Source: Deltaproteobacteria bacterium (GTDB lineage Bacteria; Myxococcota_A; UBA9042). Taken from it: DNA of 64,000 bases. The DNA is taken from assembly GCA_020632665.1 (NCBI GenBank), contig JACKFC010000017.1:40423-104422 (forward strand), written 5' to 3'. The notes under the pieces are model-generated. The model worked only from the letters and a program-made list of their open reading frames with translations. It did not search any database and was not told the origin of the DNA. Shown here piece by piece: positions 1 to 64,000 of the stretch. The translations under genes were made by a program, and so were the position numbers. Position 1 is the first letter of the stretch; the number at the start of each line of letters is the position of its first letter.

Positions 1-2
1 GC

Positions 3-353
3 CCCACGGCGCTGCCCTGTGTCGAGATCGCGCCGCGCGGCGAGCGCTTCTTCGACTACGAGACGAAATACGATCCCAGCCTGGTCGACGAGATCGTGCC
101 GGCCCGGATTCCGGCCGCAGCCGAGGCCGCGCTCCGCAGCCACGCCCTGGCGGCGCATCGCGTCCTCGGTTGTCGTGGCGTCTCGCGGACCGACGCGATC
201 CTCGACCGCGACGGCGCGCTCTGGCTGCTCGAGACCAATACCTTGCCCGGCCTGACGCCGGCTTCGCTCTTGCCGAAAGCCGCCGCCGCCGCGGGCTTGC
301 CCTATGCCGATCTGCTGGAGCGGATCATCGCCAACGCGCTCGCCGACGGCTGA
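3..353 (+). CDS. ddl: D-alanine--D-alanine ligase, C-terminal part (5' end lies outside the window)
   Basis: Frame 3 is open from the window edge. The translation ...VEIAPRGERFFDYETKYDPSLVDEIVPARIP...LWLLETNTLPGLTPASLLPKAAAAAGLPYADLLERII matches the Ddl C-terminal ATP-grasp region. Stop codon TGA at 351-353. Confidence 0.85.
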   Translation, partial: PTALPCVEIAPRGERFFDYETKYDPSLVDEIVPARIPAAAEAALRSHALAAHRVLGCRGVSRTDAILDRDGALWLLETNTLPGLTPASLLPKAAAAAGLPYADLLERIIANALADG

Positions 354-497
354 ACCGGTGACAGCGCCGGGTCCGTTGCCGACGCGTAGAAATTCCTTGA
401 CCTCCGGCGCGGGCTTGGCGCAGGTTCCGCGCCCCGCCGAGCCAAGCGCAGTGGTGGAGATCCAGGCACGGCCGCTGCGAGCGACGTCGCCGAGGAG

Positions 498-926
498 TTG
501 CCTTCGATGAGCAAGAATACCGTGATCCAGATCCTCTCGATCGAGCCCAGCGTGATTCGTGTGCAGGAGCCCTTCAAGGCCCATTGGTCGGTGGAAGTCG
601 ACGACCAGGCCGACCTCGGCAACGTCGAGTTGACCTTCCAGACCGACGACGCCCGCCTCCTCCTCTTCGAGCATCAGGGTGAAGAGTCGCCCGTGCTCAA
701 GCCGCTCGCGCTCGGCCCCGGTGCCAAGATCAAGAAGACGACGCTGCTCGAGGTTCGCTTGCGCCAGGGGCTGGTTGGCGAAGAGAGCCGTGACGGCACC
801 GCCGCGCCGCTCTCGGTTCACGCCCGCCTCAACGGCGACGGCCAGCGCCTGCTCGCGATCTCGTCCGGCTACGGTGTGCAGGTCGCGGATTTGGCCGAGC
901 GCCCCTCGACCAAGATCTTCATTTAG
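498..926 (+). CDS. Hypothetical cytoplasmic protein, 142 aa
   Basis: ATG preceded by a GAGGAG ribosome-binding site (RBS). The amino-acid composition is protein-like rather than Arg/Pro-rich. I recognise no family. Confidence 0.5.
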   Translation: MPSMSKNTVIQILSIEPSVIRVQEPFKAHWSVEVDDQADLGNVELTFQTDDARLLLFEHQGEESPVLKPLALGPGAKIKKTTLLEVRLRQGLVGEESRDGTAAPLSVHARLNGDGQRLLAISSGYGVQVADLAERPSTKIFI

Positions 927-2088
927 CCTTCGCGTCGCGCCCGATGGCGGCGCAACGCAGGCGGCCGATCGCCGGTTTGTCGTCCGGCTTGGCCCGGATC
1001 CACGCCCACGCGGTCCCGCTCTCGTCGTCCGGCCAGGTCGCGGCCAGGCAGCCCGGCGCCTGCAGCATCAGCGCTCCGCGTGCGGGCGTGATCGCCGACG
1101 TCGCGTCGAAGCGGACCGCCAGCGCGTTGGGCAGGACCGGGTCGCGGCCGGTGATGGCCGGGCACGTCCCCGCGGTTGCTGCGCCGCTGGTCAGGCCCGA
1201 GTGGTGCAGGCGCGCGTGCTCGGTCGGCGCGACCGCCTTGGCCTGGATCAGCGGCGCCTTGCTGCCTTCCGCAGCGCCTTTCGGGTCCAGCGTCGCGACG
1301 AGATCGCGCGTCCCGGCGCGACTACCCATGCGCAACCAGACCGGGATGCCTCCGGGCGTCTTCGGCTCGATGCCCAAGTCGATCAGGTCTCGACCGGCGA
1401 CGCGCAGCGCGCCCAGCTCGACGCCGGCGCCGAAATCGAGCACCGACCAGCCGATCGAGCCGCCGGCGTAGGTCTTGTCCGGCGGGAAGGCCTCGGCGAC
1501 GGCGAGGATCTCGCCGGTCCGCGCGAAGCCGACGACGCTGCCTTCGGCCTGTAGGACCAGCTCCAGCTTGCGCGCGGCGGGGTCGATCGCGGCCACGCCG
1601 CCGCCGAAGACATAGAGCGGGTAGGGGCCGCCCAGGATCCCGCCGACTTGCGGTCCCTCGCCCGCCGCCGCTGTGGGGGGCAGCGACGTCTGGCCTTTCT
1701 TTGCGCCGGTGCGCGCGTCGCGCAGCTCGACCGTGTGGCGATCGACCGGCTTGCCGTCGAGGCTGAGTCGGCACGCCCGCGGCAACATCAGCACGTCACC
1801 CACCGTCACCGGCATCCCGTGTTGGCATTGCGGTCGGGCCGGCAACCGAGGTCCGGGGTCGACGGTGCAGCGGAAGCGCGCAGCCGCAGCCGCAGGAGCA
1901 GGCGTGGCGGCAGCACGCGACGCGGCCGGCTGGGTCGGCGTCGCGGCCGGCGCAGCGCTCGCTTTGGCCTTGCTCTCGCCGTTCGCTTCGTCGGCGGCGA
2001 GCCCCAAGAGCAACGTCACCGCGGCGAAGGCCGCGACCCCGCCGCGCTGCACCGTGCCGGCGCCGATGATTCCCAGAACGCGCTTCAT
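919..2088 (-). CDS. Secreted hypothetical protein with an Ala/Pro-rich linker
   Basis: Start chosen at the internal Met (MKRVLGIIGAGTVQRGGVAAFAAVTLLLGLAADEA), which gives a signal peptide and has GGAGGA 5 nt upstream. The ORF-track Met at 2127 would add a non-signal leader. Confidence 0.55.
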   Translation of the reverse strand: MKRVLGIIGAGTVQRGGVAAFAAVTLLLGLAADEANGESKAKASAAPAATPTQPAASRAAATPAPAAAAARFRCTVDPGPRLPARPQCQHGMPVTVGDVLMLPRACRLSLDGKPVDRHTVELRDARTGAKKGQTSLPPTAAAGEGPQVGGILGGPYPLYVFGGGVAAIDPAARKLELVLQAEGSVVGFARTGEILAVAEAFPPDKTYAGGSIGWSVLDFGAGVELGALRVAGRDLIDLGIEPKTPGGIPVWLRMGSRAGTRDLVATLDPKGAAEGSKAPLIQAKAVAPTEHARLHHSGLTSGAATAGTCPAITGRDPVLPNALAVRFDATSAITPARGALMLQAPGCLAATWPDDESGTAWAWIRAKPDDKPAIGRLRCAAIGRDAKAK

Positions 2089-2201
2089 CTCATCCTCCGC
2101 TGGCGACACCCTCGATTGCAGACGCACGAGTGGGTCGATAGATTCCGCTCCGATGCAGCTTCGTGGCGGGACGCCGCAGGCGCAAGCGCAGAGGAGGTCG
2201 C

Positions 2202-2303
2202 GTGCAGGTCCGGGGCGAAGAGGTGCGGCAGTGGATCGTCGCGTTGGCCGGCGTGGCCGCGCAGGTCGCCGCCACCGTCTGGGCCATGTCGCTCCTCTTC
2301 TGA
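2202..2303 (+). CDS. Candidate small hydrophobic protein, 33 aa (VQVRGEEVRQWIVALAGVAAQVAATVWAMSLLF)
   Basis: GTG start with a GAGGAGG site 4 nt upstream. Third-codon-position GC content (GC3) is very high. The stop lies 8 nt before the ATG of the downstream membrane protein. The ORF is too short to appear in the ORF track. Confidence 0.3.
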   Translation: MQVRGEEVRQWIVALAGVAAQVAATVWAMSLLF

Positions 2304-2310
2304 CGCCACC

Positions 2311-3234
2311 ATGCTCTCACCGCCGCTCGCCCGCGCCCGCGCCACCGTCCTCGCCGTCGAAGCCACCACGCTCGGGCTCGCTGCCGGCGTGGCCTTGGCC
2401 TTGGCCATCGCCTTGATCTTGCGGCCGAGCGCCGCGATCCATCTGTTGCGGCCGGTCGCCACCCTCGGCGCCGCCGTGGCCACCCTCGGCGCGATGGGCA
2501 CGCTGCTGGCGCACAACCTGGGCCTCGGCGCGCGACGGGTCGTGGTGGAGGCCGATGCGGATGCACCTCCGGGGCCTCCGGCGACCGTGCCAGGAACCTA
2601 CCTCGCCGCCATCGGCGGGGCACTGCTCGCGGTTGGGCTCTTCCTCGCGTCGCGGGCGGCAGACGGCTCGGCTCTGGGCGCCAGCGAGGCCCGCGATCGC
2701 GCCATCCTCTGCGGACTGCTCGCGATCGCCCTGCAAGCGACGCTGAGTTGGCGCGCCTCCGCCGCGCTCGGGCCGTCGGCGACGCCCCTTGCCGAGCTGC
2801 TCCAGCCGAGCGCCGTCGCGTTGCTCGCGGGCTTCGGCCTGACCCTGGTGATCGGCCTGGTGGGCGAATCGATGACGGCCGAGCTCACCTACGAACTCGG
2901 CGCTGGCACGACGATGGCAGCGTTGTGGGCCACCGCGACGACGGGGCGGGTGATGCGCGGCGTGCGGCTGACCCTGCGCCGCGACCGCGAGCAGGGCGTC
3001 ACCGCACCGCCCGTGGAGCGCGCCCTTCGCCACGCTGCACTGGCCACGCTCGCCGGCGTTCTGGTCCCTGCGCTGGTGATCGCGGCCAACCTTGCGACGG
3101 CGCACCTCAACGGTGTCGTGCTCGCCGGAGCGGCGTTGATCGTGGTCGGGCACCCGCTCCGCTATGCGCTCGCGCTCTGCCGCCTCGATGCGCCCGAGGC
3201 TCCGCGTTGCAAATCGGGGCTCGCCCGGCTATGA
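2311..3234 (+). CDS. Polytopic membrane protein, hypothetical
   Basis: Internal ATG at residue 222 of the 1648..3234 ORF. Several hydrophobic Ala/Leu/Gly segments and high GC3. The upstream part of the track ORF is Arg-rich and non-protein-like. Confidence 0.55.
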   Translation: MLSPPLARARATVLAVEATTLGLAAGVALALAIALILRPSAAIHLLRPVATLGAAVATLGAMGTLLAHNLGLGARRVVVEADADAPPGPPATVPGTYLAAIGGALLAVGLFLASRAADGSALGASEARDRAILCGLLAIALQATLSWRASAALGPSATPLAELLQPSAVALLAGFGLTLVIGLVGESMTAELTYELGAGTTMAALWATATTGRVMRGVRLTLRRDREQGVTAPPVERALRHAALATLAGVLVPALVIAANLATAHLNGVVLAGAALIVVGHPLRYALALCRLDAPEAPRCKSGLARL

Positions 3235-3333
3235 CACGGCCTGCAACTTCGATGTCGCGCTCCCCCACGGCGGCGGAATCGCGCATCGGCTGACGCGGCT
3301 CGCGCGCACGAGCGGCGACGAGGGCGGGGGCGG

Positions 3334-5385
3334 ATGCAGCGCAAGTGCCCCGAGTGCGGCCTGGATACGGACGAACTCACCTGTCCCAACGACGGTGAGA
3401 TGACGCTCGTCATCAAGGAAGTCAGGAAGGCCGACAATATGGTCGGTCAAGTCATCGGCGGTCGGTACCGCGTCGAAAAGATCATCGGTCAAGGTGGCTT
3501 CGGCGCCGTCTACATGGCGCAGCACACCGCCACCGGCGATACCCTCGCGATCAAGGTCCTGCGGACCGACGTCGAAGGCGCCTCCGATGTCGTCGCCCGC
3601 TTCCGTCAGGAAGCCAAGGCCACCAGTCGGCTCAAGCATCCGAATACGGTGCGCGTCTTCGACTTCGGTCAGATGGACGACGGCAACCTCTTCTTGGCGA
3701 TGGAATTCCTCGACGGCAAGACGTTGACCGACGTGATGCGCGCCGAGGGCCCGCTGGCGCCGGAGCGCTTGGTCAAGATCGGCGTCCAGGTGCTGAAGTC
3801 GCTCTCCGAGGCGCACAGCAAGGGCCTGGTCCACCGCGATCTGAAGCCGGACAATATCTTCATCCAGAATATCCACGGCGAGCCGGATTTCGTCCGCGTC
3901 CTCGACTTCGGCATCGCCAAGTCGCTGGCCACCGATACCGAAGATCTGACCTCGACCGGCGCGGTGATCGGCACGCCGAAGTATATGTCGCCCGAGCAGG
4001 CGCGCGGCCAATCGGTCGACGCCCGGACGGATATCTACTCGCTGGGCGTGATCCTCTTCGAGGGCATCTCCGGTACGCCGCCCTTCATGGCCGAGACGCC
4101 GCTCGCGATGATCCTCCGCCGCGTGACCGAAGAGCCGCCGCGGGTCCACGACAGCATCGCGCGGCCAACTCCGATCGGCCTCTGCGACGTGGTGCTGAAG
4201 TCACTCTCGCGCCGGCTCGAAGAGCGATACGCCTCTGCGGACGAGTTCGCCGAGGCCCTGCAGTCCGCGCTCGACACGCCTGTCGCCTTGCCGGGCGGCG
4301 GCGTCAGCGCACCGGCCGGCGGCGCGGTCGGCGGCAGCACCGCCGCGTACGGCTCGCTTCCTGCCGGGGGCGACGAGACCGTCGACGTCTCGTCCGAGCA
4401 GGTTGCCGCGCTGACGGGCAATTCTTCGCAAGTCTTCGTCCACGGCGGTGCCGGCGACGACGACGCCACCTTCGAGGCGACCGCGGAGCAGATGGCCGCC
4501 GCGGCCGGCGGAGCGGACGTCACGATCCGCACCGAGACCGACGGACCGGCGACGATCGTCACGCCCGCGACCGCACCGCCCGCATCGCCGCCACCGGGGG
4601 GCGCCAGCGCCGCGCCGTCCTCAGCCCCGGCAGCGAAGGCGGGCTCTGCAGCGAAGGCGGGCCCAGCTGCGCCGCAGTCCAAGCCGAGCGAGCCGGTCCC
4701 GGTGGCCAGCAGAACGCCGTCGAGCCCTGCCCCCGCGGTCGGCGGCAACTCCGACAACAAGATGCCGCTCTACATCGGCGGCGGCATCGGCGTGCTGGTC
4801 TTGGTCCTGATGATCGTGATGATGTCGCGGCCGCAGCAGGTCGTCATCGCGCAGGGGCAGCTCACGTCGAGCGGTCAGGTCGTCGCGATGCAGCAACAGC
4901 AGGTCGCGCAGCAAGCTCCGCCGACGCCCGCGCCCGCGCCCGAGCCCAAACCGGAGCCCAAGCCCGAGCCGAAGCCCGAGCCGAAGCCCGAGCCGAAGCC
5001 TGAACTTGCCGCGGCCCCAGCACAGCAGCAGTCGACGATCGTGCTCGTCCGGGAGCCGGCGTCCGCCGCGGTGACCATCGACGGCAGCGCCATCGTCGGC
5101 GACAAGACGATCTTGCCGCCGGGTAAGCACAAGGTCGAAGCCTCCGCCTCCGGCTACGAGGGTTGGAGCGCCGAGGTCGAGGTCGCCGCTGGGCAGACGG
5201 AGGTCGTGCGCTTCGAGCTGCAGAAGAAGGCGCGCGCGCCGGTCCGCCGTCCGTCTGGTGGTGGTGGGGGTGGGACGAAGTCTGCTCCGGATCCGGTCGT
5301 GAAGGCCCCCGATCCGGTCAAGAAGCCACCGGAGAAGAAGCCGCCAGAGAAGAAGCCGCCGCCCGGTGGCCTGCTGATCGACTAG
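3334..5385 (+). CDS. Hanks-type Ser/Thr protein kinase with an N-terminal Cys4 zinc ribbon, a transmembrane (TM) helix and a C-terminal PEGA-like domain
   Basis: Kinase motifs: GQGGFGAVY, AIKVL, HRDLKPDN, DFG and GTPKYMSPE. N-terminal CPECG...CPNDG. TM segment MPLYIGGGIGVLVLVLMIVMM. Extracellular PEPK x6 and PPEKK repeats. PEGA-like block VTIDGSAIVGDKTILPPGKHKVEASASGYEGW. Confidence 0.9.
   Translation: MQRKCPECGLDTDELTCPNDGEMTLVIKEVRKADNMVGQVIGGRYRVEKIIGQGGFGAVYMAQHTATGDTLAIKVLRTDVEGASDVVARFRQEAKATSRLKHPNTVRVFDFGQMDDGNLFLAMEFLDGKTLTDVMRAEGPLAPERLVKIGVQVLKSLSEAHSKGLVHRDLKPDNIFIQNIHGEPDFVRVLDFGIAKSLATDTEDLTSTGAVIGTPKYMSPEQARGQSVDARTDIYSLGVILFEGISGTPPFMAETPLAMILRRVTEEPPRVHDSIARPTPIGLCDVVLKSLSRRLEERYASADEFAEALQSALDTPVALPGGGVSAPAGGAVGGSTAAYGSLPAGGDETVDVSSEQVAALTGNSSQVFVHGGAGDDDATFEATAEQMAAAAGGADVTIRTETDGPATIVTPATAPPASPPPGGASAAPSSAPAAKAGSAAKAGPAAPQSKPSEPVPVASRTPSSPAPAVGGNSDNKMPLYIGGGIGVLVLVLMIVMMSRPQQVVIAQGQLTSSGQVVAMQQQQVAQQAPPTPAPAPEPKPEPKPEPKPEPKPEPKPELAAAPAQQQSTIVLVREPASAAVTIDGSAIVGDKTILPPGKHKVEASASGYEGWSAEVEVAAGQTEVVRFELQKKARAPVRRPSGGGGGGTKSAPDPVVKAPDPVKKPPEKKPPEKKPPPGGLLID
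4936..5003 (+). repeat. Coding 12-bp microsatellite, about 5.5 copies, encoding the (PEPK)n linker
   Basis: cccgagccgaag-type units repeat directly at 12-bp periodicity inside the kinase ectodomain. Confidence 0.6.
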
Positions 5386-5535
5386 CACATCGCGCTGCGC
5401 AGCGACGGAGCCGCCGCATCCGGCAGCCATCCGCGAAATAGGCGACGCCCCGAGGTTGAGCCTCGGCACGCCGTTCGTTAGCATCCGCTCTCCAGACCCG
5501 GACGCGACGCACGCGATCCATCGGAGGCGAGTCCC

Positions 5536-6591
5536 ATGCCTGGCCGCGGCTTCTCACCGATCCATCTACGACGCCTGCTCGGTGTCGCACTTTGCGGGGC
5601 GCTCGCGCTCGCCGTCGCCCCGGCGACGGTTCACGCTGACGCTGCGGAAGAGTCGCTCGAACTCGCCCGTGCTGGCGCAGGCCACTTCAAGGAGAAGCGC
5701 TACATCGAGGCAGCGCGCGCCTTCGAGTCGGCCTACCGGACCAACCCCGTCGATCCGCGCAACCTCCGCTACGCTGGTCGCGCCTGGGAGGAGGTCGGCG
5801 TCATCGACCGCGCGATCAGCCTCTTCGAGCGCTACCTTCAGGTCGAGAGCAACCCGGAGTATCGGCAGTCGATCGTGCCGCGTCTCGACAAGCTGAAGGC
5901 GACGACCGAGAAGGAGCGCGCTGAAGCGCTCGCGATGGCGACGATCAAATATCCGCAGGGCCGGCTCGAGGAAGAAGCCGCGCAGGCCTTCGAGCGGATC
6001 GGCGACAAGGCGAGCCTCGAGCGCGCCATCAAGCTCTACGAGACCTCCCGCCTCTGGGCCGAGACGCCGGAGGCGAAGGCCAAAGTCGACGCCAACATCA
6101 ACCGCGTCCGCCAGCGGATTCAGGACCTCGACAAGCCGAAGGACCCGAAGGGGCCGACCGGCCCGACTGGCCCGGTGAAGCCGGAAGAGCCGAAGAGCGA
6201 TACGATGGGCATGATCCTGTACGTCGCCGGTGGCGTCGCGCTGGTCGCAGGTGGCGGCCTCGGCGGCTACGGCTACCTCTCCTACGATCAGGCGCTGCAG
6301 GACAACGACGCCGGCAAGTTTGCCACCAAGGCGGCCTACGATTCGGCGACCGAGTCGGCGCGCTCGATGAACCGCGCCGGCTACGGACTCGCCGCCGTCG
6401 GCGTCGGCGTGCTCGGCTGGGCCGTGGTCCGTTCGGTGCTCTCGGGCGGAAACGACAAGGCCGCCGCACCCAAGGCCGACGGTGAGGGCGACGCGCCCGC
6501 CGACAAGGCCGAGGACAAGGATTCGAGCTTCTTCCTGCAGCCGCGACTCGATCGCGACGGCGCCGGCTTCGTGCTCGGCGGCCGCTTCTAG
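5536..6591 (+). CDS. Signal-peptide TPR-like protein with a C-terminal membrane anchor
   Basis: N-terminal LLGVALCGALALAVAPATVHA. Helical TPR-like repeats. A C-terminal hydrophobic stretch ILYVAGGVALVAGGGLGG. GGAGG ribosome-binding site before the ATG. Confidence 0.6.
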   Translation: MPGRGFSPIHLRRLLGVALCGALALAVAPATVHADAAEESLELARAGAGHFKEKRYIEAARAFESAYRTNPVDPRNLRYAGRAWEEVGVIDRAISLFERYLQVESNPEYRQSIVPRLDKLKATTEKERAEALAMATIKYPQGRLEEEAAQAFERIGDKASLERAIKLYETSRLWAETPEAKAKVDANINRVRQRIQDLDKPKDPKGPTGPTGPVKPEEPKSDTMGMILYVAGGVALVAGGGLGGYGYLSYDQALQDNDAGKFATKAAYDSATESARSMNRAGYGLAAVGVGVLGWAVVRSVLSGGNDKAAAPKADGEGDAPADKAEDKDSSFFLQPRLDRDGAGFVLGGRF

Positions 6592-6602
6592 GGGGCCTCC
6601 AG

Positions 6603-9600
6603 ATGACCTTCTCCAAGCGTTTGTTTGCCCCCGCTCGCCTCGCGCGCTTCGGCCCGCTCTGGGCGGCCGCGCTGCTCGCGACCTCGGGCTGCGTCCCCGG
6701 TGCCACCGACGTCCCGGATTGGAACAAGGGCTCGGTCGGAGGCGGCGGCGCCGTCTGCGGCAACGGCAGCTGTGAGGCCGGCGAGACCGAGAATTCCTGC
6801 TCGGTCGACTGTACTGGAGTCTCCGCCGAGTGCGGCAACGGCAAATGCGAGCCCGGCGAAAGCGCGACGACCTGCAAGACCGATTGCGCGGTCGGCGGCA
6901 AGGTCTGCGGCGACGGAACCTGCGAGGGCGAAGAGACCTTCGTCTCCTGCCCGTCGGACTGCAAGCCGAAGTGCAAAGACCCGATTGTCGACTGCGGCGA
7001 GCACGCCAACTCCTGCAAGAAGTACGTCTGCGGGCAGAACGGTGAGTGCGAAGAGGCCAAGCTCGACGACAACACGCCCTGCGACGACGGCAACAAATGC
7101 ACCACCGAGGAGCGCTGCGAGAACGGCGAGTGCAAGGGCGGCAAGGAGCCGGATTGCGACGACGGCGACGCCTGCACGGCCGATGATTGCGACGCCGCGA
7201 ACGGCACCTGCACCAACGTCGCCGTGGCAGACGGCACCACGTGCCCGGCCGGCGGGCCCTGCGAGGGCAACAACCAATGCCAAGCCGGCCAGTGCAAGCC
7301 GACGGTCTGGAAATGCGAGTGCGACGCGAGCAAGCCCAACGACGACGCACAATACGGCTGCGCGAAGAAGAGCCCGGCGAATAAGTGCAACGGCGTCTCG
7401 ACCTGCGTCATCAACGACGACAGCAAGAAGCACGAGTGCGTCATCCCCGAGAGCACCAAGGTCACCTGTGACAGCAGCCTCGACACCGACTGCAGCACCC
7501 ACGTCTGCAATCCGCAGAAGGGCGCTTGCGAGTTCAAGGCCAAGCCGAACAACACGCTCTGCGACGACGGCAGCAACTGCACCAGCGGCGACACCTGCTT
7601 CGGCGGCGAATGCATCCCCGGCACGATGATCTGCGAGTGCGATATCGTGAACTTCAAGTCGCAGTGCGAGAAGAAGTACCAGGGCACCGCGGGGCCTTGC
7701 TCCGGACAATTCTATTGCGCCAACCCCGCCGCCGGCCCCTATGCCGCTGGCGCGACCTCGGAAGAGAAGGCGGCCAAGACGCACTGCGAGATCAACCCCG
7801 CCACCGTCATCAATTGCGAGAGCAAGGACGACACGGCCTGCTCGGTCAACACCTGCGTGGTCGACGGCAACGACGGCGGCTGCAAGATGGTGCCGGAGAA
7901 GGTCGGCAAGCTCTGCGACGACGGCGCCGAGTGCACCCCGAACTCGGCCTGCAACGCGGCTGGGCTCTGCTCGCCGGCGCTCTCCGACTCGCCGCCGTGC
8001 GATGAAAAGGGCCAGTGCTCCAAGGCCGGCACCGTCTGCCAGGACGGCTTCTGCGTCACCAATACCTGCGTCTGCCAGGAGGACGCCGACTGCGCCGCGA
8101 AGGACGACGGTGACCTCTGCAACGGCACCATGTTCTGCAACCAAGCGACCGGCGCTTGCGAGCTGAACAAAGCGACCATCGTCAACTGCGCGAGCTTGAG
8201 CGACACCGCTTGCGTGGTGAATATCTGCTACCCGAAGCTCGGCGTGTGCAAGCTGACGCCGCGTGAGAACGTGTTCAAGGAGACGATCACCGACCCGAAG
8301 ACGCAGGCGGTGAAGGTCTCGGTCAAGCCCTACCCGGTGAAGAAGGTCGACGTCTTCTGCGACGACGGCAACACCTGCACCCCGGTCGACGAATGCGACA
8401 AGGGCGTCTGCGTCTCCGACGACACCAATACCTGCGGCTGCCAGAAGGACAGCGACTGCGCCGGCCAGGAAGATGGCAACGTCTGCAACGGCACGATGTA
8501 TTGCGACAAACTCGCGTCCGGCGGACCCAAGTGCAAAGTCAACCCGGCGACGGTGGTCACCTGCATCGGCGTCGACGACACCGTCTGCGCGCAGAATGTC
8601 TGTGATCCGAAGACCGGTTCCTGCAAGGTCACGCCGGTCAAGGGCACGGTCCTCTGTGACGACGGCAACCCCTGTACACCGAACGACTTCTGCAACGCCA
8701 AGGGGCAGTGCAGCCCAGTCGGCGCAGACGCCAAGGCGTGCGGCGCCGGCGGCAGCTGCCCGATCGGCTATTCCTGCTTCGACGGCAAGTGTGCGACCAA
8801 CGTCTGCCAATGCAGCCAGGACAGCGACTGCGCCAGCAAGGAAGACGGCAACGTCTGCAACGGCACGCTCTACTGCGACAAGGCCACCGGCGCCTGCAAG
8901 GTCAACCCCGCCACCATCGTCAGCTGCAGCGACACCGAGGATTCGACCTGCTTGGCCAACCAATGCAACAAGGCGACCGGCGCCTGCGCGATGACGCCGA
9001 TCAACAACAACAAGCTCTGCGACGACGGCAATCCGTGCTCGGCGACGCCAATTTGCGAGAACGGTGTCTGCAAGGCCGAGACCGAGATCTGCGTCTGCAC
9101 CACCGACGCCGACTGCGCGCCGCTGCAGAGCAAGAACCTCTGCGCCGGCACGCTCTACTGCAAGAAGGGTGCGACCGCCGAGCAGAACACCTGCGCCGTC
9201 AATCCGGGGTCCGTCACGGTGTGTCCGTCCGGCGACGACACGGCCTGCATGCGCAACCAATGCGACGCGAAGACCGGAAAATGCGCCATGGTCAACAAGC
9301 CGGACAACGTCGTACTCTGCGACGACGGCAACCCCTGCACCAGCGGTGATAGCTGCGTCGCCGGTGCGTGCGCGGCTGGCACCAATATCTGCGAGTGCGC
9401 CACCGACGCCGATTGCGCTTCAAAGGATGACGGCAACGCCTGCAACGGCACGCTCTTCTGCGACAAGACGGGCGCGACCAATGTCTGCAAGACCAAGCCC
9501 GGCTCGATCCCGACCTGCAACCCGACCGCGACGGGCAGCTGCTTGGTCGAGAAGTGCATCCCGGCGACCGGCAAATGCGAGAAGATCAGCGCCTCGATCT

Positions 9601-10535
9601 GCAACGACGGCAACAGCTGCACGGTCGACTACTGCGATCTCGGCACCGACAAATGCGCGGTGAAGTCCGTTCCGGATGGCTCGGGTTGTGCCAGCCTCGG
9701 CAACTCCGGTGTCTGCGTCGCGACGTCCGCCTCCGCCTCGGACTGCAGCGTGCAGCCGCAGGCGGAGATGGTCTTCGTGCCGAAGGGCGACTTCCAGCAA
9801 GGCTGCAGCGCCACCGAGGGCGGAGCCTGCCAAGCGGCCGAGCTGCCGCAACACGAGGTCAAGCTCAGCGGCCACTGGATGGACCGCTTCGAGGTGTCCG
9901 TCGCGCGCTACTCTGCCTGCGTCGTCGCCGGTGTCTGCAAGGCCCCCGCGATGACCGGCACCTCCTGCAACTACGGCGACACCTCCAAGCTGCAGCAGCC
10001 CGTCAACTGCGTCAGCCACGCCGAGGCGGTCGCATATTGCACGTGGTATGGCGAAAATAGCGCGGCCGGCAAGAAGACCGGTCGCTTGCCGACCGAGGCC
10101 GAGTGGGAGCGCGCCGCGCGCGGTGGTTGCGAGAACTTCAGCGACTGCAAGACCGAGACGTCGACCTACGTCTGGGGAGACGCGCCGACGCCGAGCTGCG
10201 CGATGGCGATCATGAACGACGGCGGTGGCAAGGGTTGCGACGGCACCGCACCCGCGGATATCGCGTCCAAGCCGGATACGGATCGCAGCGTCTACGACGT
10301 CTACGATCTCGCCGGAAACCTCTCGGAGTGGGTCCAGGACACGTTCTCTGCCAGCTACTACGGAACGCTCGCGAACCCGGCCACCGACCCGGTGAACAGC
10401 GCCGCGGGCAGCACCAAGACCGTTCGCGGCGGCAGCTACGCCAGCACCAAGGCGACCGACCTGCGTGCGGCGGCGCGTGCGTCGGCGAGCGCCGCGTCGG
10501 CCTCTATCGGCTTCCGTTGCGTGATCGTGCCGTAG
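6603..10535 (+). CDS. Giant lipoprotein, 1310 aa: about 20 Myxococcus-type Cys-rich repeats plus a C-terminal formylglycine-generating-enzyme/sulfatase-modifying (FGE-sulfatase) domain
   Basis: Lipobox-like ATSGC. Reiterated CDDGNxCTxxDxCxxGxC modules. The C-terminus reads RLPTEAEWERAARGG...YVWGD...GNLSEWVQD...RGGSY...FRCV, which matches the FGE-sulfatase fold. Confidence 0.85.
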   Translation: MTFSKRLFAPARLARFGPLWAAALLATSGCVPGATDVPDWNKGSVGGGGAVCGNGSCEAGETENSCSVDCTGVSAECGNGKCEPGESATTCKTDCAVGGKVCGDGTCEGEETFVSCPSDCKPKCKDPIVDCGEHANSCKKYVCGQNGECEEAKLDDNTPCDDGNKCTTEERCENGECKGGKEPDCDDGDACTADDCDAANGTCTNVAVADGTTCPAGGPCEGNNQCQAGQCKPTVWKCECDASKPNDDAQYGCAKKSPANKCNGVSTCVINDDSKKHECVIPESTKVTCDSSLDTDCSTHVCNPQKGACEFKAKPNNTLCDDGSNCTSGDTCFGGECIPGTMICECDIVNFKSQCEKKYQGTAGPCSGQFYCANPAAGPYAAGATSEEKAAKTHCEINPATVINCESKDDTACSVNTCVVDGNDGGCKMVPEKVGKLCDDGAECTPNSACNAAGLCSPALSDSPPCDEKGQCSKAGTVCQDGFCVTNTCVCQEDADCAAKDDGDLCNGTMFCNQATGACELNKATIVNCASLSDTACVVNICYPKLGVCKLTPRENVFKETITDPKTQAVKVSVKPYPVKKVDVFCDDGNTCTPVDECDKGVCVSDDTNTCGCQKDSDCAGQEDGNVCNGTMYCDKLASGGPKCKVNPATVVTCIGVDDTVCAQNVCDPKTGSCKVTPVKGTVLCDDGNPCTPNDFCNAKGQCSPVGADAKACGAGGSCPIGYSCFDGKCATNVCQCSQDSDCASKEDGNVCNGTLYCDKATGACKVNPATIVSCSDTEDSTCLANQCNKATGACAMTPINNNKLCDDGNPCSATPICENGVCKAETEICVCTTDADCAPLQSKNLCAGTLYCKKGATAEQNTCAVNPGSVTVCPSGDDTACMRNQCDAKTGKCAMVNKPDNVVLCDDGNPCTSGDSCVAGACAAGTNICECATDADCASKDDGNACNGTLFCDKTGATNVCKTKPGSIPTCNPTATGSCLVEKCIPATGKCEKISASICNDGNSCTVDYCDLGTDKCAVKSVPDGSGCASLGNSGVCVATSASASDCSVQPQAEMVFVPKGDFQQGCSATEGGACQAAELPQHEVKLSGHWMDRFEVSVARYSACVVAGVCKAPAMTGTSCNYGDTSKLQQPVNCVSHAEAVAYCTWYGENSAAGKKTGRLPTEAEWERAARGGCENFSDCKTETSTYVWGDAPTPSCAMAIMNDGGGKGCDGTAPADIASKPDTDRSVYDVYDLAGNLSEWVQDTFSASYYGTLANPATDPVNSAAGSTKTVRGGSYASTKATDLRAAARASASAASASIGFRCVIVP

Positions 10536-10575
10536 CACGGCGAGCCCCCGACGCGGGGCGAGGGAGGAGGGCCGA

Positions 10576-13500
10576 ATGAACGCGCACGTTCGCTTGCAGG
10601 CCCGCGGCTCGACCCGCGTCGCCCTCTTCGTCGCGGCGCTCACGCTCCTCTCCGCCACCGACGCCTGGGCCGCCTTCTGCACCGGCAAGCAGAACGGCCT
10701 TTGGTGCGACGGCGACAAGCTCGTCTACTGCAGCAACGGCAACGTCAGCAGCAGCCAGACGTGCAGCAACGGCTGCCAATCGATGCCGCCCGGTACGCCC
10801 GACCAGTGCAAGGCGGCGACCGGCTTCTGCGCCGGCAAGGCCAGCGGCTATTGGTGCGACGGCAGCAAGCTGGTGCTGTGCAAATCCGGCAACATCAGCA
10901 GCAGCCAGAGCTGTCCGAACGGCTGCCAGTCGATGCCCTCGGGCACCGACGACAAGTGCAAGGAAGCGACCAATTTCTGCACTGGCAAGGCGAGTGGTCA
11001 GTGGTGCGACGGCAGCAAGTTGGTCCTTTGCAAATCGGGCAACATCAGCAGCAGCCAGAACTGTCCGAACGGCTGCCAGTCGATGCCCTCGGGCACCGAC
11101 GACAAGTGCAAGGAAGCGACCAATTTCTGCACCGGCAAGGCGAGCGGTCAGTGGTGCGACGGCAGCAAGTTGGTCCTTTGTAAGTCGGGCAACATCAGCA
11201 GCAGCCAGAACTGTCCGAACGGCTGCCAGTCGATGCCCTCGGGCACCGACGACAAGTGCAAGGAAGCGACGAATTTCTGCACCGGCAAGGCCAGCGGTCA
11301 GTGGTGCGACGGCAGCAAGTTGGTGCTGTGCAAATCCGGCAGCATCGCGAGCAGCCAGAATTGCCCGAACGGCTGCCAATCCAATCCCGCCGGGACCGAC
11401 GACACCTGCAAGGCGGCGACTTCCTTCTGCACCGGCAAGCAGAACGGCGCTTGGTGCGACGGCGACAAGTTGGTCCAATGCCAGAACGGCGCTGTCAGCA
11501 GCAGCCAGACCTGCGCCAACGGCTGCCAATCGATGCCGGTCGGCGTCCCCGATCAGTGCAAAGCGACCGGCGGCACGGGCTTCTGCGCCGGCAAGCAGAA
11601 CGGCCTCTGGTGCGACGGCGACGCGCTGGTCAACTGCCAGAACAACAGCGTCGCCAGCAGCCAGACCTGCAGCAACGGCTGCCAATCCATGCCGGTCGGC
11701 GTCGCCGATCAATGCGCTCCGAGCTCCGGTGGCGGCGGCGGCACTGGCGGCAAGTTGGAGCTCTGCAATCCCTTCAACCCCGCCAAAGCCGTGACCTGCG
11801 GCTTCGGCTGCTACAGCGGCCACAAGGGCAGCGACTACGCCTGCGGCGACGGCACGCCGCTCTACGCTCCGACGAACGGCACCGTCACCAAGGTCGTCAA
11901 CAGCTACAACGGGCAGACCTGCTCGCCGGACTTCGGCAACCTCATCAAGATCGCGACGGGCCCCTACGAGATCATCCTCGCCCACATGCGCAAGGACATC
12001 CTGGTCGGCGCGGGTGAGATCCAAGCCGGCACGCCGATCGGCTATGCCTCCAATACCGGCTACACCCTCACGCAGAAGAACGGCACCTGGGTCTGCCAAC
12101 AGGGCGGCGGCCACCACCTGCACCTCGAGGTCCGCAAGAACGGCGTCGCGGTCGACGCCTACGGCGGTGAGGTCGTCTGGAAGAACTGCGGTGACATCGG
12201 CAACGGCGGCGGCGGCGGGACCACGACTTTCTGTACCGGCAAGCAAAACGGCCTGTGGTGCGACGGCAGCGCGCTGGTCGACTGCAAGGACGGCGCGGTG
12301 GCGAGTAGCCAAACCTGCAGCAACGGCTGCGAGTCGATGCCGGTCGGCGTGCCGGATCAGTGCAAATCCGGCGGCGGCACCGGCTTCTGCAGCGGCAAGC
12401 AGAACGGCGCCTGGTGCGATGGCGACAAGCTCGTGACCTGCAGCGGCGGTTCGATCAGCGCCAGCGAGACCTGCGCCGACGGCTGCGAGTCGATGCCGGT
12501 CGGTGTCCCCGACCAATGCAAGGCCAAGCCGGTGACAGGGCCGTGCGAGGGCGTGCAAAACGCCGCGCTCTGCCACCAGGACGCCGTCGTGATCTGCGTC
12601 GCGGGGGCCGTGCAGCAGACCATCACCTGCCAGTTCGGATGCGTCGACAAGGCCGGTGTCGTCCACTGCAACGAGCCCGCCGCACCCGAGCCATGCGCCG
12701 GCAAGGGCGACGGCGCGAGCTGCGAAGGCGACGTGCTCCGCCAATGCCAATCCGGCAAGACCGCGAGCGCCACGCCCTGTGCCTTCGGCTGCGGCGTGGT
12801 CGGCGGCAATGCGCTCTGCCTGGCCAAGCCCGCACCGGCCGATCCCTGCGCCGGCCTCGCCGACGGCGGCCATTGCGAAGCGGCTTCGCTGCGGACCTGC
12901 CAATCCGGGCAAACCGTCGGCGCCATCACCTGCAACTTCGGCTGTGCCGGAGCGCCAGGGCAGGGCGCCTGCGCGCTCCCCGGCGGCCAAGGGCCGTGCC
13001 AGGGCAAGCCGGACGGTTGGCATTGCGACGGCAGCAAGCGGCTGCGCTGTGCGGCCGGCGCGCTCGCCGAACAAGAGCTCTGCGCCTTCGGCTGCGGCAC
13101 CTTCGCCGGACAGGTCGGCTGCCTCGGCGTCGAAGGCGCAGCGTGCGCGGCCAAGGTCGATGGCGGCGTCTGCCAGGGCGAGCTCCTGCTCGGCTGTGCC
13201 GCGGGACAGGTGCAATCGGCCACCCTTTGCATGCAAGGCTGTGTCGCCGACGGTGCGGCACATTGCGCTGCGGCCGCGGGCGTCTGTGCCGATAAGGTCG
13301 ACGGCGCCTGGTGCGACGCCGGCGCCCTGGTGCACTGCCTGAGCCAGTCCGAAGTCAGCGTCGAGATCTGCAAATTCGGCTGCCTACCGACCCCCGGACC
13401 GGTCGCCGACGTCTGCGCTTCGGCGAAAGACGCGAGCTGCTTCGGCAAGGCCGACGGCACGTGGTGCGACGCCGGGGCCAAGATCGTCTGCAGCGGCGGC

Positions 13501-14649
13501 GTCGAGACCGAACGGGTCGCCTGCGCCCTGGGCTGCCAGGGGCCTGCGGGCCAGGCGAGCTGCTCCGCTGCGGCGGCGTCGAGTTGCGCCGAGCTCGAAG
13601 ACGGGACGCATTGCGCGGGATCCGCCGTGGTCGCTTGCGTCTCCGGCGAGACCACGCTGGTCGCGCCTTGCGTCAACGGCTGCGAGGTCGACCCCGTGCT
13701 CGGGCCGCGCTGCATCAAGGCCGAAGCCGCGGGCTCGGCGATCGCCGTCACCGTCGACGAGGCCGGCTGCGCCCAGGTCGTCGGCTCACTGCTCCTCGGT
13801 GACGTCGCGCACCAGAGCCAGCTCGGCTCCGACGTCGCCATCGGCGCCTGCTCCGACCGTACGATCGCCAGCCACGGCGCGCTCATCACCGCGCTCTCGA
13901 CGGCCTACGCCGCGTTGGGCGCGCCACGAGAGGCGCTCGGCGTGGTCGGCAACACACCGCCGCTGGAGAACCTCTGGCGCAACGAGAACGACGGTTACGC
14001 CGCCTGTGCCGAAGCCGGTGTGTGCTGCGCGCGATGGGATCGCAACCCGGATCCGGTCGCCTTCGACCTCGGCAGCGGCTTCGACGGGGCCTGCCTGCCG
14101 CCTGAGTTGGCCCTGCGCGTCGCCGCGTCGCTGGCCGCCGGTCGCCCCGTGGTCGCCGGCATCCACCCGATCGGCAACCCGCCCGGCGCGCACTTCGTGA
14201 CGATCGTCGGCGTCGGCGAAGGCGGCTGGCAGGTCCTCGACCCGAAGGGAGACGCCGCCCCGGTCGCGCTCGCCGCCATCGCCGCCGTCGAACACGTCCT
14301 CGATTTCGTCGCGATCCCGCGCCTGGACGGAGCCCCGAACGCGGCGTTGTCGCCCAGCGGCGCCGGCGGCCCGCTCCCCGGCGGACCAGGGCGGAACCAT
14401 CCGTCGAGTGGCGCCGACGCGGGCGGCGGCGCGACGGGCGACGCGACCGGCGACGCGACCGGCACGATGGGCGGCGACGCCGGGCTCGACGCGGCTTCGG
14501 ACGGTGCTTGGCAACCGGCGGCCGCACCGAGCGGCTGCAGCGCCTCTCCGGTCCGGGGACGCCTGACGACCGCGCCCTGGGCCTGGCTGACGACGTTGAT
14601 CGCCGCGGCGTGGGCCCTTTGTTTCGCGTTGCGCCGCCGCTCGACTTGA
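10576..14649 (+). CDS. Giant surface protein, 1357 aa: signal peptide, seven 50-aa Cys repeats, M23 (LytM) metallopeptidase domain, two further repeat families, a possible papain-like (C39-like) domain, and MYXO-CTERM
   Basis: Signal peptide LFVAALTLLSATDAWA. M23 motifs HKGSDYA and GGHHLHLEV. C-terminal GCSASPVRGRLTTAPWAWLTTLIAAAWALCFALRRRST fits the MYXO-CTERM pattern (Cys motif, TM helix, Arg tail). The possible papain-like segment is GCAQVVGSLLLG...AHFVTIVGVGEGGWQVLDP. Confidence 0.85.
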   Translation: MNAHVRLQARGSTRVALFVAALTLLSATDAWAAFCTGKQNGLWCDGDKLVYCSNGNVSSSQTCSNGCQSMPPGTPDQCKAATGFCAGKASGYWCDGSKLVLCKSGNISSSQSCPNGCQSMPSGTDDKCKEATNFCTGKASGQWCDGSKLVLCKSGNISSSQNCPNGCQSMPSGTDDKCKEATNFCTGKASGQWCDGSKLVLCKSGNISSSQNCPNGCQSMPSGTDDKCKEATNFCTGKASGQWCDGSKLVLCKSGSIASSQNCPNGCQSNPAGTDDTCKAATSFCTGKQNGAWCDGDKLVQCQNGAVSSSQTCANGCQSMPVGVPDQCKATGGTGFCAGKQNGLWCDGDALVNCQNNSVASSQTCSNGCQSMPVGVADQCAPSSGGGGGTGGKLELCNPFNPAKAVTCGFGCYSGHKGSDYACGDGTPLYAPTNGTVTKVVNSYNGQTCSPDFGNLIKIATGPYEIILAHMRKDILVGAGEIQAGTPIGYASNTGYTLTQKNGTWVCQQGGGHHLHLEVRKNGVAVDAYGGEVVWKNCGDIGNGGGGGTTTFCTGKQNGLWCDGSALVDCKDGAVASSQTCSNGCESMPVGVPDQCKSGGGTGFCSGKQNGAWCDGDKLVTCSGGSISASETCADGCESMPVGVPDQCKAKPVTGPCEGVQNAALCHQDAVVICVAGAVQQTITCQFGCVDKAGVVHCNEPAAPEPCAGKGDGASCEGDVLRQCQSGKTASATPCAFGCGVVGGNALCLAKPAPADPCAGLADGGHCEAASLRTCQSGQTVGAITCNFGCAGAPGQGACALPGGQGPCQGKPDGWHCDGSKRLRCAAGALAEQELCAFGCGTFAGQVGCLGVEGAACAAKVDGGVCQGELLLGCAAGQVQSATLCMQGCVADGAAHCAAAAGVCADKVDGAWCDAGALVHCLSQSEVSVEICKFGCLPTPGPVADVCASAKDASCFGKADGTWCDAGAKIVCSGGVETERVACALGCQGPAGQASCSAAAASSCAELEDGTHCAGSAVVACVSGETTLVAPCVNGCEVDPVLGPRCIKAEAAGSAIAVTVDEAGCAQVVGSLLLGDVAHQSQLGSDVAIGACSDRTIASHGALITALSTAYAALGAPREALGVVGNTPPLENLWRNENDGYAACAEAGVCCARWDRNPDPVAFDLGSGFDGACLPPELALRVAASLAAGRPVVAGIHPIGNPPGAHFVTIVGVGEGGWQVLDPKGDAAPVALAAIAAVEHVLDFVAIPRLDGAPNAALSPSGAGGPLPGGPGRNHPSSGADAGGGATGDATGDATGTMGGDAGLDAASDGAWQPAAAPSGCSASPVRGRLTTAPWAWLTTLIAAAWALCFALRRRST
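10675..11574 (+). repeat. Six in-frame tandem 150-bp coding repeats; the three copies at 10825-11274 are about 90-97% identical
   Basis: The TTCTGC (FC) codon recurs every 150 bp at 10675, 10825, 10975, 11125, 11275 and 11425. The copies at 10975 and 11125 differ by about 5 nt. Confidence 0.8.
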
Positions 14650-14660
14650 TGCGAGGGCAC

Positions 14661-14682
14661 GGGCCGCCTACCTTGGCGGCCC
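14661..14682 (+). other. Intergenic stem-loop GGGCCGCC-tacctt-GGCGGCCC immediately before the ccmE-like ribosome-binding site
   Basis: Perfect 8-bp stem with a 6-nt loop and no U tract. It is followed by AGGAGG and then the ATG at 14695. Confidence 0.3.
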
Positions 14683-14694
14683 AGGAGGTCGCGC

Positions 14695-15219
14695 ATGGCC
14701 GAGCACGTCGAACACCTCAGCACCACCGCCGTCCCGCAGCGCAAGCGCGCCTCGGTGGCGCCGCTGGTCATCGCGGTCGCCGTCGCGGCGATCGGCTTCT
14801 TCGTGATCACCTCGAGCACTTCGGGTGGCTCGGGGATGTTCAACTACGAGTTGGCGGATCTGGTGCAGAAGAAGGCCGAGCTCGCGGGCAAGGACATCAA
14901 GGTCTCGGGCCGCATCGCCAAGGGCAGCGTCCGCGGCGAGCCGGCGAGCGCGTCGTTCCGCTTCGAGCTCGAAGACGACGGCGGCAACCGCGTCTCGGTC
15001 GCCTATACCAAGCTGCTGCCCGATCCCTTCGAAGAGGGCCGGGACGCCATCGTCCAGGGCCGCATGGAGGGCGACACCGTCGTGGCGTCGAGCCTCACGG
15101 TGAAGTGCCCGAGCCGCTACGCCGATACCGAGAATCTCAGCGAGGCGGAGAAGCAACGCTACTACGAGAGCGACTACCGCAAGCACGCCGAGATGGCGAA
15201 AGAAGCCCCGAAACAATAG
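14695..15219 (+). CDS. ccmE: CcmE-family haem chaperone, CxxxY variant, with an N-terminal membrane anchor
   Basis: The OB-fold core VSGRIAKGSVRG...SFRFEL.DDGGNRVSVAYTKLLPDPFEEGRDAIVQGRME aligns with CcmE VxYxGxLPDxFxEGxxVVQG. Where canonical CcmE has LAKHDENYTP, this protein has VKCPSRYAD, so the haem-binding His is replaced by Cys. Confidence 0.8.
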   Translation: MAEHVEHLSTTAVPQRKRASVAPLVIAVAVAAIGFFVITSSTSGGSGMFNYELADLVQKKAELAGKDIKVSGRIAKGSVRGEPASASFRFELEDDGGNRVSVAYTKLLPDPFEEGRDAIVQGRMEGDTVVASSLTVKCPSRYADTENLSEAEKQRYYESDYRKHAEMAKEAPKQ

Positions 15220-15220
15220 C

Positions 15221-15691
15221 TCAGGGGGCGGTCTCTTCGGCAGCGGCGCAATCACCGGCATCGAGGACCTGCAGCGCTTCCTGCCGCTCGATCCGGACCA
15301 AGCCGTAGCCGTAGAGCGGCTCGCTGCCGCCGATGTCGAATGCGCAGCGGATGCCGACGCGGGTCACGTCTGGCCCCAGCTCCAGGTGGATCGGCATCGT
15401 CGCTTCCGGAGCGCTGCCACGCGCGAAGATCCGCTCGACGACGAAGGGCGTCTCGGCGGTCGGGACGCTCAGGCGCAGCCCGATCAGGCGGTCGCGTCCG
15501 AGCGTCGCGTCGCCTTCGTGCCGCTCGAGATGGGTCAGCAGCAGCGACGCCTTCGCGCCCACCACGTCGCGCCGGACCGAGGCCCACGCCGCGAGCAGCC
15601 CGGCGATCAGGCCGACGATGCCCAGCGGCCGTCGCCACCGCTCTGGGATCAGTCGAGGGATTGCCACGCCCGTTGCTCCTTGGCGGCCCAC
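15221..15691 (-). CDS. Membrane-anchored (single N-terminal TM) hypothetical protein, last gene of the LonN-ABC-ABC operon
   Basis: GTG start. RRPLGIVGLIAGLLAAWASV TM helix followed by about 115 aa. GC3 is high. The 5' end overlaps the upstream ABC gene by 43 nt. Confidence 0.45.
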   Translation of the reverse strand: MGRQGATGVAIPRLIPERWRRPLGIVGLIAGLLAAWASVRRDVVGAKASLLLTHLERHEGDATLGRDRLIGLRLSVPTAETPFVVERIFARGSAPEATMPIHLELGPDVTRVGIRCAFDIGGSEPLYGYGLVRIERQEALQVLDAGDCAAAEETAP

Positions 15692-16338
15692 GCCGAGGCC
15701 GGCTCCTCCGCCACGATCCGCCCTCCTTCGAGGTGGGCGACGCGGGCGCCGAGGGCGACCGCGAACGCGGGGTCGTGGCTGACGACCAGCGCCCCACGCG
15801 GGGCGGCGCAGAGCGTACGCAGCAGCGCCGCGAGCGCAACCGCCGTGGCCTCGTCCAAGGCGCTCGACGGCTCGTCGAGGAGCAGCAAGCGGGCGCCGCC
15901 GATGACGGCCCGGGCCAAGGCGACGCGCTGCTGCTGACCACCGGAGAGCGCCCGCGGTAGCCGCCGGGCCTCGGCCTCGGTCAGGCCCACGTCGACGAGC
16001 GCTGCGCTGGCCCGCACCCGGGCGGTCGCGCCGTCGACGCCCGCGACCCGCAGCGGATCAGCGACGGCGTCGCGCACCGGCCACCCGGCCGGCAACGTCG
16101 CGCCGGCGTCTTGCCCAAGCCAAGCCACACCCGCCCAGCGCTCGCGTGGCGGACGTTCCTCCCCGTCGAGCCGAACCACGCCACGTGCGTGCACCAAGCC
16201 GAGGACGACGTCGATCAGCGTGCTCTTGCCGGCGCCGCTCGGCCCGGCGAGGACGACGATCTCGCCCGGTGCGACCGTGAGCGTAACGTCGGTCAACGTC
16301 CGCGCCGAGATGCCGGAGAGCTCGAGCAAGGCGCTCAT
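15649..16338 (-). CDS. ABC transporter ATP-binding protein, 229 aa
   Basis: Walker A GPSGAGKST, signature LSGGQQQRVALARA, Walker B LLLLDEPSSALD, H-loop VSHD. The ATG shares an ATGA overlap with the upstream ABC gene's stop. Confidence 0.85.
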   Translation of the reverse strand: MSALLELSGISARTLTDVTLTVAPGEIVVLAGPSGAGKSTLIDVVLGLVHARGVVRLDGEERPPRERWAGVAWLGQDAGATLPAGWPVRDAVADPLRVAGVDGATARVRASAALVDVGLTEAEARRLPRALSGGQQQRVALARAVIGGARLLLLDEPSSALDEATAVALAALLRTLCAAPRGALVVSHDPAFAVALGARVAHLEGGRIVAEEPASAWAAKEQRAWQSLD

Positions 16339-17009
16339 CCGACCGCCTCCAGCCGGCCGCCAGGGTGCAAGCGCAGCACCCGATCGGCGACCGCGGTCGC
16401 GAACGCGAGGTCGTGCGTGACCAGCAGGATGCCGAATCGGTGCCGCTCGCGGATGCGCCGCAGCAGGCGAGCGACGCGGCGGGAGGCCTCACCGTCCAGG
16501 GCGCTGGTTGGCTCGTCCAGGAGCAGGAGCGTCGGCGCGACGGCGAGCGCCAGCGCAAGGACCAACCGTTGTCGCTGGCCGCCAGAGAGTTGGTGCGGAC
16601 GCCGGGATCGAAGCTCCGCGTGCTGCAGTCCGACCTCGGCGAACGCGTCGAGGCAATGTGCCAGCGGCAATCCGTGGATGCGTGCGTGCTCGCGGAGGGC
16701 GCCGTCGACCGTCTGCAGCGGGTCGAGCGCGCCGCTGCAGTCCTGCGGCAACAACGCGACGCTCCGGCCGCGCATCCGGCGATGCCAGGACGCGCCACCG
16801 ATCTGCAGTCGCGCGATGCGGACCTCTGCGGCGCTGCCGAGCAGGTCGAGGATGGCGCTGAGGAGGGTCGATTTGCCGACGCCGGAAGGGCCGACCACGG
16901 CGACCGACTCGCCCATGCCGACCTGCAGGTGCAACCCCTCCGCGCCGTAGAGGGCGTGGCCCGCGCGCTGTACGCAGAGACCATCCAGGACCAGGGCGGG
17001 GGCGCTCAG
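16335..17009 (-). CDS. ABC transporter ATP-binding protein; start codon unresolved
   Basis: GPSGVGKST, LSGGQRQRLVLALA, LLLLDEPTSALD and VTHD motifs. There is no ATG/GTG/TTG between the upstream LonN stop (17006) and the A-loop. The only in-frame candidate is CTG at 17009. Everything upstream in the 390-aa track ORF is Arg/Pro-rich and non-coding in appearance. Confidence 0.7.
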   Translation of the reverse strand: MSAPALVLDGLCVQRAGHALYGAEGLHLQVGMGESVAVVGPSGVGKSTLLSAILDLLGSAAEVRIARLQIGGASWHRRMRGRSVALLPQDCSGALDPLQTVDGALREHARIHGLPLAHCLDAFAEVGLQHAELRSRRPHQLSGGQRQRLVLALALAVAPTLLLLDEPTSALDGEASRRVARLLRRIRERHRFGILLVTHDLAFATAVADRVLRLHPGGRLEAVG

Positions 17010-17689
17010 TTCAGCAGCCCGACCTCGCCCTCGTGGCCCACGGCTTCGAGCTCGGTCGTGCGCAGCAGCAGATCGCTCGCGATATCGACCAAGCGCTCGG
17101 CGCGTTCCTTCGCCGACGGGGTCTCCAGCAGCGCCTGCCGCACGGTGGGATCGAAGGCGAGAACGGTCGCGACCCGGTGGGTCAGGATTCCGGCCTTCTT
17201 GCTCGAGGAGAGGGCCTGCGCGAGCAGAGAGGCATGATCGCCGCGCTGCATCATCAGGCCGCGCACGGTGCTGCTCAGCCGCTCGATGGCGGCTTCGAGC
17301 TCGACCGGGTCGTCGACGATCTCGTCGATCACTTCGACCTCGCCGGTCCGGTAGGGCTGGAGTTGATGGATCGTGCGGACCCGAACCCGGGCCAGGCAAT
17401 GCACGTAGAGGTTGTAGCGGCCGTCGGCGAGGCGCTCTTCGTTGACGATTCGGCAGAGCGAGCCCACCTCGTGCGCCGGCGGCGAGCCGTAGTAGCTCTC
17501 TTCCCACCCGGGCTTGAGCCCGACCAGCACCAACAGGCGATTGGTCGCGAGGGCGTCGCTGACCAACATCCGGTAGCGCGGCTCGAAGATGTGCAGGCGC
17601 TGGGTGGTCTGCGGGAAGATGACGAAGGTCGGCAGCGGGAAGACGGGCAGCGACTCGTAGCGCTCGTCGACGATGGCGATCGATTGCAT
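17006..17689 (-). CDS. Stand-alone Lon protease N-terminal (substrate-binding) domain protein
   Basis: LPVFPLPTFVIFPQTTQRLHIFEPRYRML is the LON-N signature. Start taken at Met25 (MQSIAIVDE), which has GAGG upstream. The preceding 24 codons are Arg/Pro-rich. Confidence 0.75.
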   Translation of the reverse strand: MQSIAIVDERYESLPVFPLPTFVIFPQTTQRLHIFEPRYRMLVSDALATNRLLVLVGLKPGWEESYYGSPPAHEVGSLCRIVNEERLADGRYNLYVHCLARVRVRTIHQLQPYRTGEVEVIDEIVDDPVELEAAIERLSSTVRGLMMQRGDHASLLAQALSSSKKAGILTHRVATVLAFDPTVRQALLETPSAKERAERLVDIASDLLLRTTELEAVGHEGEVGLLN

Positions 17690-17726
17690 GGCGGGCCTCG
17701 GCTGCGCCCCAGAGAATACGGGCGCG

Positions 17727-17761
17727 CGGTGAGATCCTACGGGATCTCGCCGCCTCGGCAA
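17727..17761 (-). promoter_or_regulatory. Candidate sigma70-type promoter (TTGCCG-16 nt-TAGGAT, reading on the minus strand) with an overlapping perfect palindrome GAGATCC-TACG-GGATCTC (17731-17748)
   Basis: Read from the sequence. It lies in the 85-nt gap between the adenosine-deaminase-like gene and the LonN gene. Confidence 0.3.
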
Positions 17762-17774
17762 GAATTTCCGTCAG

Positions 17775-18800
17775 CTACAAGCCGTAGCCGCCGTCGTCGT
17801 TGCCTCCGGCGGTCAGCCGGGGCCGGTGCCGCCAGTTCTCGACGGCGCGCGCGATGACGAAGCGAAGGCGTGGATCGACGAAAGCGGCCTCGACCGCGCG
17901 CGCCGTGGCGGTGCGCAGCTGCTCGAGCCGCCAGCCGAGGACCCGAGAGACCTGGTCGAGCTCGGCGGTCATCGTCGTGCCGAGCAGGCCGGAGGCGCCG
18001 CTGCCGATCGTGACGAAGAGGCCGGCCTCCATCAGCCGTCCAGCCGAGGGTGGCGCGCCGTCGCGTTGCAGGCCGCAGCGTGTCTCGACCGTCGGCAGGC
18101 AGATCACGGGCACACGACGCGAGCGCAGCTGCAGCAGGGCGGCCTCGTCGCGAGGTAGGTGGTGGCCATGGACGACGCGCGAAGGGTCGAGGGCGAGGAT
18201 CTCTTCGACCTGCCGCCGGCTGCCGCCGTAGCCGGCCGTCACCGCGAGGGCGAGGCCGTCCGCGCGCAGCTTGCCCAGCACCTCCGCGAGGCCGCCGATC
18301 GGCAATGCCTCGTCGCCGGAGAGTGCGACGCCGCACATCCGATCGCCGGCGGCCTCGCGCAACGCGGCGATCGCGGCCGCGGCGGCGTCCGGATCGTCAC
18401 CACGGCGGACTTCGGCGATGATCACCCAGGAGAGCAGGGCGTCTTCCGATTCGTCGATGGCGCGCTCGAAGCCGCGCTCGATGGCGTCGAAGACGACCTC
18501 TCCGCCCAGGGCAGGGCGCAGCGCGTCGACGTGGACCTCGACGTGCACCACCGAGTCGCGGATCATGCGCTGGGCCAGGCTGTAGGCGATCGCCTCGACC
18601 TGCCGCGGCTTGTGCAGCACCGACGCCACCAGGTCCAGCGCGGCGTCCCAACCTGCGGGGCCTTCCTTGGCGAGCAGCGGCGCGACGTCGCGGTCGTCAC
18701 CGGCCTCGTGCATCAACTCGACGAGCTGCTCGACCGTCGGACTCCCGAGCAGACTGGCGCAGAGATCGACTTTGGGTAGGGTCGCGACAATCGTGCTCAT
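17775..18800 (-). CDS. Adenosine-deaminase-fold protein with degenerate catalytic and zinc-binding residues (likely a pseudoenzyme)
   Basis: ADA-like blocks are present: LPKVDLCASLLG (ADA has PKVELHVHLDG), AVTAGYGGS (ADA has TVHAGEVGS), SRVVHGHHL (DRIGHG-like) and TIGSGASG (ADA has SLNTDDP). His15, His17, His214, Glu217 and Asp295/296 are all replaced. Start at Met16 with a GAGAGGAAG ribosome-binding site. Confidence 0.75.
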   Translation of the reverse strand: MSTIVATLPKVDLCASLLGSPTVEQLVELMHEAGDDRDVAPLLAKEGPAGWDAALDLVASVLHKPRQVEAIAYSLAQRMIRDSVVHVEVHVDALRPALGGEVVFDAIERGFERAIDESEDALLSWVIIAEVRRGDDPDAAAAAIAALREAAGDRMCGVALSGDEALPIGGLAEVLGKLRADGLALAVTAGYGGSRRQVEEILALDPSRVVHGHHLPRDEAALLQLRSRRVPVICLPTVETRCGLQRDGAPPSAGRLMEAGLFVTIGSGASGLLGTTMTAELDQVSRVLGWRLEQLRTATARAVEAAFVDPRLRFVIARAVENWRHRPRLTAGGNDDGGYGL

Positions 18801-18810
18801 GCTTCCTCTC

Positions 18811-19467
18811 TCAACCGAGCTGGCGCTCCCAACGTGAGACTTCACGCAGGAAGCTCGCGTGGATGTACTCGCTGCGGATCATCTCGGCCATCTCCTCGAC
18901 GTCCCGGTACTCCTCCCAGGAGACCCGGATCGTCGGGATCCGCTTGCTGATATCTTGCACGAACGACTCGTAGGCGTCGTGCAGCGCGCTGAGATACTCC
19001 ACCGACACGCCGGATTCGACGTCGCGACTGCGCTCGCGGATCCGCGCCATGCTGCTCTCGGGCGAGACATCGAGGTAGATGATCGCCGACGGCTTGCACA
19101 TGAAATTCGACATGTGGCGGAAGAGGTCGACGTAGGTGCGGTAGTCGCGCTCCTCCATCAGCCCGGTCGTCGAGAGCATCTTGGCGAAGATCGCGTCCTC
19201 GTAGATCGTGCGGTCCTGGATCGCCGGGCGGCCACGCCAGATGATCTCCTGGTGCTGCTGGAAGCGGCGGTTGAGCAAGTAGATCTGGGTCGCGAAGCTG
19301 TAGCGCGCGGTGTCGCGATAGAAGTCGGCGAGGTATTCGTTGTCCTCCACCGGCTCGTAGTAGACGTCCAGACCCATATGGCGGCCGAGCGCGGTCGCGA
19401 GCGTGGTCTTGCCGGCGCCGATCATTCCGGCGACGCCGATGAAGAGGTTGTCGAGGCGATCGGACAT
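18811..19467 (-). CDS. Deoxynucleoside kinase (dAK/dGK/dCK family)
   Basis: P-loop VAGMIGAGKTT and family-wide similarity (YYEPVEDN...NRRF...RTIYEDAIFA). The ATG overlaps the upstream stop (TGATG). GGGAGG ribosome-binding site. Confidence 0.85.
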   Translation of the reverse strand: MSDRLDNLFIGVAGMIGAGKTTLATALGRHMGLDVYYEPVEDNEYLADFYRDTARYSFATQIYLLNRRFQQHQEIIWRGRPAIQDRTIYEDAIFAKMLSTTGLMEERDYRTYVDLFRHMSNFMCKPSAIIYLDVSPESSMARIRERSRDVESGVSVEYLSALHDAYESFVQDISKRIPTIRVSWEEYRDVEEMAEMIRSEYIHASFLREVSRWERQLG

Positions 19468-19922
19468 CAGGCCTCCCGTCGGGCGTAGCGCTCCGACAGC
19501 GCGGTCAGGGCAGGGGTCATCGTGCCGAGGGCGGTGACGAGCCGCTGCGCGGCGGTATCGAGCGCCGTGCGCAACGCGGCGGCGTCGATGCTCGTGTCGA
19601 TATCTTCGTAGCTCACCCGGATCAGAGCGTCGCTGCGCTCGAGCTCGGCCTCGATCCGGGTATCGGGGAAGCGGACCACGGCAGCGCGATCGCCGGCGTC
19701 GAGGCGGTCGAGTGCCTCCAGCCAAGCGAGCAACAGGCCGTCGAGTTGGTCCCAGAAATCCGGCCGGCAAAGCGGCGCTTCGGGCGTTCCCAGCTCGAGC
19801 GCACCGTCGAGGCAGCCAGACGCAGCCGCCTGCTCGAGCGCCTCGGTGCACGCGGCATCGCTCCACGGCTCGGGCGACAACTCGGCGCCCACCCGAAGGT
19901 GCAGGATGCACGGTGTCGACAT
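19467..19922 (-). CDS. Hypothetical protein, 151 aa
   Basis: Internal ATG (MSTPCILHL...) 16 nt after the GltJ-like stop. The longer track ORF (from 20084) would overlap the upstream gene by 145 nt. Confidence 0.45.
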   Translation of the reverse strand: MSTPCILHLRVGAELSPEPWSDAACTEALEQAAASGCLDGALELGTPEAPLCRPDFWDQLDGLLLAWLEALDRLDAGDRAAVVRFPDTRIEAELERSDALIRVSYEDIDTSIDAAALRTALDTAAQRLVTALGTMTPALTALSERYARREA

Positions 19923-19938
19923 GCCAGTGGCCAGGCGA

Positions 19939-22023
19939 TCAGCCGCCCACGGCGTAGCGCACGGTGTACTTCGTGGTGCCGCCGGAGGCCTGCGGGAAGC
20001 GGAGCTTCTTCGCGGCGCCGATGATGCACTTGCCGAGCTCGTCGCTCGAGTGCTTACCGATGACCTTGGCGTTGCTGACGCCACCCTGGGCGGCGACGTA
20101 GATGATGACCTTGATGGTCTCGGCGCCGGCGTCGATATCGCCGTGCAGCATATAGCAGCGCAGCACGTCCGAACGCTTGCCCGCGGCGATCTTGTCGACC
20201 TCGGCCTGGCTCATCTTCCGTCCAGCTCCGCCGCTGGAGGGCTCCTCGTCGTCCTCGTCCTTCTTGCTCGGCTGCGGCGCGGTCATCGCCTTGGCCTGCT
20301 TCTTGGCCCGCTCGGCGGCGAGGAGCTTGTCGATATCGTCCATATTCTTGGACGTCTTTGGCGGCTCTGGGGTCGGCTCGGGCTTGGTCTCGGCCTTCTT
20401 CGCCTCACGCGCCTTCTTCTCGGCCAGAATGCGGTCGATCTCGTCCATATTGCCGCTCGACGCGGGCTTCTCGGCCTTGGCTTCGACCTTGGCTTCGGGC
20501 TTCTTCTCGACCTTGGCTTCAGCCTTGGTCTCCGCCTTGGCCTCGGCCTTGGCGGAAGGCTTGGCCTCGGCCTTGACGACCGCCGCCTCTGCCTTCGGAG
20601 CGGTCTCGGTGCCGCCCGCATCAGCCTGCGCCGTCGCGGCGGCCGCTGCGTCCGCTGCAGCCTTCTCGGCGGCGGCCTTCTCCTCTGCAGCCTTCTTCTC
20701 GGCGGCGGCCTTCTCTTCTGCAGCCTTCTTCTCGGCGGCAGCCTTGTCGTCCGCGGCCTTCTTGTCTGCGGCGGCCTTGGCAGCAGCGATCCGCGCAGCT
20801 TCGGCCTGTGGCGCCGGCTGGACGACCTGCGGCGCAACGCCGCGGGTCTCCGTTCCCTTGCCCTTGTTCTTGGCGAGGAAGATGCCGCCGCCGACCAGCG
20901 CCAGGACCACGACGATACCGACGATCAGACCGGCACCCATGCCGCCCTCGTCATCCTTCTTCGCGGTGGCGGCTGCCTTGCCGGCGGCAACCGGGTTGGC
21001 GCCACCGACCGAGGGCTTGCCGCTCCCAGCCTTGCTGCTCGCGGTCGCTCCGCTCGTCTTCGCCGCTGGGGTCGACTTGGCCTGCGTCGCCGTCGCGCCA
21101 GCCGTGCCGGCCGCGGCCGCGGCTGCACCGGCCTTGCCACGGGCCGTGTCCTTCTTGCCCGCGGCAGCCTTCGCGTCGGCCGCGGTCTCTTCGGTCGGGA
21201 TGGCCTCGACGCGCGTCGCCGCCTCGTCCTGGCCGCTCGCCTTGGCCTCGGCCTTGCCCGGCAGCGCCACGACGCCAGCCTTGCGCTTGCCGGTGGGGAC
21301 GGCCGGGGGGGCGTCGCTCTCGGCCCCAGGAACCGGCGGCGGATCGGCGTCCTCGGAAGCCGGCACCGGCGGGGGCTCTGCCGCTGCCGTCGCGGCCGAC
21401 GTCACCGCGGCCTTGGCCACCGGGGGCGGCTCCTCGTCGACGTCGGCCTCCTCGGCGATCAGCGCGACGTCGCCGCCGGCAGGCAGCGCCGGAGGCTCGG
21501 CCTCGCCTTCGCCGCCTTCGCCGCCGTCGCCCTGGGCGTCCAGCTTGACGAGCAGCTCGATCATCGCGGCCGAGAGCTCGAGCGTCTGGGCGCGGCGCGG
21601 CGACTTCCGCTTGGCGACCGGCTCGGCCGAAGCGCCGCCGCTCACCTCGGCGACCTTCTCCTGGAAGGGCGCGACCTCGCGCACCGGCGTCCAGGCGCCG
21701 AATCCCTTGCGCCACACCAGGTCGTCCGCCTTGAGGCGGCCGGCACCGATGTGCTCCTGCACCTCCGCCTCGGTCAGCGGACCCACCTGTTTGCCTTCGA
21801 TGCCGGCGAACCAGACACGCTGCGGCGTCGTCGGTGCGGCCTCGGGCATGTCCATCTGGAAGGGCATCGTCGTGCGGCCAGCGTCGGCCTCGGTCGCGAC
21901 ACCGCGGACCCGGATCTCCGCTCCACACTTCTTGCAACCGACCTTGAAGACGCGGTTCTTGCCTTGAACCTTCTCGTCGGGGATTTTGTAGTTCGCGCCG
22001 CAGGCCGGGCAGCTGATCTTCAT
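19939..22023 (-). CDS. GltJ/AgmX-like protein: MJ0042-type zinc ribbon + GYF domain + TM + low-complexity Ala/Lys/Glu/Pro region + C-terminal AgmX-type domain
   Basis: MKISCPACGANYKIPDEKV...GCKKCGAEI zinc ribbon. RVWFAGIEGKQVGPLTEAEVQEHIGAGRLKADDLVWRKGFGAWTPV GYF-like segment. TM LIVGIVVVLALVGGGIFL. Conserved C-terminal ~80 aa (VLRCYMLHG...VIIYVAAQGGVSNAKVI...). Confidence 0.75.
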   Translation of the reverse strand: MKISCPACGANYKIPDEKVQGKNRVFKVGCKKCGAEIRVRGVATEADAGRTTMPFQMDMPEAAPTTPQRVWFAGIEGKQVGPLTEAEVQEHIGAGRLKADDLVWRKGFGAWTPVREVAPFQEKVAEVSGGASAEPVAKRKSPRRAQTLELSAAMIELLVKLDAQGDGGEGGEGEAEPPALPAGGDVALIAEEADVDEEPPPVAKAAVTSAATAAAEPPPVPASEDADPPPVPGAESDAPPAVPTGKRKAGVVALPGKAEAKASGQDEAATRVEAIPTEETAADAKAAAGKKDTARGKAGAAAAAAGTAGATATQAKSTPAAKTSGATASSKAGSGKPSVGGANPVAAGKAAATAKKDDEGGMGAGLIVGIVVVLALVGGGIFLAKNKGKGTETRGVAPQVVQPAPQAEAARIAAAKAAADKKAADDKAAAEKKAAEEKAAAEKKAAEEKAAAEKAAADAAAAATAQADAGGTETAPKAEAAVVKAEAKPSAKAEAKAETKAEAKVEKKPEAKVEAKAEKPASSGNMDEIDRILAEKKAREAKKAETKPEPTPEPPKTSKNMDDIDKLLAAERAKKQAKAMTAPQPSKKDEDDEEPSSGGAGRKMSQAEVDKIAAGKRSDVLRCYMLHGDIDAGAETIKVIIYVAAQGGVSNAKVIGKHSSDELGKCIIGAAKKLRFPQASGGTTKYTVRYAVGG

Positions 22024-22131
22024 GGCGGGGAGCCTCCGTCAGGTCGCGCAAAGGGGGCGAGAATCTAGCGCGCACGTCGCGACTTGGCAACGTCGCCGAC
22101 ACGCACCGACGCACGAGGTCGCGCGTCGATC

Positions 22132-22602
22132 TCAATCCGCCAGAAGCTGCGCCAATGCCGCGGGCGGCGTGACCCCCAGTGCCTCGGTCAAGAGACGCGC
22201 CGCGACGGCGCCGTCCCTGCCGCCCAAAAAGCGGAGCAATGCCTCGATCAGGACGGTCGATCCGGCGTCGATCGCGGCCTCTCCGTTCGGTCGAGCGCGC
22301 ACCACTTGGCGGTACCATTGCGCGTGCCGCCGCAGGCCTTCCGCGTCGTCGTGGCGAAGCGCGAGGACCAATTGTCGCGTGGTCGCGTCGAAATCGGCCT
22401 CGAGGATGCGGATGCCCTTGATGCCGCGATGCGGCGGTAACTCGGGCCGGCGTGTGGCGAGTGTCTGCCCCGCCCAGCCGGTCAGCGAGCGTCGCACAGC
22501 TTCCAGTCGGTCGGCGAGCGCAGCCCGGCCGGCGCCCGGATCGAGAAAATCGATGCCCTCGGCCAGCCAGTCTGCGTCGTCGTCGTCGTCGAAGATCCCC
22601 AT
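22132..22602 (-). CDS. Hypothetical acidic N-terminus protein, 156 aa (MGIFDDDDDADWLAEGIDFLDPG...)
   Basis: Internal ATG. The upstream part of the 243-aa track ORF is Ser-rich and non-coding in appearance. Sits 108 nt upstream of the GltJ-like gene on the same strand. Confidence 0.45.
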   Translation of the reverse strand: MGIFDDDDDADWLAEGIDFLDPGAGRAALADRLEAVRRSLTGWAGQTLATRRPELPPHRGIKGIRILEADFDATTRQLVLALRHDDAEGLRRHAQWYRQVVRARPNGEAAIDAGSTVLIEALLRFLGGRDGAVAARLLTEALGVTPPAALAQLLAD

Positions 22603-22666
22603 CGCGCCCCCTGGGCAGCCGGCCACAGACGTTGCGTCGCGGCGGGTCGTCGGGCATAGGAAGGCC

Positions 22667-23635
22667 ATGATCACGGCCATCGTCAACCCAAAGGCACAGA
22701 CGCGACACGCCGAGCTGGTCCACGCGCTGACATCTGCCAGCGGTCGGCTCCGCATCCTGGCTGCCGACGAACCGTCCGCCATCGACGCGCTGCTCTCGGA
22801 TCCGGACCAACTCGCGGCCACGGAACTGATCATCGTCGCCGGCGGCGACGGCACAGTCTCCAACTTGCTGACCCGCGCCGGCCTCTATGATGCCCTGGAT
22901 CGGCTGCCGCCGATGCTGCTGCTGCCGGTCGGCGATGTCGGCACCGCGGCGCGCGAGCTCGTCGGCGCCGGCGCGGTCGACGCGCTCGCCAGCCGCGTGC
23001 TGGTCGCGTGGGGCCGCGGCGTCCGCCGGATCGCACAGCTGCCGGTGGTTCGCCTGCGGGTCGGCGGCGAGTCGAGTCGCGTTGGCATCACCGCGAGTCT
23101 CGGCGCGATCGCCCGCGCTCATCGCGACTATGCCGCCGCCGTCGTGCCCGGCAGCGTCGGGCTCTCCGAGGTTCTGCTGCGGTTTGGGACCGGCAGCCTA
23201 CCGGACGATCGATTTCGTCGGATCGCGGCGGAAGTGCGCTGGCAAGATCCACTCGGCCGTTCGGGCGCGATGCAAGGCGTCACCGCCGCGCTGCTGAGCC
23301 CACTTCCCGGCTTCTTCGGTTGGGTGCGGCCCTTCCCCGCGGTGCGCGGCCTCGCGGTCGACGGTGTGCATGGGCTGGTCTCCGGCCTGGGGCCATTCGC
23401 GACCAAGCTCTCGCTGCCTCGCCTGCTGCGTGGCGTCCGACCCAATGGCCGCCGCTTCCACGCCGGGCCATTGGCAAAGCTGCAGTTCGAGGTCGAAGAT
23501 GATCCGGACGTCGCCGTCGTCGATGGCGAACGGGTCGCCTTGCCACCCGGCGCCACCGTGAGCGTGGAGGCGTTGGCCCCGCTGCGCGTCGTCGCGTGGC
23601 GGCCGATCCCCAAGGGCGAGATCGTGCCAGGGTGA
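22667..23635 (+). CDS. Diacylglycerol-kinase catalytic-domain lipid kinase (YegS/BmrU-like)
   Basis: LIIVAGGDGTVSNLL motif. Start at the internal ATG (MITAIVNP); the upstream 215 codons of the track ORF are Arg/Ser-rich. Confidence 0.75.
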   Translation: MITAIVNPKAQTRHAELVHALTSASGRLRILAADEPSAIDALLSDPDQLAATELIIVAGGDGTVSNLLTRAGLYDALDRLPPMLLLPVGDVGTAARELVGAGAVDALASRVLVAWGRGVRRIAQLPVVRLRVGGESSRVGITASLGAIARAHRDYAAAVVPGSVGLSEVLLRFGTGSLPDDRFRRIAAEVRWQDPLGRSGAMQGVTAALLSPLPGFFGWVRPFPAVRGLAVDGVHGLVSGLGPFATKLSLPRLLRGVRPNGRRFHAGPLAKLQFEVEDDPDVAVVDGERVALPPGATVSVEALAPLRVVAWRPIPKGEIVPG

Positions 23636-23772
23636 GACAGGTGTCTCACAAAGTGCCTTATTTTGACGCAACCGATCAAGTCGCGAAAACACAACGGAAT
23701 CTCTCTTCCTGGTGTTCCAAAGTGGAGCGCTTTCGCCAAGATGGGCGCCCCGCTCGCTTCGGCTTGCCAGTG

Positions 23773-23787
23773 TGGCCAGCCAACTGC
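23773..23787 (+). promoter_or_regulatory. Possible sigma54 (-24/-12) promoter TGGCCAGCCAACTGC
   Basis: The GG and GC dinucleotides sit at the consensus spacing TGGC-N8-TGC. It lies inside the lower-GC non-coding region upstream of the clp-like gene. Identified by pattern match only. Confidence 0.2.
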
Positions 23788-24114
23788 GCCAAAGTGGCGC
23801 AGTGGAGAAGTTTCTATCTCGTGCTTTTCGGCTGTTGTCGATTCGCCGTGGGAGCGACTTGCAAGTTGGCGTGGAACATGCAACACACCTACTTGCAGAG
23901 CGAGACGCGTGGGCAGAATCCCTATGGCTTCCCTGACCACCCTGTCACCTTGTTCAATCCGCGCCGTGTTTCGCACGGCGCGTCCCTCGGCCGCAGCAGA
24001 CGCGGTCACCATCGCCGGAGCGCGCATCGTTAGGGAGTGCGCCCACCGGAGCCTTCGTGGCGGTGACCGAAGAGTTGTGGGCTCATTTCCTCGAACTCCC
24101 ACCTCGCTCTCTTC

Positions 24115-24162
24115 CCACCGGCGGCCGGAAACGGCCGCCGGTGGGGTTTTTGGCTCGTTTTC
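24115..24162 (+). terminator. Rho-independent terminator CCACCGGCGGCCG-GAAA-CGGCCGCCGGTGG followed by GGTTTTTGGCTCGTTTT
   Basis: Perfect 13-bp GC stem, GAAA loop and a U-rich tail on the plus strand. It ends 1 nt before the TTG that opens the clp-like ORF in the ORF track. Confidence 0.7.
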
Positions 24163-24228
24163 TTGGCAACGCGCTCCGAATCGATAGGCTGCCGCCGACG
24201 GTCAGCGTCGGCGCGTCGAGGGGGGCAA

Positions 24229-26793
24229 GTGAGCGATCTGGAGCACGAGCATCTCGCGCCGGAGACGGTCGTCCCCGAGTTGGTTCGCGTCATGGCGTGC
24301 GCCGATGATTTGGCCCGTGGTGCCGGACATCCGCGCGGCTCGGTCCATCTCCTGCTTGCTTTGCTGACCCGGCCGTCGACGGCCCGCGACGTCCTGCTCG
24401 AAGCCGGGCTCGACCATCGTTCGCTGCTGGCCCATTTTCGTGCGTCCGGCGACGAGATCCTCGATGCCGATCCGGAGGGGACCGTCGCCGAGATCTTGCG
24501 CCAGGCGCGCGCGCTGGCCGCGCGTTCCTCCGGCGAGGTCGACCCCGCGGGGCTGCTCGCGAGCCTGTTGCGCGTTCGCTCGGCCGCCGCGCCTGGGTTG
24601 TTGCGCCGCGCGGGCGTCGATGTCGCTGCCCTGCGCGCGCGCATGATCGGCGCCATCGTCCACGATCTCGAATTCGGAGGAGCCCGCGGCCGCGGCGCCC
24701 GCCGGCCGTCGCGTCCCTCCCTGCCCTCGGTCACGACCGCGCCACAGCTGCCGACGGTTCAGCCGCGCAACCAGGGCGAATCCCTGGCGGCGCCGCGTCC
24801 GCTCCCCGTCGCCGACGGCTTGGTGCCGGCACCGCGGACTCCGCGCCGCGCGCGCACCGCTCCCCCGGCGCAGGTCGCGCTGCCCGAGCCGGCGGCGATG
24901 CCCTCGATGGAGGACGCGCCGACCATCGTCCTCGAGGTCGAGCCGCCGCCGATCCCGCAGCGGCGCGCCTTCGAACTCGACCCCGAGCGTTATCCGACGC
25001 TGTGCCGCATCGGTCGCAACCTGACCCGCGCCGCCCTGGATGGTGAGACGACCCCGCTCGTCGGCCGGCAACAGTTGGTCGACGCCGTCATCGACGTCCT
25101 CTTGATGCGCCGGGTCAACAACCCGTGCCTGGTCGGTGAAGCCGGCGTCGGTAAGACCGCGCTGGTCGAGGGGCTCGCCGCGCGGATCGCCGGCGATGCC
25201 GCGCGCTACGGCCGGCTCGCCGAAGCCGTCATCGTCGAGGTGCCGGTCTCGGCCTTGCTCGCCGGGACGTCGCTGCGCGGCTCGTTCGCCGAGCGGATGG
25301 CCGCGCTGCGGGCCGAGGTCGCCGCTGCCGAGGGCGGAATCATCGTCTTCATCGACGAGATCCACACGCTGATGGGCGCCGGCGCAGGCGATGGGCCGCT
25401 CGACGCCGCCAACGACCTGAAGACGGCGCTAGCGCGCGGGCATTTCCCCCTGATCGGCGCGACCACGCGAGTCGAATACCGCCGCTTCATCGAGGCCGAC
25501 CCGGCGATGGAGCGCCGCTTCCAGGTCATCGACGTGCCGGAGCCTTCGGTCTCCGAGGCGGTCGAGATCCTGGTCGGGCTGGCGCCGACCTTCCGCGAGC
25601 ACCACGGCATCCCCTACAGCCACGCGGCCATCGTCTCGGCGGTCGAGCTCAGTCGCCGCTTCATCCCTGACCGCGCGCTACCGGACAAGGCCGTCGCGGT
25701 CCTCGACCGGGCAGGAGCGCAGGCCCGCCGTCGGGGGCAAGCGCAGGTCGACCGGGCCGACGTCGCACGTGCGGTCGCCTCGCTCGGCACCGTCCCGCTC
25801 GAGCGGCTGCTCGACGACGAGCAGCGCCGGCTGCGCGAACTCGACGTCGAGCTCGGCAAGAGCGTTCTCGGCCAGCCCGAGGCGGTGCGGACGATCGCCC
25901 GCCGGGTGGCGCGCAACCACGCCGGCCTCGGCGGCGAACGACCGCTTGCCAGCTTCGTCTTCGCCGGGCCGCCTGGCGTCGGCAAGGGCGTCGCCGCTGC
26001 CGCGCTCGCCGAGCAGCTCTACCTGCGTTCCGACGCCGTGGCCCGCTTCGACATGAGCGATTACACCGAGTCGCACAGCGTGTCGCGGCTGATCGGCTCG
26101 CCGCCGGGCTATGTCGGCCACCAGCAGGCCGGGCTGCTCGCGGACGCGCTGCACCGTCGACCCTACCGCGTCCTGCTCTTCGAAGAGCTCGACCGCGCAG
26201 CGCCCGAGATCGCCGCGCTGGTTCAGCAATTGGTCGAGACCGGGAGCGTCGTCGACAACCAGGGCCGTCGCCTCGACGCGCGCAACGCCGTCATCGTGGT
26301 GACCACCACGCTCTCGCCGGAGCACCTCGGCCTCGGCCGCCCCGGGGTCGGATTCCTCGGCGCCCCGAGCAACAAGGGGCCGGATCCGGAGCGCTTTGCT
26401 GCTGCCGTGCGGCAGCGACTCGGCGGCGAGTTGGTCAGCCGGGTCGACGACGTCGTCCTCTTCTCGCCGCTGGGTCGAGAGGCGTTGGCCGAGGTGGCGC
26501 GCGCGGAGCTGCAGCGCCTCAGCACCACGCTCTACGACGAGCGCTTGGTCCGGGTCGACTTCTCCCCGTGCGTCGTCGAGATGGTCCTTGCCGCCGAGAT
26601 CCGAGAGGAGCTCGGCGCCCGCTGGCTGCGCAACCGGCTCGCCAGCGCGGTCGAAGATCCGCTCGGCGAAGCGCTGCTCGAAGGGCGACTGCGCCCCGGT
26701 GTGCGGGCCCGGGCGCGCGGTGTCGACGGAGCGCTGCTCTTCGAGATCGTGCCTTCTGCGACCGAGCCGCGCAGCGCCGCCGTCGGTCCCTGA
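24229..26793 (+). CDS. Clp/Hsp100-family AAA+ ATPase (ClpA/ClpC-like, no M-domain) with an intact first ATPase module (D1) and a degenerate second module (D2)
   Basis: Clp_N repeats (EHLLLALL-like). D1 Walker A GEAGVGKTA and Walker B IVFIDEIH. D2 Walker A GPPGVGKG (the Thr is replaced) and D2 Walker B VLLFEEL (the Asp is replaced by Phe). GTG start with GAGGGGGG upstream. An alternative TTG at 24163 immediately follows the terminator. Confidence 0.85.
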   Translation: MSDLEHEHLAPETVVPELVRVMACADDLARGAGHPRGSVHLLLALLTRPSTARDVLLEAGLDHRSLLAHFRASGDEILDADPEGTVAEILRQARALAARSSGEVDPAGLLASLLRVRSAAAPGLLRRAGVDVAALRARMIGAIVHDLEFGGARGRGARRPSRPSLPSVTTAPQLPTVQPRNQGESLAAPRPLPVADGLVPAPRTPRRARTAPPAQVALPEPAAMPSMEDAPTIVLEVEPPPIPQRRAFELDPERYPTLCRIGRNLTRAALDGETTPLVGRQQLVDAVIDVLLMRRVNNPCLVGEAGVGKTALVEGLAARIAGDAARYGRLAEAVIVEVPVSALLAGTSLRGSFAERMAALRAEVAAAEGGIIVFIDEIHTLMGAGAGDGPLDAANDLKTALARGHFPLIGATTRVEYRRFIEADPAMERRFQVIDVPEPSVSEAVEILVGLAPTFREHHGIPYSHAAIVSAVELSRRFIPDRALPDKAVAVLDRAGAQARRRGQAQVDRADVARAVASLGTVPLERLLDDEQRRLRELDVELGKSVLGQPEAVRTIARRVARNHAGLGGERPLASFVFAGPPGVGKGVAAAALAEQLYLRSDAVARFDMSDYTESHSVSRLIGSPPGYVGHQQAGLLADALHRRPYRVLLFEELDRAAPEIAALVQQLVETGSVVDNQGRRLDARNAVIVVTTTLSPEHLGLGRPGVGFLGAPSNKGPDPERFAAAVRQRLGGELVSRVDDVVLFSPLGREALAEVARAELQRLSTTLYDERLVRVDFSPCVVEMVLAAEIREELGARWLRNRLASAVEDPLGEALLEGRLRPGVRARARGVDGALLFEIVPSATEPRSAAVGP

Positions 26794-27702
26794 TCAGCCG
26801 ACGGCGCCGACCCAGACCGCTCGCGGCTTGCCATAGACGTCCGACAGCTCGGCAAAATCCTCCGCGGTGCCGATCTCCCGCAGCAATGCCGGGAAACGCG
26901 CCGCGAACGGGCGCTCGCCATGCGTCAGCACCTCGATCGCGCGGACAACGACTGCGTCCTGTGTCGTCTCCTCGGGCGGGGCCCGTGGCACCACGACGCG
27001 CGTGAGGGCCAGCGCTCCGCCGTGCTCGGCGAGGACGGCTTCACCCGCGGCATCGGAGCCGACGAGGCAGTTGCGCAGCGTGATCTCACCGCCGCCACCC
27101 GCTCCGCCACCGGCCAACGCGACGCTGCCGCGTCCGCCACGGTTGCCGGCGAAGGTACAGCCGACCGCGCGGATCGTGCCGCCACGGCTGGCGAAGAGCG
27201 CGCCACCGCCGGCCCCATCGGCTTGGTTGTCGTGAAAGACGCAGCTCTCGAGCTCGACCAGCGCCGGGCCGCTGCATCGCACCGCGCCTCCTTGCGGCGC
27301 CCGATTGCGGGTCAGCCGACAGCGGAGCAGGCGCACCTCGCCGCGCTGCACGTCGACGGCGCCGCCGCCTTCGCCGCGGCCGCGGCCGCCGGAGAGCAGG
27401 CAACCGACGACCTCGACCTCGGCAGGCATGTAGACCTGAAGGGCCGCGCCAGCGCCGGTTTCCGGTCCTCGAAGGACGAGTGACTCGATCCGAACCCGCT
27501 CCGCTCCCTCGAGCGAGAGCGCGGGGCCTCGATGGCCGACGATGCTGGCGCTGCCCATGCCGCCAGCGGCGACGAGGGTGATGTCGTGTGGGAGTGCAAC
27601 GGGTCCGCGATGCACGCCGGGGCCGAGCGCCACGGTCGATCCCGGCGGCAGCCCGTGCAGGCGCGGGCCGAGCGGGCCGTCGGCGACGTCGTGGCGAAGC
27701 AA
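26794..27702 (-). CDS. Parallel beta-helix repeat protein (pectin-lyase-like fold); true start uncertain
   Basis: Gly-rich ~22-aa repeats, for example ...GGGALFASRGGTIRAVGCTFAGNRGGRGSVALAGG. The ORF begins directly after the calpain gene's TAG, in the same frame. The first codon is TTG. Confidence 0.5.
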   Translation of the reverse strand: MLRHDVADGPLGPRLHGLPPGSTVALGPGVHRGPVALPHDITLVAAGGMGSASIVGHRGPALSLEGAERVRIESLVLRGPETGAGAALQVYMPAEVEVVGCLLSGGRGRGEGGGAVDVQRGEVRLLRCRLTRNRAPQGGAVRCSGPALVELESCVFHDNQADGAGGGALFASRGGTIRAVGCTFAGNRGGRGSVALAGGGAGGGGEITLRNCLVGSDAAGEAVLAEHGGALALTRVVVPRAPPEETTQDAVVVRAIEVLTHGERPFAARFPALLREIGTAEDFAELSDVYGKPRAVWVGAVG

Positions 27703-27704
27703 GG

Positions 27705-28583
27705 CTACATTCCCGTGATGTTCACGTTCGAGTAGAACTTCTTGAAGTCCTCGAGGGTGAGCTCGAAGATGCCGTCGTCCTTGCCGTCCTTGCCGGGCTC
27801 GACGCGACCCCAGGGGTTGCGCAGCTTGACGTAGCGCTTCTTGTCCTTGCCGCGACCTTTCTCGTACGCGCCGAGGATGGTGTAGGCGTGCCAGGCGTAG
27901 AGGTTGGTGCCGGCGTAGATCGCCTCGTCTTCCTTGCCGCGGGTGCCGGCGGACATCGCTTGGTTGTTGTCCGAAGCCTTCTTGATCCGGCTCCAGAGCA
28001 GGTCGTCCGGCGAGCTATCGGTCGACATATAGCTGACGCGCTTGCCCGAGAGGGCCTCGAGCGCCTCGGCCGAGCTGCCGCCCTCGCCGACGACGTTGTA
28101 GCCGCCCTTGAGCTGGGCCCAGGCCTTCTCGTAGAGCGCTGGCCAGAGCTCGCGACCGCCATCTTTGGTCTGCTGACCCTTGGCGTAGCGCAGATCGGAG
28201 TAGCCCTTCTGCTGCGGGAGGTCGCCGTCGATCGTCACCCACGTCTCGGAATAGTTCGATTCCCAGTAGTTCCGCTTGGTGAAGAAGCGGACCTTGTAGG
28301 TGTTGTCGCCGTTGTCGACGATGCCGGTCTTGATCAGGTTCGGATTCTCCGCCGCGACGGCCGAGAGGGCGGCGACGAAATAGCAATCGGCCACCGCGCC
28401 CTGGATCACGTCGGACGCGCGCACGCCGTAGTAGAAGAGGCGGTTGCGCTCGTCCTGGCCGGCTTTGCCGTAGCTCCAATCGTCGCCTTGGTGCTTGTCG
28501 CGCAGGCGCGGGTCCTGCAGGTCACGCGGCTCGATCTTCGGCTTCTTGTCTTTCTTCTGCTGTGGCTGGGCGATATCCGGCAT
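27705..28583 (-). CDS. Calpain-like (C2 family) cysteine protease catalytic domain, 292 aa, no signal peptide
   Basis: Catalytic Cys block QGAVADCYFVAALSAVA, catalytic His block AWHAYTILG, catalytic Asn block VKLRNPWG, and a domain end resembling calpain GIFELTLEDFKKFYSNVNI. ATG with GGAGG 6 nt upstream. Confidence 0.8.
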   Translation of the reverse strand: MPDIAQPQQKKDKKPKIEPRDLQDPRLRDKHQGDDWSYGKAGQDERNRLFYYGVRASDVIQGAVADCYFVAALSAVAAENPNLIKTGIVDNGDNTYKVRFFTKRNYWESNYSETWVTIDGDLPQQKGYSDLRYAKGQQTKDGGRELWPALYEKAWAQLKGGYNVVGEGGSSAEALEALSGKRVSYMSTDSSPDDLLWSRIKKASDNNQAMSAGTRGKEDEAIYAGTNLYAWHAYTILGAYEKGRGKDKKRYVKLRNPWGRVEPGKDGKDDGIFELTLEDFKKFYSNVNITGM

Positions 28584-28771
28584 GACGGCCTCCGGCGCGG
28601 CTTGCTGCGCTCGACCGATAGCGTAGGTCTCGGCCGGATCTGCGGCAAGGCAAGCGGTGCCGGCGCTGTCGACCGCTGGGGGCTCTGCGCCCCGGGGCGG
28701 ACACTCGCCGTGCGACGCGCGTTTCGCTAGAGTCCACCGCCGGCACGGTACGTCGAGCAGGAGTACGCAGG

Positions 28772-29896
28772 ATGAAGTGTTGGTCAGCAACGGGATGGTC
28801 CAGCCGAGCGCTGCTGCTCGGGTCGGTGCTCGGGACGATTCTGCTCGCCGGATGCGGCGGCGATGAAGATGGCAAGGGCGATGCCGCTGCGACGGACGCC
28901 GTGGTCGACGGGACCGACGACGACGCTGCCGACTCTGGAGCGGCCGACGCTGGCAGTGACGGCAAGACGGAAGGAACGCTGAAGTGGATCGCCTTCGCCC
29001 CGCCGGTTGACGGAAAGATGACCGATGGCGCCGCGCTCGGTGCAGCCGGCGAGGGCTACCTGCTGACCGCGGAGGACGGCGGCCTGGTTCGCTTGCTGCC
29101 GACCGGACCGCAGGTCATCACCGTCCCCGGTGTCGGCACCACCGACCTGCGCGCGGTCTACGTCGACGCCACCGGCGAGGCTTGGATCGCCGGCGACGCC
29201 TCGATCCTGGTCCAGGGCAAGGGCAGCGAGTGGCAAGTCCGGGCCGAGATCCCGCCGTCGCCGGTGACCCGCTTTCGCGCCATCGACGGCGACGGCGACG
29301 TGGTCTGGGCGGTCGGCGACGACGCCCGCGCCTACCGCAAGGCCGGCGACGCCGTCTTCGCGGCGGAGGACGTGACCGTCACCGACGGCGAGGCGATCGG
29401 CAGCGGTGGCAACTTCGTCTCGGTGCAGGTCGTCGGCGACGCCGTGTGGATCGCGGTCGACAAGGGCGCGACCAGCGCTGGCCTCGCCTTGGAGAAGACA
29501 GCCGCGGGCTGGAAATCCTATCCGCTCGATACCGCTCCGCGCGCGCTGTGGCGTGGTGCCGACGGCGCCACCTGGGTCGTTGGTGGCACCGTCGAGCCCT
29601 ACGTCGCGCGCCTGCAGGCCGGGGCCTTCGTCAAGATGGACGGGCTGCAGTGGTCGCTCGGCTTCACCGCGGTGGACGGCACCGGCGCCGACGACGTCGT
29701 GCTCGGCGCGTTGAAGGGCCAGATCCGCAGCTGGGACGGCAAGGCCTTCGCCGTCGTCCTGCCGAAAGCGCCGCCGGGGACGGTCAACCCCTTCGCCCAG
29801 CCGAGCGGCGATATCGCGGCTTTCGCCCGCGCCGCGGTCGATGATTGGCTGGTCGTGACCCCCTTCTACGTCTACCGCTACGCGGTGCAGCCTTGA
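28772..29896 (+). CDS. Lipoprotein, hypothetical (Asp/Gly-rich linker then a beta-rich domain)
   Basis: Lipobox LLAGCGG. Confidence 0.6.
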   Translation: MKCWSATGWSSRALLLGSVLGTILLAGCGGDEDGKGDAAATDAVVDGTDDDAADSGAADAGSDGKTEGTLKWIAFAPPVDGKMTDGAALGAAGEGYLLTAEDGGLVRLLPTGPQVITVPGVGTTDLRAVYVDATGEAWIAGDASILVQGKGSEWQVRAEIPPSPVTRFRAIDGDGDVVWAVGDDARAYRKAGDAVFAAEDVTVTDGEAIGSGGNFVSVQVVGDAVWIAVDKGATSAGLALEKTAAGWKSYPLDTAPRALWRGADGATWVVGGTVEPYVARLQAGAFVKMDGLQWSLGFTAVDGTGADDVVLGALKGQIRSWDGKAFAVVLPKAPPGTVNPFAQPSGDIAAFARAAVDDWLVVTPFYVYRYAVQP

Positions 29897-29901
29897 GGCG
29901 T

Positions 29902-30252
29902 GTGACCCGGGGCCCGTTGCTCGGCGCGGCGCTGTTGCTGCTCGGCTGCGGCCAGCCCGAAGAGCCCGGATTCGTCGCGAAGACGGTGCCGGCGTGCACC
30001 TCGATCACTCGCTTCGGCAGCGGTCTGCGCTGCGACAACGACGCCGGGCTCGGTGGCTGCGGCGTCGGCACGGCGGGCCTCTGCGCCTCGGGATGGCTCT
30101 GCTTCGATCGACCGGAGTTGGCGTTCTGCGCCTGCGAGACCGACGCCGACTGCCAGGGGCGCGCCGCCTACATCAACACCGCCCGGGCAGCGAAGAAGGT
30201 CGCGCCGATGGCCGCGCGGTGCGCCGCGGGACGCTGCCAGGGGGCGCCCTAG
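29902..30252 (+). CDS. Small Cys-rich lipoprotein, about 116 aa
   Basis: GTG start 6 nt after the upstream stop. LLLLGCG lipobox. About 10 Cys residues in a CxnC pattern. Confidence 0.45.
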   Translation: MTRGPLLGAALLLLGCGQPEEPGFVAKTVPACTSITRFGSGLRCDNDAGLGGCGVGTAGLCASGWLCFDRPELAFCACETDADCQGRAAYINTARAAKKVAPMAARCAAGRCQGAP

Positions 30253-31136
30253 GCGGCGTCTCGGCGGCCGAGGACCAGCCCGGTCGGCCCGGGTCCGATG
30301 CGCTCGTAGCGGGCGTCGGCGAAGCCGCGTTCTCGCAGCGCGCCGGCGACGATCGCGCCCTGATCCGGATCGCCCAACTCGAAGATGACGCAGCCGCCGG
30401 GCGCGACGACGCGTTGCGCCACCACGACCAGCCGCCGGAGCACGTCGAGTCCATCCTCACCGCCGTCGAGCGCCAGATGCGGCTCGTGGCCACGCACCGT
30501 CGGCTCCAGCTCGGCCATCCGCGCGCGGCGGATATACGGCGGGTTCGAGAGCAGGGCGGCGAAGGGGGCGCGATCGGCGAAGGGGCCCAGCAGGTCGCCC
30601 TCGGCGAGGGTGATCCGCTGCGAGAGGCCGAGCGACTCGACGTTGGCTGCCGCCCAACGCAGTGCCTCGGGGCTGCGGTCGGTGGCGAGCAGCGGCCGCT
30701 CGGGGTCGGTCTCGCCGAGCGCCACGGCGAGCGCGCAGACGATGGCGCCGGTGCCGGTCCCGACGTCGATCACCGGACCTTCGGGTGTGCCTTCGCTGCG
30801 GAGCAGGCTCGCTGCGCGATCGACCAGGTGTTCGGTCTCCGGTCGCGGCACCAGGGCACCCGGGCCAACCTGCAGCTCGATCGCGTGGAACGATTTGCGG
30901 CCGAGGATATAGGCCACCGGCTCGGCCCCGGCGCGGCGCTTGACCAGGGCCTTGAAGCGGGCCAACTCGTCCTGCTGCATCGGCCGATCGTGCTGCACGT
31001 AGAGCTGCAAGCGGGGCAGGGCGATCGCTTCGCCGAGGAGCAACTCGGCGTCGAGTCGCGCCGAGCTCGAACCGTGCTTCTGCAGGAAGGGGCTCGCCCA
31101 CTGCAGGACGCTGCCGACGGTCCAGGGCTCGCTCAC
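30249..31136 (-). CDS. prmC: Release-factor glutamine N5-methyltransferase PrmC/HemK
   Basis: NPPY motif (LLSNPPYI) and the SAM-binding site VIDVGTGTGAI. Confidence 0.85.
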   Translation of the reverse strand: MSEPWTVGSVLQWASPFLQKHGSSSARLDAELLLGEAIALPRLQLYVQHDRPMQQDELARFKALVKRRAGAEPVAYILGRKSFHAIELQVGPGALVPRPETEHLVDRAASLLRSEGTPEGPVIDVGTGTGAIVCALAVALGETDPERPLLATDRSPEALRWAAANVESLGLSQRITLAEGDLLGPFADRAPFAALLSNPPYIRRARMAELEPTVRGHEPHLALDGGEDGLDVLRRLVVVAQRVVAPGGCVIFELGDPDQGAIVAGALRERGFADARYERIGPGPTGLVLGRRDAA

Positions 31137-31837
31137 GCCTCCTCCCGCTCGGCCTGCCAGCAGGCGGTGAGCATCGACATCGCGAGGCCGGCGCGCTCGA
31201 CGCTGAAGGGCGCGTCGGCCGGGCCGAGCCAGGCGCCGATCACGGCCATCGCGGTCGCGCCGGCGGCGACCACGTCCGGGAGCGCGTCCAGGCCGAGGCC
31301 GCCGATGGCGATGACCGGCTTGGCGGTGCGCGACGCGGCCTGCTGCAGCATCGCCATGCCGCGCGCCTCTCCCGCACCCGCCTTGCCGTCGGTGGCCAGC
31401 ACCGGGCCGAAGCCGACGTAGTCGACCGGCATGCGGCGCGCGGCCTCGAGTTGGTCGAGGTCGTGGGTCGAGATGCCGACGATGCCGTCGTCGCCGAGCG
31501 TCGCGCGGGCGCGCTGCGGCGTGTCGTCATCTTGCCCGAGGTGGACGCCCAGGCCGGCGCGGCCGCGGAAGGTCGCCGCGGCTTCGAGGTGGTCGTTCAT
31601 CACGACCGGGATCTGCTCGCCGAAGGCCTCGAGGAGGTCGCGAAACCGGGAGAGCAGCGCGAGGCTGTGCGGCGGCGAGCGCTTGTCGCGGAGCTGCAGC
31701 GCGACCGCGCCGCCCTCGACCGCCGCGCGACCGTAGGCCAGCAGCAGCGCCCGCTCTTCTTCCGGATCTTCGGGCAGCACGGGCAGCAGCCGGTCGATAT
31801 CGAGGATCGCGTAGATTCCGCTCCGCAGCTGACTCAT
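31133..31837 (-). CDS. thiE: Thiamine-phosphate synthase
   Basis: Start at Met142 of the track ORF (MSQLRSGIYAILD) with a GGAGGCGGG ribosome-binding site. ThiE-like blocks LQLRDK, VVMNDH and YVGFGPVLATDGK. Confidence 0.85.
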   Translation of the reverse strand: MSQLRSGIYAILDIDRLLPVLPEDPEEERALLLAYGRAAVEGGAVALQLRDKRSPPHSLALLSRFRDLLEAFGEQIPVVMNDHLEAAATFRGRAGLGVHLGQDDDTPQRARATLGDDGIVGISTHDLDQLEAARRMPVDYVGFGPVLATDGKAGAGEARGMAMLQQAASRTAKPVIAIGGLGLDALPDVVAAGATAMAVIGAWLGPADAPFSVERAGLAMSMLTACWQAEREEA

Positions 31838-32304
31838 CCCGCCTCCGTTGCGCTTTGTGCTGCGCCCGGAAAATCCAGGTGCATCAGCACCGCGTCCTCT
31901 CCATCCGGATAATAGCCGGGGCGCACGCCGTCGCGCGAGAAGCCGAGCGCGGTGTAGAGGGCGAGCGCGGCGACGTTGCCGGCCCGGACCTCCAGGGTCG
32001 CGAAGGTGGCTCCTGCCGCGCGCGCCATCCGCAGCGTGTGCTCGACCAGGCGCCGACCGAAGCCGCGACGCCGCGCCGTGTCGTCGACGACCACCGTCAT
32101 GATCTGCAGCTCGTCGACGACCAGCCATGCGAGGACGGCGGCGCGGAGGACGTCGTCTTCGAAGAGGCCGAAGGTGCGGGTCATGGCGCTCTCGAGTTCG
32201 CGCTCCAGGGCGTCCCGGCTGTAGGGGTCGGGCAGTCCGGCGCGTTGCAGCGCGTCCCACGCCGCGAGATCACGGTGCGCGAGTGGACGCAGCGCGACGC
32301 TCAC
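31834..32304 (-). CDS. GNAT N-acetyltransferase (RimI-like)
   Basis: GTG start overlapping the engB stop (GTGA). Acetyl-CoA-binding segment IMTVVVDDTARRRGFGRRL. Confidence 0.7.
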   Translation of the reverse strand: MSVALRPLAHRDLAAWDALQRAGLPDPYSRDALERELESAMTRTFGLFEDDVLRAAVLAWLVVDELQIMTVVVDDTARRRGFGRRLVEHTLRMARAAGATFATLEVRAGNVAALALYTALGFSRDGVRPGYYPDGEDAVLMHLDFPGAAQSATEAG

Positions 32305-33089
32305 GCGCCGGCCTCGGCGACCTCGTCGAGCAGCCAATCGCGCAGCGCCCGGACGCCGTCGCCCGAGGACGTGCTCGTGCCGAGCGGGATCCGGTCCAGC
32401 TCCATGCCGCGTTGCAGCGCGACGAGGCGGCCGTGGGCGCGGTTGCGGGCGATCTTGTCCATCTTGGTCACGACCAAGCGCACGCGCAGGCCGGCCTCGC
32501 GGAGCCAGAGCAGAAAGCCGAGCGTCTCTTCGTCGGGATCGCGGCGCGCGTCCCAAAGCAGCAGCACGGCGCGCAGCTTCGGCCGTCCGGTGAGGTAGCC
32601 TTCGATCATCGGCCCGAAGCCGTCCCGCACCGCGCCCGGCGCTTTGGCGTGGCCATAGCCCGGCAGGTCGCAGAGTCGCAGGCTGCGGCCGCTGCCGTCG
32701 CTGACGTCGAAGGCGTGGATGCGCTGGGTGCGGCCCGGCGTCTTGCTGACCCGCGCCAGCTTGCTGCTGCCGACCAAAGCGTTGAGCAGCGACGATTTGC
32801 CGACGTTGCTGCGGCCGATGATGGCGACTTCGGCGGGGCCGTGGTCCAGACCCGGCGCCTCGGCGAACGAGCCGAGGTAGCGCACGTCGGGGAAGACGTC
32901 CGTGCCGGTGACCCGCTGCTTCGGGCCGCGCGGCAGGGCAGCTTCTTTCGCCGCCTTGGCGGACTTCTTGTTGGTGCGCTTCGGCTTGGGCGCGAGCGTC
33001 GGCGTGCCCGGCTTGGCGGTCGCACGGCCGCGACGACCGCCGCCGCTGCTGGCGCTGCCGCCGCCGGGGCCTGGGCGTCGTGGACTCAT
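32301..33089 (-). CDS. engB: Ribosome-biogenesis GTPase EngB/YihA with an about 90-aa basic N-terminal extension
   Basis: G1 GRSNVGKSSL, G3 DLPGYG, and TKMDK. The N-terminus is Gly/Lys/Arg/Pro-rich. Confidence 0.85.
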   Translation of the reverse strand: MSPRRPGPGGGSASSGGGRRGRATAKPGTPTLAPKPKRTNKKSAKAAKEAALPRGPKQRVTGTDVFPDVRYLGSFAEAPGLDHGPAEVAIIGRSNVGKSSLLNALVGSSKLARVSKTPGRTQRIHAFDVSDGSGRSLRLCDLPGYGHAKAPGAVRDGFGPMIEGYLTGRPKLRAVLLLWDARRDPDEETLGFLLWLREAGLRVRLVVTKMDKIARNRAHGRLVALQRGMELDRIPLGTSTSSGDGVRALRDWLLDEVAEAGA

Positions 33090-34738
33090 TTGTCGAGCTC
33101 CAGGAGCTGCGCGATGACCACCGGCTTGCGGTCGAGGGCGCGGCGGAAATAGCGCCGCACGTATTGCCGCAGCTCCTCCTGCACGCTCTCACGACCGAGG
33201 CCGCCGGCCAGCATCCGGGTCAACCAGGGCTGAAGCTCCGCCTCGAGCTCGCGCAGCAAGCGGCCGTCGTCGGTCCAGACGCCGCGCGCGTCCGCCGTCA
33301 ACTGTAGCGGGCCGCGGCCGAAGATCGCCGTCACCGCGACGACGCCGAACTGGCCCATCTCGTAGCGATCGTGGACGCCGAGCGAGGCCGCCGTGCCGAG
33401 CTGCCGGCCGTCGAGCAGCCACGGCTCGGCCTCGATCTCGCCGATCTTCTGCGGTCCCTCGGCGTCGAGCTCGATCACGTCGCCGTTGGTCATCAGCAGC
33501 GGCACCTCGGCGCCGACGTCGCGGGCGAGCGCGGCGTGGCGGTCGAGGAAGGTGTAGACACCGTGCACCGGCAGGAAATAGCGCGGCCGCACCAAGCCCA
33601 GCAGCCAGCGCAGCTCGTCTTCGGCGGCGTGGCCCGAGGCGTGGATGGTGTAGTTGTCGCTGCGGTGGACGACGCGGACCCCCGCCTTGGCGAAGGCGTC
33701 GAGCATGGCGTGGATGGCCTTCTCGTTGCCCGGGATCTTGCGCGACGACATCAGCAGGGTGTCGCCTTTGCGGGTCTTGATCTTCGGGTGGTCGCCGCGG
33801 GCGATGCGGGGCAGGGCGGCGCGCGGCTCGCCCTGGCTGCCGGTGCAGACCAAGACCAGCTCGTGGTCTTCGTATTGGTCGACCCGCTTGGCGTCGATCA
33901 GCACGCCGTCCGGAAGCTGCAGGCCGCCCCAGACGTCGCAGGCGTCGAGGTAGCGGAAGATCGAACGGCCGATCAACGCGACCTTTCGGCCGGCCGCGGC
34001 GGCGGCTTTGACCACGGCGTGGACGCGGTAGAGGTTCGACGAGAACAGGCCGACGAAGACGCGCCCCTTGGCCTCGGCGATGGCCTGGCGCAAACCGTCG
34101 GCGACGGTGGCTTCGGAGACGGTATGGCCCCGAACTTCGGCGTTGGTCGAGTCCGAGAGCATCGCCAGCACGCCCTCGTCACCGAAGGCGCGGAAGCCGG
34201 CTTCGTCGAAGCGGGTGCCGTCGGGTAGGCCGTCGTCGCGCTTCCAATCACCGGTGAAGAGCACGTTGCCCGCCGGCGTGCGGATCGCCAGCGAGACGCA
34301 ATCCGGCAGCGAGTGCGTGACCCGCAGCGGGCTGATCGAGACCTTGCCGAAGTGGATCGTGTCGCCCGGCGCGATCTCGTGCAGCTCGAGGTCGCCGACG
34401 CCGCGGTGGCGAGCCTTCTCTTCCAGCAGCGCGAGCGTGAACTTGGTGCCGTAGACGGGCAGGTCCAGCCGGCTCGCGACGTAGGGCACGGCGCCGATGT
34501 GATCCTCGTGGCCGTGGGTCAGCACGATGGCGCGGAGCCGATCGGCCAAGCGGTCGAGCAAGGTCAGCGAGGGCAGCACCAGGTCGGCGCCGGGTTGCAT
34601 GTGATCGGCGAAGAGCACGCCGCAGTCGAGCAGCAGCAGGTCGTCGCCATAGCCGAGGAGCATATTGTTCATGCCGATCACGCCGACGCCGCCGAGGGGC
34701 GTCAGGATCAGCCGGCCGTCGCCGTGGGGGATCGGCAT
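33086..34738 (-). CDS. rnj: Ribonuclease J (metallo-beta-lactamase/beta-CASP)
   Basis: HGHEDHIG motif, beta-CASP motifs, 550 aa. Confidence 0.9.
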   Translation of the reverse strand: MPIPHGDGRLILTPLGGVGVIGMNNMLLGYGDDLLLLDCGVLFADHMQPGADLVLPSLTLLDRLADRLRAIVLTHGHEDHIGAVPYVASRLDLPVYGTKFTLALLEEKARHRGVGDLELHEIAPGDTIHFGKVSISPLRVTHSLPDCVSLAIRTPAGNVLFTGDWKRDDGLPDGTRFDEAGFRAFGDEGVLAMLSDSTNAEVRGHTVSEATVADGLRQAIAEAKGRVFVGLFSSNLYRVHAVVKAAAAAGRKVALIGRSIFRYLDACDVWGGLQLPDGVLIDAKRVDQYEDHELVLVCTGSQGEPRAALPRIARGDHPKIKTRKGDTLLMSSRKIPGNEKAIHAMLDAFAKAGVRVVHRSDNYTIHASGHAAEDELRWLLGLVRPRYFLPVHGVYTFLDRHAALARDVGAEVPLLMTNGDVIELDAEGPQKIGEIEAEPWLLDGRQLGTAASLGVHDRYEMGQFGVVAVTAIFGRGPLQLTADARGVWTDDGRLLRELEAELQPWLTRMLAGGLGRESVQEELRQYVRRYFRRALDRKPVVIAQLLELDK

Positions 34739-34741
34739 GGC

Positions 34742-35938
34742 CTAGACCTTCTCGATGGCGATGGCGATGCCCTGGCCGCCGCCGATGCAGGCGCTGCCGA
34801 CCGCGCGCTGGCCGTCGCCGCGGAAGAGCCGCCACGCGAGGTGCTGCATGATGCGGGTGCCGCTGGCGCCGAGCGGGTGGCCGACCGCGATGGCGCCGCC
34901 GTCGACGTTGGTCTTCTCGCGCGGCAGGCCGAGGACCTTCTCCACCGCGAGGTATTGCGGCGCGAAGGCCTCGTTGACCTCGAAGACGTCGACGTCGCCG
35001 ACCGTCCACTCCGCCAGCGCGAGCGCCTTCTGCACCGCCGGCACCGGGCCGATGCCCATCACCGTCGGATCGCAGCCGACCGAGGCGTAGGAGACCACGC
35101 GCGCCAGCACCGGCCAGCCTTCGCTCGCGGCCCGCTCGGCGGTGGTGACCAGGACCGCGGCGGCGCCGTCGACGATGCCCGAGGCGTTGCCGGCGGTGAC
35201 CACGCCGCCCTTCTCGAAGACGGCCGGCAGCTTGGCGAGGCCCTCGGGCGTGGTCTCGGGGCGCGGATGCTCGTCTTTGTCGATCACCTGCTCGCCCTTG
35301 CGGGTCTTCTTCACGATGGGCGCGATCTCGTCGGCGTAGCGTCCGGCGGCGAGCGCCTCGGCGTAGCGCCGCTGGGTGCCGAGCGCGTAGGCGTCGCAAT
35401 CCTCGCGCGAGATGCCGTGCTCACGGGCCAGCTTCTCGGCGGTATTGGCCATGGCCATGCCGGTGTAGCTATCGGTCAGGCAGGACCACAGGCTGTCCTC
35501 GAAGGGCGCGGGCTGACCGAAGCGCAGGCCCCAGCGCGCGCCGCGGACGATGTGCGGCGCCTGGCTCATGCTCTCGCTGCCGACCGCGAGGGCGACGGTC
35601 GCGGTGCCCAGCTCGATCGCTGCGGCGGCTTGTGCGATGGCCTCGAAGCCCGAGCCGCAGAGCCGGTTCAGCGTCAGCGCTGGCGTGGCGATCGGCGCGC
35701 CGACCTTCAGCCCGACGTGGCGGGCGAGGTAGATGGCGTCGGCCGAGGTCTGCAGCACGTTGCCGGCGAAGACGGCGTCGATCGCGCCCGGGTCGGCGCC
35801 GATCGAGGCGACGGTGGCCTTGGCCGCTTCGACGCCGAGGTCGTTGGCCGAGAGGTCCTTGAGCGAGCCGCCGAACGCGCCGAACGGCGTCCGCTTGCCT
35901 GCACAGATCACGATCGAACGTTGCATCTTGGCCATCAC
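34742..35938 (-). CDS. Acetyl-CoA C-acetyltransferase (thiolase II)
   Basis: Catalytic Cys LNRLCGSG, C-terminal GGGQGIA and CIGGGQG. Confidence 0.9.
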   Translation of the reverse strand: MMAKMQRSIVICAGKRTPFGAFGGSLKDLSANDLGVEAAKATVASIGADPGAIDAVFAGNVLQTSADAIYLARHVGLKVGAPIATPALTLNRLCGSGFEAIAQAAAAIELGTATVALAVGSESMSQAPHIVRGARWGLRFGQPAPFEDSLWSCLTDSYTGMAMANTAEKLAREHGISREDCDAYALGTQRRYAEALAAGRYADEIAPIVKKTRKGEQVIDKDEHPRPETTPEGLAKLPAVFEKGGVVTAGNASGIVDGAAAVLVTTAERAASEGWPVLARVVSYASVGCDPTVMGIGPVPAVQKALALAEWTVGDVDVFEVNEAFAPQYLAVEKVLGLPREKTNVDGGAIAVGHPLGASGTRIMQHLAWRLFRGDGQRAVGSACIGGGQGIAIAIEKV

Positions 35939-36037
35939 TGCCTCCGTCGCGGCGGGATCGGGCCGCGGTGCCCCGCGTTCTAGGCGATGGGCAGCGGCGT
36001 TGCAATCGAAGCGGAGGTTGCGTGCCGGGCGGGCGGG

Positions 36038-36469
36038 CTATTTGAAGACGTAGAAGCGCTCGCCCTGACGGAGCCGGTTCAGCTCGCGGCGGATTGCGTC
36101 GACGCGGACGTCTTCGCGGCGCTCGAGGCCTTCCGCCCGGCTGCGCAGCAGCTCGGTGCGGGCGCGCTCTTCGGCCAACTGCGCCTCGGCGCGGCGCAGC
36201 TCGTTGCGTCGGTCGCGGACGCCGCCCTCACGGACGTAGGCGCCACCGAGGCTGTAGATGACGAGCACGGCGTAGAGCAGGCCCATTGTCCAGGAGAAGG
36301 CGCGGACGGCCTGCCGCACCCGCTCCGGCGCCGGCATCGCTTGCCGCACCGGCTCGGGCGTCTTGTGGATCACCCAGGTCTTGGTGCGATGCATCCGGTC
36401 CCGCCACACCTCGGGATCGAGCTGCGACGGGCGGTGTTTGATATTTTTCGGGGGTTGCCGCAACACCAC
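36038..36469 (-). CDS. FtsB/DivIC-like septum-formation initiator (TM + coiled coil); start may be an internal Met
   Basis: TM LLYAVLVIYSLGG, a heptad-repeat region, and a C-terminal DAIRRELNRLRQGERFYVF resembling the FtsB C-terminus. Confidence 0.55.
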   Translation of the reverse strand: MVLRQPPKNIKHRPSQLDPEVWRDRMHRTKTWVIHKTPEPVRQAMPAPERVRQAVRAFSWTMGLLYAVLVIYSLGGAYVREGGVRDRRNELRRAEAQLAEERARTELLRSRAEGLERREDVRVDAIRRELNRLRQGERFYVFK

Positions 36470-36511
36470 GCCTCCACGACCGATGCGATGGTCGCGGGCG
36501 CGATCGCGGCG

Positions 36512-38326
36512 TCAACTTTTTGTCGGCGGTTCGCGTGGAATTCGCAGCACGAAGGTCGCGCCGCCGCCCGGGGAATCCTGGTAGGCCACTTTGCCGCCGT
36601 GCGAATCGGCGAAGCGACGGACCATCGCGAGGCCGAGGCCGGTACCATCCTTCTTGCCGTGGGTCGCGAAGGCTTCGAACATGCGGTGGCGGAAGGCCGG
36701 CGGCACGCCGGGGCCGTCGTCGACGAAACGCAGCACCAAGCCTTGCTCGTCGCTGTCGATGGTGACGGTGAAGTGGCCGGTGGCGCGGCCCGTCTCGGGG
36801 TCGGTCATCGCCTCGCGGGCGTTGCGGGCGAGGTTCTGCACCACGCGGAGCAACATGAAGCGGTCGAGGCGGGCGACGCCGCGGTCGTTGGCGACCACCT
36901 CGAGCACCACGTCGTGACCGGTGAAGATCGGCTCGCAGAGCTCGGCCAACTCGTTGCGCAGCTCGGCGAGCATCACCTTCTGCACCAGGACCTCGCTGCG
37001 CCCACGGGCAAAGTCGAGGACCTCGCGCGACATATGGACGACGCGCTCGAGCTGGCGTTGCACCGAGGTGGCGAGCTCGTCGCGGCGGGTCCCGTCGTCG
37101 GTCTTCGCCATCAACTGCACGTAGCCGGAGGCGATGGTCATCGGCGTCTTGAAGTCGTGCAGCACCATCGAGAGCGCGCTGCCGAGCGAGGCCATCCGGT
37201 CCTGCCGCTCTTCCTCCTCACGGGCCAAAAAGCGGGTGATCACCCGGGCCACGCTGGAAGCGGCGACCGAGATCAGCTTGATATCGGCCTCGTCGAAGCA
37301 GCCGGCGTCGTCCTTGCGGCCGTAGAGCCCGAGCGCGCCGATGATCTCGCCGTCGCCACCTTCGAGCGGCATCGTCAGCCCGGTCGAGGGGACGAAGCCG
37401 AGGCCCTCGTCGGTGGCGAGCTCGGCGTCGGATTCGCGGTCGCCGCCACAGACGGCGCGCTCCAGCCCGGCGGCGAGGACGCGCCCGGCGAAGCCCGCAC
37501 GCCGGTCGAAGGCGATGGTCTCGATCTCGGCGTCGCCCATCCGCAGGCGATGGCTCAGCATCCCGCCGCCGCGCAGCGCCAGCGTCACCTGCGCGACGTC
37601 GCAGGGCAGGGCGCGCTGCAGCTCGTGCAGCAGCAGCTCGATGGCCGCTTCGAGTGAGAGCGCGCCGGCGACTTCGCGCTCGATCTGGTAGAGCAGATCG
37701 ATCTCGCGGACCCGCTCTTCCAACGAGGCGCGCGCCTGCTGCAGCTGCATATTGCGCATCAGCAGGCTGTGGGTGAGCTGTCCGTTGACGATGGCGATCG
37801 CGGCCATGGCCATGATCGTCCGCATCATCATCTCGTCGTCGAGAGAGAAGTAACCGGACTTCTTGTTGATCGCCTGGACGACGCCGACGATCGTGCCGTC
37901 GCGATGGCGGATCGCTTGGCAGAGCATCGAGCGGGTGCGGAAGCTGTTCTTCCGGTCCCAATCCGGGTCGAAGCGCGGATCGAGGTAGACGTCGCGGATA
38001 TTCAGATCACGGCCGGTGTGCGCGACCCAGCCGGCGATCCCCTCGCCGACCGGCAGCTGGATCTCCTTGACGTCGTCGCCTTGCGCAACGGTGCTGCGTA
38101 GGTAGCGGCCGTCGTCGCTCAGCAGGAAGAGCGAGCTCCGCTCGGCGTCGAGCAGCTCCGTCACGCCGCGCATGATCGTCTCGAGCAGCTCGTGCTCGGC
38201 CATCGGCGCCGACATGCTGCGCGCGATGCGGAGCACGATGCCCAGGCGCGGATCGATGCTCGAGCTCCGCGCCAGGAACTCTCCGGTCTCCGAGATGTCG
38301 CGCGCGGGGTTGCGCCGCTGGCTCAT
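36512..38326 (-). CDS. Cytoplasmic GAF-GAF sensor histidine kinase
   Basis: Start at Met106 (MSQRRNPARD). Two GAF domains. HisKA H-box SMVLHDFKTP. HATPase_c N-box VVQNLARNAREA, FVDDGPGV and GTGLGLA. Confidence 0.85.
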   Translation of the reverse strand: MSQRRNPARDISETGEFLARSSSIDPRLGIVLRIARSMSAPMAEHELLETIMRGVTELLDAERSSLFLLSDDGRYLRSTVAQGDDVKEIQLPVGEGIAGWVAHTGRDLNIRDVYLDPRFDPDWDRKNSFRTRSMLCQAIRHRDGTIVGVVQAINKKSGYFSLDDEMMMRTIMAMAAIAIVNGQLTHSLLMRNMQLQQARASLEERVREIDLLYQIEREVAGALSLEAAIELLLHELQRALPCDVAQVTLALRGGGMLSHRLRMGDAEIETIAFDRRAGFAGRVLAAGLERAVCGGDRESDAELATDEGLGFVPSTGLTMPLEGGDGEIIGALGLYGRKDDAGCFDEADIKLISVAASSVARVITRFLAREEEERQDRMASLGSALSMVLHDFKTPMTIASGYVQLMAKTDDGTRRDELATSVQRQLERVVHMSREVLDFARGRSEVLVQKVMLAELRNELAELCEPIFTGHDVVLEVVANDRGVARLDRFMLLRVVQNLARNAREAMTDPETGRATGHFTVTIDSDEQGLVLRFVDDGPGVPPAFRHRMFEAFATHGKKDGTGLGLAMVRRFADSHGGKVAYQDSPGGGATFVLRIPREPPTKS

Positions 38327-38589
38327 CCAAGCTCCTGCTTCGCCTCGAGAGGCAGCCCGACCATAGACGGGCAAGCGTCGGTCGGGAAGAGGGGGCGGCC
38401 GAGCGACGTTCGGCCTTGTCGCCGCGGGCCGGGGCGTGGCAATTTCCTTGCGGAGGCAGGATGCGGCACGAAGATCGCGAGCAGCGTCAGCGCAATCAGG
38501 GTTCCGAGGGCCGCGCCGGTCCGTCCGGCAAGCAATCGGCGCCACGTGGCAACGTCGCTGCGGGGCATCGCTACGCCACCGGCGCGGCC

Positions 38590-39267
38590 ATGTCGCGGCC
38601 TGACGGTACCGACGGAATGCGCGCGACCAGCGCGGGGCCACGGAGCGACGCGCTCGGCAGCGCGGCGGCGGATCTGCACCTTCGCCACGGCGCCGCGCTC
38701 GCTGCTGCCGCCGACGTCGCGGGCGTCGGGCCCGAGGCGCTGGCCGCGGTGATCCTCACCGAGCAATCCGGCCTCGGCGAGGTCGAGCCCGGCGCGATGC
38801 CGATCCGCTTCGAGCCCTACGTCTTCTGGCAGCGCACCGGACATTGGGTCGTCGCCACGCACCGCGACCAGGCCGCCGAAGCCAGCGCGCTCGACGCCGC
38901 GCGCGCGCTGGACGAAAGCGCCGCGCTCTCCTCGCTGCGGATGGGCTTGGGCCAACTCTCCGGTGCCGAGGCCGAGGCCGCCGGCTTCGCCGATGCCTCC
39001 GCGATGCACGCCGAGTTCGCCACGGACGAAGCGGCGCAGATCGCCGCGCTCGGGACGGTCGTCGCCGCCGACGCCAGCCTGCAATCGGCGATGCAGAGCG
39101 GAGATTGGGCCCACGTCGCCGCCCTGCGCGCTGGGCCGGCCTATCACGCGATCGGCTACGACGAGGGCCTCGCGGCCGCGGCCAGCGTCTACAGCGAGGC
39201 CTATGGCCACGGTGGCGGCGACGACGACGCCGACGAGCCGAAGAAGAAGCGCAAGCGCCGAGGCTGA
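38590..39267 (+). CDS. DUF3380-type N-acetylmuramidase-like protein, no signal peptide
   Basis: PIRFEPYVF...LSSLRMGLGQLSG...FATDEAAQIAALGTVV...GDWAHVAALRAGPAYHAIGYDEGLAAA matches the FEPHVF...GLMQIMG...DWxxFARxYNGP pattern of that family. Start at Met59 of the track ORF. Confidence 0.6.
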   Translation: MSRPDGTDGMRATSAGPRSDALGSAAADLHLRHGAALAAAADVAGVGPEALAAVILTEQSGLGEVEPGAMPIRFEPYVFWQRTGHWVVATHRDQAAEASALDAARALDESAALSSLRMGLGQLSGAEAEAAGFADASAMHAEFATDEAAQIAALGTVVAADASLQSAMQSGDWAHVAALRAGPAYHAIGYDEGLAAAASVYSEAYGHGGGDDDADEPKKKRKRRG

Positions 39268-39288
39268 TCCGAGCCAGCGGGCAGGCGG

Positions 39289-40404
39289 TTAGCCGCGCAG
39301 CAGGATCGCGGTCATATAGCCGGCGAAGCCCAGCAGCATCGCGATTCCGGCGCCACGGCCGATGGCCTTGGTCCGCGCCACCAGCGGCCAGAGCGCCACC
39401 GCCGCGCCGATCATCACCGCCACGTCGAAGCGCAGCAGCGCGGGGTCGACCGGCAGGGGTACGATCGCCGAGGTGATGCCGCAGATGCACAAGACGTTGA
39501 AGATATTGCTGCCGACGACGTTGCCGACGGCGATATCCGCTTCGCCCTGGCGCGCCGCCGCGACGCTGGTCACGAGCTCGGGGAGCGAGGTCCCCGCGGC
39601 GACAATGGTCAGGCCAATGACCGTCTCGGACATCCCGAGCATCCGCGCCAGCCCAGCGGCGCCCGTCACCATCGCGTCGGCGGAGAGCACGACCACGCCG
39701 AGGCCGGCGACGAACATCGCGATCGCGGTCGCCATCGGCGCGCGGCCGGCCGCCGCCAACGCCGCGAATGCGAGATAGGCCGCCAGCGCCGCGGCGAGAC
39801 CGCCCGCCTTGAAGCCGCTGAAGGCGCCTTGTTGCCAGGCGATGCCGACGCAGAGCAGGCCGAGGACGGAGAGCGCGAGGTCCATGCGCCCGAGCGCCTC
39901 TTCTTCGTCTTCGGTGGCCTGCTCGACCGACGCCAGCCGCGCTTTGCGCTCGCGCTGCGCGCCGAGGACGGTCAGCCCGACGTAGAGCGCCAGCAGGGCG
40001 CAGAGGAGCAGGCCGTCGCCCTGGCTGAGGCCACCGTCCAGCGCCAGCAACAACAACAAGACGAAGGCGCCGATCATGATCGGCAGATCGACCCGGACCA
40101 GGCGCGTCTCGACCGTCATCCGCTGCAGCAGGGCAGAGATGCCGAGGATCAGCAGGATGTTGAAGATATTGCTGCCGACGACGTTGCCGACCGCGAGCGG
40201 CGCCATATCGGCGAGGCCACTGGTGAGGCTGACGGCGAGCTCTGGTGCCGAGGTGCCGAAGGCGACGACGGTGAGTCCGACCACGAGCGGCGAGATGCCG
40301 CTGATGTGGGCCGCCTTCGCGGCGCCGCGGACCATGCCGTCGCCGCCGACCACCAAGGCGACCAAGCCGCCCAAGAAGAGGACGATGGCGAGCGCGAGCG
40401 ACAT
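39289..40404 (-). CDS. Ca2+/cation antiporter (CaCA family, YrbG-like)
   Basis: Two alpha-repeats containing GTSAPEL and GTSLPEL, about 10 TM segments. Start at Met48 of the track ORF. Confidence 0.8.
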
Positions 40405-40409
40405 CGTGG

Positions 40410-42209
40410 TCAATCTCCGGACGAGAGCACGGCGAGGAATGCGCTCTGCGGGATCTCGACGTTGCCGACCTGCTTCATCCGCTTCTTGCCCTTCTTCTGC
40501 TTCTCCAAGAGCTTGCGCTTGCGGGAGATATCGCCGCCGTAGCACTTCGCGGTCACGTCCTTGCGCAGCGCCTTGATCGTTTCACGGGCGATGATGCGGC
40601 GGGCGATGGCGGCCTGGATCGGCACGTCGAATTGCTGCCGCGGGATCAGCTTGCGCAGCCGCTCGACCAGGTCGCGTCCGCGCTCGTAGGCGGTGTCCTG
40701 GTGCACGATGAGCGAGAGCGCGTCGACGTTCTCGCCGGCGACCAGCACGTCGAGCTTGACCAGCTTGCCGGCACGGAACTCGATGACCTCGTAGTCGAGG
40801 CTGCCGTAGCCGCGGGTGACGGTCTTCAGGCGGTCGAAGAAGTCGTAGATGATCTCGGCGAGCGGCATCTCGTATTCGATGACGACGCGCTTCTCGGTGA
40901 GGTAGCGCAGGTCGCGCTGGATGCCGCGGCGCTCGGTGCAGAGCTTCACCACCGCGCCGACGTAGTCCGAGGGCGCGTGGATGGTCGCGAGGACGAAGGG
41001 CTCCTCGACCGCTTCGCGCTGGTCCGAGTCCGGGAGCTCCGCCGGCGAGCTGATCGCGCGCATCGTGCCGTCGTTCATCTTCACGTGGTAGACGACGCTC
41101 GGCGCCGTTGTGATCAGGTCACAATCGTATTCCCGCTCGAGTCGCTCCTGGATCACCTCCATGTGGAGCAGGCCGAGGAAGCCGCAGCGGAAGCCGAAGC
41201 CGAGCGCGGCCGAGGTCTCCGGCTCCCAGGTGAAGGCGGCGTCGTTCAGGCTGAGCTTCTGCAGCGCGTCACGGAGCGTCTCGTATTCGTGCGACTCGAC
41301 CGGAAAGATGCCGGAGTAGACCATCTGCTGGACTTCTTTGAAGCCCGCGAGCGGCTCGGTCGTCGGCGCCTTGGCGTGGGTCACGGTGTCGCCGATCTTC
41401 ACGTCCGAGATCTGCTTGATGCCGCAGACGATGACGCCGACCTCGCCGACCGTCAGCTCCTGCACCTCGCGGACCTGCGGCTTGTGCACGCGGACCTCGA
41501 GGACCTCGTAGTCGCGGTCGCTGGCGAGGAAGCGGACCTTGTCGCCCTTGCGCAAGGTGCCGTCGACGACGCGGATCTGCACCAGCACGCCGCGGTAGGT
41601 ATCGTATTGCGAGTCGAAGATCAGGGCCCGCAGCGCGCCGTCCTGCTTGCCGCGCGGCGGCGGGATCTCGCGCACCACCGCCTCGAGGACCTCTGCGATG
41701 CCGAGGCCGCTCTTCGCCGAGCAGAGGATCGCGCCGCTGGCGTCGAGGCCGATGCCCTCTTCGATCTCGCGACGTACCTCGTCGGGTCGCGCGGCGGGCA
41801 GGTCCACCTTGTTCAAGACGGGGATGATGGCGAGGTCGCCGTCGATCGCCAGGTAGACGTTGGCCAACGTCTGCGCTTCCACGCCCTGCGCCGCGTCGAC
41901 CACCAGCAGCGCGCCCTCGCAGGCGGCGAGCGAGCGGCTGACCTCGTAGTTGAAGTCGACGTGGCCGGGCGTGTCGATGAGGTGGAAGATGTAGGTCTCG
42001 CCGTCCTCGGCCTTGTACGTCAGTTGCACGGCCTGGCTCTTGATCGTGATGCCGCGCTCGCGCTCGAGGTCCATCGAGTCGAGATATTGCGCTTGCATCT
42101 CTCGGGCTTCGACCGCGCCGGTGGCCTCGAGGATGCGATCGGCCAACGTCGACTTGCCGTGGTCGATGTGGGCGATGATGCAGAAGTTGCGGATATGCGA
42201 GGCGATCAT
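40410..42209 (-). CDS. lepA: Elongation factor 4 (LepA)
   Basis: [20 protein letters not shown], 599 aa, LepA C-terminal domain. Confidence 0.95.
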
Positions 42210-42382
42210 GAACGACCTGTGGGGCGAATCGCGGGCCGGCTTGGCTCCGGATACGGGGGCGGGAAGGTAGCCGCTCCACCCCGCAAGTCAACGACGACAT
42301 CGGGGCGCGCCGGCCCGCGGCCAAAAAGACCACGGGCCCGCAGCCGTCCCGCTGCGAGCCCGCGTTCTCGGTCGACGAGCGC

Positions 42383-42649
42383 CTACTTGATGTGCTCGAC
42401 GCCCTGCTTCTTGACCTTGGCCTTCCAGACCGTCTCCGGCAGCCAGGACGGACGGTTCGACGGCGACGTCACCTGCTCGCGCCAGCCCTTGAAGACGTGG
42501 ACACGCTTGGTACCGCGCTCGCGGAGCCGGATGTCGGTGTGGCCGCGGCTGGCAGCCTTGAGGGCGGCGCCGCGGGGCTGCCGATTCGAAAAGACGATAT
42601 CGGTGTCCTTGCCGTCCTGCATCAGCACGAAGTTCTTCTTGTCAGACAT
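42383..42649 (-). CDS. MC1-like chromosomal DNA-binding protein, 88 aa
   Basis: NFVLMQDGKDTDIVFSNRQPRGAALKAASRG..IRLRERGTKRVHVFKGWREQVTSPSNRPSWLPE..KAKVKK tracks archaeal MC1 (NFVLRDEDG..VFTGKQPRQAALKAANRG..IRLRERGTKKVHVFKAWKE.V.AP.NRP.WMPEK..KPFVKK), as recalled from memory. GAGGAAG ribosome-binding site. Confidence 0.65.
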   Translation of the reverse strand: MSDKKNFVLMQDGKDTDIVFSNRQPRGAALKAASRGHTDIRLRERGTKRVHVFKGWREQVTSPSNRPSWLPETVWKAKVKKQGVEHIK

Positions 42650-42899
42650 GGTCTTCCTCACAATACCGCGCCAAGCGGGACAGTCGCCCGTGCCCTCCGG
42701 TGTCGACCCCGTGCCCGTTCTGGCCCGGTCGCTGTAGATGAATTCGGTATGGGCGACGCGAGCGGCCTTTGCAAGCCCTTTCCGCACAAAAAACCCGTGC
42801 AACCATGGCGCACTTGCGCGTATCAACGGGAGGCCCTGGCGCGCAACTCGCTGAAGCGTGGTTGAACTGCTTGAAACAACTAGCAAATCAAGATATGGC

Positions 42900-42918
42900 C
42901 TGATCCGTTCTGGATCAG
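42900..42918 (+). promoter_or_regulatory. Perfect palindrome CTGATCC-GTTCT-GGATCAG in the divergent MC1-like/slt promoter region
   Basis: Read from the sequence. Adjacent AT-richer stretch TTGAACTGCTTGAAACAACTAGCAAATCAAGATAT looks promoter-like. Confidence 0.25.
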
Positions 42919-43067
42919 CGCGCGGGCCACGACCGCCGATCGGGGCGTGATCGGCGGTGAGTTCTGGAGGCGCACCACAGCGGTGGTAGCCTGCATGCGC
43001 GCGTGGCGCGAGGAGGAACGGCTCGATGAGCAAGACGGGTTCGCAGCAGAGCAATGGCAAGAGCACG

Positions 43068-45305
43068 ATGGTGAGGCGCTGGCTCGCAGCCGCGCTGACG
43101 GCGGCCGTCGCGCTCGCCGTCGCCCCCGCTGCCGACGCGGCCGGCAAGGGGCCCTGGCGGCAGCTGCAGGCTGCCTCGCGCGCGTTCCGCGTTGGGGACC
43201 ACGCTGCTGCGCGCAAGGCGCTGGAGGCCATGCTGGCCGGCAAAGTGGCCGACAAGGACGCAGCCAGCGCCGCGCACTTCATGCTCGCCCGCAGCTGCGC
43301 CGCGCTCGGCGACGGCCCGGCGGCCACATCGGCGTTCGCCAAGGCAAGCGCGATCCGCAAGCTCACGCCGCAGGCCTACGCCTTCGCCGAGGTCGAGGTC
43401 CTCGCTGCCGCCGGCAAGAAGAAGGAGGCCCACGACGCCCTCGGCGCGCTGCGCAAGCGCTGGCCGAAGTACCGCTGGGCCCAGGCCGACCTGACCTGGT
43501 CGCGGCTCTACGAGGAGCTGGGGCCACCCGAGGCATCGGCCGCCGCCGCGCTCGGCCTCTACGACAAATCGCACCTGCACCTGCCGCAGGACGAGCTGCT
43601 GGCGCGCGCCGCCCGCGGCTACGAGAAGGCCGGGCAGAAGGACCGCGCCCTCGGCCTGTGGAAGAAGCTGCTGATGCGCCACCCCGAGAGCGCCTACATC
43701 GACCAGGCGATTGCGCGGGTCCCGCTCACCTCGCTCTCCATCGAGGAGCGCTTCGACCGCGCCGAGCTGCTCTTCAAGCGGCGCGACTACGAGCGCTGCC
43801 GGGCGGAGTCACTTTACCTCTGGGAGAAGAACTACAAGCGCTCCTCGATCGGCTATTTGCTCGGCAAGATCGGCAGCGAGCGGCTGCGCGACGACTACGC
43901 CGGGGCGAAGACCTATTTCGAGGCCGCCATCGGCGCCGGTGGGCCCTACGCCATGTACGCGCTCGCCTCCTACGGCATCGTCCTCGGCAAGCTCGGCAAG
44001 GTGAAAGAGGCCGTCGCCGCGTTCGACCAATGGTTGGCTCGCTACAGCAAGTCGGCCGGGATGAAGCGGGTCAACGAGGCGATGTACGACCGCTGTCGCG
44101 CGATCCACATCGGCGGCGACTCGCTGGCGGCGGCAAAGGAGTACGAAGCCTTCCTGCTCCGCCACCAGAGCGGCTTCGACTGGGGCAAATATTGGTGGTT
44201 CGTCGCCTTCTGGAACTACCAGGGCGGTGAATACGACAAGGCGATCCAGCAGATGGCGCGGCTCCGCGGCTCGAGCAACCCGCTGGTCGGTGGCAAGGCG
44301 CGCTATTGGACGGGCAAGGCGCAGGAGAAGAAGGGCGACGTGGCCGCGGCGAAGAAGACGATGCTCGCCTTGGTCAACGGCATGCCGCTGAACTACTACT
44401 CGGGCCTGGCCGAGAATTGGCTGGTCGACCACGGCTTCGGCAAGGCGCTTCCGAAGCGCCCCGACCTCTCGAAGGTGGCGTGGAAGGTGCCGGATCCCTT
44501 CTCCGGCATCCCGCATCAGGGGCCGGCACAGGAACTTCGGATCATCGCCCACCTCGGCGAGTTCGACACCCTGCGCGACGCCCTCGGCGACCGGATGCGC
44601 AAGCTGCGCAAGCAAATCGGCGCCGACCGCCTGGACCGGCTCGAATCCGACCTCAGCGACGGCCTCGAGGACTTCGCCCGCGACCGCGGCCGCGCCCTCT
44701 CACGCCACCGCAAGGTGCTGCGCAAGTGGCCGACCCGGCAGACGGTGCAGGCCTGGCGCGGCATCTATCCGCGGGCCTACGCGACCCACACCAAATGGGC
44801 CGCAGATCGCTTCGGCGCGCCGGAGTGGATGGTCTACGCCCACATGCTGCAGGAGTCGCGGTACAAGCCCTGGATGATCTCCGGCGCCCCGGCCTACGGC
44901 CTGCTCGAGCTGCTCGACCGCACCGCGCGTCGCCTCGCCGCCGAGCAGAAAGAGGACTACCAACTCTGGATGCTGATGGTGCCCGGCCACAACGTGCGCT
45001 GGGGGACGCAATATCTCGGCGCGCTGGTGGCCAAGTTCGAGGGGCAAATCCCCTTCGCGATCGCGAGCTACAACGGCGGTCCGATGCTGCTCGAGTACCA
45101 TATGCAGGAGAGCCGAGGAAAAGACTTCGACGTGATGATCGACGATATGGGCCCGCACGAATGCCGCAACTACGTGCGCATGGTCATCGGCCACTTCCTG
45201 CGCTACCTCGCGATCTACGAGAAGCCGGCCAAGGCGAAGGCGCTACGCGACAAGCTGCTGCCGCGATCTTGGCGCCCGGAGTGGAAGAAGCACCCCGACT
45301 ATTAG
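43068..45305 (+). CDS. Soluble lytic transglycosylase (Slt70-like: superhelical domain + C-terminal SLT domain), secreted
   Basis: Signal peptide MVRRWLAAALTAAVALAVAPAADA. Catalytic-Glu block HMLQESRYKPWMISGAPAYGLLEL. ASYNGGP. Confidence 0.75.
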   Translation: MVRRWLAAALTAAVALAVAPAADAAGKGPWRQLQAASRAFRVGDHAAARKALEAMLAGKVADKDAASAAHFMLARSCAALGDGPAATSAFAKASAIRKLTPQAYAFAEVEVLAAAGKKKEAHDALGALRKRWPKYRWAQADLTWSRLYEELGPPEASAAAALGLYDKSHLHLPQDELLARAARGYEKAGQKDRALGLWKKLLMRHPESAYIDQAIARVPLTSLSIEERFDRAELLFKRRDYERCRAESLYLWEKNYKRSSIGYLLGKIGSERLRDDYAGAKTYFEAAIGAGGPYAMYALASYGIVLGKLGKVKEAVAAFDQWLARYSKSAGMKRVNEAMYDRCRAIHIGGDSLAAAKEYEAFLLRHQSGFDWGKYWWFVAFWNYQGGEYDKAIQQMARLRGSSNPLVGGKARYWTGKAQEKKGDVAAAKKTMLALVNGMPLNYYSGLAENWLVDHGFGKALPKRPDLSKVAWKVPDPFSGIPHQGPAQELRIIAHLGEFDTLRDALGDRMRKLRKQIGADRLDRLESDLSDGLEDFARDRGRALSRHRKVLRKWPTRQTVQAWRGIYPRAYATHTKWAADRFGAPEWMVYAHMLQESRYKPWMISGAPAYGLLELLDRTARRLAAEQKEDYQLWMLMVPGHNVRWGTQYLGALVAKFEGQIPFAIASYNGGPMLLEYHMQESRGKDFDVMIDDMGPHECRNYVRMVIGHFLRYLAIYEKPAKAKALRDKLLPRSWRPEWKKHPDY

Positions 45306-45314
45306 CCCAGGCAG

Positions 45315-46727
45315 CTACTTCGGCACAGAGCAGAAATCCGGCGCACCGGCGGGCAGCTTGCCGGCGTGGGCGTCGTCTTTGCTGTCGCGGTCGAAGGCCG
45401 AGAGCCAACTCCAGACGAAGCCGACGTAGTTCGGCGGGATCTTGTGGCCGAGGCTGTGCTCGCAGTCGTGGTGGACGTGACCTTTTTCGGTCAGGTTGGC
45501 GATCAGGCCCTTCGCCAAGGTGTCGAAGTTCTGGCTGTATGCCATATCGGTCGGGCCGCCCCAGGTGACGAGGAAGGGCACCTTGCGCGCCGCGTCCGGG
45601 AAGTCGTGCAGGTAGCCGCCGGCGAGCGGCGCCACCGCAGCGATCGCCTCGCCGCGGTTCAGCGCGAGGAAGGTCGTCATCATGCCGCCGGCGCTCATGC
45701 CGGTGACGTAGAGGCGGTCGGCATCGACCGCGTACTGCTCGGCGACGCATTTGCGCAGGTCGTCGAAAAAGACCAACTCGCGGTTGTCACGGTCGAAGAC
45801 CTTCTCGGCGAAGCGCCAATCGAGGACCGGCTTGCTGCCGTCGACCTCGGGCGTCGTATTCGGGACGACGACGATGGCGCCGGCAGTCTCGTAGTAGGTA
45901 TTCCAGCCGGTCGCCTCGGCGATGCCCTTCGCGTTGCCGGTATTGCCGTGGTAGAGGAAGACGATCGGCAGCTTGGTGCTGGTATCCGTCGCAGCCGCGG
46001 GGAGATAGAGCTCGAACGTGCGCTCGAACGTCGCGCTGGTCATGGTGTTGCTGCCGGCGGCGAGCTTCGGGCAGGTCGCGATCGGATCGTAGCGCTTCGC
46101 CTCCGCGCCGGGGCAGACCACGTCGTATTCCTTGGGAAACTCGCTGGGCCACGGCACGGCGCGGAAGGTCGAGCCCTTCAGGTCGGCCTTGAACGCCGGA
46201 ACCTCGCCGGTGACGTCGCCACAGAAGGTGCCATCGCTGGCGACGGTGCCGTTGATCGTCAGATCTGCCTCGACCGGCGTGCCCGTCGGCGACGCCTTGC
46301 CCGGCACGGTGACCTTGCCCAGCGCGACGGCGAAGGTGCCGTCGGCGGCGATCGCGATATCCTTGCCGCTCGCGATCGGGGCCTCGCTGACGAAGCCGAA
46401 GGCGTTGGCTGCGTAGACGTCGAAGGTCAGGAATTTGCCGGCAGCCCCGGCCTCACCCTCGGCCGTCACGCTCAGCTTCATGACCAGCTGCGCGCCGCCG
46501 AGCGAGAGCTTGATGCCCATGAGGTAGTCGCCGTTCGCCACCAGCGGGGTCGCGCCGCCGGTATCCGAGGCGGTGCCGTCCGCCGCGGAGCCGTCCGCCG
46601 CGGTGCCGTCCGCCCCGCTGGCGTCCTGACCGGTCGCGCTACTCGAGCCGCCGTCGTCGGAGCTGCAGCCCGGTAGGGCGAGTAGGCCGACGAGGCTCCA
46701 ACCGACGATTGTCGCAATCTCGCGCAT
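45315..46727 (-). CDS. Lipoprotein with a C-terminal alpha/beta-hydrolase (esterase/PHB-depolymerase-like) domain
   Basis: Lipobox LLALPGCSS. Nucleophile elbow GMSAGG. Several conserved His residues near the C-terminus. Confidence 0.65.
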
Positions 46728-46895
46728 CAGCGCACCTCGAAACGGGGTCATGGCATCCTCCGGGGCGGGGGTCTCCGCGAACGCGGGAACCTAGCAGAGC
46801 CTTCGCGGGTGAGCGAGTCCGAGGTCGACAGCGGCGGCGGAAGTCGCCATCATCCCGCGCCAGACATCGGGCTCTCAGCCCGCCCAGGAGCCATC

Positions 46896-48227
46896 ATGAC
46901 CGTCGCAGTCGCCCGTCCAGCCGATTCCAACAGCCGCCTCCCGTACAAGGTGGCCGATCTCTCGCTCGCCGATTGGGGCCGCAAGGAGATCGAGATGGCC
47001 GAGAAGGAGATGCCCGGCCTGATGGCGCTGCGCGCGAAGTACGGCCAGTCCAAGCCCCTCGCCGGTGCGCGTGTGGCCGGCTGCCTGCACATGACCGTGC
47101 AGACCGCGGTGCTGATCGAGACGCTGACCGCGCTCGGCGCCGAAGTGACCTGGACCTCCTGCAATATCTACTCGACGCAGGATCACGCCGCCGCCGCGAT
47201 CGCCGTCACCGGCGTGCCGGTCTACGCCTGGAAGGGCGAGACCGAGCCGGAGTACGAGTGGTGCCTCGAGCAGCAGATCTACGCCTTCGAGGGCGGCAAG
47301 GGCCCGAACCTGATCCTCGACGACGGCGGCGACCTGACGTGGTGGATCCACGACAAGCACAGCAAGCTGCTCGGCGATATCCGCGGCCTCTCGGAAGAGA
47401 CGACCACCGGCGTGCATCGCCTCTACCAAGCGTTCCAGCAGGGCAAGCTCAAGGTGCCGGCGATCAACGTCAACGACTCAGTGACCAAGAGCAAGTTCGA
47501 CAACCTCTACGGCTGCCGCGAGTCGCTGGCCGACGGCATCAAGCGCGCGACCGACGTGATGGTCGCCGGCAAGGTCGTCGTGGTCGCGGGCTACGGCGAC
47601 GTCGGCAAGGGCTCGGCGCACTCGATGCGCAGCCTCGGCGCGCGCGTGCTGATCACCGAGATCGACCCGATCTGCGCGCTCCAAGCGGCGATGGAAGGCT
47701 TCCAGGTCGTGACGATGGAAGAGGCGGCTCCGGTCGGCGATATCTTCGTCACCGCGACCGGCTGCAACGGCGTCGTCCGTGGCGAGCACATGAGCGTGAT
47801 GAAGGACCAGGCCATCCTCTGCAACATCGGTCACTTCGACACCGAGATCGACATCGCCTGGCTGGAGGAGACCCCCGGCGTGCGCGAGGAGTCGATCAAG
47901 CCGCAGGTCGACCGCTTCCACCTGCCCAATGGCAATACGCTGGTCGTGCTGGCCCGCGGCCGCCTGGTCAACCTCGGTTGCGCCACCGGTCACCCCAGCT
48001 TCGTGATGTCGAACTCGTTCTCGAACCAGGTGCTCGCGCAGATCGCGCTCTGGACCGAGGAATTCCCGCTCGGCGTGCACGTCCTGCCGAAGAAGCTCGA
48101 CGAAGAGGTCGCCCGCCTGCACCTGGCCAAGCTCGGCGTCAAGCTGACCCGCCTGACCGACGAGCAGGCCGAATACCTCGGCATCCCGGTCGAGGGCCCG
48201 TTCAAGCCCGAGCACTACCGCTACTAG
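46896..48227 (+). CDS. ahcY: Adenosylhomocysteinase
   Basis: Start at Met30. [13 protein letters not shown] and the NAD site [15 protein letters not shown]. Confidence 0.95.
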
Positions 48228-48249
48228 CCGCATACCCCCAGGAGGGACC

Positions 48250-49560
48250 ATGAGTGGCAATGTCGCGCCCACCGCGGCGCAGGCCGAGTGGCTGGCCAGC
48301 GGCCTCTCGCCGATGGCGGCTTCGTTGCGCGGTTCGTCGATCCTGGTGATCGCCGCCCGCGTCCGTGAGTTGGTCGCAGGTGGCGCCGAGGTCTGCAACC
48401 TCACCATCGGCGACTTCGACCCGCAGGCCTACCCGATCCCGACCGAGCTGCGGGTCGGGACCAAGCGCGCGTACGACGCCGGTCATACCAACTACCCGCC
48501 GGCGAACGGCATCCCGGCGCTGCGTACGGCAGTGGCCAAGATGTACGAGCGTCGTTTGGGGATCACGGTCGATCCGGCGAACGTCTCGGTGGCCAGCGGC
48601 GCCCGTCCGTTGCTCTTCGCGGCCTACAACGCGCTGGTCGGCGAGGGGGACAAGGTCGTCTACGCCTCGCCGTCGTGGAACAACAACCACTACACCCAGA
48701 TCGTCGGGGCCAACGCGGTCAAGCTGCCAGTCGGGCCGGAAGACAACTTCTTCCCGAAGATGGAGGCGTTCGCGCCGCACCTGCGGGACGCCCGGTTGTT
48801 CTTCCTCAACAGCCCGCTGAACCCTTCCGGCACGATGATCCGCCGCGAGGTGCTGCAGGAGCTCTGCGCCACCATCGTGACGGAGAACGAGCGCCGTCGC
48901 GCCGTCGGCGAGAAGCCGCTCTTCCTGCTCTACGACCAGATCTACTGGATGCTGCGCCTGGGCGACGTCGAGCACGTCGACCCGATCGGCGTCGACCCGC
49001 GGATGGCCGATTACGCGATCTACGTCGACGGCATCAGCAAGGCGTTCGCCGCCACCGGCGTGCGCGTCGGTTGGGGCGTGTCTCCAGCACCCTTGGCCGC
49101 GGCGATGAACCGCCTGCTCGGTCATGTCGGGGCCTGGGCGCCGCATCCCGAGCAGCACGCCACCGCGGCCCTGCTCGACGATGACGAGGCCGTCGACCGC
49201 TACCTCGCCTGGATTCGGCGCGAGGCGCGGGATCGGCTGCAGATCATCTTCGACAAGGTCTCGGCGATGGCCGACGCCGGCTTGCCGGTGCGCGCGCTGG
49301 CACCCGAGGGCGCGATCTACCTCTCGGTGCAGATCGACGTCCGCGGCTGGAAGGCCGGCGACAAGGTGCTGCAGACCACCGCGGAGATCGGCAACTACCT
49401 GCTCGACGAAGCCGGCGTGGCCGTGGTGCCCTTCGACGCCTTCGGCGCGACCCATGCCCAGGCGTGGTTCCGGCTCAGCGTCGGCGCGGTCGAGCGGGAG
49501 GCCTTGGCCCGTGCGCTCGACCGTGTGCAGGCCGCGCTCGGCCGCCTGCAGCGCCCCTAA
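48250..49560 (+). CDS. PLP-dependent aminotransferase, class I (AspC-like)
   Basis: PLP-Lys block YVDGISKAFAATGVRVGW. GGAGGG ribosome-binding site 22 nt after the ahcY stop. Confidence 0.85.
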   Translation: MSGNVAPTAAQAEWLASGLSPMAASLRGSSILVIAARVRELVAGGAEVCNLTIGDFDPQAYPIPTELRVGTKRAYDAGHTNYPPANGIPALRTAVAKMYERRLGITVDPANVSVASGARPLLFAAYNALVGEGDKVVYASPSWNNNHYTQIVGANAVKLPVGPEDNFFPKMEAFAPHLRDARLFFLNSPLNPSGTMIRREVLQELCATIVTENERRRAVGEKPLFLLYDQIYWMLRLGDVEHVDPIGVDPRMADYAIYVDGISKAFAATGVRVGWGVSPAPLAAAMNRLLGHVGAWAPHPEQHATAALLDDDEAVDRYLAWIRREARDRLQIIFDKVSAMADAGLPVRALAPEGAIYLSVQIDVRGWKAGDKVLQTTAEIGNYLLDEAGVAVVPFDAFGATHAQAWFRLSVGAVEREALARALDRVQAALGRLQRP

Positions 49561-49571
49561 GCTCCGCCGCG

Positions 49572-50648
49572 ATGGCCGATCTCGCCTGGATCGGCGCGGG
49601 TGAGACCGCGTTCGTCTGCCGGCACGGCCACGAGGCTCCCCTCGTCGAAGAATTGCATCGCCTCGGCGCCGCTCCGCGCCCGACGCCGCTGCCCGGATTG
49701 GTGGCTGCCTCGTCTGCCGCCGCCGACCTCGATCCGGTCTGGGCACTGCAGACCCTTCCGCGCGTCCGCGTCCTGCGCGGCGCCTCGGTGCGTGCCCTCG
49801 CCGAGGCCGCGGCAGAGGGGCTGAGCGAGAGACTCGACGCGACCGAGGCGAGCTGGGATTGGCATTGGCTGCTGCCTGCGACCTTGCGTGGCAACCCGCG
49901 GCCGCCGATGCAGCGTCGGGCCGGGTTGGTCCAGGCCGGCGCGGCCGATTGGCTGCAGCGCCGACGCCGACGTCTCGCCCGGCGCCGGGTCGACGGCTCG
50001 CCCGTGCAGCCCGCGGAGTATTTGGCGCAACATCTGCTGCTCGACGCCGAGACGATGCTGCAGAGCGTCGCGCCGTGCCGCCGCCTCGCGGTCGGCAGCA
50101 GCTGGCCGAGCCCGCTGCCGGCCGGTCACGCCGCCGTCCCCGACGATCCCGCCGCGCCGGCGAGCAGCTATCGCAAGCTCGAGGAGGGCTTCGCCTTGCT
50201 CGGCCGCTGGCCCGCCGCCGGGGAATTGGCCGTCGACCTGGGCGCCTCGCCCGGCGGCTGGACCCGTGTGCTGCGGCGCTACGGCGCCCGGGTCATCGCC
50301 GTCGACCGCGCCCCGCTGGCCGCCGACCTCGAAGCCGATGCGGACGTCGACGCACGCATCGGCGACGCCTTTCGCTTCGAGCCGGACGCACCGCTCGATT
50401 GGTTGGTCTCCGATATCGTCGCCTACCCCGAGCGGATCATCGAGCTGCTCGGCAGCCTCGGCACGCTCGCGCCGGAGCGGGGCGTGGTGCAGATGAAGTT
50501 CCGCGGCGACGTGGATTGGGCGGCCATCGACACCGGGCTGCAGACGGCGGCAGGGCAGGGCTATGCTGCCCGCGCCCGACACGTCTTCAACGACAAGAAC
50601 GAAGTGACGATCGCGCTGCGGCGCGCTGGGAAGGAGGCAATTCGATGA
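49572..50648 (+). CDS. rlmM: FtsJ-like rRNA 2'-O-methyltransferase, RlmM-like
   Basis: SAM site DLGASPGGWT, about 360 aa with an N-terminal THUMP-like part. Start at Met37 of the track ORF. Confidence 0.65.
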   Translation: MADLAWIGAGETAFVCRHGHEAPLVEELHRLGAAPRPTPLPGLVAASSAAADLDPVWALQTLPRVRVLRGASVRALAEAAAEGLSERLDATEASWDWHWLLPATLRGNPRPPMQRRAGLVQAGAADWLQRRRRRLARRRVDGSPVQPAEYLAQHLLLDAETMLQSVAPCRRLAVGSSWPSPLPAGHAAVPDDPAAPASSYRKLEEGFALLGRWPAAGELAVDLGASPGGWTRVLRRYGARVIAVDRAPLAADLEADADVDARIGDAFRFEPDAPLDWLVSDIVAYPERIIELLGSLGTLAPERGVVQMKFRGDVDWAAIDTGLQTAAGQGYAARARHVFNDKNEVTIALRRAGKEAIR

Positions 50649-51424
50649 CGGACGGAGAGCGCATCCGCGTGGCGGTGGTCGGCCCGACGGGCCGGATGGG
50701 ACGCCAGGTCCTCGAGATCTGCGAGCAACAGCCGGGCCTGGAGGTCGTCGGCCGGGTCGGCAAGCCCGACGAAGCCGGCGCCGTGCCGATCTCGAGCCTC
50801 GAAGGCGCCGCGGTCGACGTGCTGATCGACTTCTCGCACCGTGAGGCGGTCGCGGCCCACGCGGCGTTCTGTGCGACGCACCGGGTCGCCTGGGTCCTCG
50901 GCACGACCGGCCTCGACGCAGACGACGAGGCGGCCGTCGCCGCCGCCGCCGGTGAGACGCTGGTCTTCCGCGCCTCCAACTTCTCGGTCGGCGTGGCGCT
51001 GCTCGTCGACCTCGTCGCCCGCGCGGCCCGGATTCTCGGCGAGGACGCCGATATCGAGGTCGTCGAGAGCCACCATCACCACAAGGTCGACGCGCCCTCG
51101 GGCACGGCGCTCACGCTCGCCCGAGCGGCGGCCTCGGCGCGTGGCCAAATCCTCGAGGACGTCGTGCAGCACGGCCGCTCCGGCATCTGCGGCGCCCGGC
51201 CGCGCGGCGAGATCGGCATGCACGCGCTGCGCCTCGGCGATATCGTCGGCCACCACGAGGTGCACTTCGGCTGGCAGGCCGAGGGGCTGGTGCTCACCCA
51301 CGACGCCCGCGATCGCGCCGTCTTCGCCCGCGGCGCGGTCCGTGCGGCGCGCTGGACGCATGCGCGTCGGGCCGCCGGGCAGCGCGGTGTGGTGGGCATG
51401 GCCGAGCTGCTCGCCGACGCGTAG
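50645..51424 (+). CDS. dapB: 4-hydroxy-tetrahydrodipicolinate reductase
   Basis: VAVVGPTGRMGR NAD(P) site and ESHHHHKVDAPSGTA. ATGA overlap with the rlmM-like stop. Confidence 0.9.
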   Translation: MTDGERIRVAVVGPTGRMGRQVLEICEQQPGLEVVGRVGKPDEAGAVPISSLEGAAVDVLIDFSHREAVAAHAAFCATHRVAWVLGTTGLDADDEAAVAAAAGETLVFRASNFSVGVALLVDLVARAARILGEDADIEVVESHHHHKVDAPSGTALTLARAAASARGQILEDVVQHGRSGICGARPRGEIGMHALRLGDIVGHHEVHFGWQAEGLVLTHDARDRAVFARGAVRAARWTHARRAAGQRGVVGMAELLADA

Positions 51425-51476
51425 CCGCGGCACTGCAAGGGTGGTAGCGTAGGGCGAACCCTGCACGGAGGAGAGC

Positions 51477-51875
51477 ATGGACGTCGCATCGCTGGCACGG
51501 ATGGTGGCGGGCCGACACGGCTGGCCGATGACCCAAGGACACGACGGGGGCGTGCGGATGGAGATCCGCACCGAGGCCGCGCGGACGCAAGTCGTCCAGC
51601 TGCATCCGGGACAGGACCCCGATGGACGGCCGATCGTCTGGGTCTGGAGCGTGATCTGCGAGACCAGCGGCGTCGGCGACCCGTGGTACCTGCTGCGGCT
51701 CAACGCGACGCTGACCGCCGGCGCGGTCGCGGTGCGCGACCCCAACGTGATCCTGGTCGACACCCTGGCGCTGCAGGGGCTGCAACCGGTGGAGCTCGAG
51801 CGCGTCATCAGCTGGGTGGCCCGGCACGCGGACAGCCTCGAGAAGCAGGTCCACGGCGCCTTCGACCGCAACTGA
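51477..51875 (+). CDS. Hypothetical cytoplasmic protein, 132 aa
   Basis: GGAGGAG ribosome-binding site. I recognise no family with confidence. Confidence 0.5.
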   Translation: MDVASLARMVAGRHGWPMTQGHDGGVRMEIRTEAARTQVVQLHPGQDPDGRPIVWVWSVICETSGVGDPWYLLRLNATLTAGAVAVRDPNVILVDTLALQGLQPVELERVISWVARHADSLEKQVHGAFDRN

Positions 51876-51890
51876 GAAGAGGAAGACGGC

Positions 51891-52589
51891 ATGAACGACG
51901 TGAAACGCTTCCACGCCCTACGCGGCAAAGCACTCGCCTTCGGCTTGGTCGGCGCGATGGCGCTCGGCGCTGCCGGCTGCGGCACGACCGCCGAGGCGCA
52001 GATGAGCCGCTTCAAGGACAACAAGGTCAAGGTCGAGGCGCTGGTCGCCAAGCGCCCGGACCTGAAGGATTCCATCGCCAAGCAGTCGGCGGACTTCCAG
52101 CGCGAATACGACGAGATCCTCGCCGCCGGCGGCGATCCGAAAGAGCAGCTGATCCAGCTCAACCGGCGGATGCGGACCTACCTCGAGACCGTCGATCCGA
52201 GCCAGAAGCTGCGCGCGACGGCGTCGTCCAAGCTCAACCGGGCCAACAACGCGCCACCGCCGGGGACGGCCGCGCCGCGTCCGGGTGCGCCGATGAACGC
52301 GGGCATGGCGCCCGGTGGCAAGCTCGGTGGTGCGCAGCCCGGGGCCCCGGGGACCGCGCCCGGCGCGATCGCGCCGCCGCCGCCCGGTGCGGCGCCGACC
52401 GGCAAGTTGGGCGGCGCTCCCGCCGTGGCACCCGGCGCGGTGCCGCCCCCGCCGCCAGGCGCGATCCCGCCGCCTCCGCCTGGTGCGGCGCCGACCGGCA
52501 AGTTGGGTGGCGCCCCCGGCACTGCGCCTGGCGCGATGCCGGCCGGCGGTGGCGTGGCCCCGACCGGCAAGCTCGGCGGCACGCCGTAG
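51891..52589 (+). CDS. Lipoprotein with C-terminal Pro/Gly-rich (A)PTGKLGGAP repeats
   Basis: Lipobox LGAAGCG. Confidence 0.55.
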   Translation: MNDVKRFHALRGKALAFGLVGAMALGAAGCGTTAEAQMSRFKDNKVKVEALVAKRPDLKDSIAKQSADFQREYDEILAAGGDPKEQLIQLNRRMRTYLETVDPSQKLRATASSKLNRANNAPPPGTAAPRPGAPMNAGMAPGGKLGGAQPGAPGTAPGAIAPPPPGAAPTGKLGGAPAVAPGAVPPPPPGAIPPPPPGAAPTGKLGGAPGTAPGAMPAGGGVAPTGKLGGTP

Positions 52590-52675
52590 GATTCTGATTC
52601 GCGACGGCCATGGCCGGGGCGGTTCGAAGTACCGGTTGGAAACGTCTTGTCACCCGGATTCGGGTTGCATTCGGC

Positions 52676-55600
52676 TTAGGGCGTGAACGTATAGATGACG
52701 ATCTCGCGCTTGCCGGATCCGTTTTGCCCCTCGGCGACGAGGCTCCAACTGTCCCCTAGCCAAACCGCTTGAGCGGCACCTCTCCAGGCAAGACCGGGCC
52801 GCGGGTCGCCGGATTCCATGAGGTCGGTTGACCACGAGCTCGGTGTCAGCAGGTCCGCTGGCTTGACGGCTCCGTCGGCACTCACAGTGAAATACGAGTG
52901 CACGCCAGGGTAGTGCAGGGTGCCCGTATTCATCGTTACGAGCGCTGCACCACCCTTTCCGGCCACGACGCGGGCTCCGAGGATACCTGACGAGCAGCTC
53001 CCCGGGGTCTTGCTGCCTTGCGTGAACACCTGCTTCGCCGTCCAGGTGCCCCCGGGCTTGCCGCGGGCCAGCCAGAGGCTGTCGCTCGACGCTCCTCGGG
53101 TCACGATCGCGACGACCGCTTCGCCCTTGTCCGCGTCCCAGGCGGCATCCAGGGTACAGACCGCCGTCGCGCCGCCGAGAACCGTCGCGCCGGCACCGCT
53201 GCTCCCGGAGGCGAGCCAGGATGCCGGAGTGTCGTCGGTGCCCTTCGCATCCAGCGGGAGGGCCCACAACTCCCGAGTGTACGATCCGGATTTGTTCTTT
53301 TCACCCAACGCGAGGACCCAGAACCGCGCCTTGTTGGCGTCTTCCGCGCCCATGTCGATCACGACCGGGTGGACGGTCGAAAAGGCTCCGAGGAGCGTGC
53401 TGCCGTTGATTGACGGCGAGCCAACGACCCCACCGAATGCCAGGACGTTGCTCGCCGGCGTCACGAGGTCATCCACCTTCGGTCGCGCGAAGATGGCGCC
53501 CCGCTTGCTCGGATCCGTCGACGCTCCGCCAAGGACCGCGAAGCCGGGCGTCATGAACGCCGGCTTGTCGCCACCATCGAGCGGGCAGGTGGTGCCAGCG
53601 ACGGCGCTCCAGGAACCTCCGGAGGTCACGGCCCCACCGTCGAGCCGCGCCAGCCGGGCGATGCCGCCCCGGCCGAAGTTGTCGAGGCAGATCGGCGAGC
53701 CGCCCACGCCGGCTTCGAGCCAGGTCAGCCACGCCTGCGAGCTGGACTCGGGATCGACGGCGACCGCCGGGAACGCCGCCGCGGCTCCGGCGCCGACGAC
53801 GTGGTTGGCGAAGGTGATGACCGCCGGCTTCGGCTTGGTGTCGCCGGGCTTGGCCGCGATGGCCGGGTCGAGCACGACCGCGCGCAGCTTGCTCGGCTGG
53901 TTGATCGCCCACGTCGGGTCGCCGAACTTCTCCGGATCCCCTCCGAGCGAGGGCTTGACGACGGTCGCCGCCGCCTGGCTCTGGTAGACCACCCACAACC
54001 GGTGGCGTCCCGTCTTGGCGTCGAGGACGTGCCGAATCGCGACCGGGTTGGTCGGCGCCGGGTCGTCCGCGCTCTCGCTGACCAGCACCACGGGCTTCGG
54101 CGTCAGGCAGGCCTTGGCGGTGCCGTCGCAGCTGTGGCCGTAGGGGCAATCGTCGACGAAGGCGCAGCCGGTCTTGCTGTCGGCCCAGGCGGTGCCGGGG
54201 TCGCAGGCGTCGACGGTGCAGGGCAGCCCGTCGTCGCAGGCTCCGGCGATGATCTCGTGCTTGCAGGCGCCCGCGGCGGAGCAGGTGTCCTTGGTGCAGC
54301 TCGCGCCGTCGTCGACGCAGCTCGAACCGGCCGCGGCGAGGGTCCAGGCGCTCTGCGACGCGCTCGGCGTGCAGCTCTGGCAGCCCGCTTGCTGCATGGT
54401 GCCCTCGTCGACGCAGGCGCCGTCGATGACGCAGCTCTTGCTGCCGATCGTGAGCTTGCAGCTACCGCCGGCGCATTGCTCGGTCGTGCAGGCGAGGCCG
54501 TCGGTGGTGCAGTCGGCGCTGTTGTTGACGAAGGCGCAGCCGGTCTTGGCCTCACCAGTGGCGCCGGCGCAGGTGTCGCCGGTGCAGACGTTGCCGTCGT
54601 CGCAGGCCGAGTCCACGGCCTTGTGGACGCAGCCGGTGTCGACGGCACCGGCCTTGGGGTCGCAGCTGTCGATGGTGCAGGAGAGGTCGTCGTCGCAGGC
54701 GGCGTCGCTCGGGACCTGCTTTTTGTCGCAGGCGCCAGCGCCGTCGCAATGCTCGGTGGTGCAGGAGAGGCCGTCGTCGCCCTCGCAGGTCGCGCTGGTC
54801 GGCAGCGGCACCGTCTTGCAGCCCTTGACCGCCTCGGCGTCGCAGCTGCCCTTGACGCAGGGGCCGTCCTTGTCCTTGCAGGCGGCGTCGTCGGCAGTCG
54901 CGACGCAGGCGCCCTTGCCGTCGCAGGCGTCGACCGTGCAGGCGATATCGTCGGCCTTGCAGGGCTCGCCGGCGGCGATCGGGGTCCACTTGTCCTGAAC
55001 GATGGTGGCGGCGCAGCGCTGGCAGGGCGCATTCGGGTCGGCATCGCCGTCGGCGATGCAGGTCCCGCTGCCGCCGTCGCCGGCGATGAAGCAGAAGCCG
55101 GCGCTGATCCCCTCGATGACGCACGAGCCCGCCTTGCACGCGCCCGGGCGGCAGGTCGCGCCGTCTTCGCTGCACGTCGTGCCGTCGGCCTTATCCGACC
55201 AGGCTTCCTTCGCCGAGATCGGATCGCAAACCTTGCAGCCCGCGCTGCCGTCCGCTGCGTCGCCGGTTTTGCGGCATTTTCCGTCGATCACGCAGAAGCC
55301 GGTGGCGATGCCGGCAGGCTGGCAGGTGCCGCTGCCGTTGCAGGCGCCCTGGGTGCAGGATAGGCCGTCGGCGTCGTCGCAGCCCGCACCGTTCGGCTTG
55401 TCCGTCCATTTGCGCGGGTCGATGCTCGGGATGCAGGCCTGGCAGCCGTTGCTCGGGTTGTTGGCGTCCGCGGCGACGCAGCTCTTGCTGCCGTTGTCGT
55501 CGATCAGGCAGGTATCGGCCGTCAGGTTCGCGGCGACCGTGCACTCGCCCTCGGCGTCGCACGCGCCGAGGGTGCAGGCGATGCCGTCGCCGTCCTCACA

Positions 55601-55906
55601 CGCGCTGCCGGCGGCCTTGGCGACCATCACGCAGACGCTCTCCTCACACGCGGCAGCCCGACAGGCGCCGGCCTCGGTCGGGGTCCAGCTGCCGTCACCG
55701 AGCGCCGCCTCGCAATCGGCGACCGCCGTGCAGACGAACGCGCCCGCAGCCAAGCAGCGGCCGAGCTTGCATTGCTGGCCGTTGTTGCACTCGGAGTCGG
55801 CGGAGCAGGAGAGGGTCGGATCCGGCACGGTCCCGCAGCCAGCGGAGCCGAGCCACAATCCGATCAGGGTTGCGAGCCGGAGCGTGTTCGGGTTTCGAGT
55901 ATTCAC
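52676..55906 (-). CDS. Giant lipoprotein, 1076 aa: N-terminal Cys-rich repeat region (CDDG..C...C modules) plus a C-terminal beta-rich domain
   Basis: GTG start with GAGGAGG 4 nt upstream. Lipobox LWLGSAGCG. Repeats CDDGLPCTVDACD and CDDGNVCTGDTC. Confidence 0.8.
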   Translation of the reverse strand: MNTRNPNTLRLATLIGLWLGSAGCGTVPDPTLSCSADSECNNGQQCKLGRCLAAGAFVCTAVADCEAALGDGSWTPTEAGACRAAACEESVCVMVAKAAGSACEDGDGIACTLGACDAEGECTVAANLTADTCLIDDNGSKSCVAADANNPSNGCQACIPSIDPRKWTDKPNGAGCDDADGLSCTQGACNGSGTCQPAGIATGFCVIDGKCRKTGDAADGSAGCKVCDPISAKEAWSDKADGTTCSEDGATCRPGACKAGSCVIEGISAGFCFIAGDGGSGTCIADGDADPNAPCQRCAATIVQDKWTPIAAGEPCKADDIACTVDACDGKGACVATADDAACKDKDGPCVKGSCDAEAVKGCKTVPLPTSATCEGDDGLSCTTEHCDGAGACDKKQVPSDAACDDDLSCTIDSCDPKAGAVDTGCVHKAVDSACDDGNVCTGDTCAGATGEAKTGCAFVNNSADCTTDGLACTTEQCAGGSCKLTIGSKSCVIDGACVDEGTMQQAGCQSCTPSASQSAWTLAAAGSSCVDDGASCTKDTCSAAGACKHEIIAGACDDGLPCTVDACDPGTAWADSKTGCAFVDDCPYGHSCDGTAKACLTPKPVVLVSESADDPAPTNPVAIRHVLDAKTGRHRLWVVYQSQAAATVVKPSLGGDPEKFGDPTWAINQPSKLRAVVLDPAIAAKPGDTKPKPAVITFANHVVGAGAAAAFPAVAVDPESSSQAWLTWLEAGVGGSPICLDNFGRGGIARLARLDGGAVTSGGSWSAVAGTTCPLDGGDKPAFMTPGFAVLGGASTDPSKRGAIFARPKVDDLVTPASNVLAFGGVVGSPSINGSTLLGAFSTVHPVVIDMGAEDANKARFWVLALGEKNKSGSYTRELWALPLDAKGTDDTPASWLASGSSGAGATVLGGATAVCTLDAAWDADKGEAVVAIVTRGASSDSLWLARGKPGGTWTAKQVFTQGSKTPGSCSSGILGARVVAGKGGAALVTMNTGTLHYPGVHSYFTVSADGAVKPADLLTPSSWSTDLMESGDPRPGLAWRGAAQAVWLGDSWSLVAEGQNGSGKREIVIYTFTP

Positions 55907-55967
55907 GGCGCCTCCTCAGAACAGAGGGAGGCTAGCATCCCCCGGTCGGGCTGCCAGATTTGCGCGC

Positions 55968-56897
55968 TCAGCTGCCGCGACGGCGCCGACGGCGGCGACG
56001 GCGGCGTCCACCACCGGACTTGCCGCCGGATTTGCCGCCCGATTCGAGGCTGATCACCAGCTTGAACGAGGCGTCTTTGGCCATGCCGTTGCGCGCCTGC
56101 GCCAGTAGATCGGCGCCCGCGGCGAGCAGGGCCTCGGCCAGCGTGTCGGCGCGGCCGCTGCGCTCGACCTTGGCCGAGAAGCCGGCGGGGCCGTCGTCAT
56201 CGCCATCGTCGTCGTCGTCCCCGTCGTCGTCCTCGCTGTCGTCGTCGTCGTCGGCGTCGTCGTCACCCTCGTCGCTGCCGTCGTCGTCATCGTCGGCCGC
56301 TTCGACGCCGTCGGCATCCTCGTCGTCGGTGGCGCCCGAGGTCGCGACCGGGGCGAGCGTCAGGGCGGCGATCGCCGCGGCTTCGGCCGCTTCGATCTCT
56401 TCCAGCGACGGCTGGTCCTTGCGGCGCGCGAAGATGCGCGAGAACGACGGCGGCGGCAGGCCGACCGTCTCGCAGACGCGCGACCAGAGCCGTTGCAGCG
56501 TGCGGTCGCGCAGCTCGTGCAGCGCGTCACCGATCGAGCCGTCCGGCGCCATCGCCTTCTCGAGCGCGGCGGCGGCGCCCTGCAAAGCCTCGACGGTCAC
56601 CCGGTCGACGCCGGCGAGCTCGGCGTCGCGCTGGGCGGTCTTGAAGCGCTGGTGGCAATCGGCGACGTCGCGCCGGGCCAGCGAGTAGCCGGCGGTCAGC
56701 ACGCGCGCGAAGGCCCGTAGATAGGGGTTCTGGTGGTGGTTGTAGCGGCCGAGATCCTCGGCGAGGGCCGAGGCGCCGGGCGCCGGCGTGGTCGGCAGGC
56801 CGGCGAGGGCGTCCTCGAGGAAGCGCTGCTCGCCTTCGGGTAGTGCGGACTTGGACTTGGCGGAGGAAGAATTCCCCCGGGAATTGCGGCTCATCAT
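55968..56897 (-). CDS. Hypothetical protein with a 45-aa poly-Asp/Glu block and a C-terminal (GGKS)2GGG-R11 tail
   Basis: The ORF sits between the M3 peptidase gene (28-nt gap) and the giant lipoprotein gene (61-nt gap). Low-complexity regions were read directly. Confidence 0.5.
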   Translation of the reverse strand: MMSRNSRGNSSSAKSKSALPEGEQRFLEDALAGLPTTPAPGASALAEDLGRYNHHQNPYLRAFARVLTAGYSLARRDVADCHQRFKTAQRDAELAGVDRVTVEALQGAAAALEKAMAPDGSIGDALHELRDRTLQRLWSRVCETVGLPPPSFSRIFARRKDQPSLEEIEAAEAAAIAALTLAPVATSGATDDEDADGVEAADDDDDGSDEGDDDADDDDDSEDDDGDDDDDGDDDGPAGFSAKVERSGRADTLAEALLAAGADLLAQARNGMAKDASFKLVISLESGGKSGGKSGGGRRRRRRRRRRGS

Positions 56898-56925
56898 CGG
56901 GCTCCTTGGTGTGGCGGTCGGGCGA

Positions 56926-59004
56926 TCAATCGCGCTCGAGCCAGGCCTGGAAGGACTTGAAGTCGTAGGCGCGACCGAGGAAGTCGCGGACGAGCTCGGC
57001 GGCGTCCTTGCTGCCGCCGGGCTCGAGGATGGCGCGGCGGTACGCCATCGCCGTCGCCGGGTCGAGAATTCCGGCCTTCTCGAAGCGCGAGAACATATCC
57101 TTCGCGATCACCAGCGACCACATATACGTGTAGTAGATCGCCGAGTAGCCGTTCAGGTGGCCGAAGCTGTTCTGCATGTGGGTGCCGTCGACGAAGGGGT
57201 AGGGCGAGTAGCGCCCCATCATCTCGCCGACCAGCTTGTCGTGATCCAGACCCTTCGGATCGCGGTTGTGGAACGAGAGGCTGACCGAGGCGTAGAACAT
57301 CTGGTGCCGCACCCACAGCGCTTTGCCGAGCTCCTCGGCGCGGCGCATCTTCTCGACCAGCGCCTTGGGGATGGTCTCGCCCTTGGCGTTGGTGGCGAAG
57401 CGGGCCAGCGTCTCGTAGTCGGTCGCCCACTCCTCGAAGATCTGCGACGGCGCTTCGACGAAGTCCCACTCCGTCGCGACGCCCGAGAAGCGCATCCACT
57501 TCTGCTTGCCGCCGAGGACGTGGTGCATCAGGTGGCCGAATTCGTGGAAGAAGGTCTCGACCTGCTTGTGCTCCATCAGGCCGTTGCCGGTCTTCGGGCT
57601 GGGGAAGTTGCAGACCAGCACACCCTCGGGGAGCTGGCTGCCCTGCAGGCCGTTCTTCAGCGTGAACTGCGCGGCATGCTTGTATTTGTCGTCACGCGGG
57701 TGCATGTCGAGGAAGATCCGGCCGAGCAGCTTGGCGCCCTCCTTCTCGTAGACGTCGAAGGCCTCGACTTCGTCGTGCCAGACCGGGACGTCGGCCGGGC
57801 GGTATTCCAGGCCGAAGAGCGAAGCCGTCAGGTCGAGCAGGCCCTTCTTCACCTTGTCGTAGTGGAAGTAGGGGCGCAGGGCCTGGGCGTCGAAGTCGAA
57901 CTTCTTCTTCTTCACCCGACCCAGCACGAAGGCCTGCTGCCAATCCTCGACCTGCTTGGCCTTCGGGTCGAGGGTCTTGAGCTCGGCCAGCAGCAGCTTG
58001 CGCTCTGCGACCATCCGCTTGTCGGCGATGGTGCGGATCTTCTCGATGAATTCTGCGGCGTTCTTCTCGCTGCCGATCATCTTGTTCTCGGTCACGAAGG
58101 CGGCCCAATTGGCGTAGCCCAGGAGCGTCGCCAGCTCGTGCCGCAGCTCGAGCAGACGCTGCAAATGCGCCGTATTGTCGGGCGTGCCGCGCTGCCGGTA
58201 GACCGTGTAGAGCTCGCGCCGGGCGCGGTCCGAGGTCGAGTAGGTCATGAAGGGGATGTAATCGGGGTAGTCGGTGGTGACGCCGACCTTGCCGGCGTTC
58301 TCGCCGTCCTTCGCCTTTTTGTGCGCGTCGATCCAATCCTGCGGCAGCCCGTCGAGCTCCTTCGGATCGACCCAGACGGTGCGCTTGTCTTGGATGATCG
58401 TCTTGCTGAACTCCTGGCCGACCTTGACGATCTCGTCGTTGAGCTGGCGGATGCGGCGGCGCGTGGCCTCGTCCTTGTCGACGCCGCTGCGCTTGAAGTC
58501 CTCGAGGGTCTTGGTCACCAGGCGGGTCGTCCCCGCGTCGGCGCCCTCCATCTGCAGCGCGGCGAAGACTTCGTAGAGCTGCCGGTCGAGCGAGAGCGCG
58601 GTGGCCAGCGCGGCGACGTCACGCTCGCAGGACTCCGCGACCCGCCGCATCTCCGAATCGGGGTGGACCGAACGCCAGAGCGACGACTCGGCCTCGGCGT
58701 TGGAGAGCGCGGTCTGCATGCGGTTGAACGCCGTCAGCACGGCGTCGCGCGTCGCGGTGCCGGTCTTGCCGCCGAGGGCCACGATCTGCTCGCGGCTCCC
58801 CTTCGCGGTGGTCAGCGCGTCGGCGCAGCGGCGCTCGAGCTGCGACGCCGGGGTCTCGGGCTTGGCGGCCATCGCGGCCTCCTTCTTGGCGGGCTCCGCC
58901 TTGGACTGTGCAGAGGGGCCACCGCAGGCGACCGCGCCGCTCAACAGCAGCGGCAGCGTCAGGCGAACGGTGCGGGTGGCGAAGAGAGACGTGAGGTGGG
59001 TGGA
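56926..59004 (-). CDS. M3-family zinc metallopeptidase (oligopeptidase A/Dcp-like), lipoprotein
   Basis: HEFGHLMHH (HEXXH). Start set at the TTG (Leu30 of the track ORF) with GGAGG 6 nt upstream, which gives signal peptide STHLTSLFATRTVRLTLPLLLSGAVAC. The upstream 29 codons are Arg/Pro-rich. Confidence 0.8.
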   Translation of the reverse strand, partial: STHLTSLFATRTVRLTLPLLLSGAVACGGPSAQSKAEPAKKEAAMAAKPETPASQLERRCADALTTAKGSREQIVALGGKTGTATRDAVLTAFNRMQTALSNAEAESSLWRSVHPDSEMRRVAESCERDVAALATALSLDRQLYEVFAALQMEGADAGTTRLVTKTLEDFKRSGVDKDEATRRRIRQLNDEIVKVGQEFSKTIIQDKRTVWVDPKELDGLPQDWIDAHKKAKDGENAGKVGVTTDYPDYIPFMTYSTSDRARRELYTVYRQRGTPDNTAHLQRLLELRHELATLLGYANWAAFVTENKMIGSEKNAAEFIEKIRTIADKRMVAERKLLLAELKTLDPKAKQVEDWQQAFVLGRVKKKKFDFDAQALRPYFHYDKVKKGLLDLTASLFGLEYRPADVPVWHDEVEAFDVYEKEGAKLLGRIFLDMHPRDDKYKHAAQFTLKNGLQGSQLPEGVLVCNFPSPKTGNGLMEHKQVETFFHEFGHLMHHVLGGKQKWMRFSGVATEWDFVEAPSQIFEEWATDYETLARFATNAKGETIPKALVEKMRRAEELGKALWVRHQMFYASVSLSFHNRDPKGLDHDKLVGEMMGRYSPYPFVDGTHMQNSFGHLNGYSAIYYTYMWSLVIAKDMFSRFEKAGILDPATAMAYRRAILEPGGSKDAAELVRDFLGRAYDFKSFQAWLERD

Positions 59005-59161
59005 CAACGTCGACCTCCGGGCTGGGCGTGGCTGCGCCGCGCGTGCAGGCAGCAGCGCGGCGCGCGCGGAATCTTGCATGCTCGGGTGCAAAGCGAAAGG
59101 CAGGGGGTGATTGGAAGCCCTGGCCCGGCTCGCGTACGCTGGTCGCGGCGGAGGAGGATGC

Positions 59162-59569
59162 GTGGGCGATCAGGTCGACAATCCGGGGAAGAAGCGGCGG
59201 CGCTTCGACACCGCGTGGGTCGGCTCGGCGCAACACTTCGTCTGGCTGGAGTGGGTGGTTCGCGCGACGCTGGTGCTCAACGTCCTCGACGCCATCCTGA
59301 CCATCTTCTGGATCTCCTCGCACCAGGCGATCGAGGCGAACCCTTTGCTCGCCGAGTTGGCGCACCAGCACCCCTTCGGCTTCGTGATCGTGAAGATGTC
59401 GCTGGTCTCGCTCGGGACCTTGTTGCTCTGGCGCCTGCGCAAGCGACCGCTGGCGGTGATCGCGATCTTCGCTGCCTTCCTGGCCTACTACTTCTTGCTG
59501 ATCTACCACCTCGAGGCGCTGAATCCGCGTCTCTTCACGCGGGTCCTCGCGCTGATCGGGGCGCGCTAG
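59162..59569 (+). CDS. Small membrane protein, DUF5658-like (EANPLL motif)
   Basis: GTG with GGAGGAGG 5 nt upstream. About three TM segments. AIEANPLLAEL. Confidence 0.5.
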   Translation: MGDQVDNPGKKRRRFDTAWVGSAQHFVWLEWVVRATLVLNVLDAILTIFWISSHQAIEANPLLAELAHQHPFGFVIVKMSLVSLGTLLLWRLRKRPLAVIAIFAAFLAYYFLLIYHLEALNPRLFTRVLALIGAR

Positions 59570-60018
59570 CGGGGCAAGGTCGCCGGCGCCGGGCGGACCA
59601 TCCAGATATGCGGAATCTCGGCCTCATCGTATTCTTCTCCGACCGCGGTCCAGCCCATGCGGGTGTACCAGGTGCGGAGGTAGGCTTGCGCCGAGAGCGC
59701 CGCCGGTCGGTCGCCGATGACGGCGTGCACCGCCTCCATGAGCTGCGAGCCGACGCCGCCGCGCTGCAGGTCGCGCGCCACCGCCACACGGCCGACCTTG
59801 ACCGGATCCGAGTCGAGAAAGACGCGCGCGGTCGCGACGACGCGGCCCTGCTCATTCGTACCCCAGACGTGGACGCACTCCGGGTCGCGGCCGTCGACTT
59901 CGGCCTCGCAGGTGATCTTCTGCCCGACCACGAAGACCTCGTTGCGCAGCCACAGCATATCGTGCAGCTCGCGCAGGCCGAGGTCGGCGAAGGGCGCGTG
60001 GCGAAACTCCAACTTCAT
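59566..60018 (-). CDS. GNAT acetyltransferase, ElaA-like
   Basis: Start at Met13. VFVVGQ...GRVVATARV...RGGVGSQLM. Confidence 0.7.
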   Translation of the reverse strand: MKLEFRHAPFADLGLRELHDMLWLRNEVFVVGQKITCEAEVDGRDPECVHVWGTNEQGRVVATARVFLDSDPVKVGRVAVARDLQRGGVGSQLMEAVHAVIGDRPAALSAQAYLRTWYTRMGWTAVGEEYDEAEIPHIWMVRPAPATLPR

Positions 60019-60047
60019 GGCCCACTCCAGCACGAGGAGGCCGCAGG

Positions 60048-60263
60048 ATGACATGGATCGGGTGGGTCGTCGCCCTCTCCAGCCTGAGCCTGGTGCTGCG
60101 CCTGACGGTGCGGTGGTGGAACCGGGTCGAGCGGATCCCGCCCGCCGCGCAGCGCCCGCCGCCCGAGCCCTGGCCGGAGGACGAGCCCGAAGATCCCGAC
60201 GCCGATTGGCCGCAACAGCCGAGCGATTTTCTTGCGGAGTCCGAGGATCGCGAGGGATCCTGA
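60048..60263 (+). CDS. Small membrane protein, 71 aa, with an acidic Pro-rich tail
   Basis: One TM segment WIGWVVALSSLSLVLRL. Immediately upstream of the TSP3 giant gene. Confidence 0.35.
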   Translation: MTWIGWVVALSSLSLVLRLTVRWWNRVERIPPAAQRPPPEPWPEDEPEDPDADWPQQPSDFLAESEDREGS

Positions 60264-60292
60264 ATCAGGTTCTACCGTCGCGGAGTTCGGAT

Positions 60293-63200
60293 ATGTCGAC
60301 AACCAGCCGCCTGGGCGCGTTCCTCTGTGCACTGTTGCTGCCGTCATTGGCGTTCGCCGTCGACTCCGACGCAGACGGCCTCGACGACGCCTGGGAGCTC
60401 TCCAACCTCGGCACGCTCGACAGCGGCCCGACCGACGATCCCGACGCGGACGGCCTCGACAACGCGGGCGAGCTCGAGGCCAAGACCCATCCGCTGGTCG
60501 CCGATACCGACGGCGACGGGCTCAGCGACGGCAAGGAGCTCGCGCCGGACAAAGCGGGCCAGAGCAGCGACCCGACCCGCGTCGACACCGACAAAGACGG
60601 CCTCTCGGACGGTGACGAGGTCCTGATCCACGGCAGTCATCCGGGCAAATCCGACACCGACGGCGACGGCCTGACCGACGGCGCCGAGGTGCTGCAGCAC
60701 AAGACCAGCCCCCTGCTCGCCGACACCGACGGCGGCCTCTCCGACGACGGCGTCGAGGTGCTCAAGGACAAGACCGACCCGACCAAGCCCGACGACGACC
60801 TCTACGACAGCGACGGCGACGGCCTCTCGGATTGGGTCGAGCTGAACCAGACCAAGACCAACCGCTTCCTCGCCGACACCGACGGCGACGGCTTGAGCGA
60901 CGGCGACGAGGTCGACAAATACGGCACCCCGCCGCTCGACGCCGACGCCGACGACGACGGCCTCTCCGACGGTGAGGAGCTGCTCGTGGTCGGCACCGAT
61001 CCCTTCGTCGCCGATACCGACAAGGACGGCCTGGTCGACGGCGTCGAGCATTATACCCACCAGACCGATCCGCTCCGCGTCGACTCGGATTGGGACACCC
61101 TCGGCGACGGCGACGAGGTGCTCAAATACGGCAGCAACCCGCTCGCCGCGGACAGCGACGGCGGCGGCGTCTTCGACCCGGTCGAGGTCGCGGACAAGAC
61201 CGACCCGGCCGATCCGAACGACGACGTCGGCCAGGATCCCGACGGCGACGGCCTCTCCACCAGCTACGAGGTCCTGGTCAGCAAGACCGCGCCGGACGAC
61301 GCCGACAGCGACGGCGACGGCCTCCCCGACGGGCAAGAGGTCTTCCCGCTCGACGATCGCCTCGTCACCCCGCCGCTCGACGCGGATGCGGACGACGACG
61401 GCCTGCTCGACGGCAACGAGGGGGGCATCAGCAAGGACGGCAGCCCGGGCGCGATGCAGAACGGCAAGCCCTCGCCGCTGGTCGCCGATTCGGACGTCGA
61501 CGGCCTCCCAGACGGGCTCGAGCTCGGCCTCGCCGCGCCGCAGAAGAGCGCCAAGGACCCGGACGCGACCGCCGGCAAGAGCTTCCTCGCCGACTCCGAC
61601 CCGAGCAGCAAGACCAGCCCGGTCAAGGCAGACACCGACGGCGATGGGCTGCCCGACGGCATCGAAGACGCCAACAAGAACGGCGCCTGGGACGGACAGC
61701 CGGGTGGCAAGGAGACCGATCCGACGGTGGCCGATACCGACGGCGACGGCATGGACGACGGCTGGGAGAGCCAATACGCCGGCACGGCGGGGCAGGGCAC
61801 CCCGCTCGACCCCCTCGACGGCGCCGACGGACCGCTCGATCCCGACCTCGACGGCCTGACCAACCTGCAGGAATACGAGAACCTCTGGCCCTCCGCCGAC
61901 GGCACGCTGGTCCGCCAGAGCACGCACCCGCGCAAGGCCGATACCGACGACGACGGCCTGCTCGACGGCGTCGAGGTCAAGGCCAGCTACGGTGGCTCGC
62001 CCGCCGGCGTGCCCGGCAGCAACCCGAACGACGCCGATACCGATGGCGACGGCCTGCACGACGGCGTCGAAGACCAGGACCACGACGGCAAGGTCGGCAA
62101 GATCGCCTCGACCGGCCTGCTCGAGCCCAACCCGAAGATCCCCGACAGCGACGGCGACGGCCTCAGCGACGGCGCCGAGGACAAGAACCACGACGGCTTC
62201 TGGGACAAGAGCACGGGCGAGACGGCGGCGACCATCGCCGACAGCGACGGGGATTTCCTCGCCGACGGCGCCGAGGTGCAGACCTACGGCACCGACCCGA
62301 ACGCCGCCGATACCGATGGAGACGGCCTGCCCGACGCGCTCGAGGTCGGTAAGCAGGGCGACCTCGACCCTTCGAGCAAGACCAACCCGAACAAGGCCGA
62401 TACCGACGGCGATGGCCTCTCGGACGGGGTCGAGGACGCCAACCACGACGGCAGCCGCGGGCCGAGCGAGACCGATCCGCTCGCCGCCGACACCGACGGC
62501 GACGGCCTGCCCGACGGCCTCGAAGACAAGAACGACAACGCCAAAGTCGACGCCGGCGAGACCGACCCGCTCGACGCCGACTCCGACGACGACGGGCTCT
62601 ACGACGGGGCTGAAGACAAGAACAAGAGCGGCAGCAAGGACCCCGACGAGACCGATCCGCTGCTCGCCGACACCGACGGCGGCGGCAGCAGCGACGGCGA
62701 CGAGAAGAAGGTCGGCACCAACCCGCTGCTGGCGAAGGACGATTACGCCGGTGATGCCGACGGCGACGGCATCCTGACCGGCGTCGAAGTCGGCCTCGGC
62801 ACCAACCCCCAGTCGGCCGATAGCGACGGCGACGGCATCGGCGACGCGGTCGAGACGGCGTCTGCAGCCACCCCGACCGGTGGCGCCGCGATCGACACCG
62901 ACGGCGACGGCACCATCGACGCGCTCGACGCCGACAGCGACGGCGACGGCCTACCCGACGCGATCGAAGCGGGCGACGCCGACCTCGCGACTCCGGCGGC
63001 AGACAGCAACGCGGACGGCGTGGCCGACTACCGCTCGCTCGACTCCGACAGCGACGGCGTCGCCGACGAGGACGAGGCCGGCTACGGCACCTCGCCGACC
63101 AAGGCAGACACCGACGCCGACGGGCTGGGAGACGGCAAGGAGATCGATCTGGGCACCGATCCGACCTTCGGCGACTCCGACCACGACGGCCTGCCCGACG

Positions 63201-64000
63201 GCAGCGAGAGCCTGCAGGATCTCGACGGCGACGGCCTGATCGGCGCGCTCGACGTCGACTCCGACAACGACGGCATTCTCGACGGCACCGAGGCCGGCAT
63301 CACCGCGCCGCTGCCGGGGACCGACCTCGCTCGCGGCGCCTTCGTCGCCGACCAAGACCCCGGCACGACCACCAACCCGAACAGCGTCGACAGCGACGGC
63401 GACGGCATCCGCGACGGCGCCGAAGACGTCGACCACGACGGCAAGGTTCAGCCGGGCGAATCCGATCCGACCGACAAGAACGTCGCCGTGGCGCTCACCG
63501 ACTCCGATGTCGACGGCCTGCCCGACGCCGAGGAGGTCCACATCGGCAGCGATCCCTTCGACGCCGACACCGACGACGACGGCGTCCTCGACGCGGCGGA
63601 GTGGAATTTCTCCCACGACACCGACGGCGACGGCCTGCCCAACGCCATCGACCCCGACGGCGACAACGACGGCCTGCCGGACGGCCTCGAGCGCGGCCTG
63701 ACCGACGCGACCTCGGCCACCGACCGGATGCGCCACGCCTTCGTCGCCGACGCCGATCCGGCGAGCACGACCTCGCCGCTGCGCGCCGACAGCGACGGCG
63801 ACGGCATCTCCGACGGCTTCGAGGACGCCGATATGGACGGCAAGCCCGACGCCCCCGGGAGCGTCGCCGCCGATAGCGACGGCGACGGCCTGCCCGACGC
63901 CGCCGAGGCCCGGATCGGCAGCGATCCACTCGACGCCGACAGCGACGACGACGGCATCCCCGACGGCGCCGAGGACAACGCCCGCTTCGACGACGACGGC
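60293..64000 (+). CDS. Secreted giant protein made of thrombospondin type-3 (TSP3) calcium-binding repeats, 3' end outside the window (more than 1235 aa)
   Basis: Not in the ORF track because it has no stop in the window. The frame is open from the ATG at 60293 to the edge. Signal peptide MSTTSRLGAFLCALLLPSLAFA. More than 45 DxDxDGxxDxxE units (DTDGDGLSDG...). Confidence 0.85.
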   Translation, partial: MSTTSRLGAFLCALLLPSLAFAVDSDADGLDDAWELSNLGTLDSGPTDDPDADGLDNAGELEAKTHPLVADTDGDGLSDGKELAPDKAGQSSDPTRVDTDKDGLSDGDEVLIHGSHPGKSDTDGDGLTDGAEVLQHKTSPLLADTDGGLSDDGVEVLKDKTDPTKPDDDLYDSDGDGLSDWVELNQTKTNRFLADTDGDGLSDGDEVDKYGTPPLDADADDDGLSDGEELLVVGTDPFVADTDKDGLVDGVEHYTHQTDPLRVDSDWDTLGDGDEVLKYGSNPLAADSDGGGVFDPVEVADKTDPADPNDDVGQDPDGDGLSTSYEVLVSKTAPDDADSDGDGLPDGQEVFPLDDRLVTPPLDADADDDGLLDGNEGGISKDGSPGAMQNGKPSPLVADSDVDGLPDGLELGLAAPQKSAKDPDATAGKSFLADSDPSSKTSPVKADTDGDGLPDGIEDANKNGAWDGQPGGKETDPTVADTDGDGMDDGWESQYAGTAGQGTPLDPLDGADGPLDPDLDGLTNLQEYENLWPSADGTLVRQSTHPRKADTDDDGLLDGVEVKASYGGSPAGVPGSNPNDADTDGDGLHDGVEDQDHDGKVGKIASTGLLEPNPKIPDSDGDGLSDGAEDKNHDGFWDKSTGETAATIADSDGDFLADGAEVQTYGTDPNAADTDGDGLPDALEVGKQGDLDPSSKTNPNKADTDGDGLSDGVEDANHDGSRGPSETDPLAADTDGDGLPDGLEDKNDNAKVDAGETDPLDADSDDDGLYDGAEDKNKSGSKDPDETDPLLADTDGGGSSDGDEKKVGTNPLLAKDDYAGDADGDGILTGVEVGLGTNPQSADSDGDGIGDAVETASAATPTGGAAIDTDGDGTIDALDADSDGDGLPDAIEAGDADLATPAADSNADGVADYRSLDSDSDGVADEDEAGYGTSPTKADTDADGLGDGKEIDLGTDPTFGDSDHDGLPDGSESLQDLDGDGLIGALDVDSDNDGILDGTEAGITAPLPGTDLARGAFVADQDPGTTTNPNSVDSDGDGIRDGAEDVDHDGKVQPGESDPTDKNVAVALTDSDVDGLPDAEEVHIGSDPFDADTDDDGVLDAAEWNFSHDTDGDGLPNAIDPDGDNDGLPDGLERGLTDATSATDRMRHAFVADADPASTTSPLRADSDGDGISDGFEDADMDGKPDAPGSVAADSDGDGLPDAAEARIGSDPLDADSDDDGIPDGAEDNARFDDDG

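Follow-up and report, generated by a model that had tools for sequence, protein, structure and literature searches.

Genes and encoded proteins

The 64-kb stretch of DNA analysed here (the window) carries four ORFs, all on the plus strand and separated by gaps of 150, 11 and 40 nt, that encode a kinase, a TPR protein, a lipoprotein and an M23 protein. GC3 is 0.85–0.88 across the four reading frames. A preliminary description had correctly located these four plus-strand genes and had taken them as the limits of the locus. The co-directional run in fact comprises six genes, with a membrane-protein gene 5′ of the kinase gene and ccmE 3′ of the M23 gene, and the four-gene boundary is arbitrary. 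The upstream gene (about 2311–3234, plus strand) ends 99 nt before the kinase gene and, judging from its translation, encodes a polytopic membrane protein of no matched family (neither Pfam nor PADLOC gave a match); its start at 2311 was placed where matches to its orthologues begin. At the other end, ccmE (14695–15219, plus strand; PF03100, 75.9 bits), encoding a haem chaperone, follows the M23 gene on the same strand after 45 nt. Co-directional gene strings with short gaps are ordinary.

The first of the four genes (3334–5385, plus strand) encodes a 683-aa Hanks-type Ser/Thr kinase (Pkinase, 166.8 bits). Its kinase domain (residues 45–315) contains the motifs GQGGFG, AIK, HRDLKPDN, DFG and SPE, and shares 50–96% identity among orthologues. 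One TM segment (residues 477–497) separates this domain from a predicted periplasmic PEGA domain (residues 574–632; 23.7 bits vs a Pfam cut-off of 20.8), in agreement with the membrane Ser/Thr kinase with PEGA that had been described. The protein also has a CxxC...C motif at its N-terminus (residues 5–21), PEPK repeats and a conserved C-terminal GLLID. The 150-nt spacer that follows holds a promoter-like motif, TTGAGC-N17-TAGCAT (5456–5484, plus strand), located 51 nt 5′ of the TPR start codon. This motif is common to three orthologous, otherwise diverged kinase–TPR spacers, with the 17-nt spacing kept in L006 (TTGAGA-N17-TAGCAT) and L004 (TTGAGC-N17-TATGGT). It agrees with the sigma-70 consensus at 8 of 12 positions, which is below the threshold of the consensus scanner and was not called, and it suggests that the genes 3′ of the kinase may have their own promoter.

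The second gene (5536–6591, plus strand) encodes a membrane-anchored protein of 351 aa composed of a signal peptide, a TPR domain (residues 36–199), a linker, a helical hairpin (residues 223–302) and a C-terminal β-hairpin ending in Phe; the predicted topology places Gly-rich TM segments at residues 224–248 and 282–298. The earlier assignment as a TPR-like anchored protein is borne out by the fold but not by Pfam, whose TPR models remain under the cut-off (23.2 vs 35). The AF2 model has a pLDDT of 76.5 overall and above 90 over residues 36–199, and Foldseek matched it to the TPR proteins CTPR, MamA and OGT with a probability of 1.0; the assignment rests on this confident predicted fold, and the membrane hairpin, too, is modelled confidently. 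The protein belongs to a small family of about 28 full-length clusters at 50% identity. One locus, L013, has a family member without an adjoining kinase, and in the L014 orthologue a single Cys repeat of the M23-protein type is inserted.

The third gene (6603–10535, plus strand) encodes a giant lipoprotein of 1310 aa, which was rightly described as Cys-repeat-bearing and as ending in an FGE-sulfatase domain. Its signal sequence ends in a lipobox-like LLATSGC (Cys30), and the Cys is kept in orthologues. There are 151 Cys in total, 137 of them in a stalk of about 1000 aa made up of modules of about 100–125 aa, for which the only matches, all sub-threshold, were to Dicty_CTDC. The C-terminal FGE-sulfatase-like domain (residues 1054–1307, nt 9762–10523; PF03781, 147.7 bits) differs from true FGE, in which the catalytic Cys pair binds copper. 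In an alignment with the FGE of Thermomonospora curvata, LCHESYCNRY is replaced by ASTK--ATDL, so that both catalytic Cys are gone, and both are likewise missing in six orthologues. Because of this, we read the domain as a binding module rather than an enzyme; it is predicted to be non-catalytic, which would fit a binding or sensor-type role. The GldK/PorK model gave 89 bits against a cut-off of 350. None of the top 120 nearest FGE-domain relatives, which are stand-alone proteins, is fused to a Pkinase domain, and around the three that were checked no Ser/Thr kinase lies within 6 kb. At NCBI the lipoprotein (MCB9739587.1) is named ‘SUMF1/EgtB/PvdO family nonheme iron enzyme’.

The fourth gene (10576–14649, plus strand) encodes a secreted multi-domain protein of 1357 aa. 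Its signal peptide is followed by seven 50-aa six-Cys repeats (residues 34–385), which correspond to a tandem array with a 150-bp unit (10674–11693), and then by the M23 domain (residues 415–527, nt 11818–12156; PF01551, 51 bits), consistent with the Cys-repeat M23 protein first proposed. Residues 552–1050 comprise two further six-Cys repeats and about nine degenerate four-Cys repeats. A degenerate C39_2-like domain with homology to PF13529 proteins follows (residues about 1060–1260), and the protein ends with a Gly/Asp linker and a Cys-containing sorting signal (residues 1316–1357, nt 14521–14646). The HKGSD, AHM and HLH motifs of the M23 domain are present and are invariant in 14 homologues, and the active site is intact. 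The AF2 model of this domain (pLDDT 81.5) matched Csd, LytM and ShyA in Foldseek, and its closest sequence similarity is to lytic enzymes of the LytU, zoocin A and LytM type. The C39-like domain has lost its nucleophile Cys, and all orthologues that bear M23 have Ala or Asp at that position. Myxo_disulf_rpt, the model that the preliminary description had named for checking, gave no match. The MYXO-CTERM signal it had assigned (for the tripartite definition see PMC11980579) is recognised in relatives but not in the window: the C-terminal tail here did not match TIGR03901, for which a synthetic positive control scored 32.6 bits, whereas the aligned tails of the L006 and L015 orthologues scored 28.7 and 27.2 bits against a cut-off of 20. 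Homologues of the M23 protein at 35–40% identity lie in unrelated neighbourhoods, with no kinase or FGE neighbours.

Synteny across related loci

We compared about 20 metagenomic loci and found that synteny is nested: the kinase–TPR pair is the most widespread element, the lipoprotein occurs in one clade only, and the M23 gene is dispensable. At least four unrelated contexts have the kinase and TPR genes side by side, twice with their order reversed. The main syntenic block containing the pair comprises L006–L011, L014–L016, L022 and L023. Other contexts have ParA-like and calpain-like genes upstream of the pair (L005; gap 7 nt), mreB and one further ORF upstream with frr/pyrH convergent downstream (L025, with which L027, also retaining the adjacency, is grouped), or the reversed order of TPR then kinase with gaps of 14–19 nt (L012 and L026). 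Neither an FGE nor an M23 gene is found beside the pair in L025, nor is the upstream membrane-protein gene, syntenic in L006–L010, found 5′ of the kinase there.

The order kinase–TPR–lipoprotein is kept in all ten loci long enough to show it (the window, L003, L004, L006–L010, L014 and L015), with TPR-to-lipoprotein gaps of 11–90 nt. The lipoprotein gene occurs in every main-block locus of sufficient length and nowhere else, its absence outside the block being seen in L025 alone, as the contigs of L005, L012, L026 and L027 end right after the pair. The M23 gene is present in five of seven informative loci (the window, L006, L008, L014 and L015), overlapping the lipoprotein gene in L014; in L007 and L010 no M23 gene separates the lipoprotein gene from ccmE. 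These two loci are separate on the kinase tree, and therefore M23 was lost at least twice; in loci without it, ccmE lies directly 3′ of the lipoprotein gene. Since housekeeping flanks (ccmE, Lon-N and adenosine deaminase) are just as syntenic within the lipoprotein clade, synteny singles out no module. The four-gene signalling or attack module envisaged earlier is not what the comparison returned: only kinase and TPR are conserved as a pair and, on gene order, the kinase has its evolutionarily stable partner in the TPR protein rather than in the FGE protein. Proximity of kinase and FGE genes alone is unsurprising because both families are hugely expanded in myxobacteria, with 360 kinase and 69 FGE-sulfatase family members in Minicystis rosea (PMC8436480).

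Interpretation and alternative readings

The analysis bears out the four genes and most of the domains ascribed to them, and it partly supports the interpretation first placed on them. We favour, with a probability of roughly 55%, a reading in which the locus combines an old kinase–TPR signalling pair, a clade-specific lipoprotein and an independent surface lysin, rather than one four-part machine. Such a machine is not proven, given a lipoprotein confined to one clade and a dispensable M23 gene.

An unlikely alternative is that the lipoprotein (as a lectin-like adhesin) and the M23 protein (as a lysin) form a surface pair for prey contact and lysis or for remodelling of cell wall or matrix, unrelated to the kinase and TPR genes. 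Both are exported giants rich in disulfides, one with an N-terminal and the other with a C-terminal lipid-anchor signal, the M23 active site is intact and its domain nearest in sequence to the lytic type, MYXO-CTERM proteins reach the cell surface (PMC11980579), and the promoter-like motif is situated 3′ of the kinase gene. However, that putative promoter precedes the TPR gene rather than the lipoprotein gene, a gap of only 11 nt links the lipoprotein transcriptionally to the TPR gene, and the lipoprotein persists where M23 has been lost. Less probable again is that all four genes form a single signalling or attack module, in which the kinase would sense a ligand through the FGE-like head, its detached sensor, and the M23 protein would be a regulated or co-operating effector at the cell surface. 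The main clade had the four-gene order in its ancestor and five loci still show it, the gaps are short or, in L014, an overlap, and the M23-type Cys repeat inserted in the L014 TPR orthologue is a further point in its favour. Fusions of a kinase with an FGE-sulfatase (DUF323) domain are, as had been noted, a known architecture (PMC1262709), and the proposal of a sensor draws support from a non-catalytic domain and from the gene order kept in ten of ten loci; against it, the nearest FGE domains are neither kinase-fused nor kinase-adjacent. The module as a whole is further weakened by the two losses of M23 with the rest intact, by L025, by M23 homologues that live elsewhere without such neighbours, by housekeeping flanks that are equally syntenic and equally close, and by the conserved promoter-like motif that parts the kinase from the rest.

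We consider it improbable that the FGE-domain protein is an enzyme modifying, for example, a sulfatase or a secreted peptide. The strong PF03781 match, the NCBI name and PDB FGE matches with E-values of 1e-15 to 1e-18 speak for catalysis, but the copper-binding Cys pair is replaced in the window and in six of six orthologues, the EgtB, SenA and OvoA models reach 27–54 bits against cut-offs of 360–420, no DinB-type iron-binding domain is present in the lipoprotein, and the domain tips a 1000-aa disulfide-rich stalk as an exported binding head would. Least probable are a role for the kinase in anti-phage defence (PD-T4-6-like or MADS-like) and the use of the FGE-like domain as a target of a diversity-generating retroelement. 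The kinase domain was matched by PADLOC models for PD-T4-6 (up to 301 bits) and mad6 (222 bits); these matches, however, span the generic kinase domain only (residues about 37–315), PADLOC is silent on the other four proteins, the NCBIfam models MAD6 and PglW fall far short of their cut-offs, and the locus lies amid core housekeeping genes in vertical synteny. The retroelement variable protein TvpA (2y3c) is among the PDB matches of the FGE-like domain, but no template repeat that copies the 3′ end of the FGE gene occurs anywhere in the 64-kb window.

In the favoured reading of layers of different age, the locus would be a gene string in a part of the core genome that an uncultured lineage of Myxococcota has inherited vertically. 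The oldest layer, and its functional unit, would be the two-gene membrane signalling pair. The kinase is predicted to be an active Hanks-type enzyme whose catalytic domain lies in the cytoplasm and whose PEGA domain, beyond a single TM helix, lies in the periplasm, and the TPR protein to be periplasmic and held in the inner membrane by its helical hairpin; gene order points to a complex of the two. The TPR and PEGA parts may take in an envelope or extracellular cue, upon which the kinase would phosphorylate cytoplasmic targets.

The second layer would be the lipoprotein, probably co-transcribed with the TPR gene from the spacer promoter. Its disulfide-rich stalk would bear a non-catalytic FGE-like head of C-type-lectin fold. 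The lipoprotein is most likely a binding protein at the surface or in the periplasm, and a putative co-receptor feeding the TPR–kinase pair. A three-part sensor would look alike, given that the lipoprotein is never lost in the main block and closely follows the TPR gene. Precedent for a sensor split between a lipoprotein, a membrane protein and a Ser/Thr kinase exists in GlnH–GlnX–PknG (PMC6069109).

The third layer would be a surface-tethered peptidoglycan endopeptidase with a MYXO-CTERM-type lipid-anchor signal, probably acting on prey or on the cell's own wall independently of the kinase. Some functional tie may exist, as the ancestor of the block had M23 and five of seven informative loci retain it; the gene would be ancestral at its position yet dispensable. 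The protein would be one member of an expanded group of related Cys-repeat surface hydrolases, its degenerate C39-like domain representing a retained non-catalytic module, and ccmE would merely be the next gene.

Gene order and conservation of the locus

The four genes under study lie on the plus strand of the window, separated by spacers of 150, 11 and 40 nt. They encode a Hanks-type kinase (3334-5385; 683 aa), a TPR protein (5536-6591; 351 aa), a giant FGE-like lipoprotein (6603-10535; 1310 aa) and a giant M23 protein (10576-14649; 1357 aa). Each is the longest ORF in its region, and GC3 values of 0.85-0.88, in a part of the window with a GC content of ~64-74%, are a signature of real genes. 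NCBI entries MCB9739587.1 and MCB9739588.1, from a MAG named 'Deltaproteobacteria bacterium', match the lipoprotein and the M23 protein, respectively, with full identity. The preliminary description located these genes correctly, but closed the run with the M23 gene, whereas co-directional genes occur on both sides. A ccmE gene (14695-15219, plus strand; CcmE, 75.9 bits) begins 45 nt after the M23 gene, and a gene for a polytopic membrane protein without a family match (about 2311-3234) stops 99 nt short of the kinase gene. The remainder of the window is core housekeeping, with genes for a Lon-N domain protein, adenosine deaminase, ClpB, RNase J, LepA, an SLT transglycosylase and an oligopeptidase M3.

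The spacer between the kinase and TPR genes has diverged, yet the motif TTGAG[CA]-N17-TA[GT][CG][AG]T is kept in the window (5456-5484) and in two comparison loci (L004 and L006), a hint of a plausible internal promoter for the TPR, lipoprotein, M23 and ccmE genes. A consensus scan of 2900-15600, uninformative at such GC content, called zero promoters and found terminator-like hairpins at the level expected by chance.

Comparison loci were obtained by exact look-up, a genome-collection scan and a metagenome scan, and were compared by tblastn and ORF reading. The main clade comprises the window, L003, L004, L006-L011, L014-L016, L022 and L023. Where these loci are long enough, the order is a divergent gene, the membrane protein, kinase, TPR, lipoprotein, M23 or nothing, and then ccmE, beyond which Lon-N and adenosine deaminase genes occur on the opposite strand. 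Gene order is conserved within this one clade, which supports the preliminary interpretation in part, but synteny does not set the four genes apart as a unit: the housekeeping genes of the neighborhood are syntenic too, so synteny there cannot isolate a module.

The M23 gene is present in the window, L006, L008, L014 and L015, and absent from L007 and L010, where ccmE directly follows the lipoprotein gene. In a neighbour-joining tree of kinase domains, the basal positions are taken by L014 and L015, and L007 and L008 are sisters. Together, the placement and the distribution indicate that the M23 gene is ancestral in this clade, with at least two losses. The gene could instead have been inserted recently in the closest relatives, but it also occurs in both basal loci, and ancestral presence with two losses fits better. 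Homologues of the M23 protein with 35-40% identity are found amid unrelated genes (L017-L019).

The kinase and TPR genes show a different pattern. In L025 the pair is preceded by mreB and one more ORF and followed by convergent frr and pyrH genes, and the lipoprotein, M23 and ccmE genes are all absent around it. L027 also has the kinase followed by the TPR gene; L005 has ParA-like and calpain-like genes upstream and a kinase-TPR gap of 7 nt; and L012 and L026 have the TPR gene first, in reversed order, separated from the kinase gene by 14-19 nt. Only one locus, L013, has a TPR homologue but lacks the kinase. Adjacency retained through four contexts and an inversion is a standard signature of a functional pair, and the two genes are read as such. 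Neither the lipoprotein nor the M23 protein shows anything comparable.

The kinase and the TPR protein

Profile searches placed the Pkinase, PEGA, FGE-sulfatase and Peptidase_M23 domains named in the preliminary description above their cut-offs. In the kinase, Pkinase (PF00069) scores 166.8 bits against a cut-off of 31.7 over aa 45-260, and all catalytic motifs are found (GQGGFG 52-57, AIK 72-74, HRDLKPDN 167-174, DFG 191-193 and SPE 219-221). Beyond one transmembrane (TM) helix (aa 477-497) lie PEPK repeats and then the PEGA domain (PF08308, aa 574-632), which exceeds its cut-off by a small margin (23.7 versus 20.8 bits) and whose region is conserved among orthologues. Based on the single TM helix and the distal PEGA domain, the protein is read as a receptor-type kinase, active-looking in its motifs, with a predicted periplasmic PEGA domain. 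Among orthologues with readable ends, on which alone the terminal motifs were judged, the N-terminus (nt 3346-3396) carries a conserved zinc-ribbon-like CxxC-x10-CPxDG, kept down to 56% identity (L026), and the C-terminal GLLID on the periplasmic side (nt 5368-5382) recurs in L004, L009, L011 and L025.

An anti-phage kinase of the PD-T4-6 or MADS type was considered and rejected. PADLOC matches reach 301 bits and essentially cover the generic kinase domain (most aa ~37-315), the NCBIfam scores are 163 against a cut-off of 460 for MAD6 and 95 against 990 for PglW, and the PADLOC defence models give zero matches to the partner proteins. The genes flanking the kinase are housekeeping genes, which argues against a defence-island context. 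The PADLOC PD-T4-6 and mad6 models would flag any Hanks-type kinase, and such matches are not evidence of defence.

The TPR protein falls below the Pfam cut-offs (TPR_9, 23.2 versus 35; TPR_19, 19.8 versus 25). Its AF2 model, built with 10 homologues, reaches pLDDT >90 in a stretch of nine helices (aa 36-199), which Foldseek assigns with a probability of 1.0 to the TPR structures of CTPR, MamA and OGT. After a linker, the model contains two long Gly-rich helices (aa 223-302), a predicted membrane hairpin, and a loop of the protein that contains Tyr268 is conserved. Homologues are few and come from metagenomes and MAGs only; a profile search of 1.84 billion representatives recovered ~28 full-length clusters.

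Nearly all full-length members of the TPR family end in a short beta-hairpin and a terminal Phe (LGGRF, GGSF, LAGHF, ALQF; nt 6574-6588 in the window). This end recalls the outer-membrane beta-signal, though the helical hairpin predicts inner-membrane placement. In L014 (4650-5894), the linker of the TPR orthologue holds one inserted Cys repeat (CAEKLDGPWCADDKTLITC...), which resembles the repeats of the neighboring M23 protein and suggests that repeats may move between proteins of the locus.

The FGE-like lipoprotein and the M23 protein

The lipoprotein has a signal peptide ending in LLATSG-C30, a lipobox read by eye, and the lipobox Cys is kept at the same place in orthologues (LSAC, AAGC, VVGC, TSAC, LGAC, LLNC). 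It is followed by a stalk of ~1000 aa with 137 Cys, built of modules of roughly 100-125 aa for which Pfam gives nothing above threshold (Dicty_CTDC is sub-threshold only). The Myxo_disulf_rpt model proposed for the Cys repeats in the preliminary description finds no support, with zero NCBIfam matches for TIGR02232 (E <= 10) in the first 299 aa of the stalk.

The C-terminal domain matches FGE-sulfatase (PF03781) at 147.7 bits and formylglycine-generating enzymes (FGEs) in the PDB at E = 3e-18 to 2e-15. In the alignment to Thermomonospora curvata FGE, 'LCHESYCNRY' corresponds to 'ASTK--ATDL', so both active-site cysteines of the copper-binding C-x4-C motif are replaced, and the pair was found in 0 of 6 lipoprotein orthologues. 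Because both residues are replaced, the domain is not a formylglycine-generating enzyme; an enzymatic reading is contradicted by the missing cysteines. It also scores far below the cut-offs of the EgtB, SenA, OvoA and GldK models. From its sequence, it is best described as a putative non-catalytic binding head with a C-type-lectin fold. The NCBI name of MCB9739587.1, 'SUMF1/EgtB/PvdO family nonheme iron enzyme', is probably misleading, given that the Cys pair is absent and that the domain forms the head of a giant Cys-rich lipoprotein.

PorK/GldK and GldJ are non-catalytic FGE-fold lipoproteins of the type IX secretion (T9SS) and gliding machinery. The window protein resembles PorK/GldK as a lipoprotein with an FGE-sulfatase fold in structural, non-enzymatic use; GldK is the best NCBIfam match of the domain (E = 4e-25), and the PDB matches include PorK. 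Membership in this family (TIGR03525) was rejected, with 89 bits against a cut-off of 350 and T9SS genes not found among the flanking genes examined. Unlike PorK/GldK, the window protein carries its 1000-aa Cys-rich stalk ahead of the FGE-like domain. The 3′ end of the gene was also considered as a target of a diversity-generating retroelement (DGR) and rejected: a second copy of 9701-10560 that could serve as template repeat was not found above noise in the window.

The M23 protein begins with a signal peptide and seven 50-aa six-Cys repeats, encoded by a 150-bp tandem array (10674-11693) in which three copies are identical at the protein level; further six-Cys repeats of the same type occur at 12229-12540. 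The repeat consensus is FCxGKxxGxWCDGxxLVxCxxGxxxSSQxCxNGCQSMPxGxxDxC, and Pfam and NCBIfam searches of isolated pieces give nothing above threshold. In the AF2 model, each copy folds into a small sheet of three strands (pLDDT 83-93). The Foldseek matches of the combined repeat and M23 model are dominated by the M23 part, and are thus not informative on the repeat fold. The same repeat is common to proteins of 750-880 aa with C39_2 and MYXO-CTERM regions (P0028-P0053, retrieved in the comparisons), and it is probably an unclassified binding domain.

The M23 domain (Peptidase_M23, 51 bits versus a cut-off of 28.7) matches Csd1/2, LytM, ShyA and StM23 with a Foldseek probability of 1.0. Its zinc ligands and catalytic His (HKGSD 416-420, AHM 469-471, HLH 514-516) are invariant in 14 homologues, and the domain appears catalytically intact. 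The zinc ligands, catalytic His and fold are shared with M23 endopeptidases of the LytM/lysostaphin type, and the C-terminal Cys/TM/Arg-rich layout, of the MYXO-CTERM type, with surface enzymes that depend on myxosortase (such as the NCBIfam 'myxosortase-dependent M36 metallopeptidase'). Unlike those enzymes, the window protein has a 1357-aa build with ~18 Cys repeats that Pfam does not contain, an insertion ahead of HxH, a degenerate C39_2-like domain and a tail below the HMM threshold.

Beyond the M23 domain lie another two six-Cys repeats and about nine degenerate repeats with four Cys. The Peptidase_C39_2-like domain (nt 13753-14355, aa ~1060-1260) scores 14.5 bits for PF13529 against a cut-off of 24, and its homology was inferred through P0045, which scores 32.4 bits and aligns across it. 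In the M23-less paralogues the nucleophile lies in SGCTITSL, whereas the window sequence reads SHGALITAL; Ala or Asp takes the place of the nucleophile Cys in the window and in six related M23 proteins with a C39_2-like domain, and the catalytic His is additionally lost in L006 and L008. By its residues, this domain, absent from the preliminary description, is a predicted pseudo-peptidase. The Peptidase_C39_2 (YvpB-like) paralogues P0028-P0053 have six-Cys repeats, a C39_2-like domain and a sorting tail in common with the window protein, which is 35-53% identical to P0045 over these regions and differs in having an M23 domain inserted among the repeats. The pseudo-C39 domain looks as if it was retained after the M23 domain was added.

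The tail of the M23 protein consists of SGCSAS, a 13-aa spacer, a hydrophobic stretch and RRRST, and aligns with the [SG]-C-[SA]-A...RRRR of all orthologues. MYXO-CTERM is defined as a tripartite signal with a short motif containing an invariant Cys, a TM helix and an Arg-rich end (PMC11980579), and the window tail has this layout. It is unmatched by TIGR03901 (cut-off 20 bits), also when tested alone, while a synthetic control scores 32.6 bits and the tails of L006, L015, L014 and the paralogue P0031 score 28.7, 27.2, 16.8 and 20.2 bits, respectively. We accept a putative MYXO-CTERM-type signal by orthology, with the window copy divergent.

Proposed roles of the four proteins

We favor a layered reading of the locus: an old kinase-TPR pair, a clade-specific lipoprotein and an independent M23 surface lysin. 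In this reading, the kinase and the TPR protein would assemble into a complex in the membrane, with PEGA and TPR as its sensing domains. Co-transcription of the lipoprotein gene with the TPR gene is probable, and the lipoprotein may serve as an added ligand-binding co-receptor in the main clade, by analogy with GlnH-GlnX-PknG. The M23 protein would act independently as a surface-tethered lysin from an expanded family, with its pseudo-C39 domain and Cys repeats serving as binding modules.

GlnH-GlnX-PknG is an actinobacterial nutrient sensor, an operon-encoded split sensor of a Hanks-type kinase, in which an exported lipoprotein binds the ligand, a membrane protein relays the signal and a TPR element is needed for coupling (PMC6069109). 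It is the best functional analogy, not by sequence, for a possible route from lipoprotein through TPR membrane protein to kinase. PknG is soluble and has its own TPR domain, whereas here a membrane PEGA kinase is accompanied by a TPR domain on a separate, predicted periplasmic protein. GlnH is a small solute-binding protein, in contrast to the 1310-aa Cys-rich FGE-like lipoprotein, whose coupling to the kinase is putative.

The preliminary description joined all four genes into one integrated signalling or attack module. The arrangement is ancestral and its spacing tight, but the module is unsupported and this explanation is weakened by the two losses of M23, the occurrence of the kinase-TPR pair alone in L025, a ccmE gene that is equally syntenic and M23 homologues in unrelated contexts. 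In a bolder reading, which we judge improbable, the kinase, TPR protein and lipoprotein would be a trans-envelope receptor, a kinase-FGE fusion split into three proteins, in which the lectin-like head on its long disulfide-rich stalk senses a cell-surface or prey-derived ligand, the TPR protein relays the signal to the PEGA kinase, and the M23 lysin is a deployed or feedback-monitored weapon. If true, this three-protein receptor with M23 would couple contact-dependent sensing with lysis in an uncultured lineage of myxobacteria. Fusions of Ser/Thr kinases with an FGE-sulfatase (DUF323/NirV) domain are described, e.g. in chlamydial kinases (PMC1262709), and associate the same two domain families, with the FGE-like domain in a presumed non-enzymatic role. 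Unlike in those fusions, each of the two domains here has a protein to itself, with one more gene lying between the two genes; PEGA already provides the kinase with an ectodomain, and the nearest FGE relatives are stand-alone.

The idea that the FGE domain is a ligand sensor for the kinase, also raised in the preliminary description, stands in part, since the domain is non-catalytic, but the nearest relatives examined are neither fused to kinases (best 120 matches) nor close to Ser/Thr kinases (three neighborhoods). When the domain alone was searched against 5.8 billion proteins, 0 of the best 120 matches had a Pkinase domain; the word 'kinase' appears in a few JGI names, on fragments of 1-2 kb, and these were not counted as support. 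The nearest relatives are short stand-alone proteins with 33-43% identity, and among the three nearest on long contigs, none (0/3) has a Ser/Thr kinase within 6 kb. Myxobacteria carry greatly expanded families of both kinases and FGE-sulfatase proteins (PMC8436480), and by a rough estimate kinase/FGE proximity is expected by chance several times per genome. In a single case (L030, 2782-7275), one of the closest stand-alone homologues (P0069, with TSP_3 and FGE-sulfatase domains) has a signalling pair of a different kind immediately upstream, a histidine kinase with a sigma-54 response regulator.

Myxococcota carry hundreds of orphan kinases per genome, and to our knowledge the activators of bacterial Hanks-type kinases are still mostly unknown. 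The kinase-TPR pair, which has stayed together through several rearrangements, offers this phylum a concrete, testable two-protein receptor candidate and is the most useful product of this analysis, in which nothing should strongly surprise a specialist. Likely annotation errors are corrected as well, with a 'nonheme iron enzyme' becoming a putative non-catalytic binding head and the M23 protein hiding a predicted pseudo-C39 domain, and an unclassified 50-aa six-Cys repeat is flagged that is common to a family of surface hydrolases.

Two further large ORFs occur in the window. One on the minus strand (52676-55906; 1076 aa) has zero Pfam matches, and one on the plus strand (59717-64000; at least 1427 aa) runs past the window end and contains many bacterial TSP3 repeats (224.7 bits).

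Follow-up and report, generated by a model that had tools for sequence, protein, structure and literature searches.

Does the gene at positions 10576..14649 of the window (the whole 64-kb stretch of DNA analysed here; all features described below are on its + strand) encode an enzyme with two different peptide-cleaving domains, as a sequence-only reading had proposed, or a protein with a single working catalytic centre? The open reading frame, the limits of which that reading had called exactly, encodes a modular secreted protein of 1357 aa (GC3 0.89); the two strings it quoted, GCAQVVGSLLLG at residue 1064 and AHFVTIVGVGEGGWQVLDP at residue 1205, are both present. A Shine-Dalgarno-like sequence (GGGAGGAGG, 10561..10569) is located 6 nt 5′ of the ATG. 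Direct reading of the translation identified a signal peptide (MNAHVRLQARGSTRVALFVAALTLLSATDAWA/AF, 10576..10671) with an AxA cleavage-type site directly 5′ of the first repeat module, a layout that is common to the orthologues. This signal peptide is followed by seven six-Cys modules, an intact Peptidase_M23 domain, and ten more six-Cys modules. Next come a globular domain of approximately 200 aa and a Gly/Ala/Pro/Asp-rich low-complexity linker (14326..14529; delimited by a drop in pLDDT and by direct reading), within which a 12-nt repeat encodes (GDAT)n; a Cys–TM–RRR tail completes the protein.

The seven N-terminal modules (10675..11715; repeat analysis) follow the pattern C-x8-C-x7-C-x10-C-x3-C-x10-C; three of them are identical as protein, and their DNA forms a 150-bp tandem array. 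Ten further modules were identified by repeat analysis at 12229..13713, including two of the N-terminal subtype and eight that are more divergent. All 17 modules represent one six-Cys type (C-x8-C-x7-C-x10-C-x3-C-x7..10-C) with few sequence subtypes, and not the three Cys-repeat families that had previously been described for this protein. Together, they may form a disulfide-rich stalk or an adhesive array; as a module present in 17 copies and without a match in Pfam, NCBIfam, or PDB, this repeat merits definition as a family.

The Peptidase_M23 domain (11818..12156; Pfam profile, alignment, and direct reading) presents a complete active site, in agreement with the HxxxD and HxH motifs from which it had first been recognized. 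It matched PF01551 with an E-value of 1.7e-13 (51 bits vs. a cutoff of 28.7) over residues 415–527 and profile positions 2–95 of 96, and the active-site residues H416, D420, H470, H514, and H516 are all present. H416 and D420 (GHKGSDY) and H470 (LAHM) aligned with 5KQB and zoocin A, and H514 and H516 (HLH) were identified by direct reading; the M23 active-site residues are conserved in the orthologues. The best solved relatives of this domain are S. aureus 5KQB and zoocin A (5KVP); its likeness to the NCBIfam models for the DD-endopeptidases MepM and ShyA/C was weak and far below their cutoffs. This zinc metallopeptidase is best explained as the only catalytic centre of the protein; its predicted substrate is peptidoglycan, on which it would act as an endopeptidase of the lysostaphin/zoocin type.

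On its own, the C-terminal globular domain (13741..14325; profiles, alignment, AF2, and Foldseek) matched PF13529 with an E-value of 0.046 and 14.7 bits (vs. a cutoff of 24), and in the His block only. An exhaustive phmmer search found 28 relatives, yielding 29 domain sequences; the sample is small, being made up of 28 cluster representatives and 8 loci. PF13529 was matched by 22 of these 29 domain sequences (best E 2.6e-15), and papain-like membership extends to the window domain by transitive homology because its relatives match this profile. The family profile also matched PDB 3erv_A, a “putative C39-like peptidase” (E 1.1e-6), with sGClitslam aligned to RGCEVTSLAM and qhwvvivG..DP aligned to EHCVVLIG..DP, as well as the C39 domains of ComA, PCAT, and CdiA; a profile of Cys-bearing members only matched the window domain with an E-value of 5e-38. 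An AF2 model of the domain was obtained with high confidence (pLDDT 90.7, pTM 0.88), and all leading Foldseek matches in the PDB were papain-clan proteases, with weak scores (best E 8.6e-3). Among viral proteins, the top Foldseek matches (E 6e-4, TMq 0.53) were phage proteins of the lysozyme, endolysin, or peptidase kind; the Peptidase_C39_2 domain type is also carried by phage cell-wall lysins. By homology and by model, the domain belongs to the Peptidase_C39_2/papain-like superfamily, which agrees with the C39-like fold guessed by the sequence-only reading; both the profile search and the structure prediction pointed to a papain-like domain, and neither gave a non-papain fold. The His block to which that reading had drawn attention likewise shares ancestry with the His/Asp block found in C39-like peptidases.

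The Cys block around Cys1065, however, which had been taken for the catalytic block, precedes the oxyanion-hole Gln1082 (13819..13821; conserved in all relatives, by alignment), and the true nucleophile column is occupied by Ala1102 (codon GCG, 13879..13881; alignment, profiles, and AF2) in the context IASHG-A-LITALSTAY. This column contains the catalytic Cys in 3ERV, in ComA, and in 20/20 Cys-bearing relatives, and the profile of Cys-bearing members placed Ala1102 on it with high posterior probability. In the AF2 model, Ala1102 is the N-terminal (first) residue of the central helix, which starts at piece residue 54; His1206 (14191..14193; profiles and AF2), which retains the catalytic-His position, is at the start of a strand (piece residue 158), and Asp1222 (14239..14241; alignment and direct reading), which retains the third triad position in a DP motif, follows the next strand. 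Cys1065 itself (13768..13770; alignment and co-occurrence) is located 17 residues before Gln1082, in an N-terminal extension without a counterpart in shorter relatives. Co-occurrence groups the six cysteines of the domain into the pairs 1065/1173, 1092/1150, and 1144/1151, with none odd, suggesting three disulfides; since Cys1065 and Cys1173 co-occur, we infer a disulfide between them, and Cys1065 is probably a clade-specific, disulfide-bonded residue. As the nucleophile is missing, the C39-like domain is predicted to have no peptidase activity, and the protein is best read as one active peptidase combined with a C39-like pseudo-peptidase, not as a two-peptidase enzyme.

The substitution is not confined to the window; every M23-bearing orthologue examined has A, D, G, or S in place of the catalytic Cys. 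M23 was found only within the Cys-less set, and this set forms one NJ clade. The nucleophile column contains one of these four residues in 14/14 M23-clade sequences (D, A, A, G, S, and A in P0001–P0006; D, D, A, A, G, A, A, and S in L001–L008), so that no residue type is conserved there, and Q-C-H-D is kept in 20/20 relatives without M23. Some orthologues and sub-lineages present further erosion of the triad, with His replaced by R or Q and Asp replaced by N. We propose that the C-terminal domain arose from an active C39-like cysteine peptidase with Q-C-H-D residues, of a type that persists in sister MYXO-CTERM proteins lacking M23. The nucleophile was lost in the M23-carrying lineage (Ala1102 in the window), with retention of the fold, of Gln1082 in the oxyanion hole, of His1206 and Asp1222, and of the three putative disulfides. 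Without its nucleophile, the domain would be unable to act as a cysteine peptidase, and it may bind or target a ligand (e.g., a cell-wall peptide) through the old substrate groove.

The tail at the extreme C-terminus (14530..14646; direct reading) consists of SGC(1321)SAS, a 14-residue spacer, the hydrophobic helix WAWLTTLIAAAWALCFAL, and RRRST; it thus presents a tripartite layout of Cys motif, TM helix, and Arg cluster, in a protein with an AxA signal peptide at its N-terminus. The MYXO-CTERM tag is defined as a motif with an invariant Cys, a TM helix, and an Arg cluster, and MYXO-CTERM proteins undergo lipidation, myxosortase cleavage, and T2SS-dependent export (PMC11980579). The previous assignment of the window tail to MYXO-CTERM is therefore upheld by its layout but not by its score: the tail had no match at E ≤ 10 to the MYXO-CTERM models TIGR03901 and TIGR03382, and its Cys-to-helix spacer is longer than usual for MYXO-CTERM, whereas the equivalent tails of four relatives (P0002, P0008, P0009, and P0014) scored 24–32 bits against a TIGR03901 cutoff of 20. 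The tail of P0016 passes GC_trans_RRR. No myxosortase (MrtX) or T2SS genes were found within the 64-kb window. With surface anchoring predicted from this tail, the protein is probably a secreted, surface-anchored myxobacterial M23 enzyme. It would be exported by Sec, and its Cys/TM/Arg tail at the C-terminus would then hold it on the cell surface; for this tail, the same lipidation, myxosortase processing, and T2SS export may apply as for MYXO-CTERM proteins.

Upstream of the M23 gene, a conserved gene (6603..10535; annotation and synteny) encodes a Cys-rich protein of 1310 aa that starts with a lipobox-like sequence and carries an FGE-sulfatase domain at its C-terminus. The M23 gene is conserved in uncultured Myxococcota, and its locus is syntenic in five MAG loci. 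This gene ends 40 nt before the M23 gene, a pairing that is conserved in five loci, and no terminator-like site was found in the 40-nt intergenic gap by direct reading; the two genes are probably co-transcribed.

We consider it reasonably probable that the protein is a surface-anchored M23 peptidase in which a dead C39-like domain has been kept, most likely for ligand binding or targeting; such a module, suggested by analogy, would parallel SH3b in lysostaphin and the non-catalytic C39-like domain in HlyB. That both domains are active, with the C39-like peptidase using Cys1065 or another Cys together with His1206 in a dual-peptidase lytic enzyme, seems highly improbable. Although the papain-like fold, Gln1082, His1206, and Asp1222 are retained and the domain contains six cysteines, the nucleophile column holds Ala1102 (and A, D, G, or S across orthologues), Cys1065 belongs to an extension that precedes the oxyanion Gln and is missing from short active relatives, the co-occurrence pairs leave no cysteine free, and several orthologues have lost the His as well. 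A second alternative is that the domain is a decaying remnant without a function of its own, serving as a spacer that separates the repeats from the anchor. Of the globular parts of the protein, it evolves fastest (50% identity to the closest orthologue, L003, vs. 84% for M23; dN/dS = 0.56 between the window domain and that of L003), and the progressive erosion of the triad in sub-lineages points in the same direction. However, in the least saturated pair (L001/L002), where the C39-like domain lacks both Cys and His, its dN/dS was 0.21 (vs. 0.07 for M23); 28 columns are invariant among seven Cys-less domains, including all six cysteines, the Gln, and an ENxWR motif; the domain was found in every orthologue; and its AF2 fold is confident. 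The Cys-less C39-like domain is under purifying selection while evolving faster than M23, and a functionless remnant appears quite improbable; the fast evolution of the domain and the eroded His and Asp of some orthologues are nevertheless compatible with partial decay or with a role that is purely structural.

The dead domain could alternatively be a regulatory or protein-protein module that gates M23 in cis or binds the product of the upstream FGE-sulfatase gene, rather than the cell wall. This is consistent with the pairing and probable co-transcription of the two genes, with the strict coincidence of M23 presence and Cys loss, with the position of the domain close to the anchor, and with the binding of a protein substrate by the HlyB C39-like domain (PMC8277102), but no CxPxR FGE target motif was found in the M23 protein sequence; we regard such a role as fairly unlikely. 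Because the domain adjoins the anchor, it would sit nearest to the producer's own membrane, which is an odd site for a prey-targeting module. The preferred reading, an M23 peptidase with a dead domain kept for ligand binding or targeting, can be extended to a “catalytic hand-over,” in which, in an uncultured Myxococcota lineage, an ancestral surface-anchored C39-like cysteine peptidase on a six-Cys stalk gained M23 and the old domain then became a non-catalytic substrate-recognition module, representing a new cell-wall or prey-surface targeting type for contact-dependent killing by M23, with the six-Cys module as a new extracellular repeat family; this extended scenario is conceivable, if somewhat doubtful.

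The window domain shares with PF13529 and B. anthracis 3ERV a homologous papain-like fold in which the Gln, His, and Asp-Pro blocks align, but it differs from them in having Ala1102 instead of the catalytic Cys and a sub-threshold score of its own, in its extra N-terminal beta extension and three putative disulfides, and in forming part of a repeat protein of 1357 aa that also contains M23. HlyB's C39-like domain (CLD) has Tyr in place of the catalytic Cys, keeps the fold and the His, and is non-proteolytic, functioning in substrate interaction (PMC8277102). Both domains are thus C39-derived with a substituted catalytic Cys and a retained fold and His; however, the HlyB CLD lies in the cytoplasm, as the N-terminal part of a T1SS ABC transporter fusion, whereas the window domain, a member of the C39_2 branch, is predicted to be extracytoplasmic and rich in disulfides and adjoins a sorting tag at the C-terminus. 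Loss of the Cys occurred independently in the two domains, and the near-C-terminal place of the window domain in a secreted repeat protein rules out that it is an HlyB-type CLD, leaving a functional analogy only. Among M23 enzymes, LssL of the predator Lysobacter enzymogenes is secreted and combines M23 with a binding domain to attack the cell walls of other bacteria (PMC12510463). Like lysostaphin-type M23 hydrolases (M23 and SH3b), the window protein combines a secreted M23 with a non-catalytic accessory domain; unlike them, it contains no SH3b, a dead cysteine peptidase takes the accessory place, and it carries 17 six-Cys modules and a putative membrane-anchoring tail in place of release from the cell. 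A signal peptide and a Cys/TM/Arg tail are shared with MYXO-CTERM/MrtX clients (TraA; NCBIfam “myxosortase-dependent M36 metallopeptidase”), from which the window protein differs by its sub-threshold tail and longer Cys-helix spacer (14 residues). The combination of M23 with a dead C39-like cargo was not found in the literature searched.

EnvC and NlpD are catalytically dead LytM factors. Along with the HlyB CLD, they are examples of pseudo-enzymes with a kept hydrolase substrate groove, a recurring route to binding or regulatory modules; in the family described here, the loss of an extracellular C39-like nucleophile falls exactly in the lineage that gained M23. Should cell-wall peptides prove to be the ligand of the dead domain, it would offer a new targeting module for engineered lysins and would also hint at the way in which surface-tethered myxobacterial enzymes engage their prey. 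The domain also represents an annotation trap, as a Cys located somewhere upstream of an HxVxxG..DP block would lead to such proteins being mislabelled as dual peptidases.

The open reading frame placed by the sequence-only reading at positions 10576–14649 (+ strand) was found exactly there; it encodes a protein of 1357 aa, has a GC3 of 0.89, typical for coding DNA in a window of roughly 70% GC, and carries a Shine-Dalgarno-like motif (GGGAGGAGG) ahead of its ATG. Both peptide strings quoted in that reading were located as well (residues 1064 and 1205). Direct reading places a signal peptide at the N-terminus, ending at AWA-AF. PF01551 matches residues 415–527 (E 1.7e-13; 51 bits vs. a cutoff of 28.7), and the closest solved relatives of this M23 domain are the S. 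aureus 'Peptidase M23' 5KQB and zoocin A (5KVP). Its motifs GHKGSDY and LAHM align with the HxxxD and catalytic-His motifs of 5KQB and zoocin A, and its HxH motif was read directly as H514-L-H516. These active-site motifs are intact in the window protein and conserved in all orthologues read; the M23 domain is taken as an active metallopeptidase.

The globular C-terminal domain (about 200 aa, residues about 1049–1250) had been proposed to be homologous to C39-like peptidases. Its sequence alone gave a sub-threshold match to Peptidase_C39_2 confined to the His block (E 0.046), no match in NCBIfam, only noise by phmmer against the PDB, and no match in a word-index homology search, where an alignment of the domain found four distant matches. 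Because the word-index searches returned so little, phmmer had to be run exhaustively against 1.84 billion representatives; this recovered 28 relatives (P0001–P0028), five of them at E < 1e-30. Among the 29 aligned domain sequences (window plus relatives), 22 match PF13529 (best E 2.6e-15) and a few match the related families C70, C39, and C10. The profile of this alignment matches PDB entry 3ERV, titled as a B. anthracis 'putative C39-like peptidase', at E 1.1e-6 over a span that includes both catalytic blocks, and also matches the C39 domains of ComA, PCAT-type transporters, and CdiA. An AlphaFold2 model from the single sequence was unusable (pLDDT 38); the alignment was therefore used as input and gave a confident model (pLDDT 90.7, pTM 0.88). 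The best Foldseek matches to this model in the PDB were all papain-clan proteases (procathepsin X, 3ERV, the pseudomurein endoisopeptidase PeiR, PCAT1, and the C70 protein AvrRpt2), with weak scores (best E 8.6e-3, TM ≤ 0.39), and the top matches in the viral structure set were phage lysozyme, endolysin or peptidase proteins (E 6e-4, TMq 0.53). The lack of a papain-like profile match, or a non-peptidase fold, had been named as grounds for abandoning the proposed homology; papain-like profile matches and a papain-like fold were found, and the homology call, which rests on the relatives' PF13529 matches, 3ERV, and the modelled fold, is therefore correct. Homology places the domain in the C39_2/papain superfamily.

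The catalytic Cys column of this family is the 'GC' in ssGClitslamvy of the alignment, which aligns with RGCEVTSLAM of 3ERV and DCGVASLAM of ComA. This column holds Cys in all 20 of the more distant relatives (P0009–P0028), D, A, A, G, S, and A in the six relatives P0001–P0006, and Ala1102, within IASHGALITALSTAY, in the window protein. A profile built from the Cys-bearing members alone, so that the placement of Ala1102 would not be circular, matched the window domain at E 5e-38 and aligned Ala1102 to the Cys column at the highest posterior probability. Gln1082, His1206, and Asp1222, the other members of the catalytic set, were kept in the window protein by direct reading. In the model, the central helix begins with Ala1102, a β-strand begins with His1206, and Asp1222 lies after the next strand; this predicted placement matches the canonical layout of papain. 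The idea of a sequencing error at residue 1102 was rejected: going from GCG to a Cys codon (TGY) takes two or more substitutions, and all orthologues agree.

The cysteine that the sequence-only reading had taken for the 'Cys block', C1065 (GCAQVVGSLLLG), turned out to lie 17 residues upstream of the oxyanion Gln, off the nucleophile column, in an N-terminal β extension absent from the short, active relatives. Across 30 sequences, Cys1092 and Cys1150 are universal, Cys1144 and Cys1151 are gained or lost together, and Cys1065 and Cys1173 are restricted to the repeat-bearing clade; we infer from this co-occurrence that the six remaining cysteines pair as disulfides 1092–1150, 1144–1151, and 1065–1173. 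With this pairing, the odd seventh cysteine of the active relatives would be the nucleophile, and the window domain would have none to spare. On co-occurrence and position, Cys1065 and Cys1092 were also rejected as a relocated nucleophile. Since the domain fails the defining test of a catalytic Cys, it ought not to be classed as a peptidase.

A genome scan seeded with the single domain gave no match. With a seven-sequence domain alignment as seed, the scan, which covered 185,579 genomes representing species, gave eight orthologous loci (L001–L008), all in metagenome-assembled genomes (MAGs) and most titled Myxococcales. The nucleophile position is non-Cys in all eight (D, D, A, A, G, A, A, and S, respectively). 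One of them, L006 (CAYTLW010000021.1), is titled 'uncultured Enterobacteriaceae bacterium'; this bin is probably mislabelled, because it holds a high-GC orthologue with a Cys/TM/RRRR tail and FGE–ccmE synteny. The L006 gene includes a run of N.

When searched with the window M23 domain, all full-length Cys-less proteins gave an M23 match, and none of P0009–P0028 did. In an unbootstrapped neighbor-joining tree of the C39-like domain from this small sample, the M23-bearing, Cys-less proteins form one clade, whose sister group consists of proteins with six-Cys modules, an intact Gln-Cys-His-Asp set, and a MYXO-CTERM tail but without M23; short proteins with the Gln-Cys-His-Asp set form the outgroup. 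The simplest reading would be a single Cys loss tied to M23 acquisition, followed by more erosion in some lineages: in the Cys-less clade, Arg takes the place of the catalytic His in P0001/L001, L002, and P0002/L003, Gln does so in P0004/L005, and Asn stands for the Asp of the triad in L002, while the window protein retains both His and Asp. Two positions ahead of the lost Cys, members of the Cys-less clade have His or Asp, and the active relatives vary.

What remains to be weighed is the role of the C39-like domain. The sequence-only reading had both domains cleaving; the papain-like fold and the retained Gln, His, and Asp are what such a dual peptidase would have, and the missing nucleophile makes it very improbable. 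A second rival would have the domain as a decaying remnant. It is the fastest-evolving globular part of the protein, with 50% identity to its closest orthologue, L003, beside whose locus the housekeeping genes are 84–90% identical to those of the window. By simple Nei-Gojobori counting in this strongly GC-biased genome (dS 0.56–0.9), its dN/dS is 0.56 between the window and L003; in the least saturated pair, L001/L002 (dS about 0.56), dN/dS is 0.21 for the C39-like domain, 0.17 for the C-terminal repeats, and 0.07 for the M23 domain, the most constrained part of the protein (84% identity to its closest orthologue). Because of this purifying selection in L001/L002, together with 28 invariant columns among seven Cys-less domains, the domain is, as far as sequence conservation can tell, not junk. 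A third rival, less probable than the preferred reading, would give the dead domain a regulatory or partner-binding role.

In the preferred reading, the protein would be exported by Sec, tethered through a lipidated C-terminal Cys, and displayed on the surface, with M23 as its sole peptidase; the dead C39-like domain would retain its old substrate groove, given the Gln, His, and Asp kept in the window protein, and act as a binding or targeting module. Both halves of this mechanism have precedents. HlyB-type transporters carry a C39-like domain (CLD) in which Cys is replaced by Tyr, which does not cleave and is thought to serve secretion by a non-proteolytic mechanism (PMC8277102), and in predators, M23 enzymes of the lysostaphin type depend for binding on a separate domain without catalytic activity, SH3b (PMC12510463). 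The window domain would work like an HlyB-type CLD, although it is not itself one. Since phage lysins are recognised to use C39-like domains as catalytic modules (PMC3314691), a peptidoglycan peptide is, by analogy, a plausible ligand. The literature searched held no description of an M23 plus C39-like MYXO-CTERM architecture, and the public collections searched had no entry for this protein. We see the protein as combining two types that are known already, M23 lysins that carry an accessory domain and C39 pseudo-peptidases. Most worth following are the clean correlation of M23 gain with Cys loss and the unannotated six-Cys module.

A MYXO-CTERM has three parts, namely a short motif containing an invariant Cys, a TM helix, and a cluster of Arg on the cytoplasmic side. 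Lipidation of the Cys is presumed; the myxosortase MrtX cleaves after this Cys, and the T2SS carries the protein to the cell surface (PMC11980579). At the extreme C-terminus, the window protein has SGC(1321)SAS, a spacer, a hydrophobic helix, and RRRST, so that all three elements of the tail claimed earlier are visible by eye; the models TIGR03901 and TIGR03382, however, gave this tail no score, probably because of its 14-residue spacer. At the corresponding position, four relatives have tails that pass TIGR03901 (24–32 bits vs. a cutoff of 20), and a fifth has one that passes TIGR03382; on this positional homology, we regard the window tail as a divergent MYXO-CTERM with putative processing. 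Between the C39-like domain and this tail lies a linker of 68 residues rich in Gly, Ala, Pro, and Asp, in which about four copies of a 12-nt repeat, CGACGCGACCGG (14415–14480), encode (GDAT)n.

Seven six-Cys modules (C-x8-C-x7-C-x10-C-x3-C-x10-C) are encoded N-terminal to the M23 domain (10675–11715, + strand) and 10 further copies, of more divergent subtypes, C-terminal to it (12229–13713, + strand). All 16 distinct copies aligned share six invariant Cys and one invariant Gly; the three Cys-repeat families described previously are therefore a single module family with 17 copies. The N-terminal modules are encoded by a tandem DNA array (10674–11693) with a 150-bp unit, about 6.8 copies, and 81–84% matches, and three of them have identical protein sequence. 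Module number before M23 varies among orthologues (seven in the window protein vs. five in L003), which suggests recent expansion and contraction of the array. The module had no credible match in Pfam, NCBIfam (spurious, sub-threshold matches only) or the PDB, where its profile gave only insignificant matches to complement factor H (sushi domain; E above 2), and a word-index search with the repeat alignment gave no match. P0009–P0017, the sister proteins without M23, carry the module too; it looks like an undescribed extracellular repeat family.

The gene immediately upstream (6603–10535, + strand) encodes a protein of 1310 aa with many Cys-rich (CxDGNxCT-type) repeats, a lipobox-like LLATSGC ending its N-terminus, and a C-terminal FGE-sulfatase domain (PF03781, E 6.5e-43); a 40-nt gap without a terminator-like site separates it from the M23 gene. 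The order Cys-rich FGE-sulfatase-domain gene, M23 gene, ccmE is common to L001, L003, L006, and L007, and the upstream FGE gene is also seen in L002, which ends inside the M23 gene, such that five MAG loci in all show synteny of the FGE/M23 pair. Direct reading of the M23 protein found no CxPxR target motif for FGE.

No myxosortase or T2SS genes were seen within the 64-kb window. A long, coding-like ORF (52676–55906, − strand; 1075 aa, GC3 0.89) had no Pfam match at E ≤ 1e-5. Other features include a GYF_2-domain protein with an N-terminal zinc ribbon (19939–22023, − strand; 693 aa) and a TPR plus SLT lytic transglycosylase (43026–45305, + strand; 759 aa). The other genes are ordinary chromosomal housekeeping genes, encoding LepA, RNase J, a ClpB-like ATPase, a thiolase, AdoHcy hydrolase, and an M3 peptidase.

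Follow-up and report, generated by a model that had tools for sequence, protein, structure and literature searches.

A solitary CxxxY-type ccmE in uncultured Myxococcota, probable haem chaperone of a dispersed variant System I

The closest described counterparts of the gene reported here are the CcmE proteins with a CxxxY motif known from Desulfovibrio and archaea, in which a Cys fills the role of the haem-binding His (PMC3884852 and PMC9084895). The variant System I (Ccm) of Desulfovibrio that contains such a CcmE was described by Goddard et al. 2010 (PMC2906280), and a Desulfovibrio CxxxY CcmE is available as PDB entry 2kct (Aramini et al. 2012; PMC3366507), both works being used here as cited in PMC3884852. 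In Methanosarcina acetivorans, according to PMC9084895, the CxxxY ccmE (MA4149) stands alone, ccmABC, ccmE and ccmF1F2 being more than 110 kb apart; the gene is essential for cytochrome c maturation and its Cys is needed for haem attachment. The solitary ccmE examined here comes from an uncultured, mostly freshwater Myxococcota lineage and very probably encodes a genuine periplasmic haem chaperone of the CxxxY type, belonging to a dispersed variant System I. The arrangement would thus be the bacterial counterpart of one already characterised in Methanosarcina.

The gene lies in a 64-kb stretch of DNA with a G+C content of 70% (the window, by which the whole stretch that was analysed is meant), and its product is confirmed as a membrane-anchored OB-fold protein of the CcmE family (Table 1). 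It matches the Pfam CcmE family PF03100 with 75.9 bits (E 3.4e-21, model positions 3-97 of 99), the gathering score of that family being 24.6 bits. An AlphaFold2 (AF2) model computed from 29 homologues (pLDDT 82) consists of a TM helix, preceded by a basic cytoplasmic tail (QRKRAS), a five-stranded barrel and a C-terminal helix. The four top PDB matches of this model in Foldseek are all CcmE structures (8ce8_E, 1lm0, 1j6q and 1sr3), with 2kct ranking 11th, and in sequence searches the CcmE proteins of Shewanella and E. coli come first among solved relatives, with that of D. vulgaris next. An earlier note on this DNA had recognized the OB-fold core as CcmE, and the agreement of sequence and fold matches, both led by solved CcmE structures, bears this out. 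The NCBIfam equivalog models for CcmE (PRK13254, PRK13165 and others), which we take to be built on His-type CcmE, were all missed, the best score being 56.4 bits against a cut-off of 126.

Table 1. Features of the ccmE locus, with coordinates in the window
Feature	Coordinates	Strand	Remarks
ccmE CDS, CxxxY variant	14695-15219	+	ATG start, 174 aa; PF03100 match, matches to PDB CcmE structures
N-terminal TM anchor, residues 22-44	14758-14826	+	AF2 helix; hydrophobic, conserved in alignment A1; E. coli CcmE anchor aligns
Periplasmic OB-fold beta-barrel, residues 49-136	14839-15102	+	AF2 pLDDT >90 over most of the domain
Motif C138-P-S-R-Y142	15106-15120	+	aligned to E. coli and Shewanella CcmE
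C-terminal tail, YYxxxYxKH (Y156, Y157, H164)	15121-15216	+	predicted helical; alignment A1
Perfect 8-bp GC stem, GGGCCGCC/GGCGGCCC, 6-nt loop	14661-14682	+	read from sequence
Shine-Dalgarno AGGAGG	14683-14688	+	read from sequence; 6 nt before ATG
Small convergent ORF	15221-15691	-	single TM; no Pfam or NCBIfam match
Two ABC ATPases, NikD/NikE-like	15649-16338; 16335-17021	-	below every NCBIfam cut-off
Convergent operon: LON substrate-binding-domain protein, ABC ATPase, ABC ATPase, small single-TM protein	15221-17761	-	
Cys-rich (Dicty_CTDC-like) protein, 1310 aa, C-terminal FGE-sulfatase domain	6603-10535	+	
Secreted Cys-rich protein, 1357 aa, M23 peptidase domain	10576-14649	+	

The haem-binding motif is where the window CcmE departs from the His-type (HxxxY) proteins. 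In phmmer and profile alignments to 1sr3, 8ce8_E and 1j6q, VKC138PSRY142 falls on AKH130DENY134 of E. coli. These alignments pair Cys138 (codon 15106-15108) with His130 and Tyr142 (codon 15118-15120) with Tyr134, which puts the Cys at the haem-binding position, as the earlier note had it in claiming that Cys replaces the haem-binding His; an alignment in which the Cys fell elsewhere, which that note had named as evidence against its reading, was not obtained. Since the protein has Cys for His and misses the equivalog cut-offs, it lies outside the HxxxY subfamily. Across the 29 diverse members of alignment A1 (45-74% identity), both LTVKCPSRY and LLPDPF-EGR are invariant, and the invariance of the former at such levels of identity indicates purifying selection on the haem site. 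With the family profile as query, HMMER found 2570 matches among 1.84 billion cluster representatives. Among the best 150 of these, every match that spans the site has the Cys, nearly always within K-C-P-S-K/R-Y; of 243 matches that were aligned, 222 have the Cys and 218 of these 222 a Tyr four residues further on, the other 21 showing a gap at the Cys and/or Tyr position. The D. vulgaris 2kct sequence ends in TKCP, and thus has the same KCP as the window CcmE. Judged by sequence, KCPS(K/R)Y is the usual hallmark of a large and already described CxxxY CcmE subfamily, and the assignment in the earlier note to the Desulfovibrio/archaeal CxxxY type stands on the KCP common to 2kct and on the KCPS(K/R)Y of the best 150 matches.

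Like its Desulfovibrio counterparts (D. desulfuricans; D. vulgaris, 2kct), the window CcmE has an OB-fold, a Cys in place of the His and a KCP after the last barrel strand; the 2kct construct does not include the N-terminal membrane anchor that a CcmE should have. Sequence similarity to 2kct is limited, the family profile scoring it at 31.8 bits, and, unlike Desulfovibrio CcmE, the proteins of the window clade end in a tail of about 30 residues with YYxxxYxKH. The Desulfovibrio gene, we presume, sits in a ccm gene cluster, whereas the one here is solitary. In the closest clustered relatives of the window gene, neither a separate ccmH nor a separate ccmG adjoins ccmF, a feature shared with the published Desulfovibrio system. 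The likeness to Methanosarcina lies in the CxxxY motif and in a ccmE encoded away from the other ccm genes. Methanosarcina is, however, an archaeon with a streamlined Ccm in which ccmABC stay together, whereas in this bacterial Myxococcota lineage ccmC is apart from ccmA and ccmB and is accompanied by two small downstream ORFs. With the HxxxY CcmE of E. coli and Shewanella (1sr3, 1j6q and chain E of 8ce8) the protein shares fold, topology and ligand positions at about 31% identity, but it differs from them in the Cys that replaces His130, in scoring under the equivalog cut-offs and in being encoded outside a ccmABCDEFGH operon.

The tail, for which AF2 predicts a helix (residues 150-170, pLDDT 60-78), has a His164 that is invariant in the 29 members of alignment A1. 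YYxxxYxKH (15160-15216, residues 156-174, being the part of the tail concerned) is common to nearby cluster-embedded relatives and missing in most CxxxY CcmE, in which the median tail length is 15 residues, against 34 here. The tail could be the source of an extra haem ligand.

No ccm, ccs or res gene was found by Pfam scans of about 40 ORFs in the whole window, and tblastn of the window with E. coli CcmA-H and a myxobacterial-type CcmA/B/C/F set returned generic ABC similarity only, in line with the statement in the earlier note that there are no other ccm genes nearby. A scan of the window proteins for CXXCH found none encoded, which is uninformative. The gene is equally isolated in its relatives. 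A word-indexed search retrieved 79 homologue clusters (49-98% identity), several of them labelled CcmE by NCBI/JGI and originating from MAGs of Myxococcales or Deltaproteobacteria, and a scan in which each GTDB species was represented by one genome retrieved 32 loci, all from uncultured Myxococcota-type MAGs and most of them titled Myxococcales or Myxococcota. Six (L009, L015, L017, L022, L028 and L035; 59-71% GC) are titled 'uncultured Enterobacteriaceae bacterium' or 'Klebsiella pneumoniae'; on a Myxococcota-type locus these look like wrong organism names. When the 10-kb flanks were searched by tblastn with the E. coli Ccm proteins and the myxobacterial-type set, CcmB, CcmC, CcmD, CcmF, CcmG and CcmH were found at none of the 32 GTDB loci, nor in the window, nor at the loci obtained by exact look-up.

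What surrounds ccmE is instead a conserved set of other genes. On the same strand, the upstream genes encode a Ser/Thr kinase and a TPR protein, together with one or two giant secreted proteins rich in Cys, of which one bears an FGE-sulfatase domain. Downstream and convergent are a small membrane protein, sometimes the ABC ATPase pair, and the LON substrate-binding-domain protein, followed past the LON-domain gene by adenosine deaminase, deoxynucleoside kinase and a GYF/zinc-ribbon protein. The flank order may thus be written STK-TPR-CysRich/FGE-ccmE, converging on LON_substr_bdg-A_deaminase-dNK-GYF, and its conservation in relatives points to vertical inheritance of a solitary ccmE rather than to a peculiarity of this window. 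The order from the kinase through the TPR gene and the FGE-domain gene (6603-10535 in the window) to ccmE is kept in many related MAGs.

In sister lineages, by contrast, the ccm genes are together. The CcmE of the nearest outgroup (P0081, 144 bits) is encoded in a cluster of the order ccmE-ccmF-X477-ccmA-ccmB-ccmC-s89-s55, in which ccmF encodes 1182 aa, X is a 477-aa ORF and two small ORFs are terminal. In at least 17 further metagenome loci, ccmE and ccmF are likewise accompanied by ccmA/B/C genes, and on many shorter metagenome contigs ccmE is directly 5' of ccmF. A conserved ORF of about 477 aa sits between ccmF and ccmA in the clustered variant systems, whose CcmF (L041:1288-6281 and L084-L092) measures about 1150-1200 aa; that of L041 has a Cys-rich C-terminal extension (CYCGC...CPLSC). 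A literature search on the organization of myxobacterial ccm genes gave nothing relevant.

Partners of the solitary ccmE were sought with the CcmC and CcmF of the P0081 cluster as queries. The CcmF query retrieved many Myxococcales MAG proteins of 873-910 aa (50-55% identity). In all three relatives' MAGs that were tested, an intact CcmF falls in the accession block of the solitary ccmE, an argument that assumes sequential numbering inside an assembly: MBM4344661 (CcmF) and MBM4341767 (CcmE) in VGRO01 differ by 2894, MSQ82301 and MSQ81810 in SHZD01 by 491, and MCO4761281 and MCO4763629 in JAGSHB01 by 2348, the two members of each pair having the identical organism label and being on different contigs. 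The VGRO01 CcmF was also found at 100% identity in the metagenome scan on contig Ga0194120_10005833, from the same Lake Tanganyika metagenome as Ga0194120_10000085, which carries CcmE. The link between CcmF and ccmE thus consists of accession closeness and one shared metagenome, no single listed assembly showing both, and the genome-level links come from relatives whose CcmE is 52-65% identical to that of the window. At the five loci nearest to the MAG CcmFs (L079-L083) ccmF is alone, and the solitary CcmFs keep the WWD motif together with His173, His261 and His303. The nearest tetranucleotide neighbours of the solitary ccmF contig L083 (70% GC) are the window and its closest relatives, L008-L010. 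At 873-910 aa, the solitary CcmFs of this clade fall short of the clustered ones in length.

A similar picture emerged for CcmC. In four separate Myxococcota lineages ccmC is alone and is followed by one or two small ORFs, and the solitary CcmCs have invariant His60, His184 and WWD residues. The small ORFs (L042-L073, 42-130 aa) show weak homology to the two ORFs, of 89 and 55 aa, located after ccmC in the complete cluster (L041:8721-9154), and may be CcmD analogues. One CcmC (P0325) and one solitary CcmE (P0068, GTDB locus L032, 52% identical to the window protein) are common to ERR4194711, ERR4194714, ERZ27313597 and ERZ18667851, four assemblies that probably derive from about two sequencing runs. 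The two genes match in composition (61.4% GC for the CcmC and 61.6% for the CcmE), and the nearest tetranucleotide neighbours of the P0325 locus are CcmE loci (0.012, against at least 0.019 for all others). P0325 and P0068 are assigned to different MAG bins (ERZ1426548/621 and ERZ1426842/825) and were not seen together in one bin or on one contig; the case for a single genome is good but not conclusive. Linking CcmC to the ccmE MAGs through NCBI accessions gave clusters that belong to other lineages (MBW, MGD, RLB and MDH) or have no accession, and contig look-ups for CcmC P0346 and P0274 likewise led to other lineages. A longest contig of 3041 bp common to the CcmE and CcmC tables is probably a coincidence and was left unused. 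Comparison of the ccmC or ccmF loci with the window by tblastx revealed no shared synteny.

In relatives with a solitary ccmE, the ccm genes elsewhere are therefore dispersed single loci, no complete cluster having been found among them, and break-up of an operon is the simplest account of the solitary gene. An ancestral ccmE-ccmF-X-ccmA-ccmB-ccmC operon, still intact in sister lineages, would have been broken up in the Myxococcota clade, leaving ccmE, ccmF and ccmC (with two small ORFs) each alone at a separate chromosomal site. By analogy with the CxxxY systems that have been studied, those of Desulfovibrio and Methanosarcina, CcmE would be anchored N-in/C-out through its one TM helix, CcmC would load haem onto Cys138 with Tyr142 as axial ligand, and holo-CcmE would pass the haem to the CcmF haem lyase for attachment to CXXCH apocytochromes. 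Haem binding, the partners encoded in the window's own genome, and CcmA and CcmB as members of the system are inferred only. The observation itself, namely an isolated CcmE-family gene of the CxxxY type in this setting, is confirmed in all its factual elements.

The earlier note had gone further in proposing either a haem chaperone that acts outside System I or a CcmE fold that has been co-opted for a different role. As an orphan, the protein might carry or scavenge haem for another acceptor or be a non-haem OB fold. A reader inclined to this will point to the lack of a ccm gene in the window or within 10 kb at any of 39 related loci, to the stable position of ccmE 3' of large secreted Cys-rich/FGE-sulfatase genes on the same strand, to a conserved C-terminal tail that is specific to the clade and to the fact that ccmA and ccmB are not among the ccm loci located in the clade. 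The haem-site motif, however, does not vary and is the same as in cluster-embedded CcmE, the tail motif too is common to cluster-embedded relatives, and the nearest outgroups possess the complete cluster. Moreover, MAGs with a solitary ccmE harbour an intact CcmF elsewhere (in three of three) and probably a CcmC, which co-occurs with CcmE and matches it in composition. We know of no role for CcmC besides loading CcmE, which also argues against a function outside System I. A solitary and yet functional CxxxY ccmE is, besides, documented in Methanosarcina. The proposal has thus fared badly, and we consider a role outside System I very unlikely. Solitude of a ccmE is no evidence of a new function, which is a caution for inference from operons; the locus is a small data point on operon fragmentation, of little import beyond annotation, and it raises no new mechanistic question. 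That something new should nevertheless be found within the dispersed System I, either haem loading that is independent of CcmAB or relies on the NikDE-like pair, or an extra client suggested by the position next to the Cys-rich/FGE genes, has to our mind only a slim chance.

The earlier note had described two ABC ATPases downstream on the opposite strand and had not counted them as ccm genes, correctly so, given that none of the 25 top NCBIfam matches shown for either is a CcmA model and that such similarity as there is in NCBIfam is of the NikD/NikE, CydD or FtsE type. As candidates for CcmA they were rejected, their similarity being generic and all their NCBIfam matches under cut-off. The pair is found in the window and at about eight of 39 related ccmE loci and is missing from most; being generic and present at only about a quarter of ccmE loci, these ATPases are therefore not regarded as CcmA substitutes. 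One may still imagine that the pair and the small membrane protein encoded on the opposite strand replace CcmAB in serving CcmE: the genes are directly downstream and convergent with ccmE in the window and in eight related loci, the ATPases are 30-35% identical to CcmA, and neither ccmA nor ccmB is among the ccm loci located elsewhere. But identities of 30-35% are generic for ABC ATPases, a CcmB-like permease is absent, there being no permease gene in the minus-strand operon at 15221-17761, and the pair belongs to that LON-headed operon, most ccmE loci of the clade doing without it. Replacement of CcmAB by the pair is accordingly hard to believe. The small ORF by itself was also considered as a Ccm partner and set aside; it has no family match and in L006 it accompanies the LON-domain gene rather than ccmE. 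Its stop codon and that of ccmE are 1 bp apart.

It is just as hard to credit that the window gene is a second, redundant or decaying ccmE paralogue left by operon rearrangement while a clustered ccmE does the work, since the CcmF loci of the clade (L079-L083), unlike those of the outgroups, have no adjacent ccmE, so that no clustered copy is evident, and the gene is an intact ORF with a good Shine-Dalgarno sequence, a third-position GC of 0.91 and an anchor, barrel and motif strongly conserved over 79 clusters and 32 species.

As to expression of the ccmE assigned here to a dispersed System I, high third-position GC is typical of expressed genes, and the AGGAGG site and the GC stem-loop mentioned in the earlier note can both be read in the sequence. 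AGGAGG stands at a distance of 6 nt from the start codon and the stem does have eight base pairs, but the predicted RNA fold is modestly better than that of shuffled sequences (z = -2.15) and there is no U-tract. GGAGG is kept in close relatives of the window ccmE. The stem, which comes after the stop codon (14649) of the upstream gene and before the ribosome-binding site and gave no terminator call, is probably an mRNA 3'-end or stability hairpin of that upstream gene. In L008, the closest relative, a comparable hairpin precedes ccmE; in L009 the hairpin is a different one, and none is recognizable in relatives beyond these. As a notable regulatory element it was discarded, in view of its weak z score, the missing U-tract and its conservation in the nearest relatives only.

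Two further features of the window may be recorded. Within the gene for the M23 peptidase-domain protein, a 150-bp tandem array (10674-11693) comprises 6.8 copies with a match of 81-84%, each unit corresponding to one Cys-rich module of about 50 aa. At the far end of the window, an ORF on the forward strand (59684-64000) encodes more than 1438 aa with many bacterial TSP3 repeats and runs off the window; it is preceded by a gene for a DUF5658 protein (59111-59569), and a DUF5658 gene is also found near ccmE in L006.
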